Assembly (NCBI GenBank): GCA_045561295.1
Contig: JBJKYD010000015.1
Location: forward strand, 9,888-49,887
Origin: Gammaproteobacteria bacterium
GTDB lineage: Bacteria > Pseudomonadota > Gammaproteobacteria > GCA-002705445 > GCA-002716945
Direction of reading: 5' to 3'
Length of the DNA stretch: 40,000 bases
Shown here: piece by piece, positions 1 to 40,000 of the stretch
Layout: every line of letters begins with the position of its first letter
How positions within the stretch are numbered: position 1 is the stretch's first letter
Translations under genes and position numbers: made by a program
Notes under the pieces: model-generated
What the model was told of the DNA's origin: nothing
What the model saw: only the letters and a program-made list of their open reading frames with translations
The model's database searches: none

Positions 1-1
1 A

Positions 2-931
2 GCAGAAGGCGCGGTAGTAATGGAATTAATTCCAGGCATTCTAGTAATGCACGAAGGAATTACAGCTGTTAACTTAATCGGTGCTACATTATCATCAGGT
101 ATCTTTATAGGTATCGGTATTATTTACGGACATGAATTATCACATACCAAAGGTTTTGGTTTTGTAATTTCACGTTTGATGATGGCATTATCAGGTTCAG
201 CACATTTCTGCTATGCACACGTTTACAACCATCACCTAGAACTTGCTAGTGAAGATGATCCTGCAACTGCACCTCGCGGTCGTACAATTTATGGTCATTA
301 CCCACTATCATATCTAGGACAATCTAAATTCTTATACAACATGGAAAAAGAAAGACTTTCAAGAATGGGAGTTTCATTCATTTCATGGCAAAACCGTTGG
401 ATTCGTGGTTATTTAATGGCAGTACCTACAGTAGCACTATTCTTTATGGCTGGTGGCTGGATAGGTATGGCTGTATTAGCTACAGTCTGGGGAATTTCAA
501 ACTTCGAATTAGAAGCATTGAACTACTTAGAGCACTACGGTTTAATACGTGTAAAAGATCAACCTATTGATTATCGCCATAACTGGGATAACTCAACATG
601 TTTCACAGCATGGTTCTTCATCGAAATTGGTCGTCAAGCTGACCACCATGATCGTGGAGAAACACATTTCTGGGAACTTGAAAACGTAGGTTGCCCTAAT
701 ACAGGTTGGGGATACTTTGTAGTATTCTTCATCGCACTTGTACCGCCAATATGGCACTGGTATATGCGTAAAAGATTAGCTGCATGGGATACTCATTTTG
801 CTACAGACGAAGAAAAAGCGATTGCTGCAAGAATCAACAAAGAAGTTGGTTACGAAGGCACACCTTTCTCAGGCGATGTATTACAAGATGCTGGTAACGT
901 TGACCTTGGCTTAAGATCAGCTAAGAAGTAA
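2..931 (+). CDS. AlkB/XylM-family integral-membrane di-iron hydroxylase (fatty-acid-desaturase-like), 5' partial
   Basis: The frame is open to the left window edge (AEGAVV precedes the first Met), so roughly 100 aa are probably missing. All four AlkB-family signature boxes are visible: HELSHTKG (His box 1), AHVYNHH (His box 2), NYLEHYGL (HYG motif) and GRQADHHD (His box 3). Hydrophobic segments lie between them. Confidence 0.8.
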   Translation, partial: AEGAVVMELIPGILVMHEGITAVNLIGATLSSGIFIGIGIIYGHELSHTKGFGFVISRLMMALSGSAHFCYAHVYNHHLELASEDDPATAPRGRTIYGHYPLSYLGQSKFLYNMEKERLSRMGVSFISWQNRWIRGYLMAVPTVALFFMAGGWIGMAVLATVWGISNFELEALNYLEHYGLIRVKDQPIDYRHNWDNSTCFTAWFFIEIGRQADHHDRGETHFWELENVGCPNTGWGYFVVFFIALVPPIWHWYMRKRLAAWDTHFATDEEKAIAARINKEVGYEGTPFSGDVLQDAGNVDLGLRSAKK

Positions 932-957
932 CTTACACCCAAGCAGTAAGTAAATTT

Positions 958-990
958 GAAGGTGCCTGGATTTTAATCTAGACACCTTCA
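958..990 (+). terminator. Candidate stem-loop after the hydroxylase gene
   Basis: GAAGGTG (958-964) pairs with CACCTTC (983-989). Five more inner pairs follow after one mismatch. The downstream tract ATCTTATT is only weakly T-rich. Confidence 0.4.
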
Positions 991-1061
991 TCTTATTAAA
1001 GGGAAGGGGTTTTTAAGATATATGTCTTATCAATCAGCTAAATCTTATCTCGGAGAAAAAT

Positions 1062-1241
1062 ATGAAAGTAACTTATAATGCAGACGTTTGCACACACGCT
1101 GGGGAATGCGTAAAAGGTGCACCAAATGTATTCAAAGTGGTAGATGGTCAGTTTGTAATTGACACAGCTGCTGATAGTGAAGAAAATATAAGAGCAACTG
1201 TAGGTAACTGCCCGTCAGGCGCACTTGTAATCGAAGAGTAA
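1062..1241 (+). CDS. Small (59 aa) ferredoxin-like protein, divergent 4Fe-4S mono-cluster type
   Basis: Not in the supplied ORF track; hand-translated as MKVTYNADVCTHAGECVKGAPNVFKVVDGQFVIDTAADSEENIRATVGNCPSGALVIEE. It has a C-x5-C ... C-P cysteine pattern. A GGAG sits about 7 nt upstream of the ATG. It lies between a hydroxylase and a reductase. Confidence 0.6.
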   Translation: MKVTYNADVCTHAGECVKGAPNVFKVVDGQFVIDTAADSEENIRATVGNCPSGALVIEE

Positions 1242-1278
1242 AAAAAGTAACTAACTAATTCATAATTAGGGGGTAATT

Positions 1279-1930
1279 ATGCCAATTGGAGATCACTTAA
1301 GAGACGTTATGGACCTCTATGGAAGTCCAAAATGTCCTCACACAAATGCAGTGCTTATAGCTGCAGGTGAAAAAGGAGTTGATATCAACTCTCACGTAGA
1401 AGATGACTGGGGTCCTAGTTCATCAATCAGAAGCATGAGTCCACTAGGCATTGGACCGGTCCTTAAAGATCGTACAGCAGTAAACGTTGGTCTTAGTAGC
1501 ATGTATGTCTTATCTTGACGATAAAGGATTTGGACCATCACTAGTTCATAGAAATGGTGTAACCAGAGCAAGAATGTTCCAAGAGATCACTATAGCTCAA
1601 CAAACTGATTGTTCCGATGATGCTGCATTAGCTGCTGCATTAGATCAATTAGAGGCTACACTAAATTCACCACTTGGAAACATGAAAGGTGACTATTGTG
1701 TAGGTCAATACACATTAGCTGATTGTGCTTGGGCAGGTGTATGTCAAGTTGCAACAAACATGGGCAAAGGCACTGCTGTAAGCTCACGTTCTGCTGTCAA
1801 TACTTGGTTCGCTGCTGTTCAGTCACATCCATCAACAAGTAAAGAAGCTATCAACCCATTTAGCTGTCTATCTACTAAAGCTGATCATGATGCAAATAGT
1901 ATGCGTGACGTAAGAATTAATACTGCTTAA
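1279..1930 (+). pseudogene. Glutathione S-transferase-family gene interrupted by a +1 frame change
   Basis: ORF 1279-1518 encodes a GST N-terminal thioredoxin-like part (LYGSPKCPHTNAVLIAAGEKGVD ... SPLGIGPVLKD). ORF 1487-1930, in frame +1, continues with the expected ..MSYLDDKG.. and a helical C-domain (QYTLADCAW). The break must lie between the downstream-frame stop at 1481-1483 and the upstream-frame stop at 1516-1518. GGGGG sits upstream of ATG 1279. Confidence 0.6.
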
Positions 1931-1954
1931 TTACAAAAGTATTAATCTAAGAAT

Positions 1955-1990
1955 GGAAACCCCAGTTATTAATTGGGGTTTCTTTTTTTT
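1955..1990 (+). terminator. Rho-independent terminator
   Basis: GGAAACCCCA (1955-1964) pairs with TGGGGTTTC (1974-1982). A T8 run follows at 1983-1990. Confidence 0.85.
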
Positions 1991-2054
1991 GTCAAAGTGA
2001 TAATGTATTATCGAATATAACGAAACGCTTATACAACATTTTTTATATAGTTTT

Positions 2055-3155
2055 ATGAATATTTATAAATACTTATGGTTTTTTGGAACTAAACCACAAG
2101 ATAGCGAAGCAAGACTATTACCATCTGGTAAAAACTTAGAAGTCTCTCGCGATGAAACACTTTTGAATGCAGCTCTAGAGCAGGGTCTAGATTGGCCTCA
2201 CAATTGTAAATTTGGATCTTGCGGTGAATGCAAGTGTCGTTTAGTTAAAGGTAAAATTAAACCCATGGTTGACTTTAGTGAAGCGCTCACAAAACAAGAA
2301 TTAGCAGAGGATTATATTCTTGCATGCCAATCACGGCTAACAATGGATTGTGATATTGAAGTAGAGTTGGGCGATCTCATTAGAGTTCCTGCTAGAACTT
2401 GTAATGCAAAAGTAAAAGCTACTGAAATGCTAACATCAGATATCATGTCTTTAACAATTGGCACTGATAGTGATATCCCTGAAGGTAAAGACAGACCAGG
2501 ATTAGCAGGTATGTGGGCTGAACTATCTATACCAGGACTTGAACGTCCTAGATCATACTCATTTGCTAGCGCACCTCAAAATGAAAATAAAAATGAATTT
2601 ACTTTTTTCATTAGGAAAGTACCAGGCGGCAAGTTTACCGAATGGCTCTTCAGTGATGACAGAGATCCTGATGAATGTGTCACTATAAATGGCCCATTCG
2701 GCACATTTTATTTAAGAGAAAAAGAAACTCCAATCGTGTGCATTGCAGGCGGTAGTGGATTAGCACCAATAAAAGCAATTTTAGAGGGTGGTGTTAACGA
2801 TCAAATCAAAAGAGATGTTATTTTTCTATTTGGAGCGCGCACGCAAGCAGACTTATATTCATTAAAAGAGATAGAAGATATTAAAAATAATTGGAATAAG
2901 GACTCATCTTTTCAATTTATACCTGTTCTTAACATGGAACCAGAAGATAGTGATTGGAAAGGCGCAAGAGGAATGGTTACGGATTACTTTGAGCAAGAAG
3001 TAATTCCAAAACAAAATTTAGATATCAACGGGTGGCAAGCATATTTATGTGGACCTCCTCCGATGGTAGATGCTGCTGGTGTATGTCTCACTAAAAATGG
3101 TATTTCTGAAGATGAAATCTTCTATGATAAGTTTACAGATTCTAGTAATTTGTAA
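2055..3155 (+). CDS. XylA-type oxidoreductase: N-terminal plant-type 2Fe-2S ferredoxin domain fused to an FAD/NAD(P)H ferredoxin-reductase domain
   Basis: CKFGSCGECKC plus a later ILACQS cysteine form the 2Fe-2S ligand pattern. RSYSFAS is the R-x-Y-S flavin motif. GGSGLAPI is the NAD(P)H glycine motif. YLCGPPPMV is the typical C-terminal motif. Confidence 0.85.
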   Translation: MNIYKYLWFFGTKPQDSEARLLPSGKNLEVSRDETLLNAALEQGLDWPHNCKFGSCGECKCRLVKGKIKPMVDFSEALTKQELAEDYILACQSRLTMDCDIEVELGDLIRVPARTCNAKVKATEMLTSDIMSLTIGTDSDIPEGKDRPGLAGMWAELSIPGLERPRSYSFASAPQNENKNEFTFFIRKVPGGKFTEWLFSDDRDPDECVTINGPFGTFYLREKETPIVCIAGGSGLAPIKAILEGGVNDQIKRDVIFLFGARTQADLYSLKEIEDIKNNWNKDSSFQFIPVLNMEPEDSDWKGARGMVTDYFEQEVIPKQNLDINGWQAYLCGPPPMVDAAGVCLTKNGISEDEIFYDKFTDSSNL

Positions 3156-3285
3156 AAATTTGAAACAGCCCTTATTTATCAATAAATTCTTTACAAATCA
3201 TTATATTTAGATTATTTTATTTCTACGGTATGTGCATAATTTATATCACAATATCGTTAAATGCTAATATAAGAGGAGAGTAAAT

Positions 3286-3558
3286 ATGGGATTTCTATTC
3301 GGTAAGACAGCTCAAGGCACTTATGTCGTTGTAGCTTTCTGGATAGCGTGTTACTACTTCTTCAGCAGCATGTTCCCAATGTGGCACTTTGCACCAGGTT
3401 CAAACCCTGGACTTGCTGGGTGGCCTGTAGCATTACTTATTGGTACACTGTTAATTGTAGCTAATATGATAAGTGTTTATCTTTTCATAAAAGTTGCAGG
3501 TAACAGACCATGGGAATGGTTTGAAGATGGAGTCTACGGACCAGGAGACGAAGGGTAG
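3286..3558 (+). CDS. Small hypothetical membrane protein (90 aa, two predicted TM helices)
   Basis: Strong RBS AAGAGGAGAG lies 5 nt upstream of the ATG. Two hydrophobic stretches are present (VVVAFWIACYYFF and WPVALLIGTLLIVANMISVYLFI). I recognise no family. Confidence 0.5.
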   Translation: MGFLFGKTAQGTYVVVAFWIACYYFFSSMFPMWHFAPGSNPGLAGWPVALLIGTLLIVANMISVYLFIKVAGNRPWEWFEDGVYGPGDEG

Positions 3559-3667
3559 AAGAATTGCAACGGAAGTTGTGATACTTTAGGAGTCTTAATA
3601 CAAGGATTTTACGGGGGAAAGCTTAATTGATTTCAATACTGGACGTATGTCCCCAGCCATAAGACGT

Positions 3668-3681
3668 TATATATATATATA
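3668..3681. repeat. (TA)7 dinucleotide tract
   Basis: TATATATATATATA read directly. It ends 16 nt upstream of the likely start codon (3698) of the outer-membrane channel gene. Confidence 0.9.
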
Positions 3682-3697
3682 AATGAGGAAAAGTTAT

Positions 3698-5269
3698 ATG
3701 AAAACTTTAAAAAATGATTGGAAGCTAGGAGCTGCCGTCGGGACAGCGCTGTCTCTTGGCTCTGCTGGCGCAATCGCAGGACCACACGGGTTCGATCTTC
3801 ATAACGTGTTAAATGGAGCATCAGCATCATTCGCTGGTACATCTATTGCACATACAGAAGATCCAGTATCCGCAGTGTTTGGTAACCCTGCAACGCTTGC
3901 ACAATATTTCGGTGGTACTAACTTTATGTTTGGTGCTACTTTCTACATGCCACGTGCGCAAATGCGTCATGATGGTTCAGCTGGTTATGCTGTTACTAGA
4001 GGTAATAGTCTAAAGCTTGTAGTCAATGGCTCTGGTGTAACAAATGGTGATAATCCAGCGACTGCCTCAACTGAGACAGACGGCGGAGCTTCGCCAGGTG
4101 ATACTGTAGATCAATACTACGGTTTTGACTCAAGATCTGCACAAGATCTTTACGCTGTACCACAAGTTGCAGTAACACAAGATTTATCAGGTCTTGGTAT
4201 ACCTGTTGTACTTGGTGTTGGTGTAACAGCTACTAATGGTATTGGTGTTGATTATCAACACACATCAAACGCTATTGGTGCAGCAGCTGAACTTATTAAT
4301 TTAGGTGTAAACGCTGGTATCGGTATGAAAATGTCTGACACATTAGACGTTGGTGTAGCTTTAACAATTACTTATGCAATGCTTGAAGCAGGAGTTACAG
4401 GCTCTAGCACACAAAAGCATGACTTAGGTTTTAGAGGTACAATCGGTGCGCGTAAGCATATGGGCCCAATGACTATTGGTATGTATTACCAAGGTGAACT
4501 TGAGCATCAATATGCAAACTTACACGTAACAAGTAATCATGGAAGTACTCCATTTGATGAGCAGGATGGTGATTCAGATAGAGTAATCGCTGCCTCTGTA
4601 CAAAACTTGCATGCAAGTGTGACTTGTAACGGTGATAACGGCACTGTATGTAGACAAGACTTGAAAGTACAACAACCTTGGAACATAGGTTTAGGTATGT
4701 CTATGGATATGGGTAATGGCATGTTAGTAATGGCTGACTTTACACATAAAGCATGGTCTGACGCTCATTTCTTTAATGAGTTCTACGATGATCAAAATGT
4801 TGTATCTATAGGTATTCAAAAAACTATGGGTAACTTGAAGCTTCGTGCAGGATACGGATATGCAGATGATCCACTACTCAGCCAAGTTCAAGAGGGCGTT
4901 GAAGTTAAAACCATTGGTGGTATAGATGTTCATGGTAATGCTTATACATCTCCAATGTACGGAATATTTATGTCTTACTTCCAAGCTATGGAAACACCTG
5001 TAATCTACAAGCATAGATTAGCTGTAGGTCTTGGTGTTGAAAGCTTCTTGGGTGTTCCATTTTTATCATTGGACGCGCATGCAGCTGTTCAGCTTGAAGA
5101 AGATAAGTGTTTTGGTTCTGGTCAAACAGGATACTCAGGTGGCACAGGAGCTGCTGGCGGTACCGCACTTGGTGGTGGTCTAGCTGATGCTGGATGTACT
5201 GCATCTGATCACTCCAAAGCAACAGTTTCATCATTCCATATGGGTGGTGCTTTAACTTGGGCATTCTAA
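3698..5269 (+). CDS. FadL/TodX/XylN-family outer-membrane channel for hydrophobic compounds
   Basis: Start chosen at ATG 3698 (GAGGA lies 8 nt upstream) rather than the ORF-track ATG 3683. It has a signal peptide ending AGAIAGP. The N-terminus [31 protein letters not shown] parallels E. coli FadL [43 protein letters not shown] parallels FadL WTFRTGIAFDDSP. The C-terminus ..ALTWAF is a beta-barrel terminal Phe signature. Confidence 0.8.
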   Translation: [523 protein letters not shown]

Positions 5270-5316
5270 GTTAGAGAAAAGTATTTATATTACAATGATG
5301 TAATATAAAAGTAATT

Positions 5317-5342
5317 AGAGGGAGGATTAGGTTCTTCCCTCT
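5317..5342 (+). terminator. Candidate stem-loop after the channel gene
   Basis: AGAGGGAGG (5317-5325) pairs with CTTCCCTCT (5334-5342) with one G-U pair. The downstream sequence is AT-rich but has no clean T run. Confidence 0.45.
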
Positions 5343-5380
5343 GATATTTAATATTAAATATAAAAAGGAGCGCGCAAATA

Positions 5381-6742
5381 ATGAAAAAACTTATATCAAC
5401 TTTATATGGTATGTTGATGTCAGCTTTTCTTGCAGTAGCACTTGTACCAACACAAGCATTCTCAGATGAGACATGCATGTCACCATACATGGCTAAAATC
5501 GTAGGCCAAGAGGACTACGTATATGTATGGACATTAGGTCAAGTGGGCGTAGGAGATGAACAGGATAAATTGGTAACTATAGCAGTTAATCCAAATTCTC
5601 CACACTACGGCAATGTAATTGGACACGTTTCTGTCGGTGGACGTAATGAAGCTCATCATTCTGGTTTTACAGATGATAGACATTACCTCTGGGCAGCAAC
5701 ACTAGATACCAGTAAAATTTTCATTTTTGATGTTCATACAAATCCTAACAAACCAAAACTTCATAAAGTTATTACTAACTTTGTAAAAGCTTCTGGTGGA
5801 ATTGTAGGACCTCATACAACATATGCACTACCAGGAAGAATGATGATTTCTGGTCTTTCTAACAACCAAGACTTTGGTGGTAGAACAGCACTTGTTGAAT
5901 ATACAAATGATGGTACATATGTAGCTACATATCACATGCCACATGATGAAAACCTTTATGGTGCTACTAAAACAGGACAAATAGCTGATGGATACGGATA
6001 TGATGTTCGTGCATTACCACGTCGTAATGTTATGATCACATCTTCATTCACAGGTTGGAATAACTACATGATGAACTTAGGTAAACTCATGGGTGACTCT
6101 GATGCTATGAAACGTTTTGGTAACACAGTAGTAGTATGGGATTTACATTCACGTAAACCTAAAAAAGTATTTGACGTACCAGGTGCACCGCTTGAAATTA
6201 GATGTGCATGGGGTTCACAAAATAACTACTGCTTCACTACAACAGCATTGACTTCACAAATCTGGTTGATTTATGAAAAAGATGGCGAGTGGCACACTGA
6301 ATCTGTAGGAACTATTGGTGATCCTGCAAAAATTCCACTACCTGTAGACATCTCTATTACAGCTGATGATCAACATTTATGGGTAAATACATGGAATGAT
6401 GGCATGACAAGAGTATTTGATATTTCAAATCCTCACATGGCAAAAGAAGTGTACACACACAAAATTGGTGACCAAGTAAACATGCTATCTCAAAGCTGGG
6501 ATGGAAAACGTGTATACTTTACATCATCACTATTAGCTAACTGGGACAAAGCAGACGGACCAGAAAAAATGCCTCAGTTCTTCAAAGCATATCATTACAA
6601 AGATGGCAAATTGGAATTCCAATTCGCTCTTGATTTTGCTAAAGAAAAACTTGGTATGCCTCATCAAATGAGATTTGGTGCATATTCTTTATATGCTAAA
6701 TCTCCAAAAGATGGAGCTAAAGTCGCAGAACTTTCTAAGTAA
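5381..6742 (+). CDS. mtoX: Selenium-binding-protein (SBP56) family methanethiol oxidase, periplasmic
   Basis: Sec-type signal peptide (..VPTQAFS). Blocks are shared with human SELENBP1: [20 protein letters not shown] vs [40 protein letters not shown] vs [28 protein letters not shown] vs RHNVMIST, and [17 protein letters not shown] vs DGKRLYITTSLYSAWDK. RBS AAAGGAG is present. Confidence 0.9.
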   Translation: [453 protein letters not shown]

Positions 6743-6806
6743 AGTTCTGTCTAAGTTATTAGACACCCTCATTGGTGGTTAATAACGTAAAATGGCTGAA
6801 ACGTTG

Positions 6807-6840
6807 AGGCCGCTTGATCTAGGTTAAGCGGCCTTTTACG
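6807..6840 (+). terminator. Rho-independent terminator after mtoX
   Basis: AGGCCGCTT (6807-6815) pairs with AAGCGGCCT (6826-6834), followed by TTTT. The outer CGTAAAA/TTTTACG pair could extend the stem. Confidence 0.65.
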
Positions 6841-6891
6841 TACTAAAATAAAGGTTGTTTGAATACCAAAATAAACTAAAATAAGACAGGG

Positions 6892-8883
6892 ATGTTAAGG
6901 AAGATAATATTTATATGTATGTTACCTGTCGCTATCATGGCGCAGGAGTTGACGTACGACAATAAGGCACTAGCGCCAGGTTGGACCAATCTAACATTTA
7001 CACCCCCAAGCGCATCGTCCTATACATTGGCCAGCTTCTCACCTGCAAAAGATGGCGATGTAATTAATCAAAGAGAAGAAAATACTTCACTTCACGATAT
7101 ATATGATGACAAAGTTACATTGCTTAACTTTATGTACACCACTTGTACAGATATAAATGGTTGTCCATTAGCCACAGCAGTTTTTCATAAAATTCAACAA
7201 AAATTATCTAAAGACCCAGCTATTGGCAAACAAGTCAATCTGGTAAGCCTTAGTTTTGATCCTAAAAATGATACACCAGAAATTATGAAACTTTATGGAG
7301 CAGGTACCGAGAGACACCTCGTAGATTGGCAGTTTTTAACAACACAAAATGCAGATATCCTTGATCCAATACTTGATGGTTACCAACAAAGAATTATAAA
7401 AGAATATGATAGTGAAGGTAATTATATTGGTTCAATTTCCCATATTCTTAGAGTTTTTTTAATCGATAAAGATAAACAAGTTAGAAATATTTATAGCGTT
7501 TCTTTTCTTCATGCAGATTTAATCATTAATGATATAAAAACACTACTTGATCCAAATACTAATAATGGCACTTTGATTGCTGCAGCTGATACAAATTCAA
7601 ATTCTAAATTAGACGCTGTTAAATCTGAGACATCAAAGCTATCAAAACCAGGTGATAATAAAGATGGTTATTATGACAGTGATTATGAGAGTGCAAGTAA
7701 AAGTTTACACAGAACTGGAAAACCTGCAGATTTATATACAATTGCCACAACTAAGCAACTTGGACTACCAAAGCTTAAGCTGCCTGAAGGGACAAATCTT
7801 ACACCTGAAAAAATTGATTTAGGTAGAAAATTATTTTTTGATAGAAGGCTGTCTCATACAGATACAATATCTTGTGCTATATGTCATGTACCAGAAATGG
7901 GCTTTGCACAAAATGAATTAGCAACTGCTGTAGGCACTGAGGGAAGGTCTGTCCCAAGAAATGCTCCTACTGTTGTGAACGCCGCCTATTTATCTAGGTT
8001 CTTCCATGATGCGAGAGAAAATTCTCTTGAAGATCAAGTATGGGGACCTTTGCTAGCTCACAATGAAATGGCGAATCCGTCGCCCGGATATATTCTAAAT
8101 AAAATTAAAAATATACCTGATTACGAAGGCTTGTTTGAAACTGCATATGGTGGATCAGTAAATATGGATTCCTTATCCAGAGCACTTGCTGCCTACCAAT
8201 ACAGTCTGCTCAGCGGTAATTCACCATTTGATAAGTGGTACTATAATAACGAATCAAGCGCAATTTCTAAATCTGCTAAGCGAGGCTTTGAAATCTTTAA
8301 AGGTAAGGGCAATTGTATGGCATGTCATTTAGTAAACGATGAATATGCATTATTTACAGATGAGAAACTTCATAATACTGGAATAGGATTTAAATCTTCT
8401 ATGTATGTTGAACCTCCGCGCAAAAAAGTAGTATTAGCACCAGGCATAGAGGTCGATGTTGACACGTCTGTCTATGCGAATGACTCAAGATTTAAAAACG
8501 AAATTAAACCTAATGACTTAGGTCTTTATTTAATTACTCAAGATCCTGGTGATCGTTGGAAAATAAGGACACCATCATTGAGAAATGTTGAATTATCAGG
8601 TCCTTATATGCACAACGGTCAATTAGCTACATTAAAAGACGTTGTTGATTTCTACAATGAAGGCGGCGTAAGAGAAGTTGGTAAGATGAAAAATGAAACC
8701 ATTAGTCCTCTTATGATGCCTCTCAACTTGAGTAAACAAGAAGTGGATGATGTAGTAGAGTTTCTTAAAACGCTAACTGGTTCAAACATGGACACACTAG
8801 TTATGGATGCTTTTGCGGCCCCAATAGGGGAAGTATCACTGCAGGACCCAAACTGGTTTCATGATAATAAACTGAAATATTAA
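6892..8883 (+). CDS. Fusion protein: N-terminal SCO1/SenC copper chaperone domain plus C-terminal di-haem cytochrome c peroxidase (MauG-like) domain
   Basis: Signal peptide present. SCO-type region: NFMYTTCTDINGCP, SLSFDPKNDTP, ISHILRVFLID. A low-complexity linker separates the domains. Two haem c motifs (CAICH and CMACH) lie within CCP/MauG-like sequence (GRKLFFDRRLS, RTPSLRNV, PYMHNG). Confidence 0.85.
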   Translation: MLRKIIFICMLPVAIMAQELTYDNKALAPGWTNLTFTPPSASSYTLASFSPAKDGDVINQREENTSLHDIYDDKVTLLNFMYTTCTDINGCPLATAVFHKIQQKLSKDPAIGKQVNLVSLSFDPKNDTPEIMKLYGAGTERHLVDWQFLTTQNADILDPILDGYQQRIIKEYDSEGNYIGSISHILRVFLIDKDKQVRNIYSVSFLHADLIINDIKTLLDPNTNNGTLIAAADTNSNSKLDAVKSETSKLSKPGDNKDGYYDSDYESASKSLHRTGKPADLYTIATTKQLGLPKLKLPEGTNLTPEKIDLGRKLFFDRRLSHTDTISCAICHVPEMGFAQNELATAVGTEGRSVPRNAPTVVNAAYLSRFFHDARENSLEDQVWGPLLAHNEMANPSPGYILNKIKNIPDYEGLFETAYGGSVNMDSLSRALAAYQYSLLSGNSPFDKWYYNNESSAISKSAKRGFEIFKGKGNCMACHLVNDEYALFTDEKLHNTGIGFKSSMYVEPPRKKVVLAPGIEVDVDTSVYANDSRFKNEIKPNDLGLYLITQDPGDRWKIRTPSLRNVELSGPYMHNGQLATLKDVVDFYNEGGVREVGKMKNETISPLMMPLNLSKQEVDDVVEFLKTLTGSNMDTLVMDAFAAPIGEVSLQDPNWFHDNKLKY

Positions 8884-9464
8884 TGATGAAGAAATATTTT
8901 ATTATATTTCTTGTCATTTTCCTGATAACACCTATACATCAAGCCCAGTCAGAAAAATATCCTCTCCCTACAAAAATGCTTATGGACCCAATGCCAGCTG
9001 CAGATATGGCACCAGAGATAAATGTTATTGACATGAATGGTGAAAAAAGAACTTTACAAGACTTAAAAGGTAAATTTGTTTTAGTTAATTTCTGGGCAAC
9101 TTGGTGTAACCCATGTAAAGTTGAGATGCCATTATTAGAGAACCTTCATCAAACACTTAAAAGTGATAAATTCACAGTTCTTGGTCTTCATGTTGGCCCA
9201 GGACCAGAAAACATAGAAGAATTTAAAAAACTCATGCCAATATCTTTCCCAATATATGTCGATATGGAATTAGAGGTTAATTGGGGAGTTCCAGGCCTGC
9301 CTACAACCTTCCTTTTAAATCCAGAGGGAAGATTAATATACAGAGCAGTAGGTAAAAGAGAGTTTGCATCGGACGACATGATCAACTTCATAAGAAATCA
9401 AATTGAAGGCTATAAGTTCGCTCAAAAATATGAAGGCAAGCTTGTGCCTCCTATGATGAGGTAA
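8883..9464 (+). CDS. TlpA/ResA-like periplasmic thiol:disulfide oxidoreductase
   Basis: Signal/anchor peptide present. The thioredoxin-fold motif is FWATWCNPC. Its start overlaps the upstream stop (TAATG), which suggests translational coupling to the SCO1-MauG gene. Confidence 0.8.
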   Translation: MMKKYFIIFLVIFLITPIHQAQSEKYPLPTKMLMDPMPAADMAPEINVIDMNGEKRTLQDLKGKFVLVNFWATWCNPCKVEMPLLENLHQTLKSDKFTVLGLHVGPGPENIEEFKKLMPISFPIYVDMELEVNWGVPGLPTTFLLNPEGRLIYRAVGKREFASDDMINFIRNQIEGYKFAQKYEGKLVPPMMR

Positions 9465-9469
9465 TTTTA

Positions 9470-10261
9470 CTATATAACAAACAGCTCCATAAGTTCTTTT
9501 CCAGACTTAGTCCCGAAATACCTCACAGGCTTTGACGAATTAATTATACTTTTATTTAGTATTTTATTAATTTTTATTTTATAGAAATTAAAAAAGGTTA
9601 AATCTGTTTGATTTGCTCTAATATATTCCCGACATATAGATTTATCTCTTGTAAAAATTGTTCCTCTACGAGCATTATGACAAAAGTTATTACCAATTTT
9701 TCCTAGAACAACTACAGAACCTGATATTAGCTCGAGACATGAACCTGACCCAATGTTTCCACCTATTATAATATTCCCTCTTCTCATTCTTACAATAGAG
9801 TTATCTCCAACATTTTTTTGCACGTATATAAACCCATCAACAAATCCTTCATTCATGCTTGTAGGCAAACTACAAAACCCATCATCTGCATTACCTAGAA
9901 TATGTACAGACCCTCCTTTCATTCCTGAGCATGCATTTTTACCAGCATTACCATTTAGTATAATCTCCCCACTACACATGCCCTTTGCAAGTCCAAATCC
10001 AACATTTCCAAAAATAGTAATTTTTTTGTCTTCGAGATTATTACCAATATTATCTAGATGTTTGTTTGAATTACTAATTATAATATCTTTGAAGTTATTA
10101 CCCGATACATTGAACAAAGTAGACAACTTATATCCTTTAGTTCCATAATTTACCCGGAGGTTTTTAATTTTTGACAAACTAGACGTTTTGATTTTCGAAA
10201 GCCAGCTCATATCCAGTCTTTGTTTATTTTTGATTTTGCATTTAAAGACTAAAGGTTTCAT
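9470..10261 (-). CDS. fhcC: Formyltransferase/hydrolase complex subunit C (FwdC/FmdC homologue)
   Basis: Repeated G-x-G-rich beta-helix segments typical of FwdC (GNVGFGLAKGM, NGNAGKNACSGMKGG, ILGNADDG, IGGNIGSG). ATGA overlap with fhcD. Last gene of an fhcB-A-D-C string. Confidence 0.8.
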   Translation of the reverse strand: MKPLVFKCKIKNKQRLDMSWLSKIKTSSLSKIKNLRVNYGTKGYKLSTLFNVSGNNFKDIIISNSNKHLDNIGNNLEDKKITIFGNVGFGLAKGMCSGEIILNGNAGKNACSGMKGGSVHILGNADDGFCSLPTSMNEGFVDGFIYVQKNVGDNSIVRMRRGNIIIGGNIGSGSCLELISGSVVVLGKIGNNFCHNARRGTIFTRDKSICREYIRANQTDLTFFNFYKIKINKILNKSIINSSKPVRYFGTKSGKELMELFVI

Positions 10262-11154
10262 TTTAATATCTTTCTTAAATGAAAGTGATGCGGTCCTAGC
10301 TTTCCACCATAATTACCAGCTGAGACAGACACAATATCTTTTTTATATTTAGATTTAGATATTGCAACCAATGATTCACGTATACCTTTATCAATATCCT
10401 CTTTGGTTAAGCCGTTTATAACTATCTCCATTACACAATTAACACTTTTATGCAATTTGCTACCGGTAATGCCGCTTAGAGATGGACAAAATGCGTCGTT
10501 TGTTGATGCTATCAATGCTTTGTACTTAGAGCCAACTTTAGATCCAGACCTGACAACTCCACCTGGGAATGGGGTGATAATGTTACCAATTTCACTCATT
10601 ACATTCACTGCTATTTCACATGCTGAAAGACATGAAGCTCTATTTTTTGACAACAATATAAAATTACCACCACCAATTGCTGGGACACGTGCAGTCATCT
10701 CCTCGCACATAAATTCTCCATCCATCACTGGTATTCTCCAAAATCTTTTTTTATCAATACGTTTTGATATTTGATAACCATCGCCAAAATATTTTAAATT
10801 TTTTCCAAGGGGAATCATATCTTCTCCATCAAGACCTGAAAACAGTGCAGTAGTTGGACATGTCAAGATGCACTGCCCAGCCCTTGTCTCAAGCTGTTTC
10901 TCTAGTTGACTCCGTGACATTGAGAAGAGAAGTATGGCGTACCCTGGTCTTCCATCTGGCGTTTCTTTGGCTTTCAACTGTCTTTCTATACCAGCTTCTA
11001 TTCCGCATGCAATAACAGATGTTGCAAATCCGGTAAATGATGCAGCTGCATTCTTAGCCCACTTTATATTATCAGCTGTTACAATTATTCTACTTGCTTT
11101 CATATTAAAAGCTTCAGCAAAAGTATTCTCAATAGCTAACCCATTAATTTTCAT
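10258..11154 (-). CDS. fhcD: Formylmethanofuran:H4MPT formyltransferase (Ftr homologue)
   Basis: Length of 298 aa and an N-terminus IENTFAEAF..ASRIIVTA typical of Ftr. Lies between fhcA and fhcC with 4-nt overlaps on both sides. Confidence 0.85.
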   Translation of the reverse strand: MKINGLAIENTFAEAFNMKASRIIVTADNIKWAKNAAASFTGFATSVIACGIEAGIERQLKAKETPDGRPGYAILLFSMSRSQLEKQLETRAGQCILTCPTTALFSGLDGEDMIPLGKNLKYFGDGYQISKRIDKKRFWRIPVMDGEFMCEEMTARVPAIGGGNFILLSKNRASCLSACEIAVNVMSEIGNIITPFPGGVVRSGSKVGSKYKALIASTNDAFCPSLSGITGSKLHKSVNCVMEIVINGLTKEDIDKGIRESLVAISKSKYKKDIVSVSAGNYGGKLGPHHFHLRKILK

Positions 11155-12806
11155 GATATTCTTTTCCTGCTACATTTAACTTCATTTATATCAGATCCAA
11201 TTACCTCTGACATTTCATCATTACTGATAGAGTAGTTAGGCAATGCAATAGTATGGTATTTATCAAAATATTTTTTAAGCTTTTTCTCAATAGTAGCATC
11301 ATATTCGGGCTTAACGACTTGTGTTTTACCCCATGTGTAGTTTTTTATTTCACCATCTTTAACTACTACAACTCCATCTTTAATAACATGCGTTGGGCTT
11401 GCAAACATCTCTTCTACATCTCTAATATTGCTATCATAGATCGTTATGTCAGCATCAGCCTCTTTTGAGAGGGAGCCTTTATTTGTCAGACCTAAGATCC
11501 TAGCAGGTGCAGACCGAGTCATTGTTGCAATTTCCGATAATGTATATTCTCTCTTTATGTCTTTTAAAATAGTATGTTTTGAAATATCTACTGAAAGTTG
11601 ATCTAGCAAATTATCTCTGAATGACTTATTCATAAGTAGTTTTATTAAATGAGGGTATGATGTAAATGGGGCTCCATTAGGATGGTCTGTAGTAAGAAAT
11701 ATTTTATCTGGGTCTTCTGTCAAAAGAAATGTTTCAAGCCCAATTGCCCACTGTAGAGCATTTACAAAGCTCTGATCTGTATATTTAAACGGAACGACAC
11801 CACAGCCAGCCTCACATTCAATATCCATACAAAGCCATTTGTCTGGATGAGCATGACTATGATTTGCATGTTGTTTCATGCTATCACCAGACATTGTAGC
11901 TGTTTGTCCAAACAAAACTTGGCCAACATCACATGTCAGATTTGGTATTTTATTTATGTAGTCAGTTATTTCCGCAGAGGCTGATGAAAAGTTTCGATCT
12001 CCATTATTACCATAGCTATGAAATTGAATATGAGTAATATGCACAGGTAATCCCTCAGCAGCTTTTATGGTTTCAATCGTTGATTTAAAATTTCCAGGGA
12101 CGCCTAGGTTACTGCAGTGAACATGTAAAGGATGTGGCACGCCTAATTCATAAACAGCTCTTGCGAGTAAACGGACTATTTTACGCGGGGTTATCTTATA
12201 CCTGACTGAATTTTCATCAACATTCAGTGCTCGTTGATTAAACTTAAAAGCATTTATTCCGCCCGGATTAACAACTTTTATGCCTATACATTGAGTTGCT
12301 TTTAATATGAATGCTACGTAATCATTAATCTCTGATTGATGAGCTCCTCTTGAAATTAGATCTAATAGGAAATCATCATTACCAAGAAGCGCATAACCGC
12401 CTTTATCTATGAATGGCGTATCAGCCATTTCTGAATGCGACTGTCTAGCATTTATCGGAAGCACAGCTGGTTCAAAACAGGATGTATAACCCATTTTAAT
12501 ATATTGAAGCCCAGTTTTAAGTGTACTTGGAATAAAATCTGCAGTTAAATCATAGTCTCTATCACTGTTGTTATGAAATTCCTGTAGCATTAATCTTGCT
12601 ATGTTTACCTTTCCGCCACCTATATGTGTGTGTAAATCAATTGCACCTGGCATAATAATTTTATTCTTGCATTCGATAGTTTCAGATATTTTTTCATTTA
12701 ATTTTTCGACAATTTTTCCATCTTTAACATAGATATCTTTCTTCTTGTTGAAAATTTTATTTATAGGATCAAAAATCTGACCATTTTTTAAACATAGGGT
12801 AGTCAT
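11151..12806 (-). CDS. fhcA: Formyltransferase/hydrolase complex subunit A (FwdA-like amidohydrolase)
   Basis: 551 aa. Amidohydrolase metal motif PGAIDLHTHIGGG near the N-terminus, with further His clusters (PHPLHVHCSN, HITHIQFH). Operon context supports the call. Confidence 0.85.
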   Translation of the reverse strand: MTTLCLKNGQIFDPINKIFNKKKDIYVKDGKIVEKLNEKISETIECKNKIIMPGAIDLHTHIGGGKVNIARLMLQEFHNNSDRDYDLTADFIPSTLKTGLQYIKMGYTSCFEPAVLPINARQSHSEMADTPFIDKGGYALLGNDDFLLDLISRGAHQSEINDYVAFILKATQCIGIKVVNPGGINAFKFNQRALNVDENSVRYKITPRKIVRLLARAVYELGVPHPLHVHCSNLGVPGNFKSTIETIKAAEGLPVHITHIQFHSYGNNGDRNFSSASAEITDYINKIPNLTCDVGQVLFGQTATMSGDSMKQHANHSHAHPDKWLCMDIECEAGCGVVPFKYTDQSFVNALQWAIGLETFLLTEDPDKIFLTTDHPNGAPFTSYPHLIKLLMNKSFRDNLLDQLSVDISKHTILKDIKREYTLSEIATMTRSAPARILGLTNKGSLSKEADADITIYDSNIRDVEEMFASPTHVIKDGVVVVKDGEIKNYTWGKTQVVKPEYDATIEKKLKKYFDKYHTIALPNYSISNDEMSEVIGSDINEVKCSRKRIS

Positions 12807-14062
12807 TATTCAAGAATCTCTCTTAGTATTTCTTGGGTACTTCTGCTGTGGGACATCCTCAATGATGTCAATGGCAAACTCACAACATTATCTGTTCTAA
12901 ATATATGTCCTTTAAAGTCAATACCAGGTATGCCACATGATATAAATACATCTGGTTCAATATTAAACTTGGTGCATGGTCGTCCAATGACAATATTCTT
13001 ATTTTTTTTATTCAAGACTAACTTTTTCTCTGAAAGGGAATTAAGGTGTATCACTAAATCTGAATTTCCTGAATTGATTAGTTGTATTGCGTTATTTGCA
13101 TCTTTATCATACTCAAAGAAATTCCCTGTAAATTTAATTCTAGATGGGAATCCTGTCATCCATCCTAAAGTTTGTGTGAAACTTACATCCCCATCATTTC
13201 CTGATAATGATAAACAAGCAGCTCTCGATGTCTTATTGAGCGAGACAACATATGCAGATATATTATATATAATTTCATCACACTCTCTATAACTATCAAA
13301 CTCAGATGTGGCCCAAAGAACAGATAAATATTTGGAAGTTTCAATACTAGTAAGTAACTTATTGAAGACCTTATTGCTAATTGAAGTCTCATTTTTCTTA
13401 CTAATAAAGCTATTTAGCAGTTTGGTTATATTTCTATTGTTATAGTCTATATAAGTTATCCTTTTATCCCTGATATTGCAGTTTTTTATATTATTTTTTT
13501 TATTTCCAATTACATATATTTCTTTTTTCTTCGAATTGACACTAAAGCTGTTTTTAGTTGCAAGAAACTTGTCCATCAAACGGGGATAAGTTTCAAAAAG
13601 ATTATTAGAAAAGACAATTATGATGTCTGATTTATTCTTAATCTCTGTCAGAGATGTCGCCATGTAGCCTCGCCTCTGATAAATACTAATATTTTTTAAA
13701 AAAATACTACTATTAACATGATCAACAATAGCATTAACCTTTGATGCAGCTGATAATACCTCGCGAGTAACATTCACATCGCTGCTTGAGTTGAGAAGAA
13801 CCGTCTCTTTTGACTTCTTTATGAGTTGTTTAGAATACTGGTAAGCTTTTTTCGGTTCACATGGTTTACCTTTGACGGTTGTAACCATATCTTTAAATTT
13901 TGCAAGATTAAGCTTCTCATATTTGTACGCACATGACTTTGGAACATTACTTTTAACATATAGCTTGTTGTCATGAACGTCTATCTCTAAATCATCGCAG
14001 TGGAGAGAGCAAAAAGGACAGACAATATTCTTATGGTTAAGAGAATCTGATATCTTTGACAT
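12806..14062 (-). CDS. fhcB: Formyltransferase/hydrolase complex subunit B (FwdB-like)
   Basis: 418 aa. The N-terminal cysteine cluster CPFCSLHCDD is as in FwdB/molybdopterin-oxidoreductase N-domains. First gene of the fhc string, with a 1-nt overlap with fhcA. Confidence 0.8.
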   Translation of the reverse strand: MSKISDSLNHKNIVCPFCSLHCDDLEIDVHDNKLYVKSNVPKSCAYKYEKLNLAKFKDMVTTVKGKPCEPKKAYQYSKQLIKKSKETVLLNSSSDVNVTREVLSAASKVNAIVDHVNSSIFLKNISIYQRRGYMATSLTEIKNKSDIIIVFSNNLFETYPRLMDKFLATKNSFSVNSKKKEIYVIGNKKNNIKNCNIRDKRITYIDYNNRNITKLLNSFISKKNETSISNKVFNKLLTSIETSKYLSVLWATSEFDSYRECDEIIYNISAYVVSLNKTSRAACLSLSGNDGDVSFTQTLGWMTGFPSRIKFTGNFFEYDKDANNAIQLINSGNSDLVIHLNSLSEKKLVLNKKNKNIVIGRPCTKFNIEPDVFISCGIPGIDFKGHIFRTDNVVSLPLTSLRMSHSRSTQEILREILE

Positions 14063-14124
14063 AAATTATTTTACATCAATAATAAATAACTTTACATGCA
14101 AAAACATTAATATATTCTATTTTA

Positions 14125-15066
14125 ATGGCTACCAAAAAGACATTCAAGGAAGTAAAAATTGAAGCAAATTCACGTCTACATTTGGGTTTTATTAGTCTAA
14201 ATTCATCTACACCATTTACATATGGTGGAGTAGGTATCTCGATTTCTGGTCAGCCAACTATTGTCAGTATAAAAAAATCAAAAAAATTTGAATCAAATCT
14301 TCCGAAAAATATAACAAATGGAATATTAAACTTTCTTAGATCCAAGAAACTTCATACTATGATTAAAATTGATTGTGTACATTCTCCTGAAAATCATATT
14401 GGACTAGGGTCAGGAACGCAACTCATACTATCGGTTGAGGAATTAATTACAAAATTCTATAAATTAGATATAAATTCAAATATATTCAATAGGAAATTTA
14501 GGTCTGGTATTGGAATGAACTCCTATACAAAAGGAGGCTTTATTATTGACGCACCAAAAAATAATCTCACTCAGAGTGAAATAATATTTCAGACCAAATT
14601 CCCAGTAGAATGGAAAGCTATTCTTTTATTTGATAATAAGAAAAAGGGTCTTCATGGAAAATCTGAAAAAAACTTTTTTGCATCTACAACTTCTCATAAT
14701 TTACGTAAGAACTTATCTGATATTACTCTGAATGAACTAATACCATCTGTGATTTATAAAGACTTTAGAGTTTTTGCAAAGAGTTTAACTAGATTCCAAA
14801 AGTTGAATGCTATGTTTTATTCGAAAGTACAGAAATCTATTTATTTGAGTAATGATATCAATAAAATTATAAATCAGATTTCCAAGCGATTTATTGTAGG
14901 TTGTGGACAAAGTTCTTGGGGACCTACAAGTTATATGTTTGTGGATTCTAAAAATGATCTAAATGAAATTTTGCCTATTTTAGATAAGGCAATAAGTATG
15001 TATAATAACCTCTCATACGAAGTCGTGTCAGCTAAAAATAAAGCACGTAAGCTAATTTATACATAG
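14125..15066 (+). CDS. mptG: GHMP-kinase-fold protein, probable beta-ribofuranosylaminobenzene 5'-phosphate synthase (H4MPT biosynthesis)
   Basis: GHMP motif GLGSGTQL, 313 aa. First gene of the plus-strand H4MPT operon, immediately before mtdB. Confidence 0.65.
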   Translation: MATKKTFKEVKIEANSRLHLGFISLNSSTPFTYGGVGISISGQPTIVSIKKSKKFESNLPKNITNGILNFLRSKKLHTMIKIDCVHSPENHIGLGSGTQLILSVEELITKFYKLDINSNIFNRKFRSGIGMNSYTKGGFIIDAPKNNLTQSEIIFQTKFPVEWKAILLFDNKKKGLHGKSEKNFFASTTSHNLRKNLSDITLNELIPSVIYKDFRVFAKSLTRFQKLNAMFYSKVQKSIYLSNDINKIINQISKRFIVGCGQSSWGPTSYMFVDSKNDLNEILPILDKAISMYNNLSYEVVSAKNKARKLIYT

Positions 15067-15075
15067 GAGATTTTC

Positions 15076-15966
15076 ATGGACAAACCGTATATCTTACATT
15101 TAATTACATCTGAAAAAAATGCTAGCCCTTTTGATGTGAATATGGCTATTGATGCTGGGTGGACGAATATTATTCCTTATACAAATGCTGAACAGACTGA
15201 AATACAAACTCTTGTACAAGATGCTATATTCTCGAGATCTCCTTCAGGATTACAAAGGACTGGGATATTTTTTGGTGGTAGAGATACACATGAAGCTATG
15301 GATATGATTCAAGAAGCAAAAAAACATATGGTGCCTCCATTTGAAGTATCTGTCTTTGCTGATCCAAGCGGGGCATTTACTACTGCAGCAGGTATGGTTG
15401 CCCTTACAGAAAAATATCTTAAAGATGGTTTTGACCAGGGATTAGATAAATCAAGCGTTGTTATTCTAGGTGGTACTGGTCCAGTCGGTGTAGCATCAGC
15501 TGTGATCTGCGCTAAAGCAGGAGCAAATGTCAGATTAGTTGGACGTAGTATAGAAAAAGCCGAAAAAACTGCGGCAATTTGTAATGACCGATATCAATCT
15601 AAAAATGTTGTTGCGGGTGCAGATGCAGATAAGCAAGATTATCTTAATAAAGCTGACATTGTTTTAAATACTGGAGCTGCCGGGATTCAATTAATGAGTG
15701 ATGAAAATATACAAATGAGTTCTAATTTAAAAATATGTGCAGACACTAATGCCGTTCCGCCATCTGGTATTGCTGGTGTTGACGTTATGGATAGTGGAAA
15801 AATTATGGAGAAATCTCCAAATAAGTGTCGAGGCATCGGCGCATTAGCAATTGGAAATGTAAAATATAAATCTCAACATGAATGTTTGAAACTAATGTAT
15901 ACATCTGATGATCCAGTATACTTAGATTTTGAAGATGCATTTAAATTTGCACAAAAAAGCGTATAA
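15076..15966 (+). CDS. mtdB: NAD(P)-dependent methylene-H4MPT dehydrogenase
   Basis: 296 aa MtdA/MtdB-family sequence (SPFDVNMAIDAGW, Rossmann GGTGPVG). Assigned to mtdB rather than mtdA from its linkage with mch, fae and fhc. Confidence 0.8.
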   Translation: MDKPYILHLITSEKNASPFDVNMAIDAGWTNIIPYTNAEQTEIQTLVQDAIFSRSPSGLQRTGIFFGGRDTHEAMDMIQEAKKHMVPPFEVSVFADPSGAFTTAAGMVALTEKYLKDGFDQGLDKSSVVILGGTGPVGVASAVICAKAGANVRLVGRSIEKAEKTAAICNDRYQSKNVVAGADADKQDYLNKADIVLNTGAAGIQLMSDENIQMSSNLKICADTNAVPPSGIAGVDVMDSGKIMEKSPNKCRGIGALAIGNVKYKSQHECLKLMYTSDDPVYLDFEDAFKFAQKSV

Positions 15967-17014
15967 AAAAGTTCTACTAATTGCTAACGGTTATGAACCA
16001 TATCATGATGATATTTCTCATCTTGCTGAAAGTGTTCACTATATTGATCCGTATTCACAAGATAAGAATTATATCCAATCTTTGGAAACTTTTAAAAAGT
16101 ACTTAGAAGATAATAATCTAGATAGTGAATCAACAAAAATTATATATGGCTCTGGATTAGAAGATAAAATAGGTATACAAGAATATCTAGATAATGAATT
16201 CTCTATAGCAGGAAATTCATTTTCAAAATATAGATACCTGAGTAATATATATAACTTGGATGAGGCTATTTTTAATAAAAAAATATCATTACCCGAAACT
16301 TCTAAATCATATCATTATAAATTTTTAAGCAAAAAATATAATAGCTCTGGTGGGATGCATGTAGGAAATAATATATTTTCAAAAAATATATACTATCAAA
16401 AATATCTTCCAGGGAAAACTTACTCAATTTCTTTTATCGCAAATGGTGAATATTCTAAGATATTAGGCCTTAATCAATTATTTTTAGTCAAAGATAATAT
16501 AAAGTTTCCATTTCTTCATGCTGGGGCGATGAACTTAGGTCTTAGTGAAGCTAATATAGATTTTCCAAAAAACTTTATCTCTAGCATATGTAATTTATAT
16601 CAAATTAAAGGCTATTGCAGTATTGATTTTAAAATACTTGATAACAATATATATATATTAGATTTTAATCCACGCTTATCATCATCATACAGACTGTATA
16701 CAAGAAAGTATGAAAACTTAATGCATCATCATTTGGGTCTAATCAATAACGAAGTAAACATGATTAATAATCAATACCATGCATACATTATCCTTTATGC
16801 AAAAAAAGATTTAGTTATTAGTGATTCAATCAATGAACTTGAAAATATAAGTGATAGACCAACTATTGGAGATTCTATTAAAAAAGATATGCCGTTGTTT
16901 ACTATTAATCTTCATTCTAATGATAAAGATGATATTTTGTTTAAAATAAAAAATCGAATTATAAGTGCTATGAAAATAATTGACTGTTATAATACTCAGC
17001 TAGAATATGAATAA
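15935..17014 (+). CDS. ATP-grasp protein of the H4MPT island (orfY-type)
   Basis: ATP-grasp C-terminal core GYCSIDFKILDNNIYILDFNPRLSSS. Adjacent to mch. The start is uncertain: the ORF track uses TTG 15929, and the first ATG is 15935. It overlaps the mtdB 3' end. Confidence 0.65.
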   Translation: MHLNLHKKAYKKVLLIANGYEPYHDDISHLAESVHYIDPYSQDKNYIQSLETFKKYLEDNNLDSESTKIIYGSGLEDKIGIQEYLDNEFSIAGNSFSKYRYLSNIYNLDEAIFNKKISLPETSKSYHYKFLSKKYNSSGGMHVGNNIFSKNIYYQKYLPGKTYSISFIANGEYSKILGLNQLFLVKDNIKFPFLHAGAMNLGLSEANIDFPKNFISSICNLYQIKGYCSIDFKILDNNIYILDFNPRLSSSYRLYTRKYENLMHHHLGLINNEVNMINNQYHAYIILYAKKDLVISDSINELENISDRPTIGDSIKKDMPLFTINLHSNDKDDILFKIKNRIISAMKIIDCYNTQLEYE

Positions 17015-17975
17015 AAATATCAGTCTAAATAAACAAGTTAAACCTTTAGTTGAGCAACTTATTGAGTCACATGAAAAGCTTAATTTAAGCATCAGTGAAT
17101 CTGAGGGTGGAGCAAAAATTATAGATGCTGGAATCAAGACTACAGGCTGTCTTGAAGCAGGTAGAATCATAACGGAAATATGTATGGGTGGACTAGGAAC
17201 AGTGAGCCTTTCTATGACTAATAACACACCAAATTGGCCGTTATCTATACATGTACACAGTACAGACCCAGTTTTATCATGTTTAGGAAGTCAATATGCT
17301 GGCTGGTCACTATCTTTTGTACAAAATGATGATAATTTTTCTGCATTAGGTTCTGGACCATGTCGTGCTCTTGCTGGTAAAGAAGAAATATTTAAAGATA
17401 TAGACTATGAGGATAAATTCTTTTCTACAGTGGTAGTGTTAGAAGTTGATCAAAATCCACCTCAAGAAATTATAGATAAAATTGTAAATGACTGCAGCAT
17501 ATCTGAAAAGAATCTAACAGTTATTCTGACACCAACTCGCTCATTATGTGGAACAACTCAAGTTGTAGGAAGAGTGTTAGAGGTAGGCTTGCATAAAGTC
17601 CATGAATTAGGTTTCCCAATAGATAAAGTAAGAGATGGTTTTGGTTCAGCACCTCTACCACCTCCCGCACCTGATTTCCTAATTGGTATGGGAAGGACGA
17701 ACGATGCCATTCTATATGGTGGCCTAGTTCATTTATATGTAGATACACCTAATGATGATGCAGAAGAATTAGCCAAAAGACTTCCTAGCAGTACATCAAG
17801 CGATTATGGTAAACCCTTCTCAGATGTCTTCAAAGAATACAAATATGATTTTTATAAAATTGATAAGATGCTTTTTAGTCCAGCTAAAGTAATTGTTTCT
17901 AGTTTGAAAACTGGAAAATCATTTACTGGTGGTAAAATTGATTTATCTTTAATGGATGATTCATTTAATAAATGA
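17007..17975 (+). CDS. mch: Methenyl-H4MPT cyclohydrolase
   Basis: 322 aa. The N-terminal pattern LN..VKPLVEQL...L......GGAKIIDAGI...G.LEAGRIITEICMGGLGTV is characteristic of Mch. Confidence 0.9.
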   Translation: MNKNISLNKQVKPLVEQLIESHEKLNLSISESEGGAKIIDAGIKTTGCLEAGRIITEICMGGLGTVSLSMTNNTPNWPLSIHVHSTDPVLSCLGSQYAGWSLSFVQNDDNFSALGSGPCRALAGKEEIFKDIDYEDKFFSTVVVLEVDQNPPQEIIDKIVNDCSISEKNLTVILTPTRSLCGTTQVVGRVLEVGLHKVHELGFPIDKVRDGFGSAPLPPPAPDFLIGMGRTNDAILYGGLVHLYVDTPNDDAEELAKRLPSSTSSDYGKPFSDVFKEYKYDFYKIDKMLFSPAKVIVSSLKTGKSFTGGKIDLSLMDDSFNK

Positions 17976-18844
17976 TTAGAACTTTAATTCTTACTGAAAA
18001 GGAAGGATGGCATTTTCAACAACTCAAAACATCACTAGAAAAAAGAAAACATAAAGTTTTTTCGGGATGTCTATCAAATATTAGTCTATCGTTATCCAAT
18101 AATAAAGCAGAGCTATTTATTAATGATGTACCTATTCCTGAAATAGATAATGTAATAGTAAGATTTGTTCCTGGTGGTACGTTAGAAGAAATAACATATT
18201 ATCTAAATATATTAAAAATATTTGAAGGTATGGGAGTTAGGGTAATTAATACTGCACAAAAAATTGAGAGCACAGTCGACAAACTTTATACTTCATATAT
18301 TCTGGGTAAAAATAATTTAAAAACACCTAGCACATTTATTTTCCGTGACTTCGAGAAAGCTAAAAATTTCTTAGAAACTCAATTACCCAAGGAGGGTATC
18401 GTTTATAAACCTTTATTTGGTTCACAAGGAGATAATGTCAAATTAATAAAAAGCTCTTACGAACTGAAAGAAATAGAAAACCTCTCAAACATTTTCTATT
18501 TTCAGCAATATTTAGATAATTCAATTAATCATGATTATAGAATATTAGTAATACGTAAAGATGAAACCTATAAATATTTTTATATGACAAGATATGGTGA
18601 CAGCTTTATTAATAATGTGTCTAAAGGTGGATCATGCAAGAAAGAATCAATTGACAAGTCCATCATTGATCTAGCCTTGAAAGCGAGTAAATTATTAAAT
18701 ATCTCTTTTTGTGGCGTTGATATAATGAGTTTTAATAATAATAACTATATCATCGAGATTAATAGTATTCCAGCATGGAGAGGGTTACAGAACGTCGAAT
18801 CAGAGGTAATATCAGATCACTTTGTAAATCTTTTGATGACATAA
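17972..18844 (+). CDS. mptN: RimK-type ATP-grasp ligase, probable H4MPT:alpha-L-glutamate ligase
   Basis: RimK-like layout (VINTAQKIESTVDKLYT, YKPLFGSQGDNV, FYFQQYL, DYRILVI, GVDIM...IIEINSIPAW). ATGA overlap with mch. Confidence 0.65.
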   Translation: MIRTLILTEKEGWHFQQLKTSLEKRKHKVFSGCLSNISLSLSNNKAELFINDVPIPEIDNVIVRFVPGGTLEEITYYLNILKIFEGMGVRVINTAQKIESTVDKLYTSYILGKNNLKTPSTFIFRDFEKAKNFLETQLPKEGIVYKPLFGSQGDNVKLIKSSYELKEIENLSNIFYFQQYLDNSINHDYRILVIRKDETYKYFYMTRYGDSFINNVSKGGSCKKESIDKSIIDLALKASKLLNISFCGVDIMSFNNNNYIIEINSIPAWRGLQNVESEVISDHFVNLLMT

Positions 18845-18859
18845 ATATTGAAATGTAAT

Positions 18860-19735
18860 ATGGATTTATCAAAATATAAAATTAAATTTGTACAAGATCT
18901 AATTAAAAAATCATATATAAACTCATGCCAATTAGATATTGAGTGCATAAAACCTGGTAATGTAAATCAAACGTCTGGGCATCCTGATACTTCTTCTGAT
19001 GATTTTATAAAAAGCTTTATGACAACTGCTGAAATAATTTCTTCTAATGATTCTACCTTAGGTGAAAAAATTGAAAACTCTGTGCTTATGACAAAAAGAG
19101 CTGTTAATAAAAATACTAATCTTGGTATTATTCTTTTGTGTTCATTATTTGTACAATCGCTCTCTATAAAAAAAAATCTAACTCTTTGCGAGGCTATTGA
19201 ATTTGTAGTTATAGAGGCAACCTGTGAAGACGTATCCAAATTATGTAATGCTATAAATCTTGCTCAGCCCGGAGGATTAGGTAGTCATAGTGACTATGAT
19301 GTAACTTCAAATCCTGATATAGCCCTTCTTGATATTATGAAAATATCATCCGAATACGATATGATTGCTAAACAATACGCTTTATTTTTTGAAGATATAT
19401 TTAGATTTGTAATACCAGCACTAGATAATGCGTTTCGTAAGATCAATGATAAAAAATTAGCTATTTCTTATACTTTTCTTAAAATTTTAGAAAAGTACCC
19501 AGATTCACACATATGTAGAAAATATGGCAATAAAATAGCAAAAAAGACTAGCAATGAGGCCTCTGATTTGATAAAAATACTAGACGGGGATACTCGACAC
19601 GAGTCATGGGGTAAAAAACTAATGTCTCTTGATAATCATTTCAAAATGACTCGAGTTAATCCAGGAACATCAGCAGATTTATTGGTTGTTTCAATGATGA
19701 TTTATGATTATTTCATTGGGTTGCCAGATAGGTAA
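18860..19735 (+). CDS. Triphosphoribosyl-dephospho-CoA synthase (CitG/MdcB)-like protein of the H4MPT island (orf5-type)
   Basis: CitG-family motifs NTNLGIILL and NPGTSADLLV. ATG 18860 is preferred over the ORF-track TTG 18848. Confidence 0.6.
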   Translation: MDLSKYKIKFVQDLIKKSYINSCQLDIECIKPGNVNQTSGHPDTSSDDFIKSFMTTAEIISSNDSTLGEKIENSVLMTKRAVNKNTNLGIILLCSLFVQSLSIKKNLTLCEAIEFVVIEATCEDVSKLCNAINLAQPGGLGSHSDYDVTSNPDIALLDIMKISSEYDMIAKQYALFFEDIFRFVIPALDNAFRKINDKKLAISYTFLKILEKYPDSHICRKYGNKIAKKTSNEASDLIKILDGDTRHESWGKKLMSLDNHFKMTRVNPGTSADLLVVSMMIYDYFIGLPDR

Positions 19736-19777
19736 GCTACGTTCGTTTATTAATAAACATAAATATAGGAGATAATA

Positions 19778-20290
19778 ATGGCAGTAGTCGACAAAGTATT
19801 AGTTGGTGAAGCGCTAGTTGTAACCGAAGGTGGGGATAACGAGATTTCACATATCGACTTGTTAATGGGACCACGTGGTTCTGCAGTAGAAGATGCATTT
19901 TGTAACACTCTTTGTAATAACAAAGATGGCTTTACATCTTTATTAGCTGTAGTTTCACCTAACTTACTATGCAAACCAGCGACAGCTATGTTTAACAAAG
20001 TAACAATTAAAGGTGCTAAACAAGCAGTTCAAATGTTTGGACCAGCTCAAGCAGCTGTTGCAAGAGCGGTAACTGAATGCGTTGAAGATGGAACAATCCC
20101 AGCTGATGAAGCTGACGATATTTTCATTTGTGTAGGTGTATTTATTCATTGGGACGCTGATGACAATAAACGTATCTACGATTACAATTTTGAAGCTGTC
20201 AAAATGGCAATCAAAAACGCTATAAGTGGTGAGCCTAAGGCACAAGATGTTGTTGCTAAGAAAGCTACAGAACACCCATTTGAAAAGTAA
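19778..20290 (+). CDS. fae: Formaldehyde-activating enzyme
   Basis: 170 aa. The N-terminus VGEALV...[19 protein letters not shown] is diagnostic for Fae. Strong RBS TAGGAG. Higher GC and CGT Arg codons suggest high expression. Confidence 0.9.
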
Positions 20291-20309
20291 TCATATCTGA
20301 TTATGTTAG

Positions 20310-20341
20310 AAAGAGCTGGCTACTTGCCAGCTCTTTTTTTT
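20310..20341 (+). terminator. Rho-independent terminator of the mptG-fae operon; overlaps the 3' end of the convergent gene
   Basis: An 11-bp stem: AAAGAGCTGGC (20310-20320) pairs with GCCAGCTCTTT (20326-20336). The T run extends to 20341. The stop codon of the minus-strand gene sits at the 5' stem/loop junction (20320-22), and its last residues KKRAGK are encoded by the 3' stem arm, part of the loop and the T run. Confidence 0.85.
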
Positions 20342-20997
20342 ATTAGAAATGAATTTTTATAATTTTTAAATAGTAGTGAAGATACTAACACTCCAGAGAA
20401 CCCCATAGCCTCTAGCTTATTAATATCAAATGTAGATTTTATTCCACCACCCACGTAATATTGAATTGAACTTTTTTTACTCATTGAGCGAATATATTTA
20501 TAATCTGGACCTTTATCATTACCCACGTCAGCTATATTCATAAAAATAATTTTATTTTTATATGAAGAATCAAAATTTTTAAAACTATCTAAACCTAGTA
20601 ATTTATTCTTGTAGTCATATGAATGAATATAATTTTTATATATATAATTAATATTTTTAATAGATAAACAATTTTCACTACATAATATTGGTTCAATATT
20701 CCTCTTAGCTAAACGTTGATCGATTTTTCCTCCAATATCTACCCAAAAATGAATATTTTTATTCACACTTGCAATGTCCTTTATTAAATCAATATTATGA
20801 TTTTCACTTATCAGTGAATTAATATCTGCAATATAAAATATGGAAGGACGATAAATTTTAGTCATTTCTTTTATAAACTTAAATGGATCCGATGAAAAGC
20901 CAGAATCCTTACTGATAGGGTGGTATCTGTCTCTATCACCTTGTTTAGCTTTAACAACTTTACCGTCTTTTATATCAATTGCAGGTATAATGTTCAT
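20320..20997 (-). CDS. HisA/HisF-fold (beta/alpha barrel) protein of the H4MPT island (orf20-type)
   Basis: The N-terminus MNIIPAIDIKDGKVVKAKQGD matches the HisA/HisF N-terminal signature. The C-terminal segment contains GGGI.... Confidence 0.7.
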   Translation of the reverse strand: MNIIPAIDIKDGKVVKAKQGDRDRYHPISKDSGFSSDPFKFIKEMTKIYRPSIFYIADINSLISENHNIDLIKDIASVNKNIHFWVDIGGKIDQRLAKRNIEPILCSENCLSIKNINYIYKNYIHSYDYKNKLLGLDSFKNFDSSYKNKIIFMNIADVGNDKGPDYKYIRSMSKKSSIQYYVGGGIKSTFDINKLEAMGFSGVLVSSLLFKNYKNSFLIKKRAGK

Positions 20998-21919
20998 GAT
21001 GAAAAAAATTCTTATATATGAGTATATTACAGGCGGAGGTTTGATAGGAAAAAAATTTGATCATAGTCTACTTTCGGAAGCTAATCTAATAATAGATTCA
21101 CTCATTAGCAAGACAGACAGCATTGTAAACTTTTTTTGTGACTATCGTTATAAGTATAAAAATAATAAGAACGCTATCCTTATTACTGCTAATAATCATA
21201 GCATCATCTATGATACTGACATGATAAACTCTTATGATTATTTCTTACCAATTTGTCCAGAATCAGATTTAATACTATATAACTATATTAAGGAAATAAA
21301 TCCATATGTTGATAATATGAAAATTTCATCTCCCAAAACTATTTTAGTAACAAGTGATAAATTATTATTAAAAGATATTTGTAATAGATATAATATTTCA
21401 CATGCAGACTCTTATATTTCAAAATCAAAACAATCATTATATATAATCAAAGATAGATTCGGATGTGGTTGTAATAATGTTAGAGTCACTAGTAATAAGA
21501 ATTTAGAAATTCCAGCAAATCGAATAATTGAAAAATATATTCCTGGTGATTCATATAGCGTTAATCTTTATATATCTGATACAGGGTATGAAATACTTAC
21601 AATTAATCAACAAATAATTAACAGATACAATAATGTTCTTAAGTTGGATGCTATCAATGTGAATATCTATCCATATTTTAGAAATTCACTTTTTAAATTT
21701 ATTGAAGGGATTTTAGTAGCTCTTCCTGGCTTAAAGGGGTTTATAGGTTTCGATTTGATTTATAATAAAGAAGGTTTATTTTTGATAGATATCAATCCTA
21801 GATATACAACTTCTATGTCTGCAATTAGTAAATGTAAAGATAGACATATACTTGACTACATTAATATATCAAAGAATGAACAAACTGGATCATCATGCAA
21901 AATAAAGCTGCAAGTATAA
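20996..21919 (+). CDS. ATP-grasp protein of the H4MPT island
   Basis: The N-terminus (M)MKKILIYEYITGGGL and the core GFIGFDLIYNKEGLFLIDINPRYTTS are ATP-grasp features. The start is one of ATG 20990, 20996 or 20999. Confidence 0.6.
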   Translation: MMKKILIYEYITGGGLIGKKFDHSLLSEANLIIDSLISKTDSIVNFFCDYRYKYKNNKNAILITANNHSIIYDTDMINSYDYFLPICPESDLILYNYIKEINPYVDNMKISSPKTILVTSDKLLLKDICNRYNISHADSYISKSKQSLYIIKDRFGCGCNNVRVTSNKNLEIPANRIIEKYIPGDSYSVNLYISDTGYEILTINQQIINRYNNVLKLDAINVNIYPYFRNSLFKFIEGILVALPGLKGFIGFDLIYNKEGLFLIDINPRYTTSMSAISKCKDRHILDYINISKNEQTGSSCKIKLQV

Positions 21920-22938
21920 CTAAAATAGGTTGGGATATAGGTGGTGCCCACCTAAAATATTGCGTCATATCTAGTGACTCAGACATTATATGGTATGACA
22001 TTATTGATTTTGAATTTTGGAAGGAATATAAAAAATTCAAAAATATAGTAATAAAGATAAACTCAATTTATAGTAAAAAAAACCATCATACTGAAAACTA
22101 TTTTACAATGTCAGCAGAAATGTGTGATTGTTTTGATAATAGGGCTGATGGCGTTGATTATATTGTTAAACAAATTATAGAAAGTAAGTATCCATCATAT
22201 ATCTTTACTAAAAATGGCTTTCAAAATTCATTAAAGATAAATAAAGCCTCATTTAAATATATAGGCTCATTTAATTGGTACGCAACTGCATTGTATATAT
22301 CCTCTTTATTTTCTGACATTATAGCTATTGATTTTGGTTCGACCACATGCGATTTTCTAATTATAAAAAATGGAAAAATTAAAAATAAAAGAACATCAGA
22401 TATAACTGGCTTACAATCCCATGAACTTCTATATACTGGTTGTGCACGCACACCTATATATGCACACACTAATGAAATAACATACAAAAATAAGATTTAT
22501 AAGATAATACCGGAACAATTTTCTTCTATGTCTGATATTTACGTTATTTTGGATAAGTTACCTGTCGATGATATATATTCTAAAGCACTAAATATGAATG
22601 ACCATTCTAAAATAAATGCATGTAAGAGAATATCTAGATCATTTGGCTTTGATTTTGCATATAATAAATTAGATTTGATTAAGAATTTATCGAAACAAAT
22701 ATATGATTCTCAGATTAAGTTAATTGAAAATAATATTTTATTTCACAAGAGAAAACATTTTAATGAGGATAAAAAATTAGATATTATGGGATTAGGATTA
22801 GGATATAGAGCAATATCACATATCGGTCAAAAAAATAATCTTAATCATATAGATATTAACAATATCTTGGAGATGGAAATTGACAGAGGTTCTGAGTTAA
22901 CAAAATTATTTTCATCGTATGTAATGTGTAGGTTATAA
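21895..22938 (+). CDS. Hydantoinase/ASKHA-ATPase-like protein of the H4MPT-linked C1 transfer island (orf22-type)
   Basis: Two actin-fold phosphate motifs: IGWDIGGAHLK and AIDFGSTTCDF. Lies between the ATP-grasp and pabB-like genes. Confidence 0.6.
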   Translation: MQNKAASITKIGWDIGGAHLKYCVISSDSDIIWYDIIDFEFWKEYKKFKNIVIKINSIYSKKNHHTENYFTMSAEMCDCFDNRADGVDYIVKQIIESKYPSYIFTKNGFQNSLKINKASFKYIGSFNWYATALYISSLFSDIIAIDFGSTTCDFLIIKNGKIKNKRTSDITGLQSHELLYTGCARTPIYAHTNEITYKNKIYKIIPEQFSSMSDIYVILDKLPVDDIYSKALNMNDHSKINACKRISRSFGFDFAYNKLDLIKNLSKQIYDSQIKLIENNILFHKRKHFNEDKKLDIMGLGLGYRAISHIGQKNNLNHIDINNILEMEIDRGSELTKLFSSYVMCRL

Positions 22939-24276
22939 ATGACATATAAAATTGAACAACTAGATTTTTCAATACCCTCCCATAAATATTTTGAATTTAT
23001 AAAAAATAATGATTGGTCTATATATCTTAACAGCAATAATGATAAATATCCTGATCAAAGATTTGATATCTTAACTTCTGACCCACTTGAAAAAATTATC
23101 TTGGATGATGATATATCTAATAATCAATCTTTTAATAGTGATATCTTTTCTTCTTTGAAGAATGCGATGGAAAAATATAAATGTGAATCTAAGGATGATA
23201 TTCCTTTTTGTGGGGGAGCTATGGGTTTTATTTCATATGATTATGGTAATAAACTTCACAATATTGAAAATAAAAATAATAAAGATTTCCAATATCCTTT
23301 GATAGCTTTTGGTATCTATGATTGGTGCATAATTTATGATTATTTAAAAAGAAAATCATTTATCTTGTATCATCAAAAAAATAAACTAATTGATAGCATA
23401 TTAAAATTATCAATTAGCCAGCTATCTTTAAATGAATCAGAATCATTTAACTGTACATCTAGATGTGAATCTAATATGAATTATGATTTATATCATGCAA
23501 AATTATCTAAAATTATGAACTACATTAAAAGAGGCGATTGTTATCAAGTCAATCTTGCTCAAAGATTTTCTCTTGGATTTGAAGGTGATGAATATTCAAT
23601 ATATAAGACATTAACCAAATCATTCGCGTCACCATATTCAGCGTTTATGAATTATCCATTTGGTAAGATTTTATCATTTTCACCGGAGAGATTTTTATCT
23701 ATAAATAATGGAGTTGTTGAAACAAAACCTATTAAAGGGACGAGACCAATATCTATTGATCCAGTAATTGATAAAAAAAATATCAAAGAATTAAAAACAT
23801 CAGAAAAAGATAAAGCTGAAAATCTTATGATTGTTGATTTACTGAGAAATGATTTAGGTATGAATTGTAAAAATGGAAGTATAAAAGTCGATAAGCTTTT
23901 TGAGATTGAGACATTTGCAAATGTTCATCACCTTGTCAGCACTATAAGTGGTGAAGTAGATAATGATTCAAATATATATAATCTGATCAAAGATGCTTTT
24001 CCTGGTGGCTCCATCACTGGAGCTCCCAAGCTTAGATCTATGGAGATAATCGAAGAGTTAGAGCCGAATAACAGGTCAATTTATTGTGGAAGCATTGGTT
24101 ATATTGGCTTCGATGAAAAAACTGATTTAAATATTTCAATTAGAACTATGCTTGCAGTTAACAAGAATTTATATTTTTGGGGCGGAGGAGGTATCGTAAA
24201 CGATTCTGATATAAGGAGCGAATATAATGAATCAATTGATAAAGTTAAACCGCTTCTTGATACATTTTCTGATTAA
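22939..24276 (+). CDS. pabB: Aminodeoxychorismate/anthranilate synthase component I family (PabB-like), p-aminobenzoate supply for H4MPT
   Basis: Chorismate-binding family motifs: GDCYQVNL, SFSPERFL, KPIKGT, KAENLMIVDLLRNDLG, AFPGGSITGAPK, YCGSIGYI. Confidence 0.8.
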   Translation: MTYKIEQLDFSIPSHKYFEFIKNNDWSIYLNSNNDKYPDQRFDILTSDPLEKIILDDDISNNQSFNSDIFSSLKNAMEKYKCESKDDIPFCGGAMGFISYDYGNKLHNIENKNNKDFQYPLIAFGIYDWCIIYDYLKRKSFILYHQKNKLIDSILKLSISQLSLNESESFNCTSRCESNMNYDLYHAKLSKIMNYIKRGDCYQVNLAQRFSLGFEGDEYSIYKTLTKSFASPYSAFMNYPFGKILSFSPERFLSINNGVVETKPIKGTRPISIDPVIDKKNIKELKTSEKDKAENLMIVDLLRNDLGMNCKNGSIKVDKLFEIETFANVHHLVSTISGEVDNDSNIYNLIKDAFPGGSITGAPKLRSMEIIEELEPNNRSIYCGSIGYIGFDEKTDLNISIRTMLAVNKNLYFWGGGGIVNDSDIRSEYNESIDKVKPLLDTFSD

Positions 24277-24958
24277 TATTTTTTATTATTTTTATAATAT
24301 TTTGACATTGAATTGACTCAATATTATCTCTTGAATTAGGTGAACATAACGCACCCCTGAATCCAATAAAATCAGACTTAAATTTCATTGCATATTCAAT
24401 AGTATTTTGTTGCATAGAGCCAGAGAGTCCACAAAACTTTTTTATCTTATGACATTCTGAAACAAAAGAGTTTATTAAATTATCATCCATAATATCGAGA
24501 GTTGATTTACTAGATTTCTTAACTGTATCTATCATTAGACCATCATAGTCAAGTTTACATATTTTTTTTATTATGTTGATGTCAATATTGTTATCCGCAA
24601 ATAAAACACCTACAGTTTTAATATTTAAATTAAATGCTTTTTTCAAAAATATCGAATGCATATCAAGATAATTTATATCAAATATCCCAATTTTAATATA
24701 ATCAATTTTTGAAGAGTTTAGAAACTCTAGTCTTTCATAAATGATATCTTTATTTGGATGATCACTATTTCCAGCAGTAACACTTAATATTCTATTATTG
24801 AGTTCATTAGAAATAAGCTCGACTTCTTTATTTCCTACATATCCTAAGGGACCATCATCAATATTTTTTATATCAATTATATCAAAATCATAATCAGCCA
24901 TAAGCGAAGCCTCTTTGATATTTTTGATACTAGCTAGAGATTTAATCATTATTTTCAA
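24245..24958 (-). CDS. mfnB: MfnB-like (DUF556, orf17-type) probable (5-formylfuran-3-yl)methyl phosphate synthase, methylofuran biosynthesis
   Basis: The N-terminus SLASIKNIKEA......DIIDIKN...GPLG resembles the MfnB N-terminus. 237 aa, with island context. Confidence 0.6.
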   Translation of the reverse strand: MKIMIKSLASIKNIKEASLMADYDFDIIDIKNIDDGPLGYVGNKEVELISNELNNRILSVTAGNSDHPNKDIIYERLEFLNSSKIDYIKIGIFDINYLDMHSIFLKKAFNLNIKTVGVLFADNNIDINIIKKICKLDYDGLMIDTVKKSSKSTLDIMDDNLINSFVSECHKIKKFCGLSGSMQQNTIEYAMKFKSDFIGFRGALCSPNSRDNIESIQCQNIIKIIKNINQKMYQEAV

Positions 24959-25517
24959 AGTAGATATTTATCTTTTTCTCTATCCATTCCCAAGCTTCTT
25001 TTTCATTTTTACCAGCAGTTTTATCAATTCCAATTTTTAGGTATTTCATCTCATCCCTAATTTTATTATCATCAATTCTCCCAAGACGTGTTGAGAGTAC
25101 TGCTAATTCTATAACAGAAAACTGAGCTCTATTGAAACCCAAAAACGGTCTATGGATTTGTTCGTTGATAACTTCACATATAATTCTTGGCCTTACAGGA
25201 TCGTCATGATCTTCAATCGCTTTAACATTCATGTGTGTATTTGTATTTTGAAGGTGAGGAGCACATTTATCATCAAATACTTCTAGCTCCCAATCTTTTT
25301 TTTCTCCAGTAACTATTCCGGAAAAAACTTTAACATTATCTATAAAATTTACTGTAGCGATTTTTGTTTCTAAAATATTATTTAAAGTTTGAGACGGCTT
25401 GAAAGGTGAAATCTGTACTAATTTTTTTGAATCAGACTGAAGAAATTTCACACCCATCGGAGCAATATGTACTTTTTTATCTTTATTGATTGTAGTGACG
25501 ATTACTTCGTGAATCAT
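24942..25517 (-). CDS. DUF447-family (flavin-reductase-like fold, orf7-type) H4MPT island protein
   Basis: 191 aa. The N-terminus IHEVIVTT.....VHIAPMGV is typical of DUF447. Overlaps both neighbouring genes. Confidence 0.55.
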   Translation of the reverse strand: MIHEVIVTTINKDKKVHIAPMGVKFLQSDSKKLVQISPFKPSQTLNNILETKIATVNFIDNVKVFSGIVTGEKKDWELEVFDDKCAPHLQNTNTHMNVKAIEDHDDPVRPRIICEVINEQIHRPFLGFNRAQFSVIELAVLSTRLGRIDDNKIRDEMKYLKIGIDKTAGKNEKEAWEWIEKKINIYFENND

Positions 25518-26896
25518 TTTCTTTTCTTAAATGTTGGTCCCAATTCTTTAGACTGTAATTTATTATCTGCCTTTTTGTCTATCAAACAACCCCAATCTAA
25601 CTCTTCATCCTGTGAGTACTCTTTTCTTAATTGATATGCAATTTGTGCTCTAGCAAGCTCAACACCTAAATAAAATGAGTGCCCTGAATCTTCATCTACT
25701 TCTAGGAATTCATAAAAATCATAAGGATCTGAAAATACTTTATAAATCGTTTTATTGAATAGATGCACTCCATCATCATTTACATATATACGATAATTCT
25801 TATCCTTTATATTGCTTTTCATATCACTTAATTCATCAGACGTGTAAGCATAATCTTTATGGCCATGATTTATTAATAAGCCATTATTGATATGCTTTGG
25901 AGTAATATTATTCTCTGATGCTGCATGGATTATTCTCCTTGCCAAATCAGTTTCTCTAATTACTGTTGAACAATGTCTACTTACTTGTGTAGTAAGAATA
26001 TGATTCAATTTTAATTCTTCAACTATACCAAGCATTATCATATTCATACCGGAGGTATCAGCATGTGTGAGCTCAGTTATATTTCCTATCCCAATCATAA
26101 TATGTATGTCAGGATACTTTTCTCTTAAGTAGATATACCTCTCTATGCTCTTAGTGAAGCCATAAGAAATAGGGTCCAGTATTGGATCAGCTATGAAAGT
26201 AAGTTTATCTTGTACTGCTCTATCAATGAGCTTGTAGAAATTCGGCATATTGTTATCTGTTGGAATGAGAACAGGGTATGAATCTAAATTTTCCAATATG
26301 TGATAAGTCTCATCTTTTATACTTAGCAAATAATCTGCCCCTGCTTTTGAGCCTCTAATTAGTTCTTCAGTATTGTGGGAGTCTATGCTTACATAAAAGT
26401 TTCTATTTTTTAGCTCTTGCACTATTTCTTCCAAGTGAGGAAATTTTTTATTTGGCAAGCAGCCAATATCAATTACATCAGCACCCTCCAATCTAAAATA
26501 TTCAGCTCTTTTGATTACTTCCTCGACTGTCATATTTAAAGCATCAGTAATTTCTCCAAATATAGATGTTTCAAATTTCGATAAATCATATTTTACAGGA
26601 CTAGCACCAAAAAGTGTGGGCAAGTCCTTTAGTTCATCAGGACCGCGTATTATTTTTTTGTTAATATTTTCTTTCAAAGATTCTAAGTCACCACGAACTC
26701 TTCCTGGGATAATAATTTCATCAAAAGAATCTATATTTCCTATTCTTCTCTCAATCATGTCTGTTGTAAGTAAAGCAGCAACATTTACATTTAGATTTCT
26801 TATCTCATATGTAAAATCTTTATTTTCGATAGATTCAATAACTGTTCTTAATCCTTTCTCTGCTAACTTACCCGTAATAAATAATATATTTTTCAT
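25514..26896 (-). CDS. Dihydropteroate-synthase-like pterin-binding protein (orf9-type), H4MPT biosynthesis
   Basis: 460 aa. The pterin-binding-domain segment GADVIDIGCLP....F..L.E.V..L is followed by SIDSHN. ATGA overlaps on both sides. Confidence 0.7.
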   Translation of the reverse strand: MKNILFITGKLAEKGLRTVIESIENKDFTYEIRNLNVNVAALLTTDMIERRIGNIDSFDEIIIPGRVRGDLESLKENINKKIIRGPDELKDLPTLFGASPVKYDLSKFETSIFGEITDALNMTVEEVIKRAEYFRLEGADVIDIGCLPNKKFPHLEEIVQELKNRNFYVSIDSHNTEELIRGSKAGADYLLSIKDETYHILENLDSYPVLIPTDNNMPNFYKLIDRAVQDKLTFIADPILDPISYGFTKSIERYIYLREKYPDIHIMIGIGNITELTHADTSGMNMIMLGIVEELKLNHILTTQVSRHCSTVIRETDLARRIIHAASENNITPKHINNGLLINHGHKDYAYTSDELSDMKSNIKDKNYRIYVNDDGVHLFNKTIYKVFSDPYDFYEFLEVDEDSGHSFYLGVELARAQIAYQLRKEYSQDEELDWGCLIDKKADNKLQSKELGPTFKKRK

Positions 26897-27423
26897 TTAT
26901 TTAGTTTCTTAAGGCTCGTTTTTAATGCTTTCACATTATCAACAACGGTTACATTTTTAAACTTTTTTAATGTTTTATAGTTTTTTAAATCTATATCTCT
27001 TGGATATAGAGTCACAAGCTTTTTAGGTGCTTGAGTTATAACAACAGGCTCGGTATCACATGCAAAAACTAAAGAATGGACTTCACATTTTCCTGCCTGT
27101 GCAAACATATTAGTCACCAAATTAGTTGAAATACCCTGTGCCATTAATGCAATAGTGTTAGAAGTAGCTGGTGAGATAACAATCAATTTATAAACTGACT
27201 CATATAAAAGGCTAACTGGGGCAGAACTAGATGTTATATCTTTGAATATTTTTATCTTCTTCTTTTTAAAGGTTGATAAATCATAGTTGTACCATTTTAA
27301 TACTTCCTCACCAGCTTTACTTAAATATAAATCAACATTCTCAAGTGTAAGCAACAATTCTATTGATTCTTTTAGATAGTGACCAGAACCGGTTATACAC
27401 CATGCAATCTTTTTTTTATCCAT
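26893..27423 (-). CDS. afpA: AfpA/DmrB-family flavoprotein, probable dihydromethanopterin reductase
   Basis: 176 aa. The N-terminus KIAWCITGSGHYL is typical of the flavoprotein (PF02441-like) fold. Island context supports the call. Confidence 0.6.
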   Translation of the reverse strand: MDKKKIAWCITGSGHYLKESIELLLTLENVDLYLSKAGEEVLKWYNYDLSTFKKKKIKIFKDITSSSAPVSLLYESVYKLIVISPATSNTIALMAQGISTNLVTNMFAQAGKCEVHSLVFACDTEPVVITQAPKKLVTLYPRDIDLKNYKTLKKFKNVTVVDNVKALKTSLKKLNK

Positions 27424-28024
27424 ATATTTTACTTATTAACTCTTTATTTATTTCTATATCTTCTTTTGAATTTATATTTAAGAACATTTCATTATCATGA
27501 TTAAATAATACTTCATCAAATCCACATGAAGTATACCATTTATCGATCTTTCTCTCCCCTGATTGTAGGAATTCTTGGAGATTATTAGCTAAAGATGAAT
27601 CTATGTAAGCATATACTGGCTGTAATCTATCACCAGTTCTAATTACTTTTATTGAGCTATTTCCAGTATGATTAAGCAGGGTTTCAAAATATGCTTTATT
27701 TACAAAAGGCCCGTCACATGGCAATACTACTAACTTATGGTTTTTACATTTTTTAAGAGCTGTGTATATACCTGAGAGAGGTCCCTGGAAATCATCTAAG
27801 ATATCTGTATATACCTGCTTATGTATTTTTTCATATTCTTTGAGGTTGTTATTTGCTATCACAAATACATCTGATGAGAATTCACTTGCTATACTGATAA
27901 TCCTTGAAAGCACTAATTTGCCATTGAACCTTATTAATCCTTTGTCTTCACCTTCCATTCGTGATGATTTGCCACCAGCTAAGATTGCAACTGATACATC
28001 ATCCTTTTGTAATTTGTGTGACAT
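27416..28024 (-). CDS. mobA: Molybdenum cofactor guanylyltransferase
   Basis: N-terminal motif VAILAGGKSSRM.G.DKGL, then GPLSGI and LPCDGPF. 202 aa. Confidence 0.8.
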   Translation of the reverse strand: MSHKLQKDDVSVAILAGGKSSRMEGEDKGLIRFNGKLVLSRIISIASEFSSDVFVIANNNLKEYEKIHKQVYTDILDDFQGPLSGIYTALKKCKNHKLVVLPCDGPFVNKAYFETLLNHTGNSSIKVIRTGDRLQPVYAYIDSSLANNLQEFLQSGERKIDKWYTSCGFDEVLFNHDNEMFLNINSKEDIEINKELISKIYG

Positions 28025-28074
28025 TACAATATTATAGTCAGATAATTAGAAATAAATAACTTATATAAATAGAT

Positions 28075-29040
28075 ATGAAAGTTTTCTTGGCACCTATGGT
28101 AGGTAGAACAGATAAATATTTTAGGAAATTGGTACGTATAATTTCGCCAAATATTGTCTTATTTACTGAAATGATAACAGTCGATTCTCTTATCAGAGGC
28201 AGTTTTAAAAAATATTTAGTTAATGAAACAGAACACCCTTTAGTAATTCAACTTGCAGGCAATGATAGAAATAAATTTGTAGAATGTACTAAGATTGTAT
28301 CAGAGCAAGGTTTTGATGAAATTAATTTAAATATTGGATGCCCAAGTTCTAAAGTTGTAAAGGGCGGCTTTGGTGCATGCCAAATTGAAGATCCAATTAA
28401 AGTTGCTCAGTATGTAGAAGCTATAAAAGCTCTAACAAATATTCCAGTATCAATAAAAACTCGATTAGGTCTAGGTTATGATCATGATTTAAAAAACATT
28501 AAAGAATTTATTCGAATAACAAGTGAATCTGGGTGTGACACATACTATATTCATGCTCGAAATGCTATCTTGAATGGTATATCAACTCGTAAAAATAGAA
28601 GCATTCCTCCACTTAGGTATAATGATGTTTTGAAGCTTAAAGAATTATTTCCTCACATTAATATTTATATCAATGGAGGTATTGAAGACATTAATGAAAT
28701 TAAAAAGATGTTGGATACATATAATGGCGTCATGATAGGAAGAAAAATTTATAATAATCCTATGTTTTTGTCAGAAGTAGAGCATATTATTTTTTCAAAT
28801 AATGTTAGCTTTTCAATCCAAGATGTTGTTCGCGAATACATAAGTAGATTAGATGCTGAGGAGGCACTTAATAAGCAATATGCGCTTAAACACCTTACTA
28901 ATTTATATAAAGGGACAGCACTATCTAAAAAATGGAGAATATATCTTCATAATTTAATTAATTCTGACCAACGTATTGAGAATTTAGGGAACTTTTTTAT
29001 TGAGAATCATTATGAAGAGAAGAAAGTTAACTGCTCGTAA
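28075..29040 (+). CDS. dusA: tRNA-dihydrouridine synthase A
   Basis: LAPMVGRTDKYFR, HPLVIQLAGND, FDEINLNIGCPS.KV..G.FGAC and IKTRLG parallel E. coli DusA blocks. Confidence 0.85.
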   Translation: MKVFLAPMVGRTDKYFRKLVRIISPNIVLFTEMITVDSLIRGSFKKYLVNETEHPLVIQLAGNDRNKFVECTKIVSEQGFDEINLNIGCPSSKVVKGGFGACQIEDPIKVAQYVEAIKALTNIPVSIKTRLGLGYDHDLKNIKEFIRITSESGCDTYYIHARNAILNGISTRKNRSIPPLRYNDVLKLKELFPHINIYINGGIEDINEIKKMLDTYNGVMIGRKIYNNPMFLSEVEHIIFSNNVSFSIQDVVREYISRLDAEEALNKQYALKHLTNLYKGTALSKKWRIYLHNLINSDQRIENLGNFFIENHYEEKKVNCS

Positions 29041-29818
29041 TGCAGATATTAACAGACTCTATGAGGAGTCTGTACAATGTACAGAATTTGAAGTAAGTTT
29101 CATTAATAAGCTATTCAAGAGATATAACAAAACAAAATGTAAGAGCCTTAGAGAGGATTTCTGTGCTTCTGCTTTAATATCCTCTGAGTGGGTTCGCGAT
29201 AATAAAGATAATATTGCCATTGCTGTTGATTTAGATAGAAACATGATTAAGGAGGCAAAGAAAACAGCTTTATCAAGACTTAGTTCAGAACAGCAAAAAA
29301 GAATCAAGATTTGTTACGGAGATTCATCAAAGTTCAATACTGATAAAGTTGACTGTATTTTAGCCACAAATTTCAGCTATTTTGTTTTTAAACAGAGAAA
29401 AAAATTAATAGATTATTTCAAACATGCATATAAACAACTGAAAAACAGAGGAATATTTATGCTGGATGCATTTGGCGGTTATGAAGCTCATCAGCTTTTG
29501 GAGGAAAGAACGAAACACAAAAATTTTACATACGTATGGGATCAGTCTTCTTTTAATCCTATTACTCATGAGATCAAATGTCATATTCATTTTGAGTTTC
29601 CTGATAAGACAGCACGTAAAAGAGCATTTACCTATGAGTGGAGATTATGGATGCTACCGGAAATACAAGAATGCCTTAAAGAAGCTGGATTCACCAAAGT
29701 AGATGTATATATGCAAGGTTGGAATGAGAAGAAGAATGAAGAAACAGAAAGGTTTTATAAGGTCACTAAATGTGATGCAGATCCAGCATGGGTAGCGTAT
29801 CTAGCAGCAAGAAAATAG
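29012..29818 (+). CDS. Probable class I SAM-dependent methyltransferase
   Basis: RKLTARNADINRLYEESVQ ... LREDFCASALIS ... VDCILATNFSYFVF ... GIFMLDAFGG resembles a conserved uncharacterised methyltransferase family. ATG 29012 is preferred over the ORF-track TTG 29000. Confidence 0.5.
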   Translation: MKRRKLTARNADINRLYEESVQCTEFEVSFINKLFKRYNKTKCKSLREDFCASALISSEWVRDNKDNIAIAVDLDRNMIKEAKKTALSRLSSEQQKRIKICYGDSSKFNTDKVDCILATNFSYFVFKQRKKLIDYFKHAYKQLKNRGIFMLDAFGGYEAHQLLEERTKHKNFTYVWDQSSFNPITHEIKCHIHFEFPDKTARKRAFTYEWRLWMLPEIQECLKEAGFTKVDVYMQGWNEKKNEETERFYKVTKCDADPAWVAYLAARK

Positions 29819-29853
29819 ATTGATTACTGCTAGTAGAAATTTATAATACATCT

Positions 29854-30184
29854 GAGAGTTAGTTATACAGCTACTATGTTTTACATAGAGGAAAGTCCGG
29901 GCTCCAGGGATAAAAGCGCCAGGTAATACCTGGAAAATGTGAGTTTTGGAAAGTGCTGCAGAAAATAACCGCCTTCATTGAAGGTAAGGGTGAAAAGGTG
30001 AGGTAAGAGCTCACCGCTGATTAGGTAACTAATTAGGCAAAAGTAAACCCCGCTTGGAGCAAGGCAAATTTGTGATTAATCCCAAAATAATCACGTGGTT
30101 GCTGCTTATGAGGTTATTGGTGACAATAACCCTAGATAAATGGCTGTACAAGACAGAACCCGGCTTATCAACTAACTCTCACAT
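29854..30184 (+). ncRNA. rnpB: RNase P RNA, bacterial type A (compact, about 330 nt)
   Basis: Universal elements GAGGAAAGTCCGGGCTCC (29889-29906) and ACAGAACCCGGCTTA (30152-30166) are present, plus GGTAAGGGTGAAA and GGTAAGAGC as in E. coli M1 RNA. The P1 helix is GAGAGTTAGTT (29854-29864) paired with AACTAACTCTC (30170-30180). Confidence 0.9.
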
Positions 30185-30273
30185 CCTCATATATACAATA
30201 TAAACTATTGATTTATATCAGATTAATATATTTCATATTTTTTGAAAAATCATTGATTTAACGCTTCTTGTGC

Positions 30274-30302
30274 TTGCAAATAATAAAAATAAGGCATATA
30301 GT
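30274..30302 (+). promoter_or_regulatory. Candidate sigma70 promoter of the dcw operon
   Basis: TTGCAA (30274-30279), a 17-nt spacer, then TATAGT (30297-30302), about 40 nt upstream of the mraZ ATG. Confidence 0.45.
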
Positions 30303-30345
30303 GTTGATAAATGGAATATTTTGTCAATTAGTGGAGAATAATGGA
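30301..30345 (+). promoter_or_regulatory. Candidate MraZ operator: phased nTGKn repeats at exact 10-nt spacing
   Basis: GTGTT (30301), ATGGA (30311), TTGTC (30321), GTGGA (30331) and ATGGA (30341, which contains the mraZ start codon). MraZ is reported to bind direct (G)TGGG-like repeats with 10-bp periodicity near its own promoter. Confidence 0.35.
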
Positions 30346-30802
30346 TAATTTATTTAAAGGTATACATAACATCAACCTTGATTCAAAAGGTAGATTAGGT
30401 ATACCTGTAACCTACAGAGACCATATCACAGGACTTTTAAAAGGCTCTATGGTTATTACCATCGATACTGAAGAAAAATGTCTACTACTTTACCCCTCTG
30501 GTATATGGGCAAAAATACAAAGCAAAATCAATGAATTACCATCATTTAATAAGAACGCTCGAAGAATACAAAGATTATTAGTGGGTCATGCTGAAGATAT
30601 TGATGTTGATTCCTCCGGCAGAATACTTATTTCTAAACCATTGAGAGAATATGCATCATTAGTTAAAAAAATCATTCTTATAGGTCAGGGTGATAAGTTC
30701 GAAATATGGGATCAAAATTTATGGAATCAAAATGTAGATAAGTGGAGAGACGAGGTGACTTCTAATGATGATGCTGAAGCACTAAGTGATATTAGCATAT
30801 GA
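30341..30802 (+). CDS. mraZ: Transcriptional regulator MraZ
   Basis: 153 aa with two SpoVT/AbrB-like halves. The DSKGRLGIP and DSSGRILI motifs match the MraZ duplicated D-x-x-x-R signature. Confidence 0.9.
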   Translation: MDNLFKGIHNINLDSKGRLGIPVTYRDHITGLLKGSMVITIDTEEKCLLLYPSGIWAKIQSKINELPSFNKNARRIQRLLVGHAEDIDVDSSGRILISKPLREYASLVKKIILIGQGDKFEIWDQNLWNQNVDKWRDEVTSNDDAEALSDISI

Positions 30803-30993
30803 TCAATAATAACTATTTCAAAACTCTTGGCGTATCTCCAAATGAAGATTTGGATATTATTAAAAAAGCATTCAAACGCCTAGCATCTAAATATCATCCT
30901 GATAAAAACAATGACAACATTGATGCTCAAAGAATCTTTATAAAAATTACAACTGCATATGAAAAAATAATGGAGTTTAGAAAAAATGGATAA
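30799..30993 (+). CDS. J-domain-only protein (64 aa, DnaJ-like co-chaperone domain)
   Basis: YFKTLGVSPNEDLDIIKKAFKRLASKYHPDKN....AQRIFIKITTAYEKI is a complete J-domain with an HPD tripeptide. ATGA overlap with the mraZ stop and an 8-nt overlap with the rsmH start. Confidence 0.75.
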   Translation: MINNNYFKTLGVSPNEDLDIIKKAFKRLASKYHPDKNNDNIDAQRIFIKITTAYEKIMEFRKNG

Positions 30994-31918
30994 TACATCT
31001 TTTCATATCCCAGTACTGAAAGCAGACTCTATTCATCAGCTAATTACAGATGAAAATGGCATTTACATAGATGCAACTCTAGGCTATGGAGGGCATACAA
31101 GAGAGATTCTCGATTCAACAAGCAAGAAAGCTAGGATATATGGAATAGACAAAGATATTGATGCTATCGAATTTAATTCGAATGAATTATCAGATGAGAA
31201 GAGATTTACCCTAAGACATGGATGTTTTTCTTCTCTTCATGAATACGCGAAGACATGGAACATTTATGGAGCTGTAAATGGGATACTATTTGATTTAGGA
31301 GTTTCATCAGTTCACTTAGATGATGGCGATAGGGGCTTTAGCTTTACTAAAGACGCTCCATTAGATATGAGATTTAATAGATTGGAAGGTAAAACTGTTT
31401 CTGATTACTTGAATAAATTACCAGAAAAAGAAATTGAAAGAATACTCCGAGTGTATGGTCAAGAAAAGTTCTCAAAAAGGATTGCTCGAAATATCATTAA
31501 GTATAGAGAAAAAAACAGAATAACAAATACTTTTGAACTTGTTGATATTATTAATAAATCTGTTTTAGTAAATGATAAGCATAAACATAATGCTACAAGA
31601 TCATTTCAAGCTCTAAGAATATTCATCAATAAAGAATTGGATGTACTAAAGGATGTTTTAGAGAAATCTTTCGATGTTCTTGCACCAAAAGGAAGGCTTG
31701 TATTAATCACTTATCATTCTCTAGAAGAGAGAGTGATTAAAGATTTTCTAATATATACAGATCACTACTTATCAGCGCCAAGAAAAATTCCAATAAAACA
31801 AGATTTTATGGACAAAATGTTTAATTTAATAAAAAAAATTAAGCCATCCGATGAAGAGATTGAAATAAATCCTCGTTCAAGATCGGCCAAAATTAATGTA
31901 CTTGAGAAACAATCATGA
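30986..31918 (+). CDS. rsmH: 16S rRNA (cytosine1402-N4)-methyltransferase
   Basis: HIPVL, YIDATLGYGGHT, FDLGVSS.HLD...RGFSF, PLDMR and NPRSRSAK motifs are present. Confidence 0.9.
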   Translation: MDNTSFHIPVLKADSIHQLITDENGIYIDATLGYGGHTREILDSTSKKARIYGIDKDIDAIEFNSNELSDEKRFTLRHGCFSSLHEYAKTWNIYGAVNGILFDLGVSSVHLDDGDRGFSFTKDAPLDMRFNRLEGKTVSDYLNKLPEKEIERILRVYGQEKFSKRIARNIIKYREKNRITNTFELVDIINKSVLVNDKHKHNATRSFQALRIFINKELDVLKDVLEKSFDVLAPKGRLVLITYHSLEERVIKDFLIYTDHYLSAPRKIPIKQDFMDKMFNLIKKIKPSDEEIEINPRSRSAKINVLEKQS

Positions 31919-32184
31919 ACCTTGGGACAACATTAATATTAATAGTTTTGATTACTGTATCTGCATTTGGCGCTATTTTTGTTAAATATCAAAACAGAAC
32001 ACTTAATATAGAAGTTTCAAAGAATGAGCGAATATTATTTGAAACATCAGAGAGATATAGAGAGCTTTTAGAGCAAAAGGTAAATCTCACTGATAGTAAA
32101 CTTCAAAAGAGCGGTTTAGGTGAAACGCTTGGAATGAGCCTTCCATCTAAAGAAAGAATTTTAATCATGAACTTAAACAATTAG
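31915..32184 (+). CDS. ftsL: Cell division protein FtsL
   Basis: 89 aa. An N-terminal TM helix is followed by a coiled-coil-like segment and a ..LGMSLPSKERI.. tail, as in FtsL. In the position after rsmH, with an ATGA overlap. Confidence 0.75.
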   Translation: MNLGTTLILIVLITVSAFGAIFVKYQNRTLNIEVSKNERILFETSERYRELLEQKVNLTDSKLQKSGLGETLGMSLPSKERILIMNLNN

Positions 32185-32194
32185 GAGGAACACC

Positions 32195-33340
32195 ATGTTT
32201 GAAATAGTAAATAATTATAATCAGAACGCGGTTATCAAAGTCATTGGTGTTGGAGGTGGTGGCGGTAATGCAATCATATCAATGCTTAAGTCCCAAATTC
32301 ATGGAGCTGACTTCATAATTGCAAACACAGATGTTCAGGCATTAAGAGATGTGAGTGGTGCAACTACCGTACAGATTGGTTCTGAAATCACAAAAGGTTT
32401 AGGCGCTGGGGCAGATCCTGAAAAAGGTAAACAAGCAGCATTAGAAGCAAGTGAAATATTAAAAGAGTCTATTGAAGGCGCTGATATGCTTTTTATTGCA
32501 GCTGGCATGGGCGGTGGAACAGGAACTGGTGCAGCACCTGTGATTGCCCAGATTGCTAGAGATCTTGGTATTTTAACGGTTGCTGTAGTAACCAAACCAT
32601 TTGAATTTGAAGGTCCAGAGAGAATGTCTAACGCTCAAGAGGGCATTGATAACCTTGAGCAATGGGTGGACTCACTTATAGTGATACCTAATTCGAAATT
32701 GAAAGAAGTATATGGTGGTGGAGAGTCTATATTCTCGTCATTTGAAAACGCTAATGACGTTCTAAGAGGAGCTGTTAAAGGTATTACAGAGATAATAACT
32801 ATCAGGGGATTCATGAACGTTGATTTTGCTGATGTTAAAACAGTAATGTCTGGGATGGGTAAGGCCATGATGGGATCAGGTGTTTCATCAGGCGAGAATC
32901 GTGCCATCGATGCTGTAACTGCAGCTCTTAGTAGTCCGCTACTAGATAATATTGATCTTCAAGGCGCGAGCGGTGTATTAGTTAATATCACTTCTGGTTC
33001 TGATCTAACTACTGATGAATTCGAGGTTATTGGTAGTAAAATTCGAGAAATAGCAAATGAAGATGCTAAAATTATAACTGGCTGTATTAAAGAAGATGAT
33101 AACATCGGAGATTTACGTGTGACTATTATTGCTACTGGTTTTTCACAAGATAATAAAATAGATGTAAATTCTTCTGAAGTTAACCAAAGCACACAAGAAA
33201 GCACAACTAATAATCCTAGTATTTCATATCCTAGTAATAGTGAAGCAAAAAATGATGCAATAACACAAGTAAATGTTAGTCAGCAGGAAGATCAGACATC
33301 TCTCGATATTCCAGCATTTTTAAGACAACAAGCTGATTAA
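32195..33340 (+). CDS. ftsZ: Cell division GTPase FtsZ
   Basis: IKVIGVGGGGGNA, tubulin signature GMGGGTGTGAAPV, T7 loop NVDFADV, and the C-terminal conserved peptide DIPAFLRQQAD. Strong RBS TAGGAGGA. Confidence 0.95.
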   Translation: MFEIVNNYNQNAVIKVIGVGGGGGNAIISMLKSQIHGADFIIANTDVQALRDVSGATTVQIGSEITKGLGAGADPEKGKQAALEASEILKESIEGADMLFIAAGMGGGTGTGAAPVIAQIARDLGILTVAVVTKPFEFEGPERMSNAQEGIDNLEQWVDSLIVIPNSKLKEVYGGGESIFSSFENANDVLRGAVKGITEIITIRGFMNVDFADVKTVMSGMGKAMMGSGVSSGENRAIDAVTAALSSPLLDNIDLQGASGVLVNITSGSDLTTDEFEVIGSKIREIANEDAKIITGCIKEDDNIGDLRVTIIATGFSQDNKIDVNSSEVNQSTQESTTNNPSISYPSNSEAKNDAITQVNVSQQEDQTSLDIPAFLRQQAD

Positions 33341-33383
33341 TAATCTAAAAAAAAATCAGAACCTGAGGCTGTCATTATTTATA

Positions 33384-35048
33384 GTGGCAGCCTTTCTTGT
33401 TTTGATAATAATAATTTTTAGACTATATCAGATTCAAGTTAATGCAACGGATTGTTTTTATTTTAATAAAGGATCATGCAAAGAGAATATTCTTGAAGTG
33501 GCTGAAAAAAGGCAAATTCATAGTGTTAAACTGACCGCACAAAGAGGAAGTATCTATGATAGAAACAATAATATTTTAGCTATGTCTTTACCAATAAAAA
33601 CTCTTTGCATTAATCCGAGTAGATTATATAAGAGTAACAATAAATCTATTATGGAATTATCTAAAGATCTTGGTTTATCTGAAAAAAAATTAAAACAAAT
33701 TATTTATAAAAATAAAAATAAAAAAGAATTTTATTTGAAAAGACATGTCTCGAAAGATTTTTATTTAAAAATTAAGAGTTTAAATAATCCTAATCTTTAT
33801 TTTATTAATGAAAATAAAAGAAGTTATCTAGGCGGTAAACCTTTTTCAAATATTTTAGGATTTACAAATATAGATGATAAAGGACAAGAAGGTATTGAAT
33901 TCATAAGTAATAAAATTCTATCACCAGAGCATGGATTAAAAAAAGTGAAAAAAGATAATATCGGTCGTCCCATTGAAACAATAGGCATTATAAGAAAACC
34001 AGTCCCAGGCCAAGATGTTTTTCTCACATTGGATAAAAGAATACAAATAATTGCATATGAAACCCTAAGAAAATATATTACAAAATTTAAAGCTGAGAGT
34101 GGCTCTATAATTTTAATTGAATCAAATACAGGCGACATAATGTCAATGACTAACTATCCATCATTTAATCCAGATAGAAGGAGTGAGTTTAGAGGGAAGA
34201 AAATTAAAAACCGGGCTGTCTATGATTTAATTGAACCTGGATCTACTATTAAACCATTGATAATATACTACGGTTTACACAATGAAGTAATTAGTGAATC
34301 AACAATAATAAATACCGCACCAGGCGTTATTCTACTTGAAGATAAAGAAATTAAAGATTGGAAATATTTAGGAAAAGTAAGTCCAAGAGATATTATTAAA
34401 TTATCTAGTAACATCGGAGCAGCAAAAGTCTCAAGTAAACTCTCAAAGAAACAGCTTATAGACGGATTAAATGAACTAGGTTTCGGTCAATCACTATTTC
34501 TAAATTTACCTGGATCAAAAACTGGTTCTTTGCCGCTTTCATCTGAGTTATCAAATTCAGGCCATATGAGTCTCGGTTATGGATATGGTCTCTCAACATC
34601 ACTAATGCATCTTGCAAGTGCTTTTACTACACTTGCTAATTATGGCAACAGGGTACAAATAAATTATTTGAAAAATAATAAAGACTTTAAAAAAGATAAT
34701 ATTTTAAATAGGGATAACTCAATAAAAGTATTAGATATGATGAGAGATGTAGTACATTCAAACGATGGAACAGGAAGGCAGGCTAAAGTAGAAGGATACA
34801 CGGTTTATGGCAAGACAGGTACAGTTAGACAGATTGTAGATGGCAAATATGCAAAAGATAAACATAACGCCTTATTTGTTGGAATACTAGGAGACCCTGA
34901 ACCTAAATATGTTGCTGCTGTCATAGTAAGGAACCCAAAAAATAAGGAAGGCTCTGGAGGTCTTCATGCAGCACCTATTTTTGGCGAATTTATGCAACAT
35001 TCAATGAGAATTTTAAATGATATAAGTTATGCTAATAACAGACAATAA
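33384..35048 (+). CDS. ftsI: Peptidoglycan D,D-transpeptidase FtsI (PBP3); true start probably upstream at a non-canonical codon
   Basis: PBP dimerisation and transpeptidase domains with STIKP (S-x-x-K), SSN (S-x-N) and KTGT (K-T-G). The first canonical start (GTG 33384) lies inside the membrane anchor; see findings. Confidence 0.85.
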   Translation: MAAFLVLIIIIFRLYQIQVNATDCFYFNKGSCKENILEVAEKRQIHSVKLTAQRGSIYDRNNNILAMSLPIKTLCINPSRLYKSNNKSIMELSKDLGLSEKKLKQIIYKNKNKKEFYLKRHVSKDFYLKIKSLNNPNLYFINENKRSYLGGKPFSNILGFTNIDDKGQEGIEFISNKILSPEHGLKKVKKDNIGRPIETIGIIRKPVPGQDVFLTLDKRIQIIAYETLRKYITKFKAESGSIILIESNTGDIMSMTNYPSFNPDRRSEFRGKKIKNRAVYDLIEPGSTIKPLIIYYGLHNEVISESTIINTAPGVILLEDKEIKDWKYLGKVSPRDIIKLSSNIGAAKVSSKLSKKQLIDGLNELGFGQSLFLNLPGSKTGSLPLSSELSNSGHMSLGYGYGLSTSLMHLASAFTTLANYGNRVQINYLKNNKDFKKDNILNRDNSIKVLDMMRDVVHSNDGTGRQAKVEGYTVYGKTGTVRQIVDGKYAKDKHNALFVGILGDPEPKYVAAVIVRNPKNKEGSGGLHAAPIFGEFMQHSMRILNDISYANNRQ

Positions 35049-36483
35049 TTTAGTACATTTAGAAAAATTCATTATTAGTAACTCAAAAAGGGCTATTAAA
35101 TTTAGTGATAGGTTTTGTATAGATTCTAGAAAAGTTAAATCAGGGCAGATTTTCATATCCATTGATTCTGATGAATCAAAAAATTTTAAAAATATAAAAA
35201 ATGCAATATCTAATGGAGCATCAGGATTTGTTACGCAATTTTTATACAAACGAAGTGACCTAAAGACTTCTATACCTTTTTTAATTCAAAAAAACTTAGA
35301 TAATCTTTTTCATATGTTGTTTAATGTTGATCTCATAGGATATAAACATAAAGTTAAAACTATAGGTATCACGGGTACAAATGGTAAAACATCTTCTGTT
35401 TTATTATTAGCACAATCATTAACCTATTTAAAAAAGAAAGTGGGGGTAATAACAAGCGAGGGATGCGGAATCTATCCCGCATTAGTGGATAGTGATTATA
35501 CAACCCCACCTATTGACGTAATCTATAAATATTATAGAAATTTTGTCTCTAAGAAATGTGATTATATTATTATTGAATGTTCATCACAAGGTTTACATCA
35601 AGGAAGAGTAAAGGGCTTAGCATTTGACTATGCGTGCATAACAAATATCCATAGTGATCATCTTGATTATCATAAAACAATCAAAAACTATTCTAATTCG
35701 AAACTATCTATATTGAAACAAAGTAAAAAAGCTATTTTAAATTATGATTCATCCATACTTATGAAAAACAATTTCAGTAAATATAGAAATCTAGAGTGTT
35801 TTTATTTTTCAAAATCAAGGTATAAAAATAAGAAAATTATATCAAAACATATGAAAGATAATAAAATATTAATAAATAACCATGTTGTTACTTTTGACGA
35901 AGCTAATAAAAATCATTTTAATATTTATTCTTTATTGATGATTTGCTCAATATTAAAACTTGAAAATTATGGTATAAAACTAATTAACTCATCCATTACC
36001 GCTCTTCGTGAATTGTCGGGCAGAAGGCAAGTTATAAGAACCAGAAGTAAAGGTACTTTTATAATTGATTATGCGCATACAGTACAGTCTTTCAGAGACA
36101 TCTATAAAGAATTTAAATCATATAATCACATAACTACACTTTTTGGTTGTGGAGGAGATCGCGATCCATCAAAAAGAGCTATTATTGGAAAAATTGTTGA
36201 TAGTAATTCCTCGTTTTCAATAATAACTGAAGATAATTCACGTAACGAAAAACTCTCTTCAATAGTTAACAATATAACCTCTGGTTTTAATGATAGAAAA
36301 AGGTATATTATTATCAAGTCGCGCAAAACAGCAATAAAACATCTATTTACCTATTCATCAAAAAAACATATTAATTTTATACTAGGCAAAGGAAATGAGA
36401 GTTATCTCATTAAGAATAGTTCAAAAGTAAAACATAATGATATCATTTATTTAAATAATCTTATCAATAACTATGAATCTTAG
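35029..36483 (+). CDS. murE: UDP-N-acetylmuramoyl-L-alanyl-D-glutamate--2,6-diaminopimelate ligase
   Basis: Mur ligase P-loop GITGTNGKTS. Also has DSRKV..G.IF and GCGGDRD..KR near the C-terminal domain (I did not confirm the DNPR motif by eye). In the position after ftsI. Confidence 0.85.
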   Translation: MLITDNNLVHLEKFIISNSKRAIKFSDRFCIDSRKVKSGQIFISIDSDESKNFKNIKNAISNGASGFVTQFLYKRSDLKTSIPFLIQKNLDNLFHMLFNVDLIGYKHKVKTIGITGTNGKTSSVLLLAQSLTYLKKKVGVITSEGCGIYPALVDSDYTTPPIDVIYKYYRNFVSKKCDYIIIECSSQGLHQGRVKGLAFDYACITNIHSDHLDYHKTIKNYSNSKLSILKQSKKAILNYDSSILMKNNFSKYRNLECFYFSKSRYKNKKIISKHMKDNKILINNHVVTFDEANKNHFNIYSLLMICSILKLENYGIKLINSSITALRELSGRRQVIRTRSKGTFIIDYAHTVQSFRDIYKEFKSYNHITTLFGCGGDRDPSKRAIIGKIVDSNSSFSIITEDNSRNEKLSSIVNNITSGFNDRKRYIIIKSRKTAIKHLFTYSSKKHINFILGKGNESYLIKNSSKVKHNDIIYLNNLINNYES

Positions 36484-37802
36484 AGTATCAGATGTAGCCG
36501 AGTATTTATCTTCTTCTTTTGAAGGAACCGACAGAGTAATCAGCAAAATAGTTATCGATAGTAGAGAAGTCAAAAGAGGAGATCTTTTCTTGGCTATCTC
36601 TGGAATCAATAATGATGGACATAAATATATAACAGATGCGATTGATAAGGGAGCAGCTTGTATAATATGTGAAAAGCCTCATAATTTTATATCTTCGTCT
36701 ACTCCAATTATAATCGTTAAAAATTCCATTCAAGCGCTGGGTAATATAGCTAAAAAATATAAAAATAAAATAGGTCAACCACATACCATTGGAATTACAG
36801 GCACTAATGGCAAAACTACAGTAACAAAATTATGTACATCTATACTAAGTACTTCATTTAGAACAAGTGCAACAATAGGAAACTATAATAATGAAATAGG
36901 ACTACCATTATCAGTTCTGAATGCTTCCAATGAAACAGAGAAATGTATTTACGAGCATGGGGCAAGTAAAAAAAATGATATAAACTATTTAACTAAAATC
37001 TCGCAACCAGATTTGACCACCTTATTGAACGTCTCAGAGGCTCATATGGAGTCATTTAAAAGTATGGAAAATCTTATCCAAACAAAAGAAGAGATATTTT
37101 CTCATCCTAGAACTAAGCATATAATTCTTAATATAGACGATGCAAATTTCTCACGATGGCAAAAACTTAATGAGGGTAAGAAAATAACAACTCTATCTTT
37201 AATAGGCAATGCAGATTATGTTATGAAATCTGATGAGGCGGACTATTGTGTGTTGACACCGCATGGTGAGTTTAATGTTGATAAAGATTACACTACTAAC
37301 ATATTACCAATAAATATACTATTTAGCGTAGCAATAACAATGGAATCTGGTTCTACTATTGATGATGTAATTAATGGTTTAAAATCATTTTCTGGAATTG
37401 AGGGTCGGTTTTATACACTCTACTCAAAGAATAAATCTATGATTATTGATGACTCATACAATGCTAACCCCGAATCTATGAAGTCTGCTTTGCGTCAATT
37501 AGCTAGTTATAGTAAGAACAGGATCTTTGTTATGGGAGATATGGGGGAGTTAGGTATAAATTCTCAAAAACACCATCAATCAATATTTCAACTCTCAAAG
37601 CAATTAGGTATAGAATATTTATTTTATATGGGAGAATATAGGAGAAGATGCCGAACAAATATTTGGTGAGAATTGCTATACTTCAGATAACATGGATGAG
37701 ATAGTACAAAAGCTTAAAAAAACCTCAGGCGAAGATTCAACTATCTTGGTAAAAGCATCGCGTTTTATGAATTTTGATTACATCGTAAAGGAGTTAAAAT
37801 AG
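36473..37802 (+). CDS. murF: UDP-N-acetylmuramoyl-tripeptide--D-alanyl-D-alanine ligase, reading frame broken by a +1 shift near 37637-37647
   Basis: IDSREVKRGDLFLAI, GITGTNGKTT, DDSYNANP and MGELG motifs lie in frame A, which stops at 37669. The missing MurF C-terminus (..EDAEQIFGENCY....DSTILVKASRFMNFDYIVKELK) is intact in frame +1 and ends at 37802, 3 nt before mraY. Confidence 0.85.
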
Positions 37803-37805
37803 AAA

Positions 37806-38891
37806 ATGCTTCTGAGTTTCTTTGAATATCTTTCTCAATACAATTCAGGTTTTAATGTCTTTCAATATTTGACATTGAGAACAGTAATGGGCGCAGGGAC
37901 TTCTCTTATAATTTCTCTTATTCTTGGTCCTTACATTATTTCTTACCTTAAGAATAAACAATTCTATCAATCTATACGTGCAGATGGTCCTAAAAGTCAT
38001 CTAGATGATAAAAATACAACTCCAACAATGGGCGGGATTATAATTATATCTTCTGTAGTTATATCAACTACTTTATGGGCCGATTTATCTAATAACTATA
38101 TACTAATACTATTATTTGGAATACTTGGATTTGGTGCTATTGGTTTTTATGATGACTATAAGAAACTTATAAAAAGAAATAGTGATGGCATAAAGGGAAG
38201 ATTAAAACTTCTCCTGCAAATAACATTTGCTTTAGTTATAACGCTATTTTTGTATTTCTTTATGGATACTGGAAGTATTGAATCAGTTTTCCCTTTTTTA
38301 AAAGCAAATAGTTTTTATTTAGGAATACTTTTTATACCATGGTCAATTTTTATATTGGTTGGATCATCAAATGCAGTCAACTTAACTGATGGGTTAGATG
38401 GACTTGCTATATTGCCTTGTATTTTAATTGCATCAGCTTTTGTTATTTTTTCATATGTTCATGGGAATATAAATATTTCATCATATTTATTGATACCATA
38501 TATTGAAGGTAGCGGAGAAGTTGCTATTTTTGCTGCGTCACTTGTTGGAGCAGGATTAGGATTCCTTTGGTTTAACTCATACCCCGCAGAAATATTTATG
38601 GGCGATTGTGGTTCCTTATCATTAGGAAGTTCCTTAGGGCTATTAGCAATCATACTTAAGCAAGAACTAGCGTTTGCAATCATGAGCGGTATCTTTGTGG
38701 CTGAAGCACTCTCTGTAATTATACAAGTTGCATCGTTTAAATTAAGAAAAGGAAAGAGAATTTTTAAGATGGCACCACTTCATCATCATTATGAATTATC
38801 AGGGTTATCCGAACCAAAAATAATTATGAGGTTTTGGATTATTACGTTCATATTAGTACTAATCGCCTTGGCTACACTTAAAATTAGATGA
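37806..38891 (+). CDS. mraY: Phospho-N-acetylmuramoyl-pentapeptide transferase
   Basis: Polytopic membrane protein with PTMGG, DD..K, NAVNLTDGLDGLA and MAPLHHH motifs. Confidence 0.9.
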   Translation: MLLSFFEYLSQYNSGFNVFQYLTLRTVMGAGTSLIISLILGPYIISYLKNKQFYQSIRADGPKSHLDDKNTTPTMGGIIIISSVVISTTLWADLSNNYILILLFGILGFGAIGFYDDYKKLIKRNSDGIKGRLKLLLQITFALVITLFLYFFMDTGSIESVFPFLKANSFYLGILFIPWSIFILVGSSNAVNLTDGLDGLAILPCILIASAFVIFSYVHGNINISSYLLIPYIEGSGEVAIFAASLVGAGLGFLWFNSYPAEIFMGDCGSLSLGSSLGLLAIILKQELAFAIMSGIFVAEALSVIIQVASFKLRKGKRIFKMAPLHHHYELSGLSEPKIIMRFWIITFILVLIALATLKIR

Positions 38892-40000
38892 ATATATATC
38901 AAGACTCCTTTCTCATACTGGGGAAAGGCATGACTTATCAAAACTGCAGAGAGTTTTTTGATAAAGAATCTGTTTCCTATGAAGCGCTAGAGACAAGTGA
39001 AATACTTGATATAAAAGATCGTCATTTAATTCTTAAAAATAAAAAAATAAATTTAGATAATATTGATTATTTTATTATTAGCCCTGGAATTTCAAAGAAA
39101 AATTCTATCTTGAAAAAACTTATACTACTTAAATGCAATATAACTACAGATATAGAAATTCTTCAAACTATCACAAAATTAAAATGCGTATGTATTACCG
39201 GTACAAATGGTAAGACATCAACTATAAACTTAATATCAGACATATTAAATAGTAATAATATCAAAACTTTAGCATGCGGCAATAATGGTGTATCCATATT
39301 TAAATCCCTTGAGGATAATTATGATTTTATAGTCCTAGAGCTATCAAGCTACCAATTAGAATATATTAAAAACCTAGATTCTCATATATCTGCTATTTTG
39401 AATCTATCGCCTGATCACCTAGAAAGACATGGAACGTTGAAAAATTACTTCAAAACAAAATTAAAAATATTTGACAACGCAAAGTATAAAATAATAAATA
39501 ATAATCTAGAATATTCTAAAAAAGACATTACATTTGATGTAAAGAATAATTCGATATATATTAATAACAGGTCTATAGAAAATTTAGTATTCAAAAACTA
39601 TAATTTCATCTCATACAAAGATGAAGAGCATGAGATTAATGGCAGGCACGAGGCTTACAACTTATCTGCATGTATTGCAGTTTTAAGTGTATTGGGATTG
39701 TCAATAGATGAGATAATACTCGGATTTTCTAAACGAGCTCATTTATCACATCGACTGGAAAGATTCTGTACTTATGATGGCATTACATACATCAATGATT
39801 CAAAATCAACTAATTCAGATTCAACGTTAAATGCATTAGAGTCTGTAGATGAAAATATTGTATTGATTATGGGAGGAGACAAGAAAAAGATTTCTTATGA
39901 TTCATTAAAAAATATAATTAATAATAAAGTCAAATTATTAATACTAATTGGAGACAATAGACAATATATCAATAATCAATTATCTGTGAAGGTAGATACT
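38888..40000 (+). CDS. murD: UDP-N-acetylmuramoylalanine--D-glutamate ligase, 3' partial (runs off window)
   Basis: Not in the ORF track because no stop lies in the window. Hand translation gives MNIYQDSFLILGKGMTYQ...CITGTNGKTST...VLELSSYQLE...LNLSPDHLERHG. ATGA overlap with mraY. Confidence 0.85.
   Translation, partial: MNIYQDSFLILGKGMTYQNCREFFDKESVSYEALETSEILDIKDRHLILKNKKINLDNIDYFIISPGISKKNSILKKLILLKCNITTDIEILQTITKLKCVCITGTNGKTSTINLISDILNSNNIKTLACGNNGVSIFKSLEDNYDFIVLELSSYQLEYIKNLDSHISAILNLSPDHLERHGTLKNYFKTKLKIFDNAKYKIINNNLEYSKKDITFDVKNNSIYINNRSIENLVFKNYNFISYKDEEHEINGRHEAYNLSACIAVLSVLGLSIDEIILGFSKRAHLSHRLERFCTYDGITYINDSKSTNSDSTLNALESVDENIVLIMGGDKKKISYDSLKNIINNKVKLLILIGDNRQYINNQLSVKVDT

Follow-up and report, generated by a model that had tools for sequence, protein, structure and literature searches.

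Which reaction is catalyzed by a membrane hydroxylase that is encoded, together with its own electron-transfer proteins, next to the methanethiol oxidase gene mtoX? The question arises from the window, the 40,000-nt stretch of gammaproteobacterial DNA analyzed here, for which a first-pass annotation had proposed a hydroxylase module with small methylated or hydrophobic compounds, among them dimethylsulfide (DMS), as possible substrates.

Module genes and their genomic setting

The gene set described in that annotation was present throughout, all of it on the plus strand: a hydroxylase, a ferredoxin, a GST-fold protein, a reductase, a 90-aa protein and a channel. On its 3′ side follow mtoX, a SCO1/MauG gene and tlpA, and then an H4MPT island:

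2..931 (+): AlkB/XylM-fold membrane hydroxylase of the di-iron type (Pfam PF00487), 5′-truncated (309 of ~410 aa)
1062..1241 (+): 59-aa mono-cluster ferredoxin (Pfam Fer4_19)
1279..1930 (+): gene for a GST-fold protein whose N-terminal Cys is conserved
1955..1983 (+): hairpin resembling a terminator, with T8 after it, 3′ of the GST-fold gene
2055..3155 (+): NAD(P)H:ferredoxin reductase of the XylA/BenC type (Fer2, FAD_binding_6 and NAD_binding_1)
3286..3558 (+): 90-aa two-TM protein, DUF1145-like
3683..5269 (+): predicted FadL/TodX-family outer-membrane channel with signal peptide
5314..5345 (+): hairpin in the interval from the channel gene to mtoX
5381..6742 (+): methanethiol oxidase MtoX with signal peptide (NCBIfam MtoX, 708.9 bits; cut-off 650 bits)
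6892..8883 (+): SCO1/SenC-MauG fusion
8883..9464 (+): TlpA-like thiol:disulfide oxidoreductase
9470..14062 (−): fhcCDAB, formyltransferase/hydrolase complex
14125..28024 (no single strand given): mtdB, mch and fae of H4MPT-linked formaldehyde oxidation, with H4MPT/methanofuran biosynthesis genes

Every module component was found conserved across dozens of genomes, and chance ORFs can therefore be dismissed. In the window, a single extra base (+1 frameshift) near 1494-1497 interrupts the GST-fold gene, which is intact, with 216 aa, in all ten close relatives examined. The 90-aa protein has a conserved C-terminal NRPWEWF motif, and its gene a strong RBS (AGGAG, 7 nt 5′ of the ATG). A Pfam search of the channel protein itself returned no direct FadL match; its assignment to this family is made by transitive homology, through a protein bearing Pfam Toluene_X/FadL (39% identity, E 2e-100). 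MtoX is 65% identical to MDMS009_211 of Methylophaga thiooxydans. The SCO1/SenC-MauG fusion, presumed to be an MtoX maturation factor, is placed as in the mto clusters of that organism. Co-transcription of the module with mtoX is not implied, because hairpins separate them in the window.

Across the window's lineage, the module and mtoX are co-directional neighbors in 10 species-level genomes; these ocean bacteria have genomes of 1.1 Mb. One flank of the module in the lineage is formed by formate dehydrogenase and SCO1 genes, the opposite flank by mtoX and the H4MPT genes. In M. thiooxydans the module lies 7.7 kb from mtoX in divergent orientation, with coordinates that agree with MDMS009_211. 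The linkage is not universal: about 45 loci of more distant clade members, from sponge-symbiont and sediment MAGs, had no mtoX within 10 kb. Two other marine genomes have the module flanked by pdo-sqrB-sulP or by tlpA with pdo and soxCD, and some copies of the hydroxylase are solitary, without partner genes.

Hydroxylase and electron-transfer partners

The hydroxylase matched Pfam FA_desaturase (E 3e-27) and the AlkB structure 8sbb (E 1.6e-29), and is about 100 aa short at its 5′ end compared with the 410-aa gene in a related locus. An AF2 model of a 97%-identical relative matched FtAlkB (8f6t) in Foldseek with a TM of 0.67, consistent with the six-TM di-iron fold. Judged by sequence identity, the protein is a member of a discrete clade (at least 62% within, at most 38% to everything outside), and only one full-length 50%-cluster representative was more than 38% identical to it. 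With 23–31% identity to AlkB and XylM, the clade is placed far from every characterized alkane or xylene enzyme. Alignments located four metal-ligand boxes:

131..145 (+): His box 1, HELSH (H44, H48)
203..235 (+): His box 2, HFCYAHVYNHH (H68, H73, H77, H78)
521..544 (+): NYLEHYGL box (E177, H178)
635..649 (+): deviant last box, QADHH

All four signature boxes had been annotated as complete; three of them are canonical, retaining the HELxH, xHxxxHH and NYxEHYGL patterns of AlkB, and the counterparts of E177 and H178 in FtAlkB, Glu271 and His272, are Fe2 ligands. The last box, however, reads GRQADHH as against RHSDHH in AlkB and NHINHH in XylM, so that Gln212 stands in place of FtAlkB His311, an Fe2 ligand. 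This Gln is invariant throughout the clade. In His box 2, Ala occupies the position of the AlkB Glu, and the resulting Ala-His is shared with XylM.

AlkB, 23–28% identical to the window hydroxylase, works with the rubredoxin AlkG and the rubredoxin reductase AlkT, whereas the module has neither and its electrons would come from the 2Fe-2S/FAD/NAD reductase and the ferredoxin. The reductase has an N-terminal plant-type 2Fe-2S domain followed by FAD and NAD domains and is 39% identical to XylA of pWW53 (E 5e-84). The ferredoxin (Fer4_19, E 7e-17) holds just three Cys, with CTHAGEC..CP compared to CIGCGVC..CP in the Thermotoga maritima 4Fe-4S ferredoxin, and its gene is kept beside that of the hydroxylase in at least 22 loci fetched, plus Methylophaga.

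The previously proposed anatomy thus holds: the membrane di-iron hydroxylase comes with a XylA-type reductase and a channel of the FadL type, and a rubredoxin system is absent. Its equation with the XylM/XylA and XylN set of the TOL plasmids pWW0 and pWW53 stands for the architecture, namely a membrane hydroxylase, a reductase bearing its own 2Fe-2S domain and a FadL-family channel encoded nearby, but does not go further. Identities are 27–29% to XylM and just 24% to XylN, there are no xylB/xylC-type dehydrogenases at the window module, and the small ferredoxin, the Cys-type GST-fold protein and the DUF1145 protein have no TOL counterparts.

These likenesses bear on the possibility that the module really attacks hydrocarbons, hydroxylating or epoxidizing alkanes, isoprene, other alkenes or methylated aromatics, with its GST-fold proteins opening epoxides as in isoprene degradation. 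The AlkB fold, database names such as 'alkane 1-monooxygenase' and 'alkB', a FadL-type channel like those of the TOL, tod and cym systems and the three GST paralogs of some clade members would fit this function. Marine surveys likewise class the module hydroxylase genes as alkB, and those of the window's lineage are presently tallied as ocean alkane hydroxylases. Among plasmid records, the nearest relatives outside the clade (~30–36% identity) are the AlkB-like hydroxylases of a Hydrocarboniclastica marina plasmid and a Polaromonas naphthalenivorans CJ2 fusion, adjacent or fused to a XylA-type ferredoxin reductase. Unlike the window hydroxylase, these keep the canonical HSHHH box and sit in an alkane-type context with a GMC oxidoreductase, alcohol and aldehyde dehydrogenases, a CoA ligase and OmpW. 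Alcohol and aldehyde dehydrogenase, CoA ligase and beta-oxidation genes are absent from the window and from the Methylophaga core cluster, and the surroundings of the module are those of C1 and sulfur metabolism. Short alkanes and methylated aromatics, also considered in the first-pass annotation, are disfavored by the nature of the carriers: obligate methylotrophs limited to C1 compounds and fructose, and bacteria with 1.1-Mb genomes. Together with the low identity to characterized enzymes, the altered iron ligand and the induction by DMS described below, this makes a hydrocarbon substrate unlikely.

Methylophaga counterpart and its response to DMS

Scaffold GG657883.1 of M. thiooxydans DMS010 carries, in one direction, genes for the hydroxylase, a globin, Fer4_19, GST, the reductase, a 67-aa protein, FadL, another globin and a DUF4242 protein. 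The six core proteins are collinear homologs of those in the window, with 69, 53, 40, 46, 47 and 30% identity, the last for the channel. In published RNA-seq data, the module genes were up 29- to 136-fold on DMS versus methanol (PMC6548844), a comparison in which induction by DMS is inseparable from that by methanethiol, sulfide or peroxide. Table S6 of that study gives 1359 versus 10 for a 'fatty acid desaturase domain protein', 1469 versus 18 for a 'membrane protein, aromatic hydrocarbon degradation', 618 versus 12 for an 'oxidoreductase NAD-binding domain' and 601 versus 21 for glbN, three of these four locus tags being assigned to cluster genes by annotation string rather than by sequence, with an inconsistent strand column for one of them. 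The cluster proteins bear source names that agree with these annotation strings and have consecutive UniRef ids (C0N294-C0N2A0). The DUF4242 protein MDMS009_82, tied to the cluster by exact sequence match, was 9.3-fold up in the proteome. The orthologous module is thus among the most DMS-induced gene sets of M. thiooxydans.

The authors of PMC6548844 explained the induction by a membrane-lipid desaturase or hydroxylase that takes part in repair, in response to H2O2 formed when methanethiol is oxidized. MtoX does produce H2O2, and the Pfam family is named FA_desaturase. Nevertheless, the AlkB fold and AlkB-specific NYxEHYGL box, the co-induction with an adjacently encoded reductase, ferredoxin and outer-membrane uptake channel, and the retention of the module beside mtoX in 1.1-Mb genomes make lipid repair hardly credible.

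According to the same authors, the first DMS-degrading enzyme is missing in M. thiooxydans (PMC6548844). Neither dmoA nor ddhA is present in any of the six Methylophaga genomes under comparison. The only named cultured carriers of the module among the top matches were M. thiooxydans and M. sulfidovorans, the two mtoX-positive, DMS-growing Methylophaga species. Because its Methylophaga counterpart is strongly switched on by DMS, the module is, to date, the strongest candidate for the missing enzyme that would start DMS breakdown in the bacteria that carry it. Since multicomponent membrane oxygenases often lose their activity in extracts, a negative extract assay weakens the case for a DMS monooxygenase without excluding it. 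Such a result was obtained with DMS-grown M. thiooxydans, in extracts of which DMS monooxygenase activity was undetected and a methyltransferase was proposed instead (Boden et al. 2010, cited in PMC6548844).

Proposed route of DMS oxidation

On balance, we consider the module to be probably a multicomponent membrane-bound DMS monooxygenase yielding methanethiol and formaldehyde, with substrate and chemistry deduced from gene context and induction. The earlier suggestion of DMS as substrate gains strong and independent, though indirect, support from the DMS-induced M. thiooxydans module near mtoX and from marine relatives with mto-cluster or sulfur-oxidation genes beside it, and stays hypothetical. 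The FadL-type channel would let DMS across the outer membrane. Electrons from NAD(P)H would pass through the FAD and then the 2Fe-2S domain of the reductase, probably via the three-Cys ferredoxin, to the di-iron center of the hydroxylase. As in AlkB, a terminal methyl C-H would presumably be hydroxylated, here that of DMS, and the hemithioacetal product would break down to methanethiol and formaldehyde. Periplasmic MtoX, with SCO1/MauG and TlpA as its maturation factors, would oxidize methanethiol, and formaldehyde would be converted to formate by Fae and the H4MPT pathway, both branches having their genes assigned in the window. In close relatives, formate could then be taken by the formate dehydrogenase encoded directly upstream. 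The Cys-type GST-fold and DUF1145 membrane proteins may be conserved accessory parts; one guess is thiol exchange on the hemithioacetal or on adducts of methanethiol.

A GST-fold partner of the Cys type would also suit disulfide or thiol-adduct chemistry, and the same enzyme system might act on methanethiol, dimethyl disulfide or trisulfide, methylthio-acids or DMSO instead of DMS. Sulfur-oxidation genes flank the module, induction is known for DMS against methanol only, and DMS-grown cultures contain methanethiol and its oxidation products. Methanethiol, however, is already served by MtoX (two copies in M. thiooxydans), and the step lacking in the carrier organisms is specifically DMS cleavage; another sulfur substrate is fairly unlikely.

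Oxidation at the sulfur, giving DMSO for detoxification or energy without cleavage, deserves mention since thioethers can be sulfoxidized by AlkB-type enzymes and the other known DMS oxidases DdhA, Tmm and DsoB yield DMSO. Growth of Methylophaga with DMS as carbon source nevertheless needs C-S cleavage, with methanethiol as the intermediate, and it is mtoX and formaldehyde oxidation, rather than enzymes for DMSO or DMSO2, to which the module is repeatedly linked, so this outcome appears very unlikely. For the proposed DMS monooxygenase, the reaction (DMS, O2 and NAD(P)H to methanethiol and formaldehyde) and the place upstream of MtoX would be those of DmoA/DmoB, the FMNH2-dependent DMS monooxygenase of Hyphomicrobium sulfonivorans. 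DmoA is a soluble luciferase-like flavin enzyme, in sequence and cofactor unrelated to the module hydroxylase.

Gene arrangement of the hydroxylase module

ORF listing and profile searches bore out the gene list of the first-pass annotation, with corrections to the GST gene, the ferredoxin and a histidine box of the hydroxylase. The module lies 5′ of mtoX, and the window is arranged as follows.

2-931: hydroxylase, membrane protein of the FA_desaturase/AlkB type, running off the 5′ end of the window (ORF listing and profile searches)
1062-1241: ferredoxin, Fer4_19, 59 aa (ORF listing and profile searches)
1279-1930: GST-fold gene (ORF listing and profile searches)
2055-3155: reductase with the Pfam domains Fer2, FAD_binding_6 and NAD_binding_1
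3286-3558: membrane protein, DUF1145-like, 90 aa, with an AGGAG ribosome-binding site in front
3683-5269: outer-membrane protein, 528 aa
5381-6742: mtoX, SBP56 family, 708.9 bits against a curated equivalog cut-off of 650
6892-8883: SCO1/MauG fusion
8883-9464: TlpA-like protein
After the TlpA-like gene, to ~28 kb: fhcCDAB, mtdB, mch, fae and genes of H4MPT/methanofuran biosynthesis
3′ of the H4MPT region: dcw cell-division cluster

The order mtoX, SCO1/MauG, TlpA is the same as in M. thiooxydans, and the MtoX proteins are 65% identical. A single operon of the module and mtoX was considered, but terminator-like hairpins 3′ of the GST-fold gene and of the channel gene argue against a common transcript.

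The module had been likened to the xylene system of the TOL plasmid. The reductase is indeed of the XylA type, with an N-terminal plant-type 2Fe-2S domain followed by FAD and NAD domains, and is 39% identical to XylA over its full length. The outer-membrane protein is a channel of the FadL/TodX type, to which XylN also belongs, although XylN itself resembles it little (24% identity, E 2e-6). This assignment was made by transitive homology, through a protein with the Pfam domain Toluene_X (39% identity, E 2e-100); there was no direct Pfam FadL match for the window protein and no match in a PDB sequence search. TOL plasmid pWW53 carries xylB and xylC for benzyl alcohol and benzaldehyde dehydrogenases, whereas both are absent from the window.

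Classical AlkB loci have adjacent rubredoxins; neither rubredoxin nor rubredoxin reductase was found in the window or in related modules, where the Fer4_19 protein and the Fer2-FNR reductase are present instead. The ferredoxin aligns with a Thermotoga 4Fe-4S ferredoxin, but its second cysteine is replaced by alanine (CTHAGEC...CP), making it a three-cysteine mono-cluster protein. By analogy, it might dock on the hydroxylase at the site that rubredoxin occupies on AlkB.

In the window, the GST-fold gene is split into ORFs of 79 and 147 aa by one extra base near 1494-1497, and it is intact (216 aa) in 10 close relatives. The frameshift may be an artefact of sequencing or amplification in a single-cell assembly, or mark a real pseudogene. 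Of 47 homologues, at least 95% share a cysteine at the start of helix 1. Because only weak SspA and GST matches were found in a PDB sequence search, we assigned neither a GST class nor an activity; thiol-exchange chemistry, to which the conserved cysteine would be suited, is our guess.

The G+C content is 0.38-0.40 over the hydroxylase module and mtoX (window 1-6000) but only 0.26-0.33 where the H4MPT and dcw genes lie (14000-40000); protein composition, high expression or foreign origin are possible causes. The dcw order is unusual, as an FtsZ gene (Tubulin and FtsZ_C domains, 32195-33340) occupies the usual place of ftsL between mraW (30986-31918) and ftsI (33384-35048).

Fold, iron ligands and phylogeny of the hydroxylase

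The hydroxylase has the membrane fold of the FA_desaturase superfamily (Pfam PF00487) with six transmembrane helices, shared with AlkB. In a Foldseek search, the AlphaFold model of a 97%-identical full-length homologue (pLDDT 70.6, pTM 0.77) had the FtAlkB-AlkG structure (8f6t) as its sole significant PDB match, with a TM score of 0.67 and 24% identity.

All four signature boxes had initially been reported as present. Eight histidines and the glutamate of NYLEHYGL are retained, but the last box reads GRQADHH, at the site of RHSDHH in AlkB and NHINHH in XylM. While AlkB has nine histidines and one glutamate at its di-iron site, glutamine takes the place of His311 here and is invariant over all aligned members of the clade, the sequence group around the window hydroxylase. 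In the FtAlkB structure, His311 is the first histidine of the last box and ligates Fe2, the iron closest to the substrate methyl group.

By tblastn, the hydroxylase is 30-36% identical to plasmid-borne AlkB, XylM and AlkB-like proteins. In a neighbour-joining tree from a trimmed alignment, all relatives from Methylophaga, the window lineage and the MAGs of sponge symbionts and sediments clustered tightly, at 62% identity or more. This clade is set apart by a long branch from AlkB (23-28% identity), XylM (27-29%) and reductase-linked AlkB-like proteins (28-31%). The possible placement within a characterised alkane hydroxylase clade was thus not found: the hydroxylase lies outside the characterised AlkB/AlkM proteins, and XylM is not its sister. 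Among 1.84 billion representatives of 50%-identity clusters, a single full-length one exceeded 38% identity (68%, 623 bits), and the next best scored 191 bits. The hydroxylase therefore has the AlkB fold but differs from AlkB in ligand set, electron partners and tree placement. The module is a membrane monooxygenase of the AlkB/XylM type in which one iron ligand is altered and the electron chain is different, and its substrate is probably new.

Conservation across related genomes

We scanned one genome per species, kept the best 80 of 203 relatives as loci and derived synteny from tblastn and all-against-all clustering of their ORFs. In the window lineage, consisting of pelagic gammaproteobacterial SAGs and MAGs, the hydroxylase is 88-100% identical and the partner proteins have diverged to 48-91%. 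Ten species-level genomes of this lineage, among the best 80, retain the complete arrangement: formate dehydrogenase alpha/beta, PCD-like protein, SCO1, hydroxylase, ferredoxin, GST, reductase, small TM protein, FadL, mtoX, SCO1/MauG, TlpA, fhcC and fhcD.

The more distant members (67-76% identity), including Ca. Porisulfidus, Ca. Oxydemutator and Thiotrichales MAGs, retain subsets, for example hydroxylase-ferredoxin-GST-reductase-small TM protein or hydroxylase-GST-small TM protein-FadL-DUF4242. The conserved core thus comprises six genes. Linkage to mtoX, present in the ten window-lineage genomes, is not universal, as mtoX was absent within 10 kb at all of these more distant loci among the best 80.

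In related genomes (loci L006-L020), the 10 kb upstream of the window start contain genes for NAD-linked formate dehydrogenase alpha and beta, a pterin-4a-carbinolamine-dehydratase-like protein and SCO1/SenC (for example L008 6724-8403 and L007 3774-6530); there, these genes enlarge the C1/sulfur island on its upstream side.

The same window-lineage genomes carry a second hydroxylase paralogue of 80-83% identity that stands alone; seven genomes among the best 80 have two paralogues each. Next to this lone copy lie genes for ribosomal protein L31 and a sterol-desaturase-like protein. In another genome, an 87%-identical copy stands alone beside DsrC and a photolyase. The loci of these solitary copies are L021-L035, L038 and L039 (match ~10001-10870 in full-length loci) and L001 (10001-11233). 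A sponge/sediment variant (L045, L048, L050, L051 and L054-L058, ~11300-15700) consists of hydroxylase, GST-fold paralogues in three copies, a conserved protein of 146 aa that matches no Pfam family, and FadL. Some larger genomes have two near-identical hydroxylase copies (L060 and L062, both OZ242278.1; L074 and L076, both OY759361.1), one adjoining ferredoxin-GST-reductase and the other in unrelated surroundings, 5 kb from a reductase.

The Methylophaga cluster and a candidate role in DMS oxidation

The biogenic sulfur gas that the oceans release is mainly DMS, much of which bacteria consume before it escapes. DmoA is the only known enzyme converting DMS to methanethiol, while DdhA, DsoB and Tmm convert it to DMSO (June 2026 review). 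None of the six Methylophaga genomes compared by Kroeber and Schaefer 2019 carries dmoA or ddhA, and the primary DMS enzyme of this genus has been an open question since 2010 (PMC6548844). Boden et al. 2010, as cited in PMC6548844, did not detect DMS monooxygenase activity in extracts. DmoA is a luciferase-like FMNH2-dependent oxygenase with a flavin reductase; the module contains no such domain, and the likeness would be functional only. Direct literature searches for a link of AlkB or alkane monooxygenase to methanethiol oxidase or DMS returned nothing relevant.

Among the DMS-induced hypothetical proteins of M. thiooxydans is the DUF4242 protein MDMS009_82, 9.3-fold up in the proteome (PMC6548844). 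Its 74% identity to a module-linked DUF4242 protein was dropped as proof of orthology, since DUF4242 is widespread and very conserved (7993 matches at E ≤ 1e-20, the best 120 listed being 67-100% identical), and it served only as a handle. The printed sequence led to the exact protein, its contigs and the DMS010 scaffold GG657883.1, which encodes in one direction the hydroxylase, a truncated globin, Fer4_19, GST, reductase, a 67-aa protein, FadL, a globin, DUF4242, an NMO-family protein and a 398-aa protein. Collinear homologues of the six core proteins occur in the window, at 69, 53, 40, 46, 47 and 30% identity. The module lies 7.7 kb from a divergent mtoX-SCO1/MauG pair, whose mtoX ends at 257906, the coordinate of MDMS009_211 in the Figure S3 legend (PMC6548844).

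The source names of the cluster proteins equal annotation strings of Table S6, and their UniRef ids are consecutive; three locus tags were mapped to the cluster through annotation text only. For DMS versus methanol, this table gives 1469 versus 18 for a membrane protein of aromatic hydrocarbon degradation and 601 versus 21 for glbN (PMC6548844). The authors interpreted the desaturase as membrane repair (PMC6548844); we consider lipid modification highly improbable. Because locus tags in the draft genome are not positional, they missed that these genes adjoin, and the published transcript data, not previously read as a cluster, are assembled here. A motif search of the supplement for the module proteins returned none, as Table S9 holds newly annotated genes only.

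M. sulfidovorans, the other DMS-growing, mtoX-positive Methylophaga species, carries the same cluster. The tail of an mto cluster lies beside the module in two further marine relatives, one with pdo, sqrB-like and sulP genes, the other with a TlpA homologue, pdo and soxCD.

The first-pass annotation was right about the anatomy of the module, and its idea of DMS as the substrate gains backing from Methylophaga expression and synteny; DMS is still a candidate and the function predicted. The most economical reading, towards which we lean slightly, is that the clade represents a multicomponent DMS monooxygenase. The enzyme would hydroxylate a methyl group of DMS, and the resulting hemithioacetal would yield methanethiol and formaldehyde, on which the adjoining MtoX and H4MPT pathway, respectively, act. 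With the upstream formate dehydrogenase, the window lineage would have a complete route from DMS to CO2 in one island. Points that count against this reading are the negative extract assay of Boden et al. 2010, the many clade members with no mtoX close by, the hairpins, and the mapping of three locus tags through annotation text.

A further point against it is that the RNA-seq contrast is DMS versus methanol, in which DMS and its products are not separable as inducer; another methyl-sulfur substrate appears unlikely. S-oxygenation of DMS to DMSO is improbable in our view. The module could also encode an oxygenase that genuinely acts on hydrocarbons or alkenes, the GSTs working as in isoprene degradation. 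However, genes for alcohol or aldehyde dehydrogenase and CoA ligase are not nearby, Methylophaga is confined to C1 substrates and the pelagic carrier genomes are very small, making this quite unlikely.

If DMS oxidation is correct, its implications may extend to order GCA-002705445, which has 1.1-Mb genomes with complete H4MPT pathways and no identified C1 assimilation route, and whose SBP56 (MtoX) was detected in bloom metaproteomes (Francis et al. 2021). A 2026 metatranscriptome study found the highest "alkB" expression of the photic ocean in this order, with one MAG expressing two copies. The window lineage resembles it in its full H4MPT pathway, MtoX and two hydroxylase paralogues per genome. 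We regard it as possible, with some doubt, that the clade is the sought enzyme by which marine methylotrophs produce methanethiol and formaldehyde from DMS, with His-to-Gln at the substrate-side iron, and that the highly expressed "alkB" of GCA-002705445, like that of Methylophagaceae and UBA10353, stands for DMS oxidation. If both the order identification and the function hold, a prominent "alkane hydroxylase" signal of the surface ocean would be DMS oxidation. Estimates of oceanic alkane-degrading potential would then need revision, the "alkB" genes of streamlined pelagic bacteria would lie outside any alkane cycle, and biological DMS removal from the surface ocean would gain a new quantifiable marker. 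The module is a specific six-gene set that can be cloned.

The Methylophaga locus (L088) also contains two group-1 truncated haemoglobins, DUF4242 (SCO4226-like) and an NMO-family flavoprotein (11251-11613, 15260-15751, 15857-16132 and 16151-17215), all absent from the window; of these, glbN and the DUF4242 protein are the DMS-induced ones. Directly upstream of the hydroxylase and divergent from it, Methylophaga and relatives, but not the window, have a CbbQ/NorQ-like AAA+ gene and a VWA (NorD-like) gene (L088 6781-9590; also L098, L100 and L102). Gene pairs of this type provide nitric oxide reductase with its non-heme iron, and by analogy this one may load the di-iron site of the hydroxylase.

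Follow-up and report, generated by a model that had tools for sequence, protein, structure and literature searches.

A J-domain of 64 residues encoded between mraZ and rsmH in an order of streamlined marine Gammaproteobacteria

Few gene junctions in bacteria are as conserved as that from mraZ to rsmH, and to our knowledge the biology of both gene products is still poorly understood. J-domains are the modules which switch on the Hsp70 chaperone DnaK, and their HPD motif is needed for the stimulation of the Hsp70 ATPase. Both subjects meet in a stretch of 40,000 nucleotides from a Gammaproteobacteria bacterium (GCA_045561295.1 JBJKYD010000015.1:9888-49887, hereafter the window), where a bare J-domain reading frame, referred to as mini-J in the following, lies exactly between the two genes. 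This raises the questions of whether such a short reading frame is a gene at all, whether its product can be expected to act on DnaK, and what it might do at the head of the dcw operon. The window is part of an assembly of 1.03 Mb in 19 contigs (G000:C15) and belongs to an order of streamlined marine Gammaproteobacteria with one family and six genera, of which 37 genomes of 0.6-1.2 Mb were examined.

The encoded protein (MINNNYFKTLGVSPNEDLDIIKKAFKRLASKYHPDKNNDNIDAQRIFIKITTAYEKIMEFRKNG) has a computed mass of 7.5 kDa and a computed pI of 9.5. At its upstream end, the TGA of mraZ (30800-30802) shares bases with the ATG of mini-J (30799-30801), and at its downstream end the TAA of mini-J (30991-30993) lies past the ATG of rsmH (30986-30988), giving an overlap of 8 nt. 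A preliminary description of the window had reported this arrangement of a 64-aa frame with an ATGA at the mraZ stop and an 8-nt overlap with rsmH, and it was confirmed from the sequence (Table 1). The ATGA overlap indicates a probable translational coupling of mini-J to mraZ and, since start as well as stop overlap with the adjacent frames, coupling can be assumed on both sides. The GGAG located 10 nt upstream of the rsmH ATG is the putative Shine-Dalgarno sequence of rsmH. Coupling at both ends had been proposed beforehand, and the pattern of overlap or abutment was found to hold in every ortholog measured. In these 30 loci, out of 31 intact ones in all, mini-J starts at -4, -1 or, once, 0 nt relative to the mraZ stop and ends at -1, -4 or -8 nt relative to the rsmH start, taking the conserved start of the latter. 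A programmed frameshift fusing MraZ to the J-domain or the J-domain to RsmH was rejected, because the overlaps (-1, -4, -8), and thus the frames, vary between genera.

Table 1. Features of the mini-J locus in window coordinates.
Feature	Position	Strand	Basis
RNase P RNA gene, class A	29855..30183	+	Rfam RF00010, 273 bits, E 2.6e-88
Candidate promoter-like TTGCAA-17-TATAGT, upstream of mraZ	30274..30302	+	consensus scan
mraZ, 153 aa, first gene of the dcw operon	30341..30802	+	PF02381, 113.8 bits
ATGA overlap of mraZ stop and mini-J start	30799..30802	+	read from sequence
mini-J (bare J-domain ORF), 64 aa	30799..30993	+	PF00226, 60.5 bits; AlphaFold2 pLDDT 89.9; Foldseek; 32/32 assembled loci
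CAT CCT GAT, codons of His33-Pro34-Asp35 of mini-J	30895..30903	+	read from sequence
GGAG, Shine-Dalgarno-like, within the last mini-J codons	30972..30975	+	read from sequence
rsmH, 16S rRNA m4C1402 methyltransferase family	30986..31918	+	PF01795, 331 bits
ftsL, start overlapping the rsmH stop	31915..32184	+	PF04999, 27.3 bits
ftsZ, relocated directly after ftsL	32195..33340	+	PF00091 + PF12327
13-bp hairpin and T-rich run, 24 nt past the ftsZ stop	33365..33394	+	terminator scan
ftsI	from about 33384	+	ORF in window

The common strand, the overlaps in 30/30 orthologs and the terminator scan, which found no + strand terminator-like site between 30183 and 33365, suggest that mini-J is a member of the dcw operon. 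The order of the genes downstream deviates from the usual proteobacterial dcw cluster, in which ftsZ is commonly the last gene. In each of the 29 loci of the order reaching that far, ftsZ is found directly after ftsL, and hence this move is an order-wide rearrangement which co-occurs with the insertion of mini-J.

The affiliation of the product to the J-domains is clear. A comparison with the Pfam profile PF00226, which had been recommended as a check in the preliminary description, yielded a significant match of 60.5 bits (E 1.6e-16) against a cut-off of 27.8, covering profile positions 1-53 of 63. The family profile aligned residues 1-62 to residues 1-62 of E. coli DnaJ without gaps and with 45% identity, and the best match of a profile search in the PDB was the J-domain chain of the DnaK-DnaJ complex 5NRO. 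Mini-J ends where helix IV of DnaJ begins. Likewise, an AlphaFold2 model based on an alignment of 12 sequences (mean pLDDT 89.9) features three helices, with helix I at residues 4-10, helix II at 18-31, the HPD loop at 33-35 and helix III at 41-63; in the model nothing folds back as helix IV. The top 50 Foldseek matches of this model in the PDB were all J-domains, with an rmsd of 1.8 A over 53 columns for 5nro_B. The product is hence a J-domain of which the fourth helix of the four-helix fold is absent. The earlier characterization of the frame as nothing but a J-domain can be retained insofar as the domain stands alone with an intact HPD, but the domain itself is incomplete.

Matches to the NCBIfam models of DnaJ, CbpA, AtcJ, DjlA and HscB were all below threshold and limited to the J-domain, and an assignment to any of these proteins was rejected. 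Scores reached 50-55 bits against cut-offs of 338-377 for class A DnaJ (TIGR02349 / PRK10767), with mini-J having only 64 aa, 41.1 against 403 for CbpA, 29.6 against 162 for DjlA and 15.5 against 189 for HscB. AtcJ (NF050028) was matched with 40.7 bits against 150; mini-J carries no extension and its neighbours are mraZ and rsmH.

An alignment-profile search revealed a short-frame ortholog in 32 of the 37 genomes of the order. The five remaining genomes are 57-87% complete and have no match for rsmH either, and thus the locus is unassembled in them. Mini-J was located between mraZ and rsmH in every locus examined. The survey of related dcw clusters suggested beforehand hence gave the same insert in 32/32 assembled loci. 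An uncultured gamma proteobacterium known from a single-cell genome (AG-390-N19) encodes the same protein with 100% identity over 64 residues and in the same context. The length of the orthologs is 63-66 aa in 31 of 32 cases, the single broken copy being that of G010, which shows an internal stop; as mraZ and rsmH carry frameshifts in the same stretch, the break is attributed to assembly errors. Throughout 28 distinct orthologs, the HPD as well as K22, K/R27, K36, F47, A53, Y54 and I57 show no or almost no variation. Moreover, dN/dS values (Nei-Gojobori) of 0.02-0.1 were obtained for close pairs, and the median over 55 pairs with dS of 0.05-1.5 was 0.24 for mini-J, compared to 0.066 for mraZ and 0.144 for rsmH. 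As these values are well below 1, mini-J is under purifying selection at the protein level, which is weaker than that on mraZ and rsmH.

Judged by its sequence, mini-J is therefore a genuine protein-coding gene. The short frame, the AT-rich genome and the internal stop of the G010 copy could suggest an ORF arisen by chance or a dnaJ fragment in decay. Nevertheless, the Pfam E-value of 1.6e-16, the uniform length of the 31 intact orthologs and a dN/dS well below 1 reduce this explanation to a negligible probability, and the frameshifts of the neighbouring genes in G010 point to errors of the assembly. It was dismissed as already refuted by the conservation data. The same holds for the earlier idea of a relic of a larger gene, which is contradicted by the uniform length of 63-66 aa over six genera, the invariant HPD and the low dN/dS. 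The retention of a third J-protein in every assembled locus of reduced genomes argues for a real selective value of this gene.

Beyond the order, the gene was not encountered at this position in comparable surveys. A search of 400 sampled Gammaproteobacteria from outside the family with the family profile at E <= 1e-19 revealed no mini-J with a short open frame; the lone match corresponded to the N-terminus of a DnaJ of 359 aa, encoded in a genome of 0.3 Mb. In 29 other gammaproteobacterial families, rsmH follows mraZ with no J-domain match between them, which bears out the earlier statement that the two genes are canonically adjacent. The estimated gap ranges from -14 to +63 nt in 27 of these 29 families; the two exceptions, L138 with 127 nt and L146 with 297 nt, hold no J-domain ORF in their long spacers. 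The spacer of about 297 nt in L146 (G064:C4, about 1728-2026) features no convincing ORF of any other kind. A search of all species representatives for the HPDK pattern found mraZ/rsmH beside a short J frame in only four of the best 80 loci, three of them labelled as gamma proteobacterium/Gammaproteobacteria and one as Ectothiorhodospiraceae; these four are taken as members of the same group as the window. The protein database contained 360 short relatives at E <= 1e-10. Among the matches listed (120 of 360), the relatives have 62-70 aa, and the few named ones appear as 'DnaJ domain-containing protein', 'molecular chaperone DnaJ' or 'hypothetical protein'. In agreement with the preliminary description, according to which no J-protein is known to have been described at this position, our literature search found none between mraZ and rsmH.

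In the tree, all 28 distinct mini-J sequences group in a single clade (support 100/99), and a long branch lies between them and the J-domains of DnaJ of the same and of other genomes. Judged by this branch, the evolution of mini-J is much faster than that of the J-domain of DnaJ in these genomes. The insertion is a single event in the ancestor of the order. The branching does not discriminate between a descent from the dnaJ of the order itself and another donor of the J-domain.

Whether mini-J can be expected to act on DnaK depends on the contact surfaces of both proteins. According to a published list of contacts, R22, K26, R27, K48 and K51 of DnaJ pair with acidic residues of DnaK, H33 contacts L391, P34 contacts P419, and D35 contacts R167 and Q378 (PMC8215388). 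Among 28 mini-J orthologs (DnaJ numbering), position 22 is K in all, position 27 is K/R in all, the HPD at 33-35 is invariant, and position 51 is K/R in 27. Position 26 is K/R in 11 and M/L/I in 17 orthologs, while position 48 is I in 24, Y in three and L in one. Since position 48 is never basic, the salt bridge of K48 to D477 in the substrate-binding domain of DnaK is predicted to be lost family-wide; the remaining interface appears to be largely kept. Binding to DnaK may be altered or weaker, as K48 is replaced and position 26 is hydrophobic in 17/28. The orthologs are basic proteins (median pI 9.55), and their K/R-K tail is conserved.

The corresponding partner system is present. The genome carries a grpE-dnaK-dnaJ cluster, hscA beside an hscB-like gene, and rpoH, and J-domain matches across the order comprise only DnaJ, mini-J and a weak HscB-like match. 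The genome's own DnaK, which aligns to that of E. coli with a constant offset of one residue, retains R167, E206, D211, E217, Q378, L391, P419 and D477 and thereby every residue listed as contacted by the J-domain (PMC8215388). As a side observation, this DnaK (G000:C16:43137-45089; L186:138-2090) features Asn at the position of E. coli D481 within the motif TFDIDANG. Asn at this position is presumably the eukaryotic Hsp70 form.

The best reading of these data is that mini-J represents a minimal class C ('JD-only') co-chaperone of DnaK, which would be co-expressed with MraZ, RsmH, FtsL and the relocated FtsZ. That it is a functional, DnaK-activating J-domain hard-wired into the dcw operon, with no particular client implied, is considered probable (about 0.7). 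Such a protein would have been fixed once in the ancestor of this marine order with genomes of about 1 Mb, as a three-helix module equal to DnaJ residues 1-64 without helix IV. It would be transcribed together with mraZ from the dcw promoter and translated by termination-reinitiation off mraZ, passing ribosomes on to rsmH, and would thereby be produced in step with MraZ, RsmH, FtsL and FtsZ. The basic helix II and the HPD loop would most likely dock on ATP-bound DnaK and trigger ATP hydrolysis. As mini-J has neither a client-binding domain nor a tail, any specificity would have to arise from the face which helix IV normally covers or from synthesis beside a partner. First candidates for such a partner would be the coupled MraZ and RsmH, or the 30S subunit as the target of RsmH, followed by FtsL and FtsZ.

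A specific partner encoded in the operon is a speculative extension of this reading, and the odds are somewhat against it. Narrower and distinctly doubtful is the proposal of a dedicated adaptor, which would tie DnaK to a product of the operon head via the surface bared by the missing helix IV, so that chaperone capacity would gate the output of the division operon or the Z-ring. Candidates for the tied product would be MraZ, by remodelling of the oligomeric repressor, RsmH together with the 30S subunit, or the relocated FtsZ. In MraZ and RsmH, no order-specific docking extension was found; MraZ has 153 aa with the usual acidic tail. The earlier suggestions that DnaK is targeted to division or cell wall synthesis, or that MraZ or RsmH is modulated, gained nothing beyond the position of the gene. 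The link of mini-J to division is given by position alone, and the data are just as compatible with a role in RsmH-linked ribosome maturation or with an untargeted one.

In the untargeted case, the client-free J-domain would activate DnaK on nearby proteins or compete with DnaJ, thereby tuning free DnaK and the control of sigma-32, and the slot in the dcw operon would merely provide constitutive, growth-linked expression. This is possible, if on the unlikely side. It is in line with the lack of any extension past the J-domain, with MraZ and RsmH being devoid of order-specific features, and with the presence of rpoH and a full DnaK system in the genome; in addition, the phage protein Rki was reported to compete with DnaJ and to stabilize sigma-32 (PMC3486835). 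However, the effect of Rki needs a C-terminal domain which is absent from mini-J, and the same slot, coupled on both sides, was retained over six genera whose synonymous sites are near saturation, which suggests that the position itself matters. A position-dependent alternative is offered by ribosome maturation, where mini-J together with RsmH would bring DnaK to late 30S assembly intermediates and not to division. The overlap of the mini-J stop with the rsmH start in all orthologs measured, the basic character (median pI 9.55) and the conserved K/R-K tail would suit such a helper, but the evidence is purely positional, mini-J is coupled to mraZ upstream just as much, and the protein contains no RNA-binding domain. 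We regard this explanation as improbable.

The remaining alternatives concern the partner chaperone itself. If mini-J were an Hsp70-independent J-like module (cf. ARC6, DNAJD), it would serve MraZ, RsmH or FtsZ as a small structural partner, and the loss of helix IV and the replacement of K48 would be in line with this. Still, J-like proteins are typically devoid of the HPD, whereas it was kept in 28/28 orthologs along with K22 and K/R27 of the basic helix II, which is the signature of selection for Hsp70 activation. The prospect of such a module is hence faint, even with the precedent of the division protein ZipN/ARC6, whose J-like domain may work without Hsp70 (PMC6391411). Another conceivable partner is HscA, the second Hsp70 encoded in the genome, as the changed position 48 could mirror a different Hsp70 surface. 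Nevertheless, HscA has its own HscB encoded alongside, and mini-J matches best with J-domains of the DnaJ type and weakly with HscB models (E 0.014-0.021), so that a switch of the partner seems very improbable.

A comparison with described J-proteins places the preferred reading, a minimal class C co-chaperone of DnaK, among known forms. Like the J-domain of E. coli DnaJ (5NRO), mini-J has the same N-terminal register, the HPD at 33-35, basic residues at 22 and 27 and the core of F47, A53 and Y54. Unlike DnaJ, it stops at residue 64 and is devoid of helix IV, the G/F region, the zinc finger and the client-binding domains; position 48 holds Ile, Tyr or Leu instead of Lys, the gene is located in the dcw operon and not after dnaK, and the sequences form their own clade on a long branch. 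As to proteins with a J-domain as the sole recognizable domain, the number of known JD-only sequences is approximately 100,000 (Malinverni et al., 2023, PMC10410713), and class C J-proteins were reported from 54 aa upwards (Mayer, 2021, PMC8215388). Mini-J corresponds to these in its domain content. The JD-only category is heterogeneous and mostly uncharacterized, whereas the mini-J family is defined by its fixed, coupled slot between mraZ and rsmH.

A precedent is offered by the cold-adaptation J-protein AtcJ of Shewanella oneidensis, a short class C protein which recruits DnaK to a partner encoded in the same operon; its C-terminal extension of 21 aa binds AtcC and is essential (PMC6715715). 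Mini-J shares with AtcJ the very small size, a J-domain which appears functional from its sequence, and an operon of unrelated genes, but AtcJ features a full four-helix J-domain followed by the extension, whereas mini-J has neither the extension nor atcABC as neighbours. In cyanobacteria and chloroplasts, the division proteins ZipN, Ftn2 and ARC6 feature J- or J-like domains and are linked to the FtsZ machinery; ZipN is a membrane protein of 798 aa which tethers FtsZ, and its status as a true J-domain protein is disputed (PMC6391411). Common to both is the link of a J-type domain to the FtsZ machinery, in the case of mini-J by gene position only, and mini-J differs from ZipN in being soluble, 64 aa long and equipped with a canonical HPD. 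Rki of phage RB43, a class C protein of 237 aa, interacts with DnaK and was reported to be a competitor of DnaJ and not a generic co-chaperone; its activity requires the C-terminal domain, and the protein is toxic when expressed (PMC3486835). Mini-J belongs to class C like Rki, but it has no C-terminal domain and is not phage-borne.

Accordingly, J-domain-only class C proteins as such are a kind already known. Apparently new is that a whole order carries a truncated three-helix J-domain in a fixed, coupled position at its mraZ-rsmH junction. An abundant, uncultured ocean order with genomes of about 1 Mb, which otherwise hold only DnaJ and HscB as J-proteins, keeps an additional J module of 64 codons exactly at this junction. 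If a specific operon partner proved true, mini-J would offer a direct handle on a chaperone state tied to division or 30S maturation and would be the smallest known targeted J-protein. If there is no partner, it would represent a natural case of a free J-domain serving as a DnaK regulator.

The expression unit to which mini-J would belong may be delimited at both ends. The RNase P RNA gene marks its upstream boundary; it is situated directly upstream of mraZ and leaves just 157 nt for the dcw promoter region. Promoter-like sites were no commoner in this region than in shuffled sequence, so that the TTGCAA-17-TATAGT element is a candidate only. Downstream of ftsZ, a strong hairpin with a T-rich run behind it was found in 12/12 relatives (L187-L198) covering all six genera. 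Together with the window, the stems comprise 9-14 bp and are located 21-30 nt past the ftsZ stop; for L197, the automated pick of the longest helix chose another helix, but the hairpin can be seen in the sequence itself. As the stems differ in sequence between genera, they have changed in a compensatory manner. The 5' end of the ftsI frame contains the hairpin; in 13/13 cases this frame opens 0-1 nt past the ftsZ stop, and an in-frame ATG just ahead of the stem is present in only three of the 13. Thus located, the hairpin could act as a terminator or attenuator, or as a translational gate for ftsI, and mraZ, mini-J, rsmH, ftsL and ftsZ may form a partly separate expression unit which is closed by it.

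Two further division genes were considered in the surroundings of this unit. ZipA_C was not found in the window's own genome. Likewise, no ftsA is present in this assembly (G000), where the sole match is a 349-aa MreB-like gene; this absence is probably an assembly gap. The idea that the order lost FtsA, with DnaK and mini-J replacing it, was ruled out, as FtsA is encoded in 33 of the 37 genomes of the order, in G004 approximately 15 kb downstream of mini-J (G004:C3:93676-94779).

Follow-up and report, generated by a model that had tools for sequence, protein, structure and literature searches.

The analysed window, a stretch of 40,000 nucleotides at 9888-49887 of contig C15, carries the genes mraZ, a J-domain gene, rsmH, ftsL, ftsZ, ftsI, murE, murF, mraY, and murD of a dcw cluster, in that order. 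The features of this region are listed below with the evidence for each.

29855..30183, + strand: rnpB (RNase P RNA); Rfam RF00010, 273 bits, E 3.5e-89
30274..30302, + strand: candidate sigma-70-like promoter, TTGCAA-17-TATAGT, 5′ of mraZ; consensus match only, with no excess over shuffles
30341..30802, + strand: mraZ; Pfam MraZ, E 3.6e-33
30799..30993, + strand: J-domain-only gene of 64 aa between mraZ and rsmH; Pfam DnaJ, E 1.6e-16
30986..31918, + strand: rsmH (mraW); Pfam Methyltransf_5, E 1e-98
31915..32184, + strand: ftsL; Pfam FtsL, E 3.7e-6, above the cut-off
32183..32188, + strand: Shine-Dalgarno of ftsZ, AGGAGG, 6 nt 5′ of the ATG; anti-SD duplex energy and conservation
32195..33340, + strand: ftsZ, single copy, relocated; Pfam, genome search, synteny, and tree
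33333..33338, + strand: CTG-ATT in the ftsI frame, putative non-canonical ftsI starts, over the end and stop of ftsZ (GCTGATTAA)
33365..33394, + strand: conserved stem-loop of 13 bp within the first codons of ftsI, loop at 33378-33381, with TCTTGTTTTG after it; folding and covariation
33333..35048, + strand: ftsI (PBP3), 5′ end uncertain; Pfam PBP_dimer and Transpeptidase, N-terminal analysis
35029..36483, + strand: murE; Pfam Mur ligase domains, tblastn with E. coli MurE
36473..37803, + strand: murF, in two frames in the assembly with a frame change near 37640; tblastn with the intact MurF of G004
37806..38891, + strand: mraY; Pfam Glycos_transf_4, 51% identity to E. coli MraY
38888..40000, + strand: murD, cut by the end of contig C15

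The plus-strand reading frame at 32195-33340 encodes 381 amino acids and matched the Tubulin/FtsZ GTPase (PF00091, E 1e-47) and FtsZ_C (PF12327, E 2e-29) families. Its translation contains the GGGTGTG motif (as GGGTGTGAAP), the T7 motif NVDFADV, and the C-terminal peptide DIPAFLRQQAD, and this gamma-type peptide was kept in every genus of the host order. The initial annotation had described a complete, canonical FtsZ with the tubulin signature, the T7 loop, and the C-terminal peptide, which Pfam and the translation confirmed. The ATG of ftsZ lies 10 nt after the end of ftsL, whose stop codon TAG opens TAGGAGGA (32182-32189). The Shine-Dalgarno of ftsZ gave a duplex energy of −10.2 kcal/mol, compared with +1.7 to −8.2 kcal/mol for the nine other cluster genes of the window. 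The ribosome-binding site, noted earlier as very strong, was indeed the strongest of the ten cluster genes, and GGAGG 5′ of ftsZ was kept in all 6 genera. Both distances given earlier, 10 nt after ftsL and 43 nt before ftsI, also held; the latter counts from the end of ftsZ to the first canonical start in the ftsI frame, GTG 33384. One ftsZ match was found in the host genome (92% complete), and one also in relatives that are 99% complete. The earlier suggestion of a second ftsZ paralogue was therefore rejected, as the genome holds one ftsZ and three full clusters of relatives have no ftsZ at their distal end.

Residues 1-389 and 390-442 of the G004 MurF (442 aa) matched different frames of murF in tblastn. 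The 64-aa J-domain gene had a tblastn match in the loci of the host order wherever that stretch was present. The host genome is a 1.03 Mb draft in 19 contigs, with about 31–32% G+C, 92% completeness, and 6.8% contamination, and its order comprises uncultured, low-GC marine Gammaproteobacteria with genomes of ~1 Mb. Contig C15 ends one base past the window, inside murD, at residue 371 of the 428 of MurD, so the distal part of the dcw cluster is not visible in the host assembly. The final 50 residues of LpxC, 96% identical to those of the closest relative, lie at the end of another contig, C14. An absence of ftsA and ftsQ from the host genome was considered and rejected, since relatives carry ftsQ-ftsA; because C15 ends in murD and C14 in the 3′ part of lpxC, the apparent absence is an assembly gap. 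A profile search of the contigs of the host genome gave no match for FtsQ, the distal cluster being in this gap. The Pfam match to FtsA in the host genome was MreB, followed by mreC and mreD. Matches resembling ftsW and murC on contigs C6 and C10 were rejected as the missing cluster, with only 32–34% identity to the cluster genes of the closest relative, and these genes are probably paralogues (RodA, Mpl).

Position of ftsZ in the host order and beyond

The closest relative, G004 (FtsZ 98% identical), carries the complete cluster on a 212-kb contig, with the full gene set on one strand from mraZ to ftsA and then lpxC. Its order is mraZ, J-domain gene, rsmH, ftsL, ftsZ, ftsI, murE, murF, mraY, murD, ftsW, murG, murC, murB, ddl, ftsQ, ftsA, and lpxC. 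Two genomes of other genera, G013 and G019, showed the same order, with only murC missing inside the cluster. In these three full clusters from three genera, ftsA directly abuts lpxC with no ftsZ between them, and the interval between the two genes contained no ftsZ remnant in any of the three. The gene sits ~13 kb upstream of its usual ftsA-lpxC place. The initial annotation had pointed to the sequence downstream of murD as the place to look for the distal genes and a second ftsZ; the relatives show ftsW to ftsA without a second ftsZ, while the distal part of the host itself falls in the assembly gap.

The host order as sampled consists of one family with 6 genera and 37 species. All 22 loci of the family, from the 6 genera, read rsmH-ftsL-ftsZ-ftsI, or ftsZ-ftsI where the locus was cut. 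A further 14 loci of the order, found by public record name and partly from the same genomes as the 22, had the same gene order, and the two sets combined gave 31 distinct loci. The comparison of synteny across the clade, proposed earlier, thus found the arrangement in all 31 distinct loci and all 6 genera. ftsA was present in 35 of the 37 genomes, ~12–13 kb downstream of ftsZ when both were on one contig, and the two genes still share one co-directional cluster. In none of the loci examined was ftsZ the distal gene directly after ftsA.

The window alone might suggest an assembly or binning artefact, as it comes from a 19-contig draft with 6.8% contamination and from a contig ending in murD. 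The same junctions were nevertheless present in the 31 distinct loci, which include the SAGs AG-461-I20, AG-390-N19, and AG-894-P10 as well as Tara and other MAGs from different studies, with contigs of up to 937 kb. Since every relative examined from the order shares the arrangement, both chance and a misassembly are excluded as its source, and an artefact of assembly or binning has practically no probability. The alternative that a foreign or second ftsZ replaced the original, instead of the native gene moving, draws on the FtsZ tree, in which a long stem (1.27 changes per column) leads to the clade of the order, and on the identity of only ~55% between this clade and other members of the class. 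In the same tree, however, the order formed one clade (support 100) inside gammaproteobacterial FtsZ and beside a family with the canonical gene order (support 91), although the nesting node among gammaproteobacterial FtsZ was only moderately supported (SH-aLRT 84). ftsZ is also a single copy, its gamma-type tail DIPAFLRQQAD is retained, and the ftsA-lpxC interval has no ftsZ remnant, so that we regard a replacement as extremely improbable. A native ftsZ that moved is the preferred reading, because the clade lies inside gammaproteobacterial FtsZ and the gamma-type C-terminal peptide was kept. The relocation of the only ftsZ to the proximal dcw cluster was borne out by the single ftsZ, by ftsQ-ftsA-lpxC in the three full clusters, and by the nesting of FtsZ within Gammaproteobacteria. 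Gene order and phylogeny together show that the one ftsZ, inherited vertically, was relocated to between ftsL and ftsI in the ancestor shared by the order.

Our survey of FtsZ and FtsA positions covered 135 other families of the class, each represented by one genome of ≥90% completeness. ftsA lay directly 5′ of ftsZ in 128 of the 135 families, which agrees with the earlier statement that ftsZ normally sits at the distal end behind ftsA. In diverse other phyla ftsZ was found after ftsA, or after murG/murC where ftsA gave no match. The dcw cluster of E. coli K-12 has the order mraZ-rsmH-ftsL-ftsI-murE-murF-mraY-murD-ftsW-murG-murC-ddlB-ftsQ-ftsA-ftsZ-lpxC. The cluster of the host order resembles it in gene set, in its single strand, and in the relative order of all other genes, and differs by ftsZ between ftsL and ftsI, ftsA abutting lpxC, a J-domain gene after mraZ, and murB before ddl. 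Its ftsI also differs from that of E. coli K-12, having no Shine-Dalgarno, usually no canonical start, and a conserved 5′ hairpin.

Other forward positions of ftsZ were observed in two further groups. In the family of genome G105, which includes the cultured Thiomicrorhabdus heinhorstiae HH1, the order mraZ-rsmH-ftsZ-ftsL-ftsI was present in 30 of 30 loci. In this family of cultured sulfur oxidisers ftsZ likewise lies in the proximal part of the cluster and is fixed in the family, but it sits one gene earlier, before ftsL, and ftsA is far away in G105; its ftsI, unlike that of the host order, begins at a canonical GTG and lacks an unusual hairpin. The order of genome G076 contains small genomes in four families. 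One of these families showed rsmI-ftsZ-rsmH-ftsL-ftsI (12 loci), a second showed rsmI-mraZ-ftsZ-rsmH (14 loci, with one shorter locus reading mraZ-ftsZ-rsmH), and a third, f241, showed ftsA-ftsZ-ftsI (2 loci). Here, too, ftsZ has moved forward in marine Gammaproteobacteria with streamlined genomes, and in f241 ftsZ also lies directly before ftsI; however, the insertion points are others, and ftsI of f241 has AGGAG and an ATG. In the FtsZ tree G105 grouped with Thiomicrorhabdus, apart from the host order. Because of this separation and because the insertion points differ, the forward moves are separate events.

A published dcw survey counts the gene order of this cluster as one of the most stable known and contains no mention of an ftsL-ftsZ-ftsI arrangement (PMC8871954). 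Our literature search for this arrangement found no paper describing or cataloguing it. The initial annotation had allowed that the arrangement might turn out to be a common and already catalogued one in the order of the organism; it is the norm across that order, but no cataloguing paper was found. The order-wide variant of the dcw cluster is real and, apparently, unpublished.

The ftsZ-ftsI junction and its hairpin

The membrane anchor of FtsI consisted in all genera of an Arg, 17 hydrophobic residues, and another Arg. Upstream of it, the ftsI frame was open to a stop inside the coding end of ftsZ (in the window, open from 33324). In genus g4, ftsI is in the ftsZ frame (0), open back to the ftsZ stop TAG itself, and in the five other genera it is in the +1 frame. 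The spacer contained stops in 0 of 297 codons of the ftsI frame, against 53 of 293 and 17 of 265 in the other two frames; the spacer is thus kept open in the ftsI frame, as expected if it is translated.

An ATG, GTG, or TTG before the membrane anchor was present in only 4 of the 32 distinct junctions and missing in 28, and in the four exceptional junctions a short tail begins at a normal ATG or TTG. All +1-frame junctions had a CTG and/or an ATT overlapping the end of ftsZ (GCTGAYTAA), which in the window are CTG 33333 and ATT 33336. Genus g4 had ATT or ATC and then ATA directly after the TAG, or else ATG. As candidate, non-canonical starts, CTG, ATT, ATC, or ATA occurred within ~7 nt of the ftsZ stop in 31 of the 32 junctions. 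No ftsI start codon was conserved across all genera among the 32 distinct junctions, and anti-SD duplex energies gave no Shine-Dalgarno before the candidate ftsI start codons. GTG 33384 was rejected as the ftsI start; it leaves ~11 hydrophobic residues, is not conserved, and has a GAGG 17 nt upstream.

Thirteen base pairs make up the hairpin at 33365-33394, which lies in sequence of 30% G+C; its folding energy is −19.5 kcal/mol (z = −5.5 relative to shuffled sequences). It was found in all six genera, in the same register to the ftsI codons and with different sequences, as in the arm pairs GGCTGCTGTTAT/ATAACAGCAGC, GGAGACAAT/ATTGTCTCC, GGCGGCAAT/ATTGCCGCC, and GAGACGATCAT/ATGATCGTCTC. Covariation was analysed on a gapless, codon-anchored alignment of 32 distinct sequences. 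Pairing was possible in 83% of the cells, compared with 34–56% when the partners were slid, and changes on both sides were observed in 11 of 15 pairs. The covariation score was 0.49 against 0.24 in shuffles, and 0 of 500 shuffles reached 0.49; these shuffle statistics overstate the signal, because related genomes are not independent. Some compensatory changes are non-synonymous; one such case is Ser to Ala facing AGA to CGA. G-U cells (30) exceeded A-C cells (11), which favours the sense RNA strand. At the hairpin, Rfam gave no known family. The nine ftsI outgroups (five canonical families, E. coli, Thiomicrorhabdus, G076, and G105) had canonical starts, charged N-tails, and no unusual fold at the 5′ end (z −1.8 to +1.9). 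As these nine are without it, the hairpin is a derived trait of the order, tied to the new position of ftsZ, and by the same outgroups the loss of the ftsI start is derived as well. The initial annotation had mentioned neither the hairpin nor the start-less ftsI.

Several readings of this junction were weighed. A membrane-anchored FtsZ-FtsI fusion made by recoding, with a +1 frameshift in five genera and read-through of TAG in g4, would account for the ftsI frame being open up to or across the ftsZ stop and for the canonical start missing in most junctions. In g4 only the TAG parts the two frames, and the topology of a cytoplasmic FtsZ followed by an anchor is compatible. Such a fusion would, however, require two different recoding mechanisms, given the +1 and 0 frame relations of the genera, and the changed relation in g4 argues against a fixed recoding event fusing FtsZ to FtsI. 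The GAU/GAC-UAA context is also without a slippery or prfB-like motif, the hairpin begins 22–30 nt past the stop, too far for usual frameshift stimulators, and four junctions have normal ATG or TTG starts; we find a fusion hardly credible. An inverted repeat acting as DNA, either as a protein-binding palindrome or as a scar of the recombination that moved ftsZ, would fit its location exactly at the new junction and its lack in the outgroups. Its sequence, however, varies between genera while the pairing is kept, which points to a folded strand and not to a sequence-specific site, and the greater number of G-U than of A-C cells speaks for the sense strand; we consider a DNA-level role very unlikely.

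The hairpin could also act mainly as a partial intrinsic terminator (attenuator) after ftsZ, with an ftsI start that is weak, non-canonical, and uncoupled from ftsZ. A terminator scan of the plus strand of the cluster rated the hairpin as terminator-like and by far the strongest site, with a 5-bp stem in murD as the only other one. The stem was present in every lineage, and the best 8-nt window of the U-run behind it contained 3 to 8 T, depending on the lineage. Strong T-runs 3′ of the stem in several lineages, such as L008, L009, L021, and L022, are in favour of attenuation, but the runs are weak in L005, L010, and L018, and the Phe, Leu, and Ile codons of the membrane anchor can account for T-runs. 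Attenuation would also leave unexplained the clustering of start candidates at the ftsZ stop and the missing Shine-Dalgarno, and we consider it somewhat unlikely as the main role.

Proposed expression of ftsZ and ftsI and its significance

FtsI is needed in far lower amounts than FtsZ. In the coupled expression that we favour, the proximal promoter would drive mraZ-rsmH-ftsL and ftsZ together, ftsZ would be translated strongly, and FtsI would be made at a low, fixed fraction of FtsZ, coupled to ftsZ translation. Ribosomes ending ftsZ would rarely restart at a near-cognate CUG, AUU, AUC, or AUA a few bases from the stop, and the hairpin would block independent initiation of ftsI, damping downstream expression. 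Where a U-run follows, the hairpin may also end part of the transcripts. Abundant FtsZ and scarce FtsI and downstream enzymes could thus share one operon. Because rnpB lies directly upstream, the proximal promoter must lie in the ~157 nt between rnpB and mraZ. A scan of the region for sigma-70-like promoters gave no more matches than shuffles, so that it argues neither for nor against an internal ftsZ promoter.

Internal operon attenuators, such as that of rplL-rpoB, and termination-reinitiation coupling at overlapping stop-start pairs, such as trpB-trpA, make adjacent genes of an operon yield different amounts of product by means of a stem-loop or a stop-start overlap, the role proposed here for ftsZ-ftsI. 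What sets ftsI apart from these systems is that the stem falls within the first codons of an essential gene and that ribosomes would restart at a non-canonical codon.

The explanation as a whole, an ancestral relocation of ftsZ together with coupled low FtsI expression and damping by the hairpin, appears likely to us, its mechanistic part being what we infer from the junction sequences. A further-reaching version would be that ftsI, an essential gene, lacks independent initiation throughout the order and that FtsI arises solely from ribosomes which, on finishing ftsZ, restart at a non-AUG codon that overlaps its stop, gated by the hairpin. The mRNA itself would then fix the FtsI:FtsZ ratio, and the repeated forward moves of ftsZ among several marine lineages would be a selected simplification of division-gene control. 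We offer this version tentatively, as possible though on balance doubtful.

The dcw cluster serves in textbooks as an example of frozen gene order, and the FtsZ:FtsA ratio is believed to be set by the location of ftsZ after ftsA, where it has promoters of its own. For annotation, gene callers that require ATG, GTG, or TTG will truncate the membrane anchor of FtsI in genomes of this order. The start-less ftsI with its covarying hairpin offers a testable case of expression control within the coding start of an essential gene. A changed coupling of FtsZ and FtsA expression after the move of ftsZ, as put forward in the initial annotation, is plausible. A stable, order-wide exception means that the place of ftsZ behind ftsA is not required. 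With at least three other forward moves of ftsZ that arose independently, including one in cultured bacteria, it provides natural experiments on how division-gene dosage is set.

Genes and RNA at the upstream end of the cluster

The mraZ gene lay directly 3' of an RNase P RNA gene, leaving about 157 nt of room for a cluster promoter. Between mraZ and rsmH a small gene encoding only a J-domain was observed, which overlapped mraZ on one side and rsmH on the other. The two features are as follows (window coordinates).

29855-30183, same strand as mraZ: RNase P RNA gene (Rfam RF00010, 273 bits)
30799-30993, between mraZ and rsmH: J-domain-only gene, 64 aa

A match to the 64-aa gene was found in every examined locus of the order that covered the mraZ-rsmH stretch. 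The E. coli cluster has no such gene.

Assembly and gene content within the order

36473-37803: murF, in two frames in the G000 assembly (the genome of the window), with the change at about 37640

When the intact MurF of the closest relative, G004, was compared with the window, its residues 1-389 and 390-442 matched different frames. Either sequencing introduced an error here or the gene carries a true frameshift. Some 8.5 kb were absent from the same assembly, comprising the distal dcw genes from ftsW to ftsA and the 5' portion of lpxC; contig C15 ended inside murD (window 40000), and the end of contig C14 held the last 50 codons of lpxC.

Comparison of the full clusters of G004 (L039) and of two other genera, G013 (L040) and G019 (L041), placed murC within the cluster in genus g1 only. 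In G013 and G019 murB directly followed murG, and murB preceded ddl in all three clusters. G019 also carried two near-identical extra FtsZ-like frames on small contigs (47% identity, 354 aa):

C2:12116-13042: extra FtsZ-like frame
C6:11737-12663: extra FtsZ-like frame

The contamination of this genome was 5%, and the extra frames could be a contaminant or a mobile element.

Positions of ftsZ elsewhere in the class

A forward position of ftsZ was also observed in the family of G105 (L123, L061 and L140-L169), where the order mraZ-rsmH-ftsZ-ftsL-ftsI was present in 30/30 loci, and in G105 itself ftsZ and ftsA were about 1.3 Mb apart. This family includes cultured members; L061 is Thiomicrorhabdus heinhorstiae HH1 and L123 is G105. 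In the further class members G129 (L121), G145 (L122) and G107 (L124), ftsZ did not directly follow ftsA: the two genes were on different contigs in two of the three, and a 1.8-kb insert separated them in the other.

Three ftsZ positions occurred within one small-genome order, that of G076 (loci L120 and L170-L199):

Position 1: rsmI-ftsZ-rsmH, mraZ not found
Position 2: rsmI-mraZ-ftsZ-rsmH
Position 3: ftsA-ftsZ-ftsI

The FtsZ of G076 had no DIPAFLR tail. In family f241 of this order (L197, L198), ftsI came just after ftsZ and had AGGAG and an ATG. About 20 nt inside ftsI, a hairpin of 8-9 bp was formed by CTATTCTTC and GAAGAATAG, followed by TTTCT. This hairpin, observed in one genus only, may be an analogous damping element.
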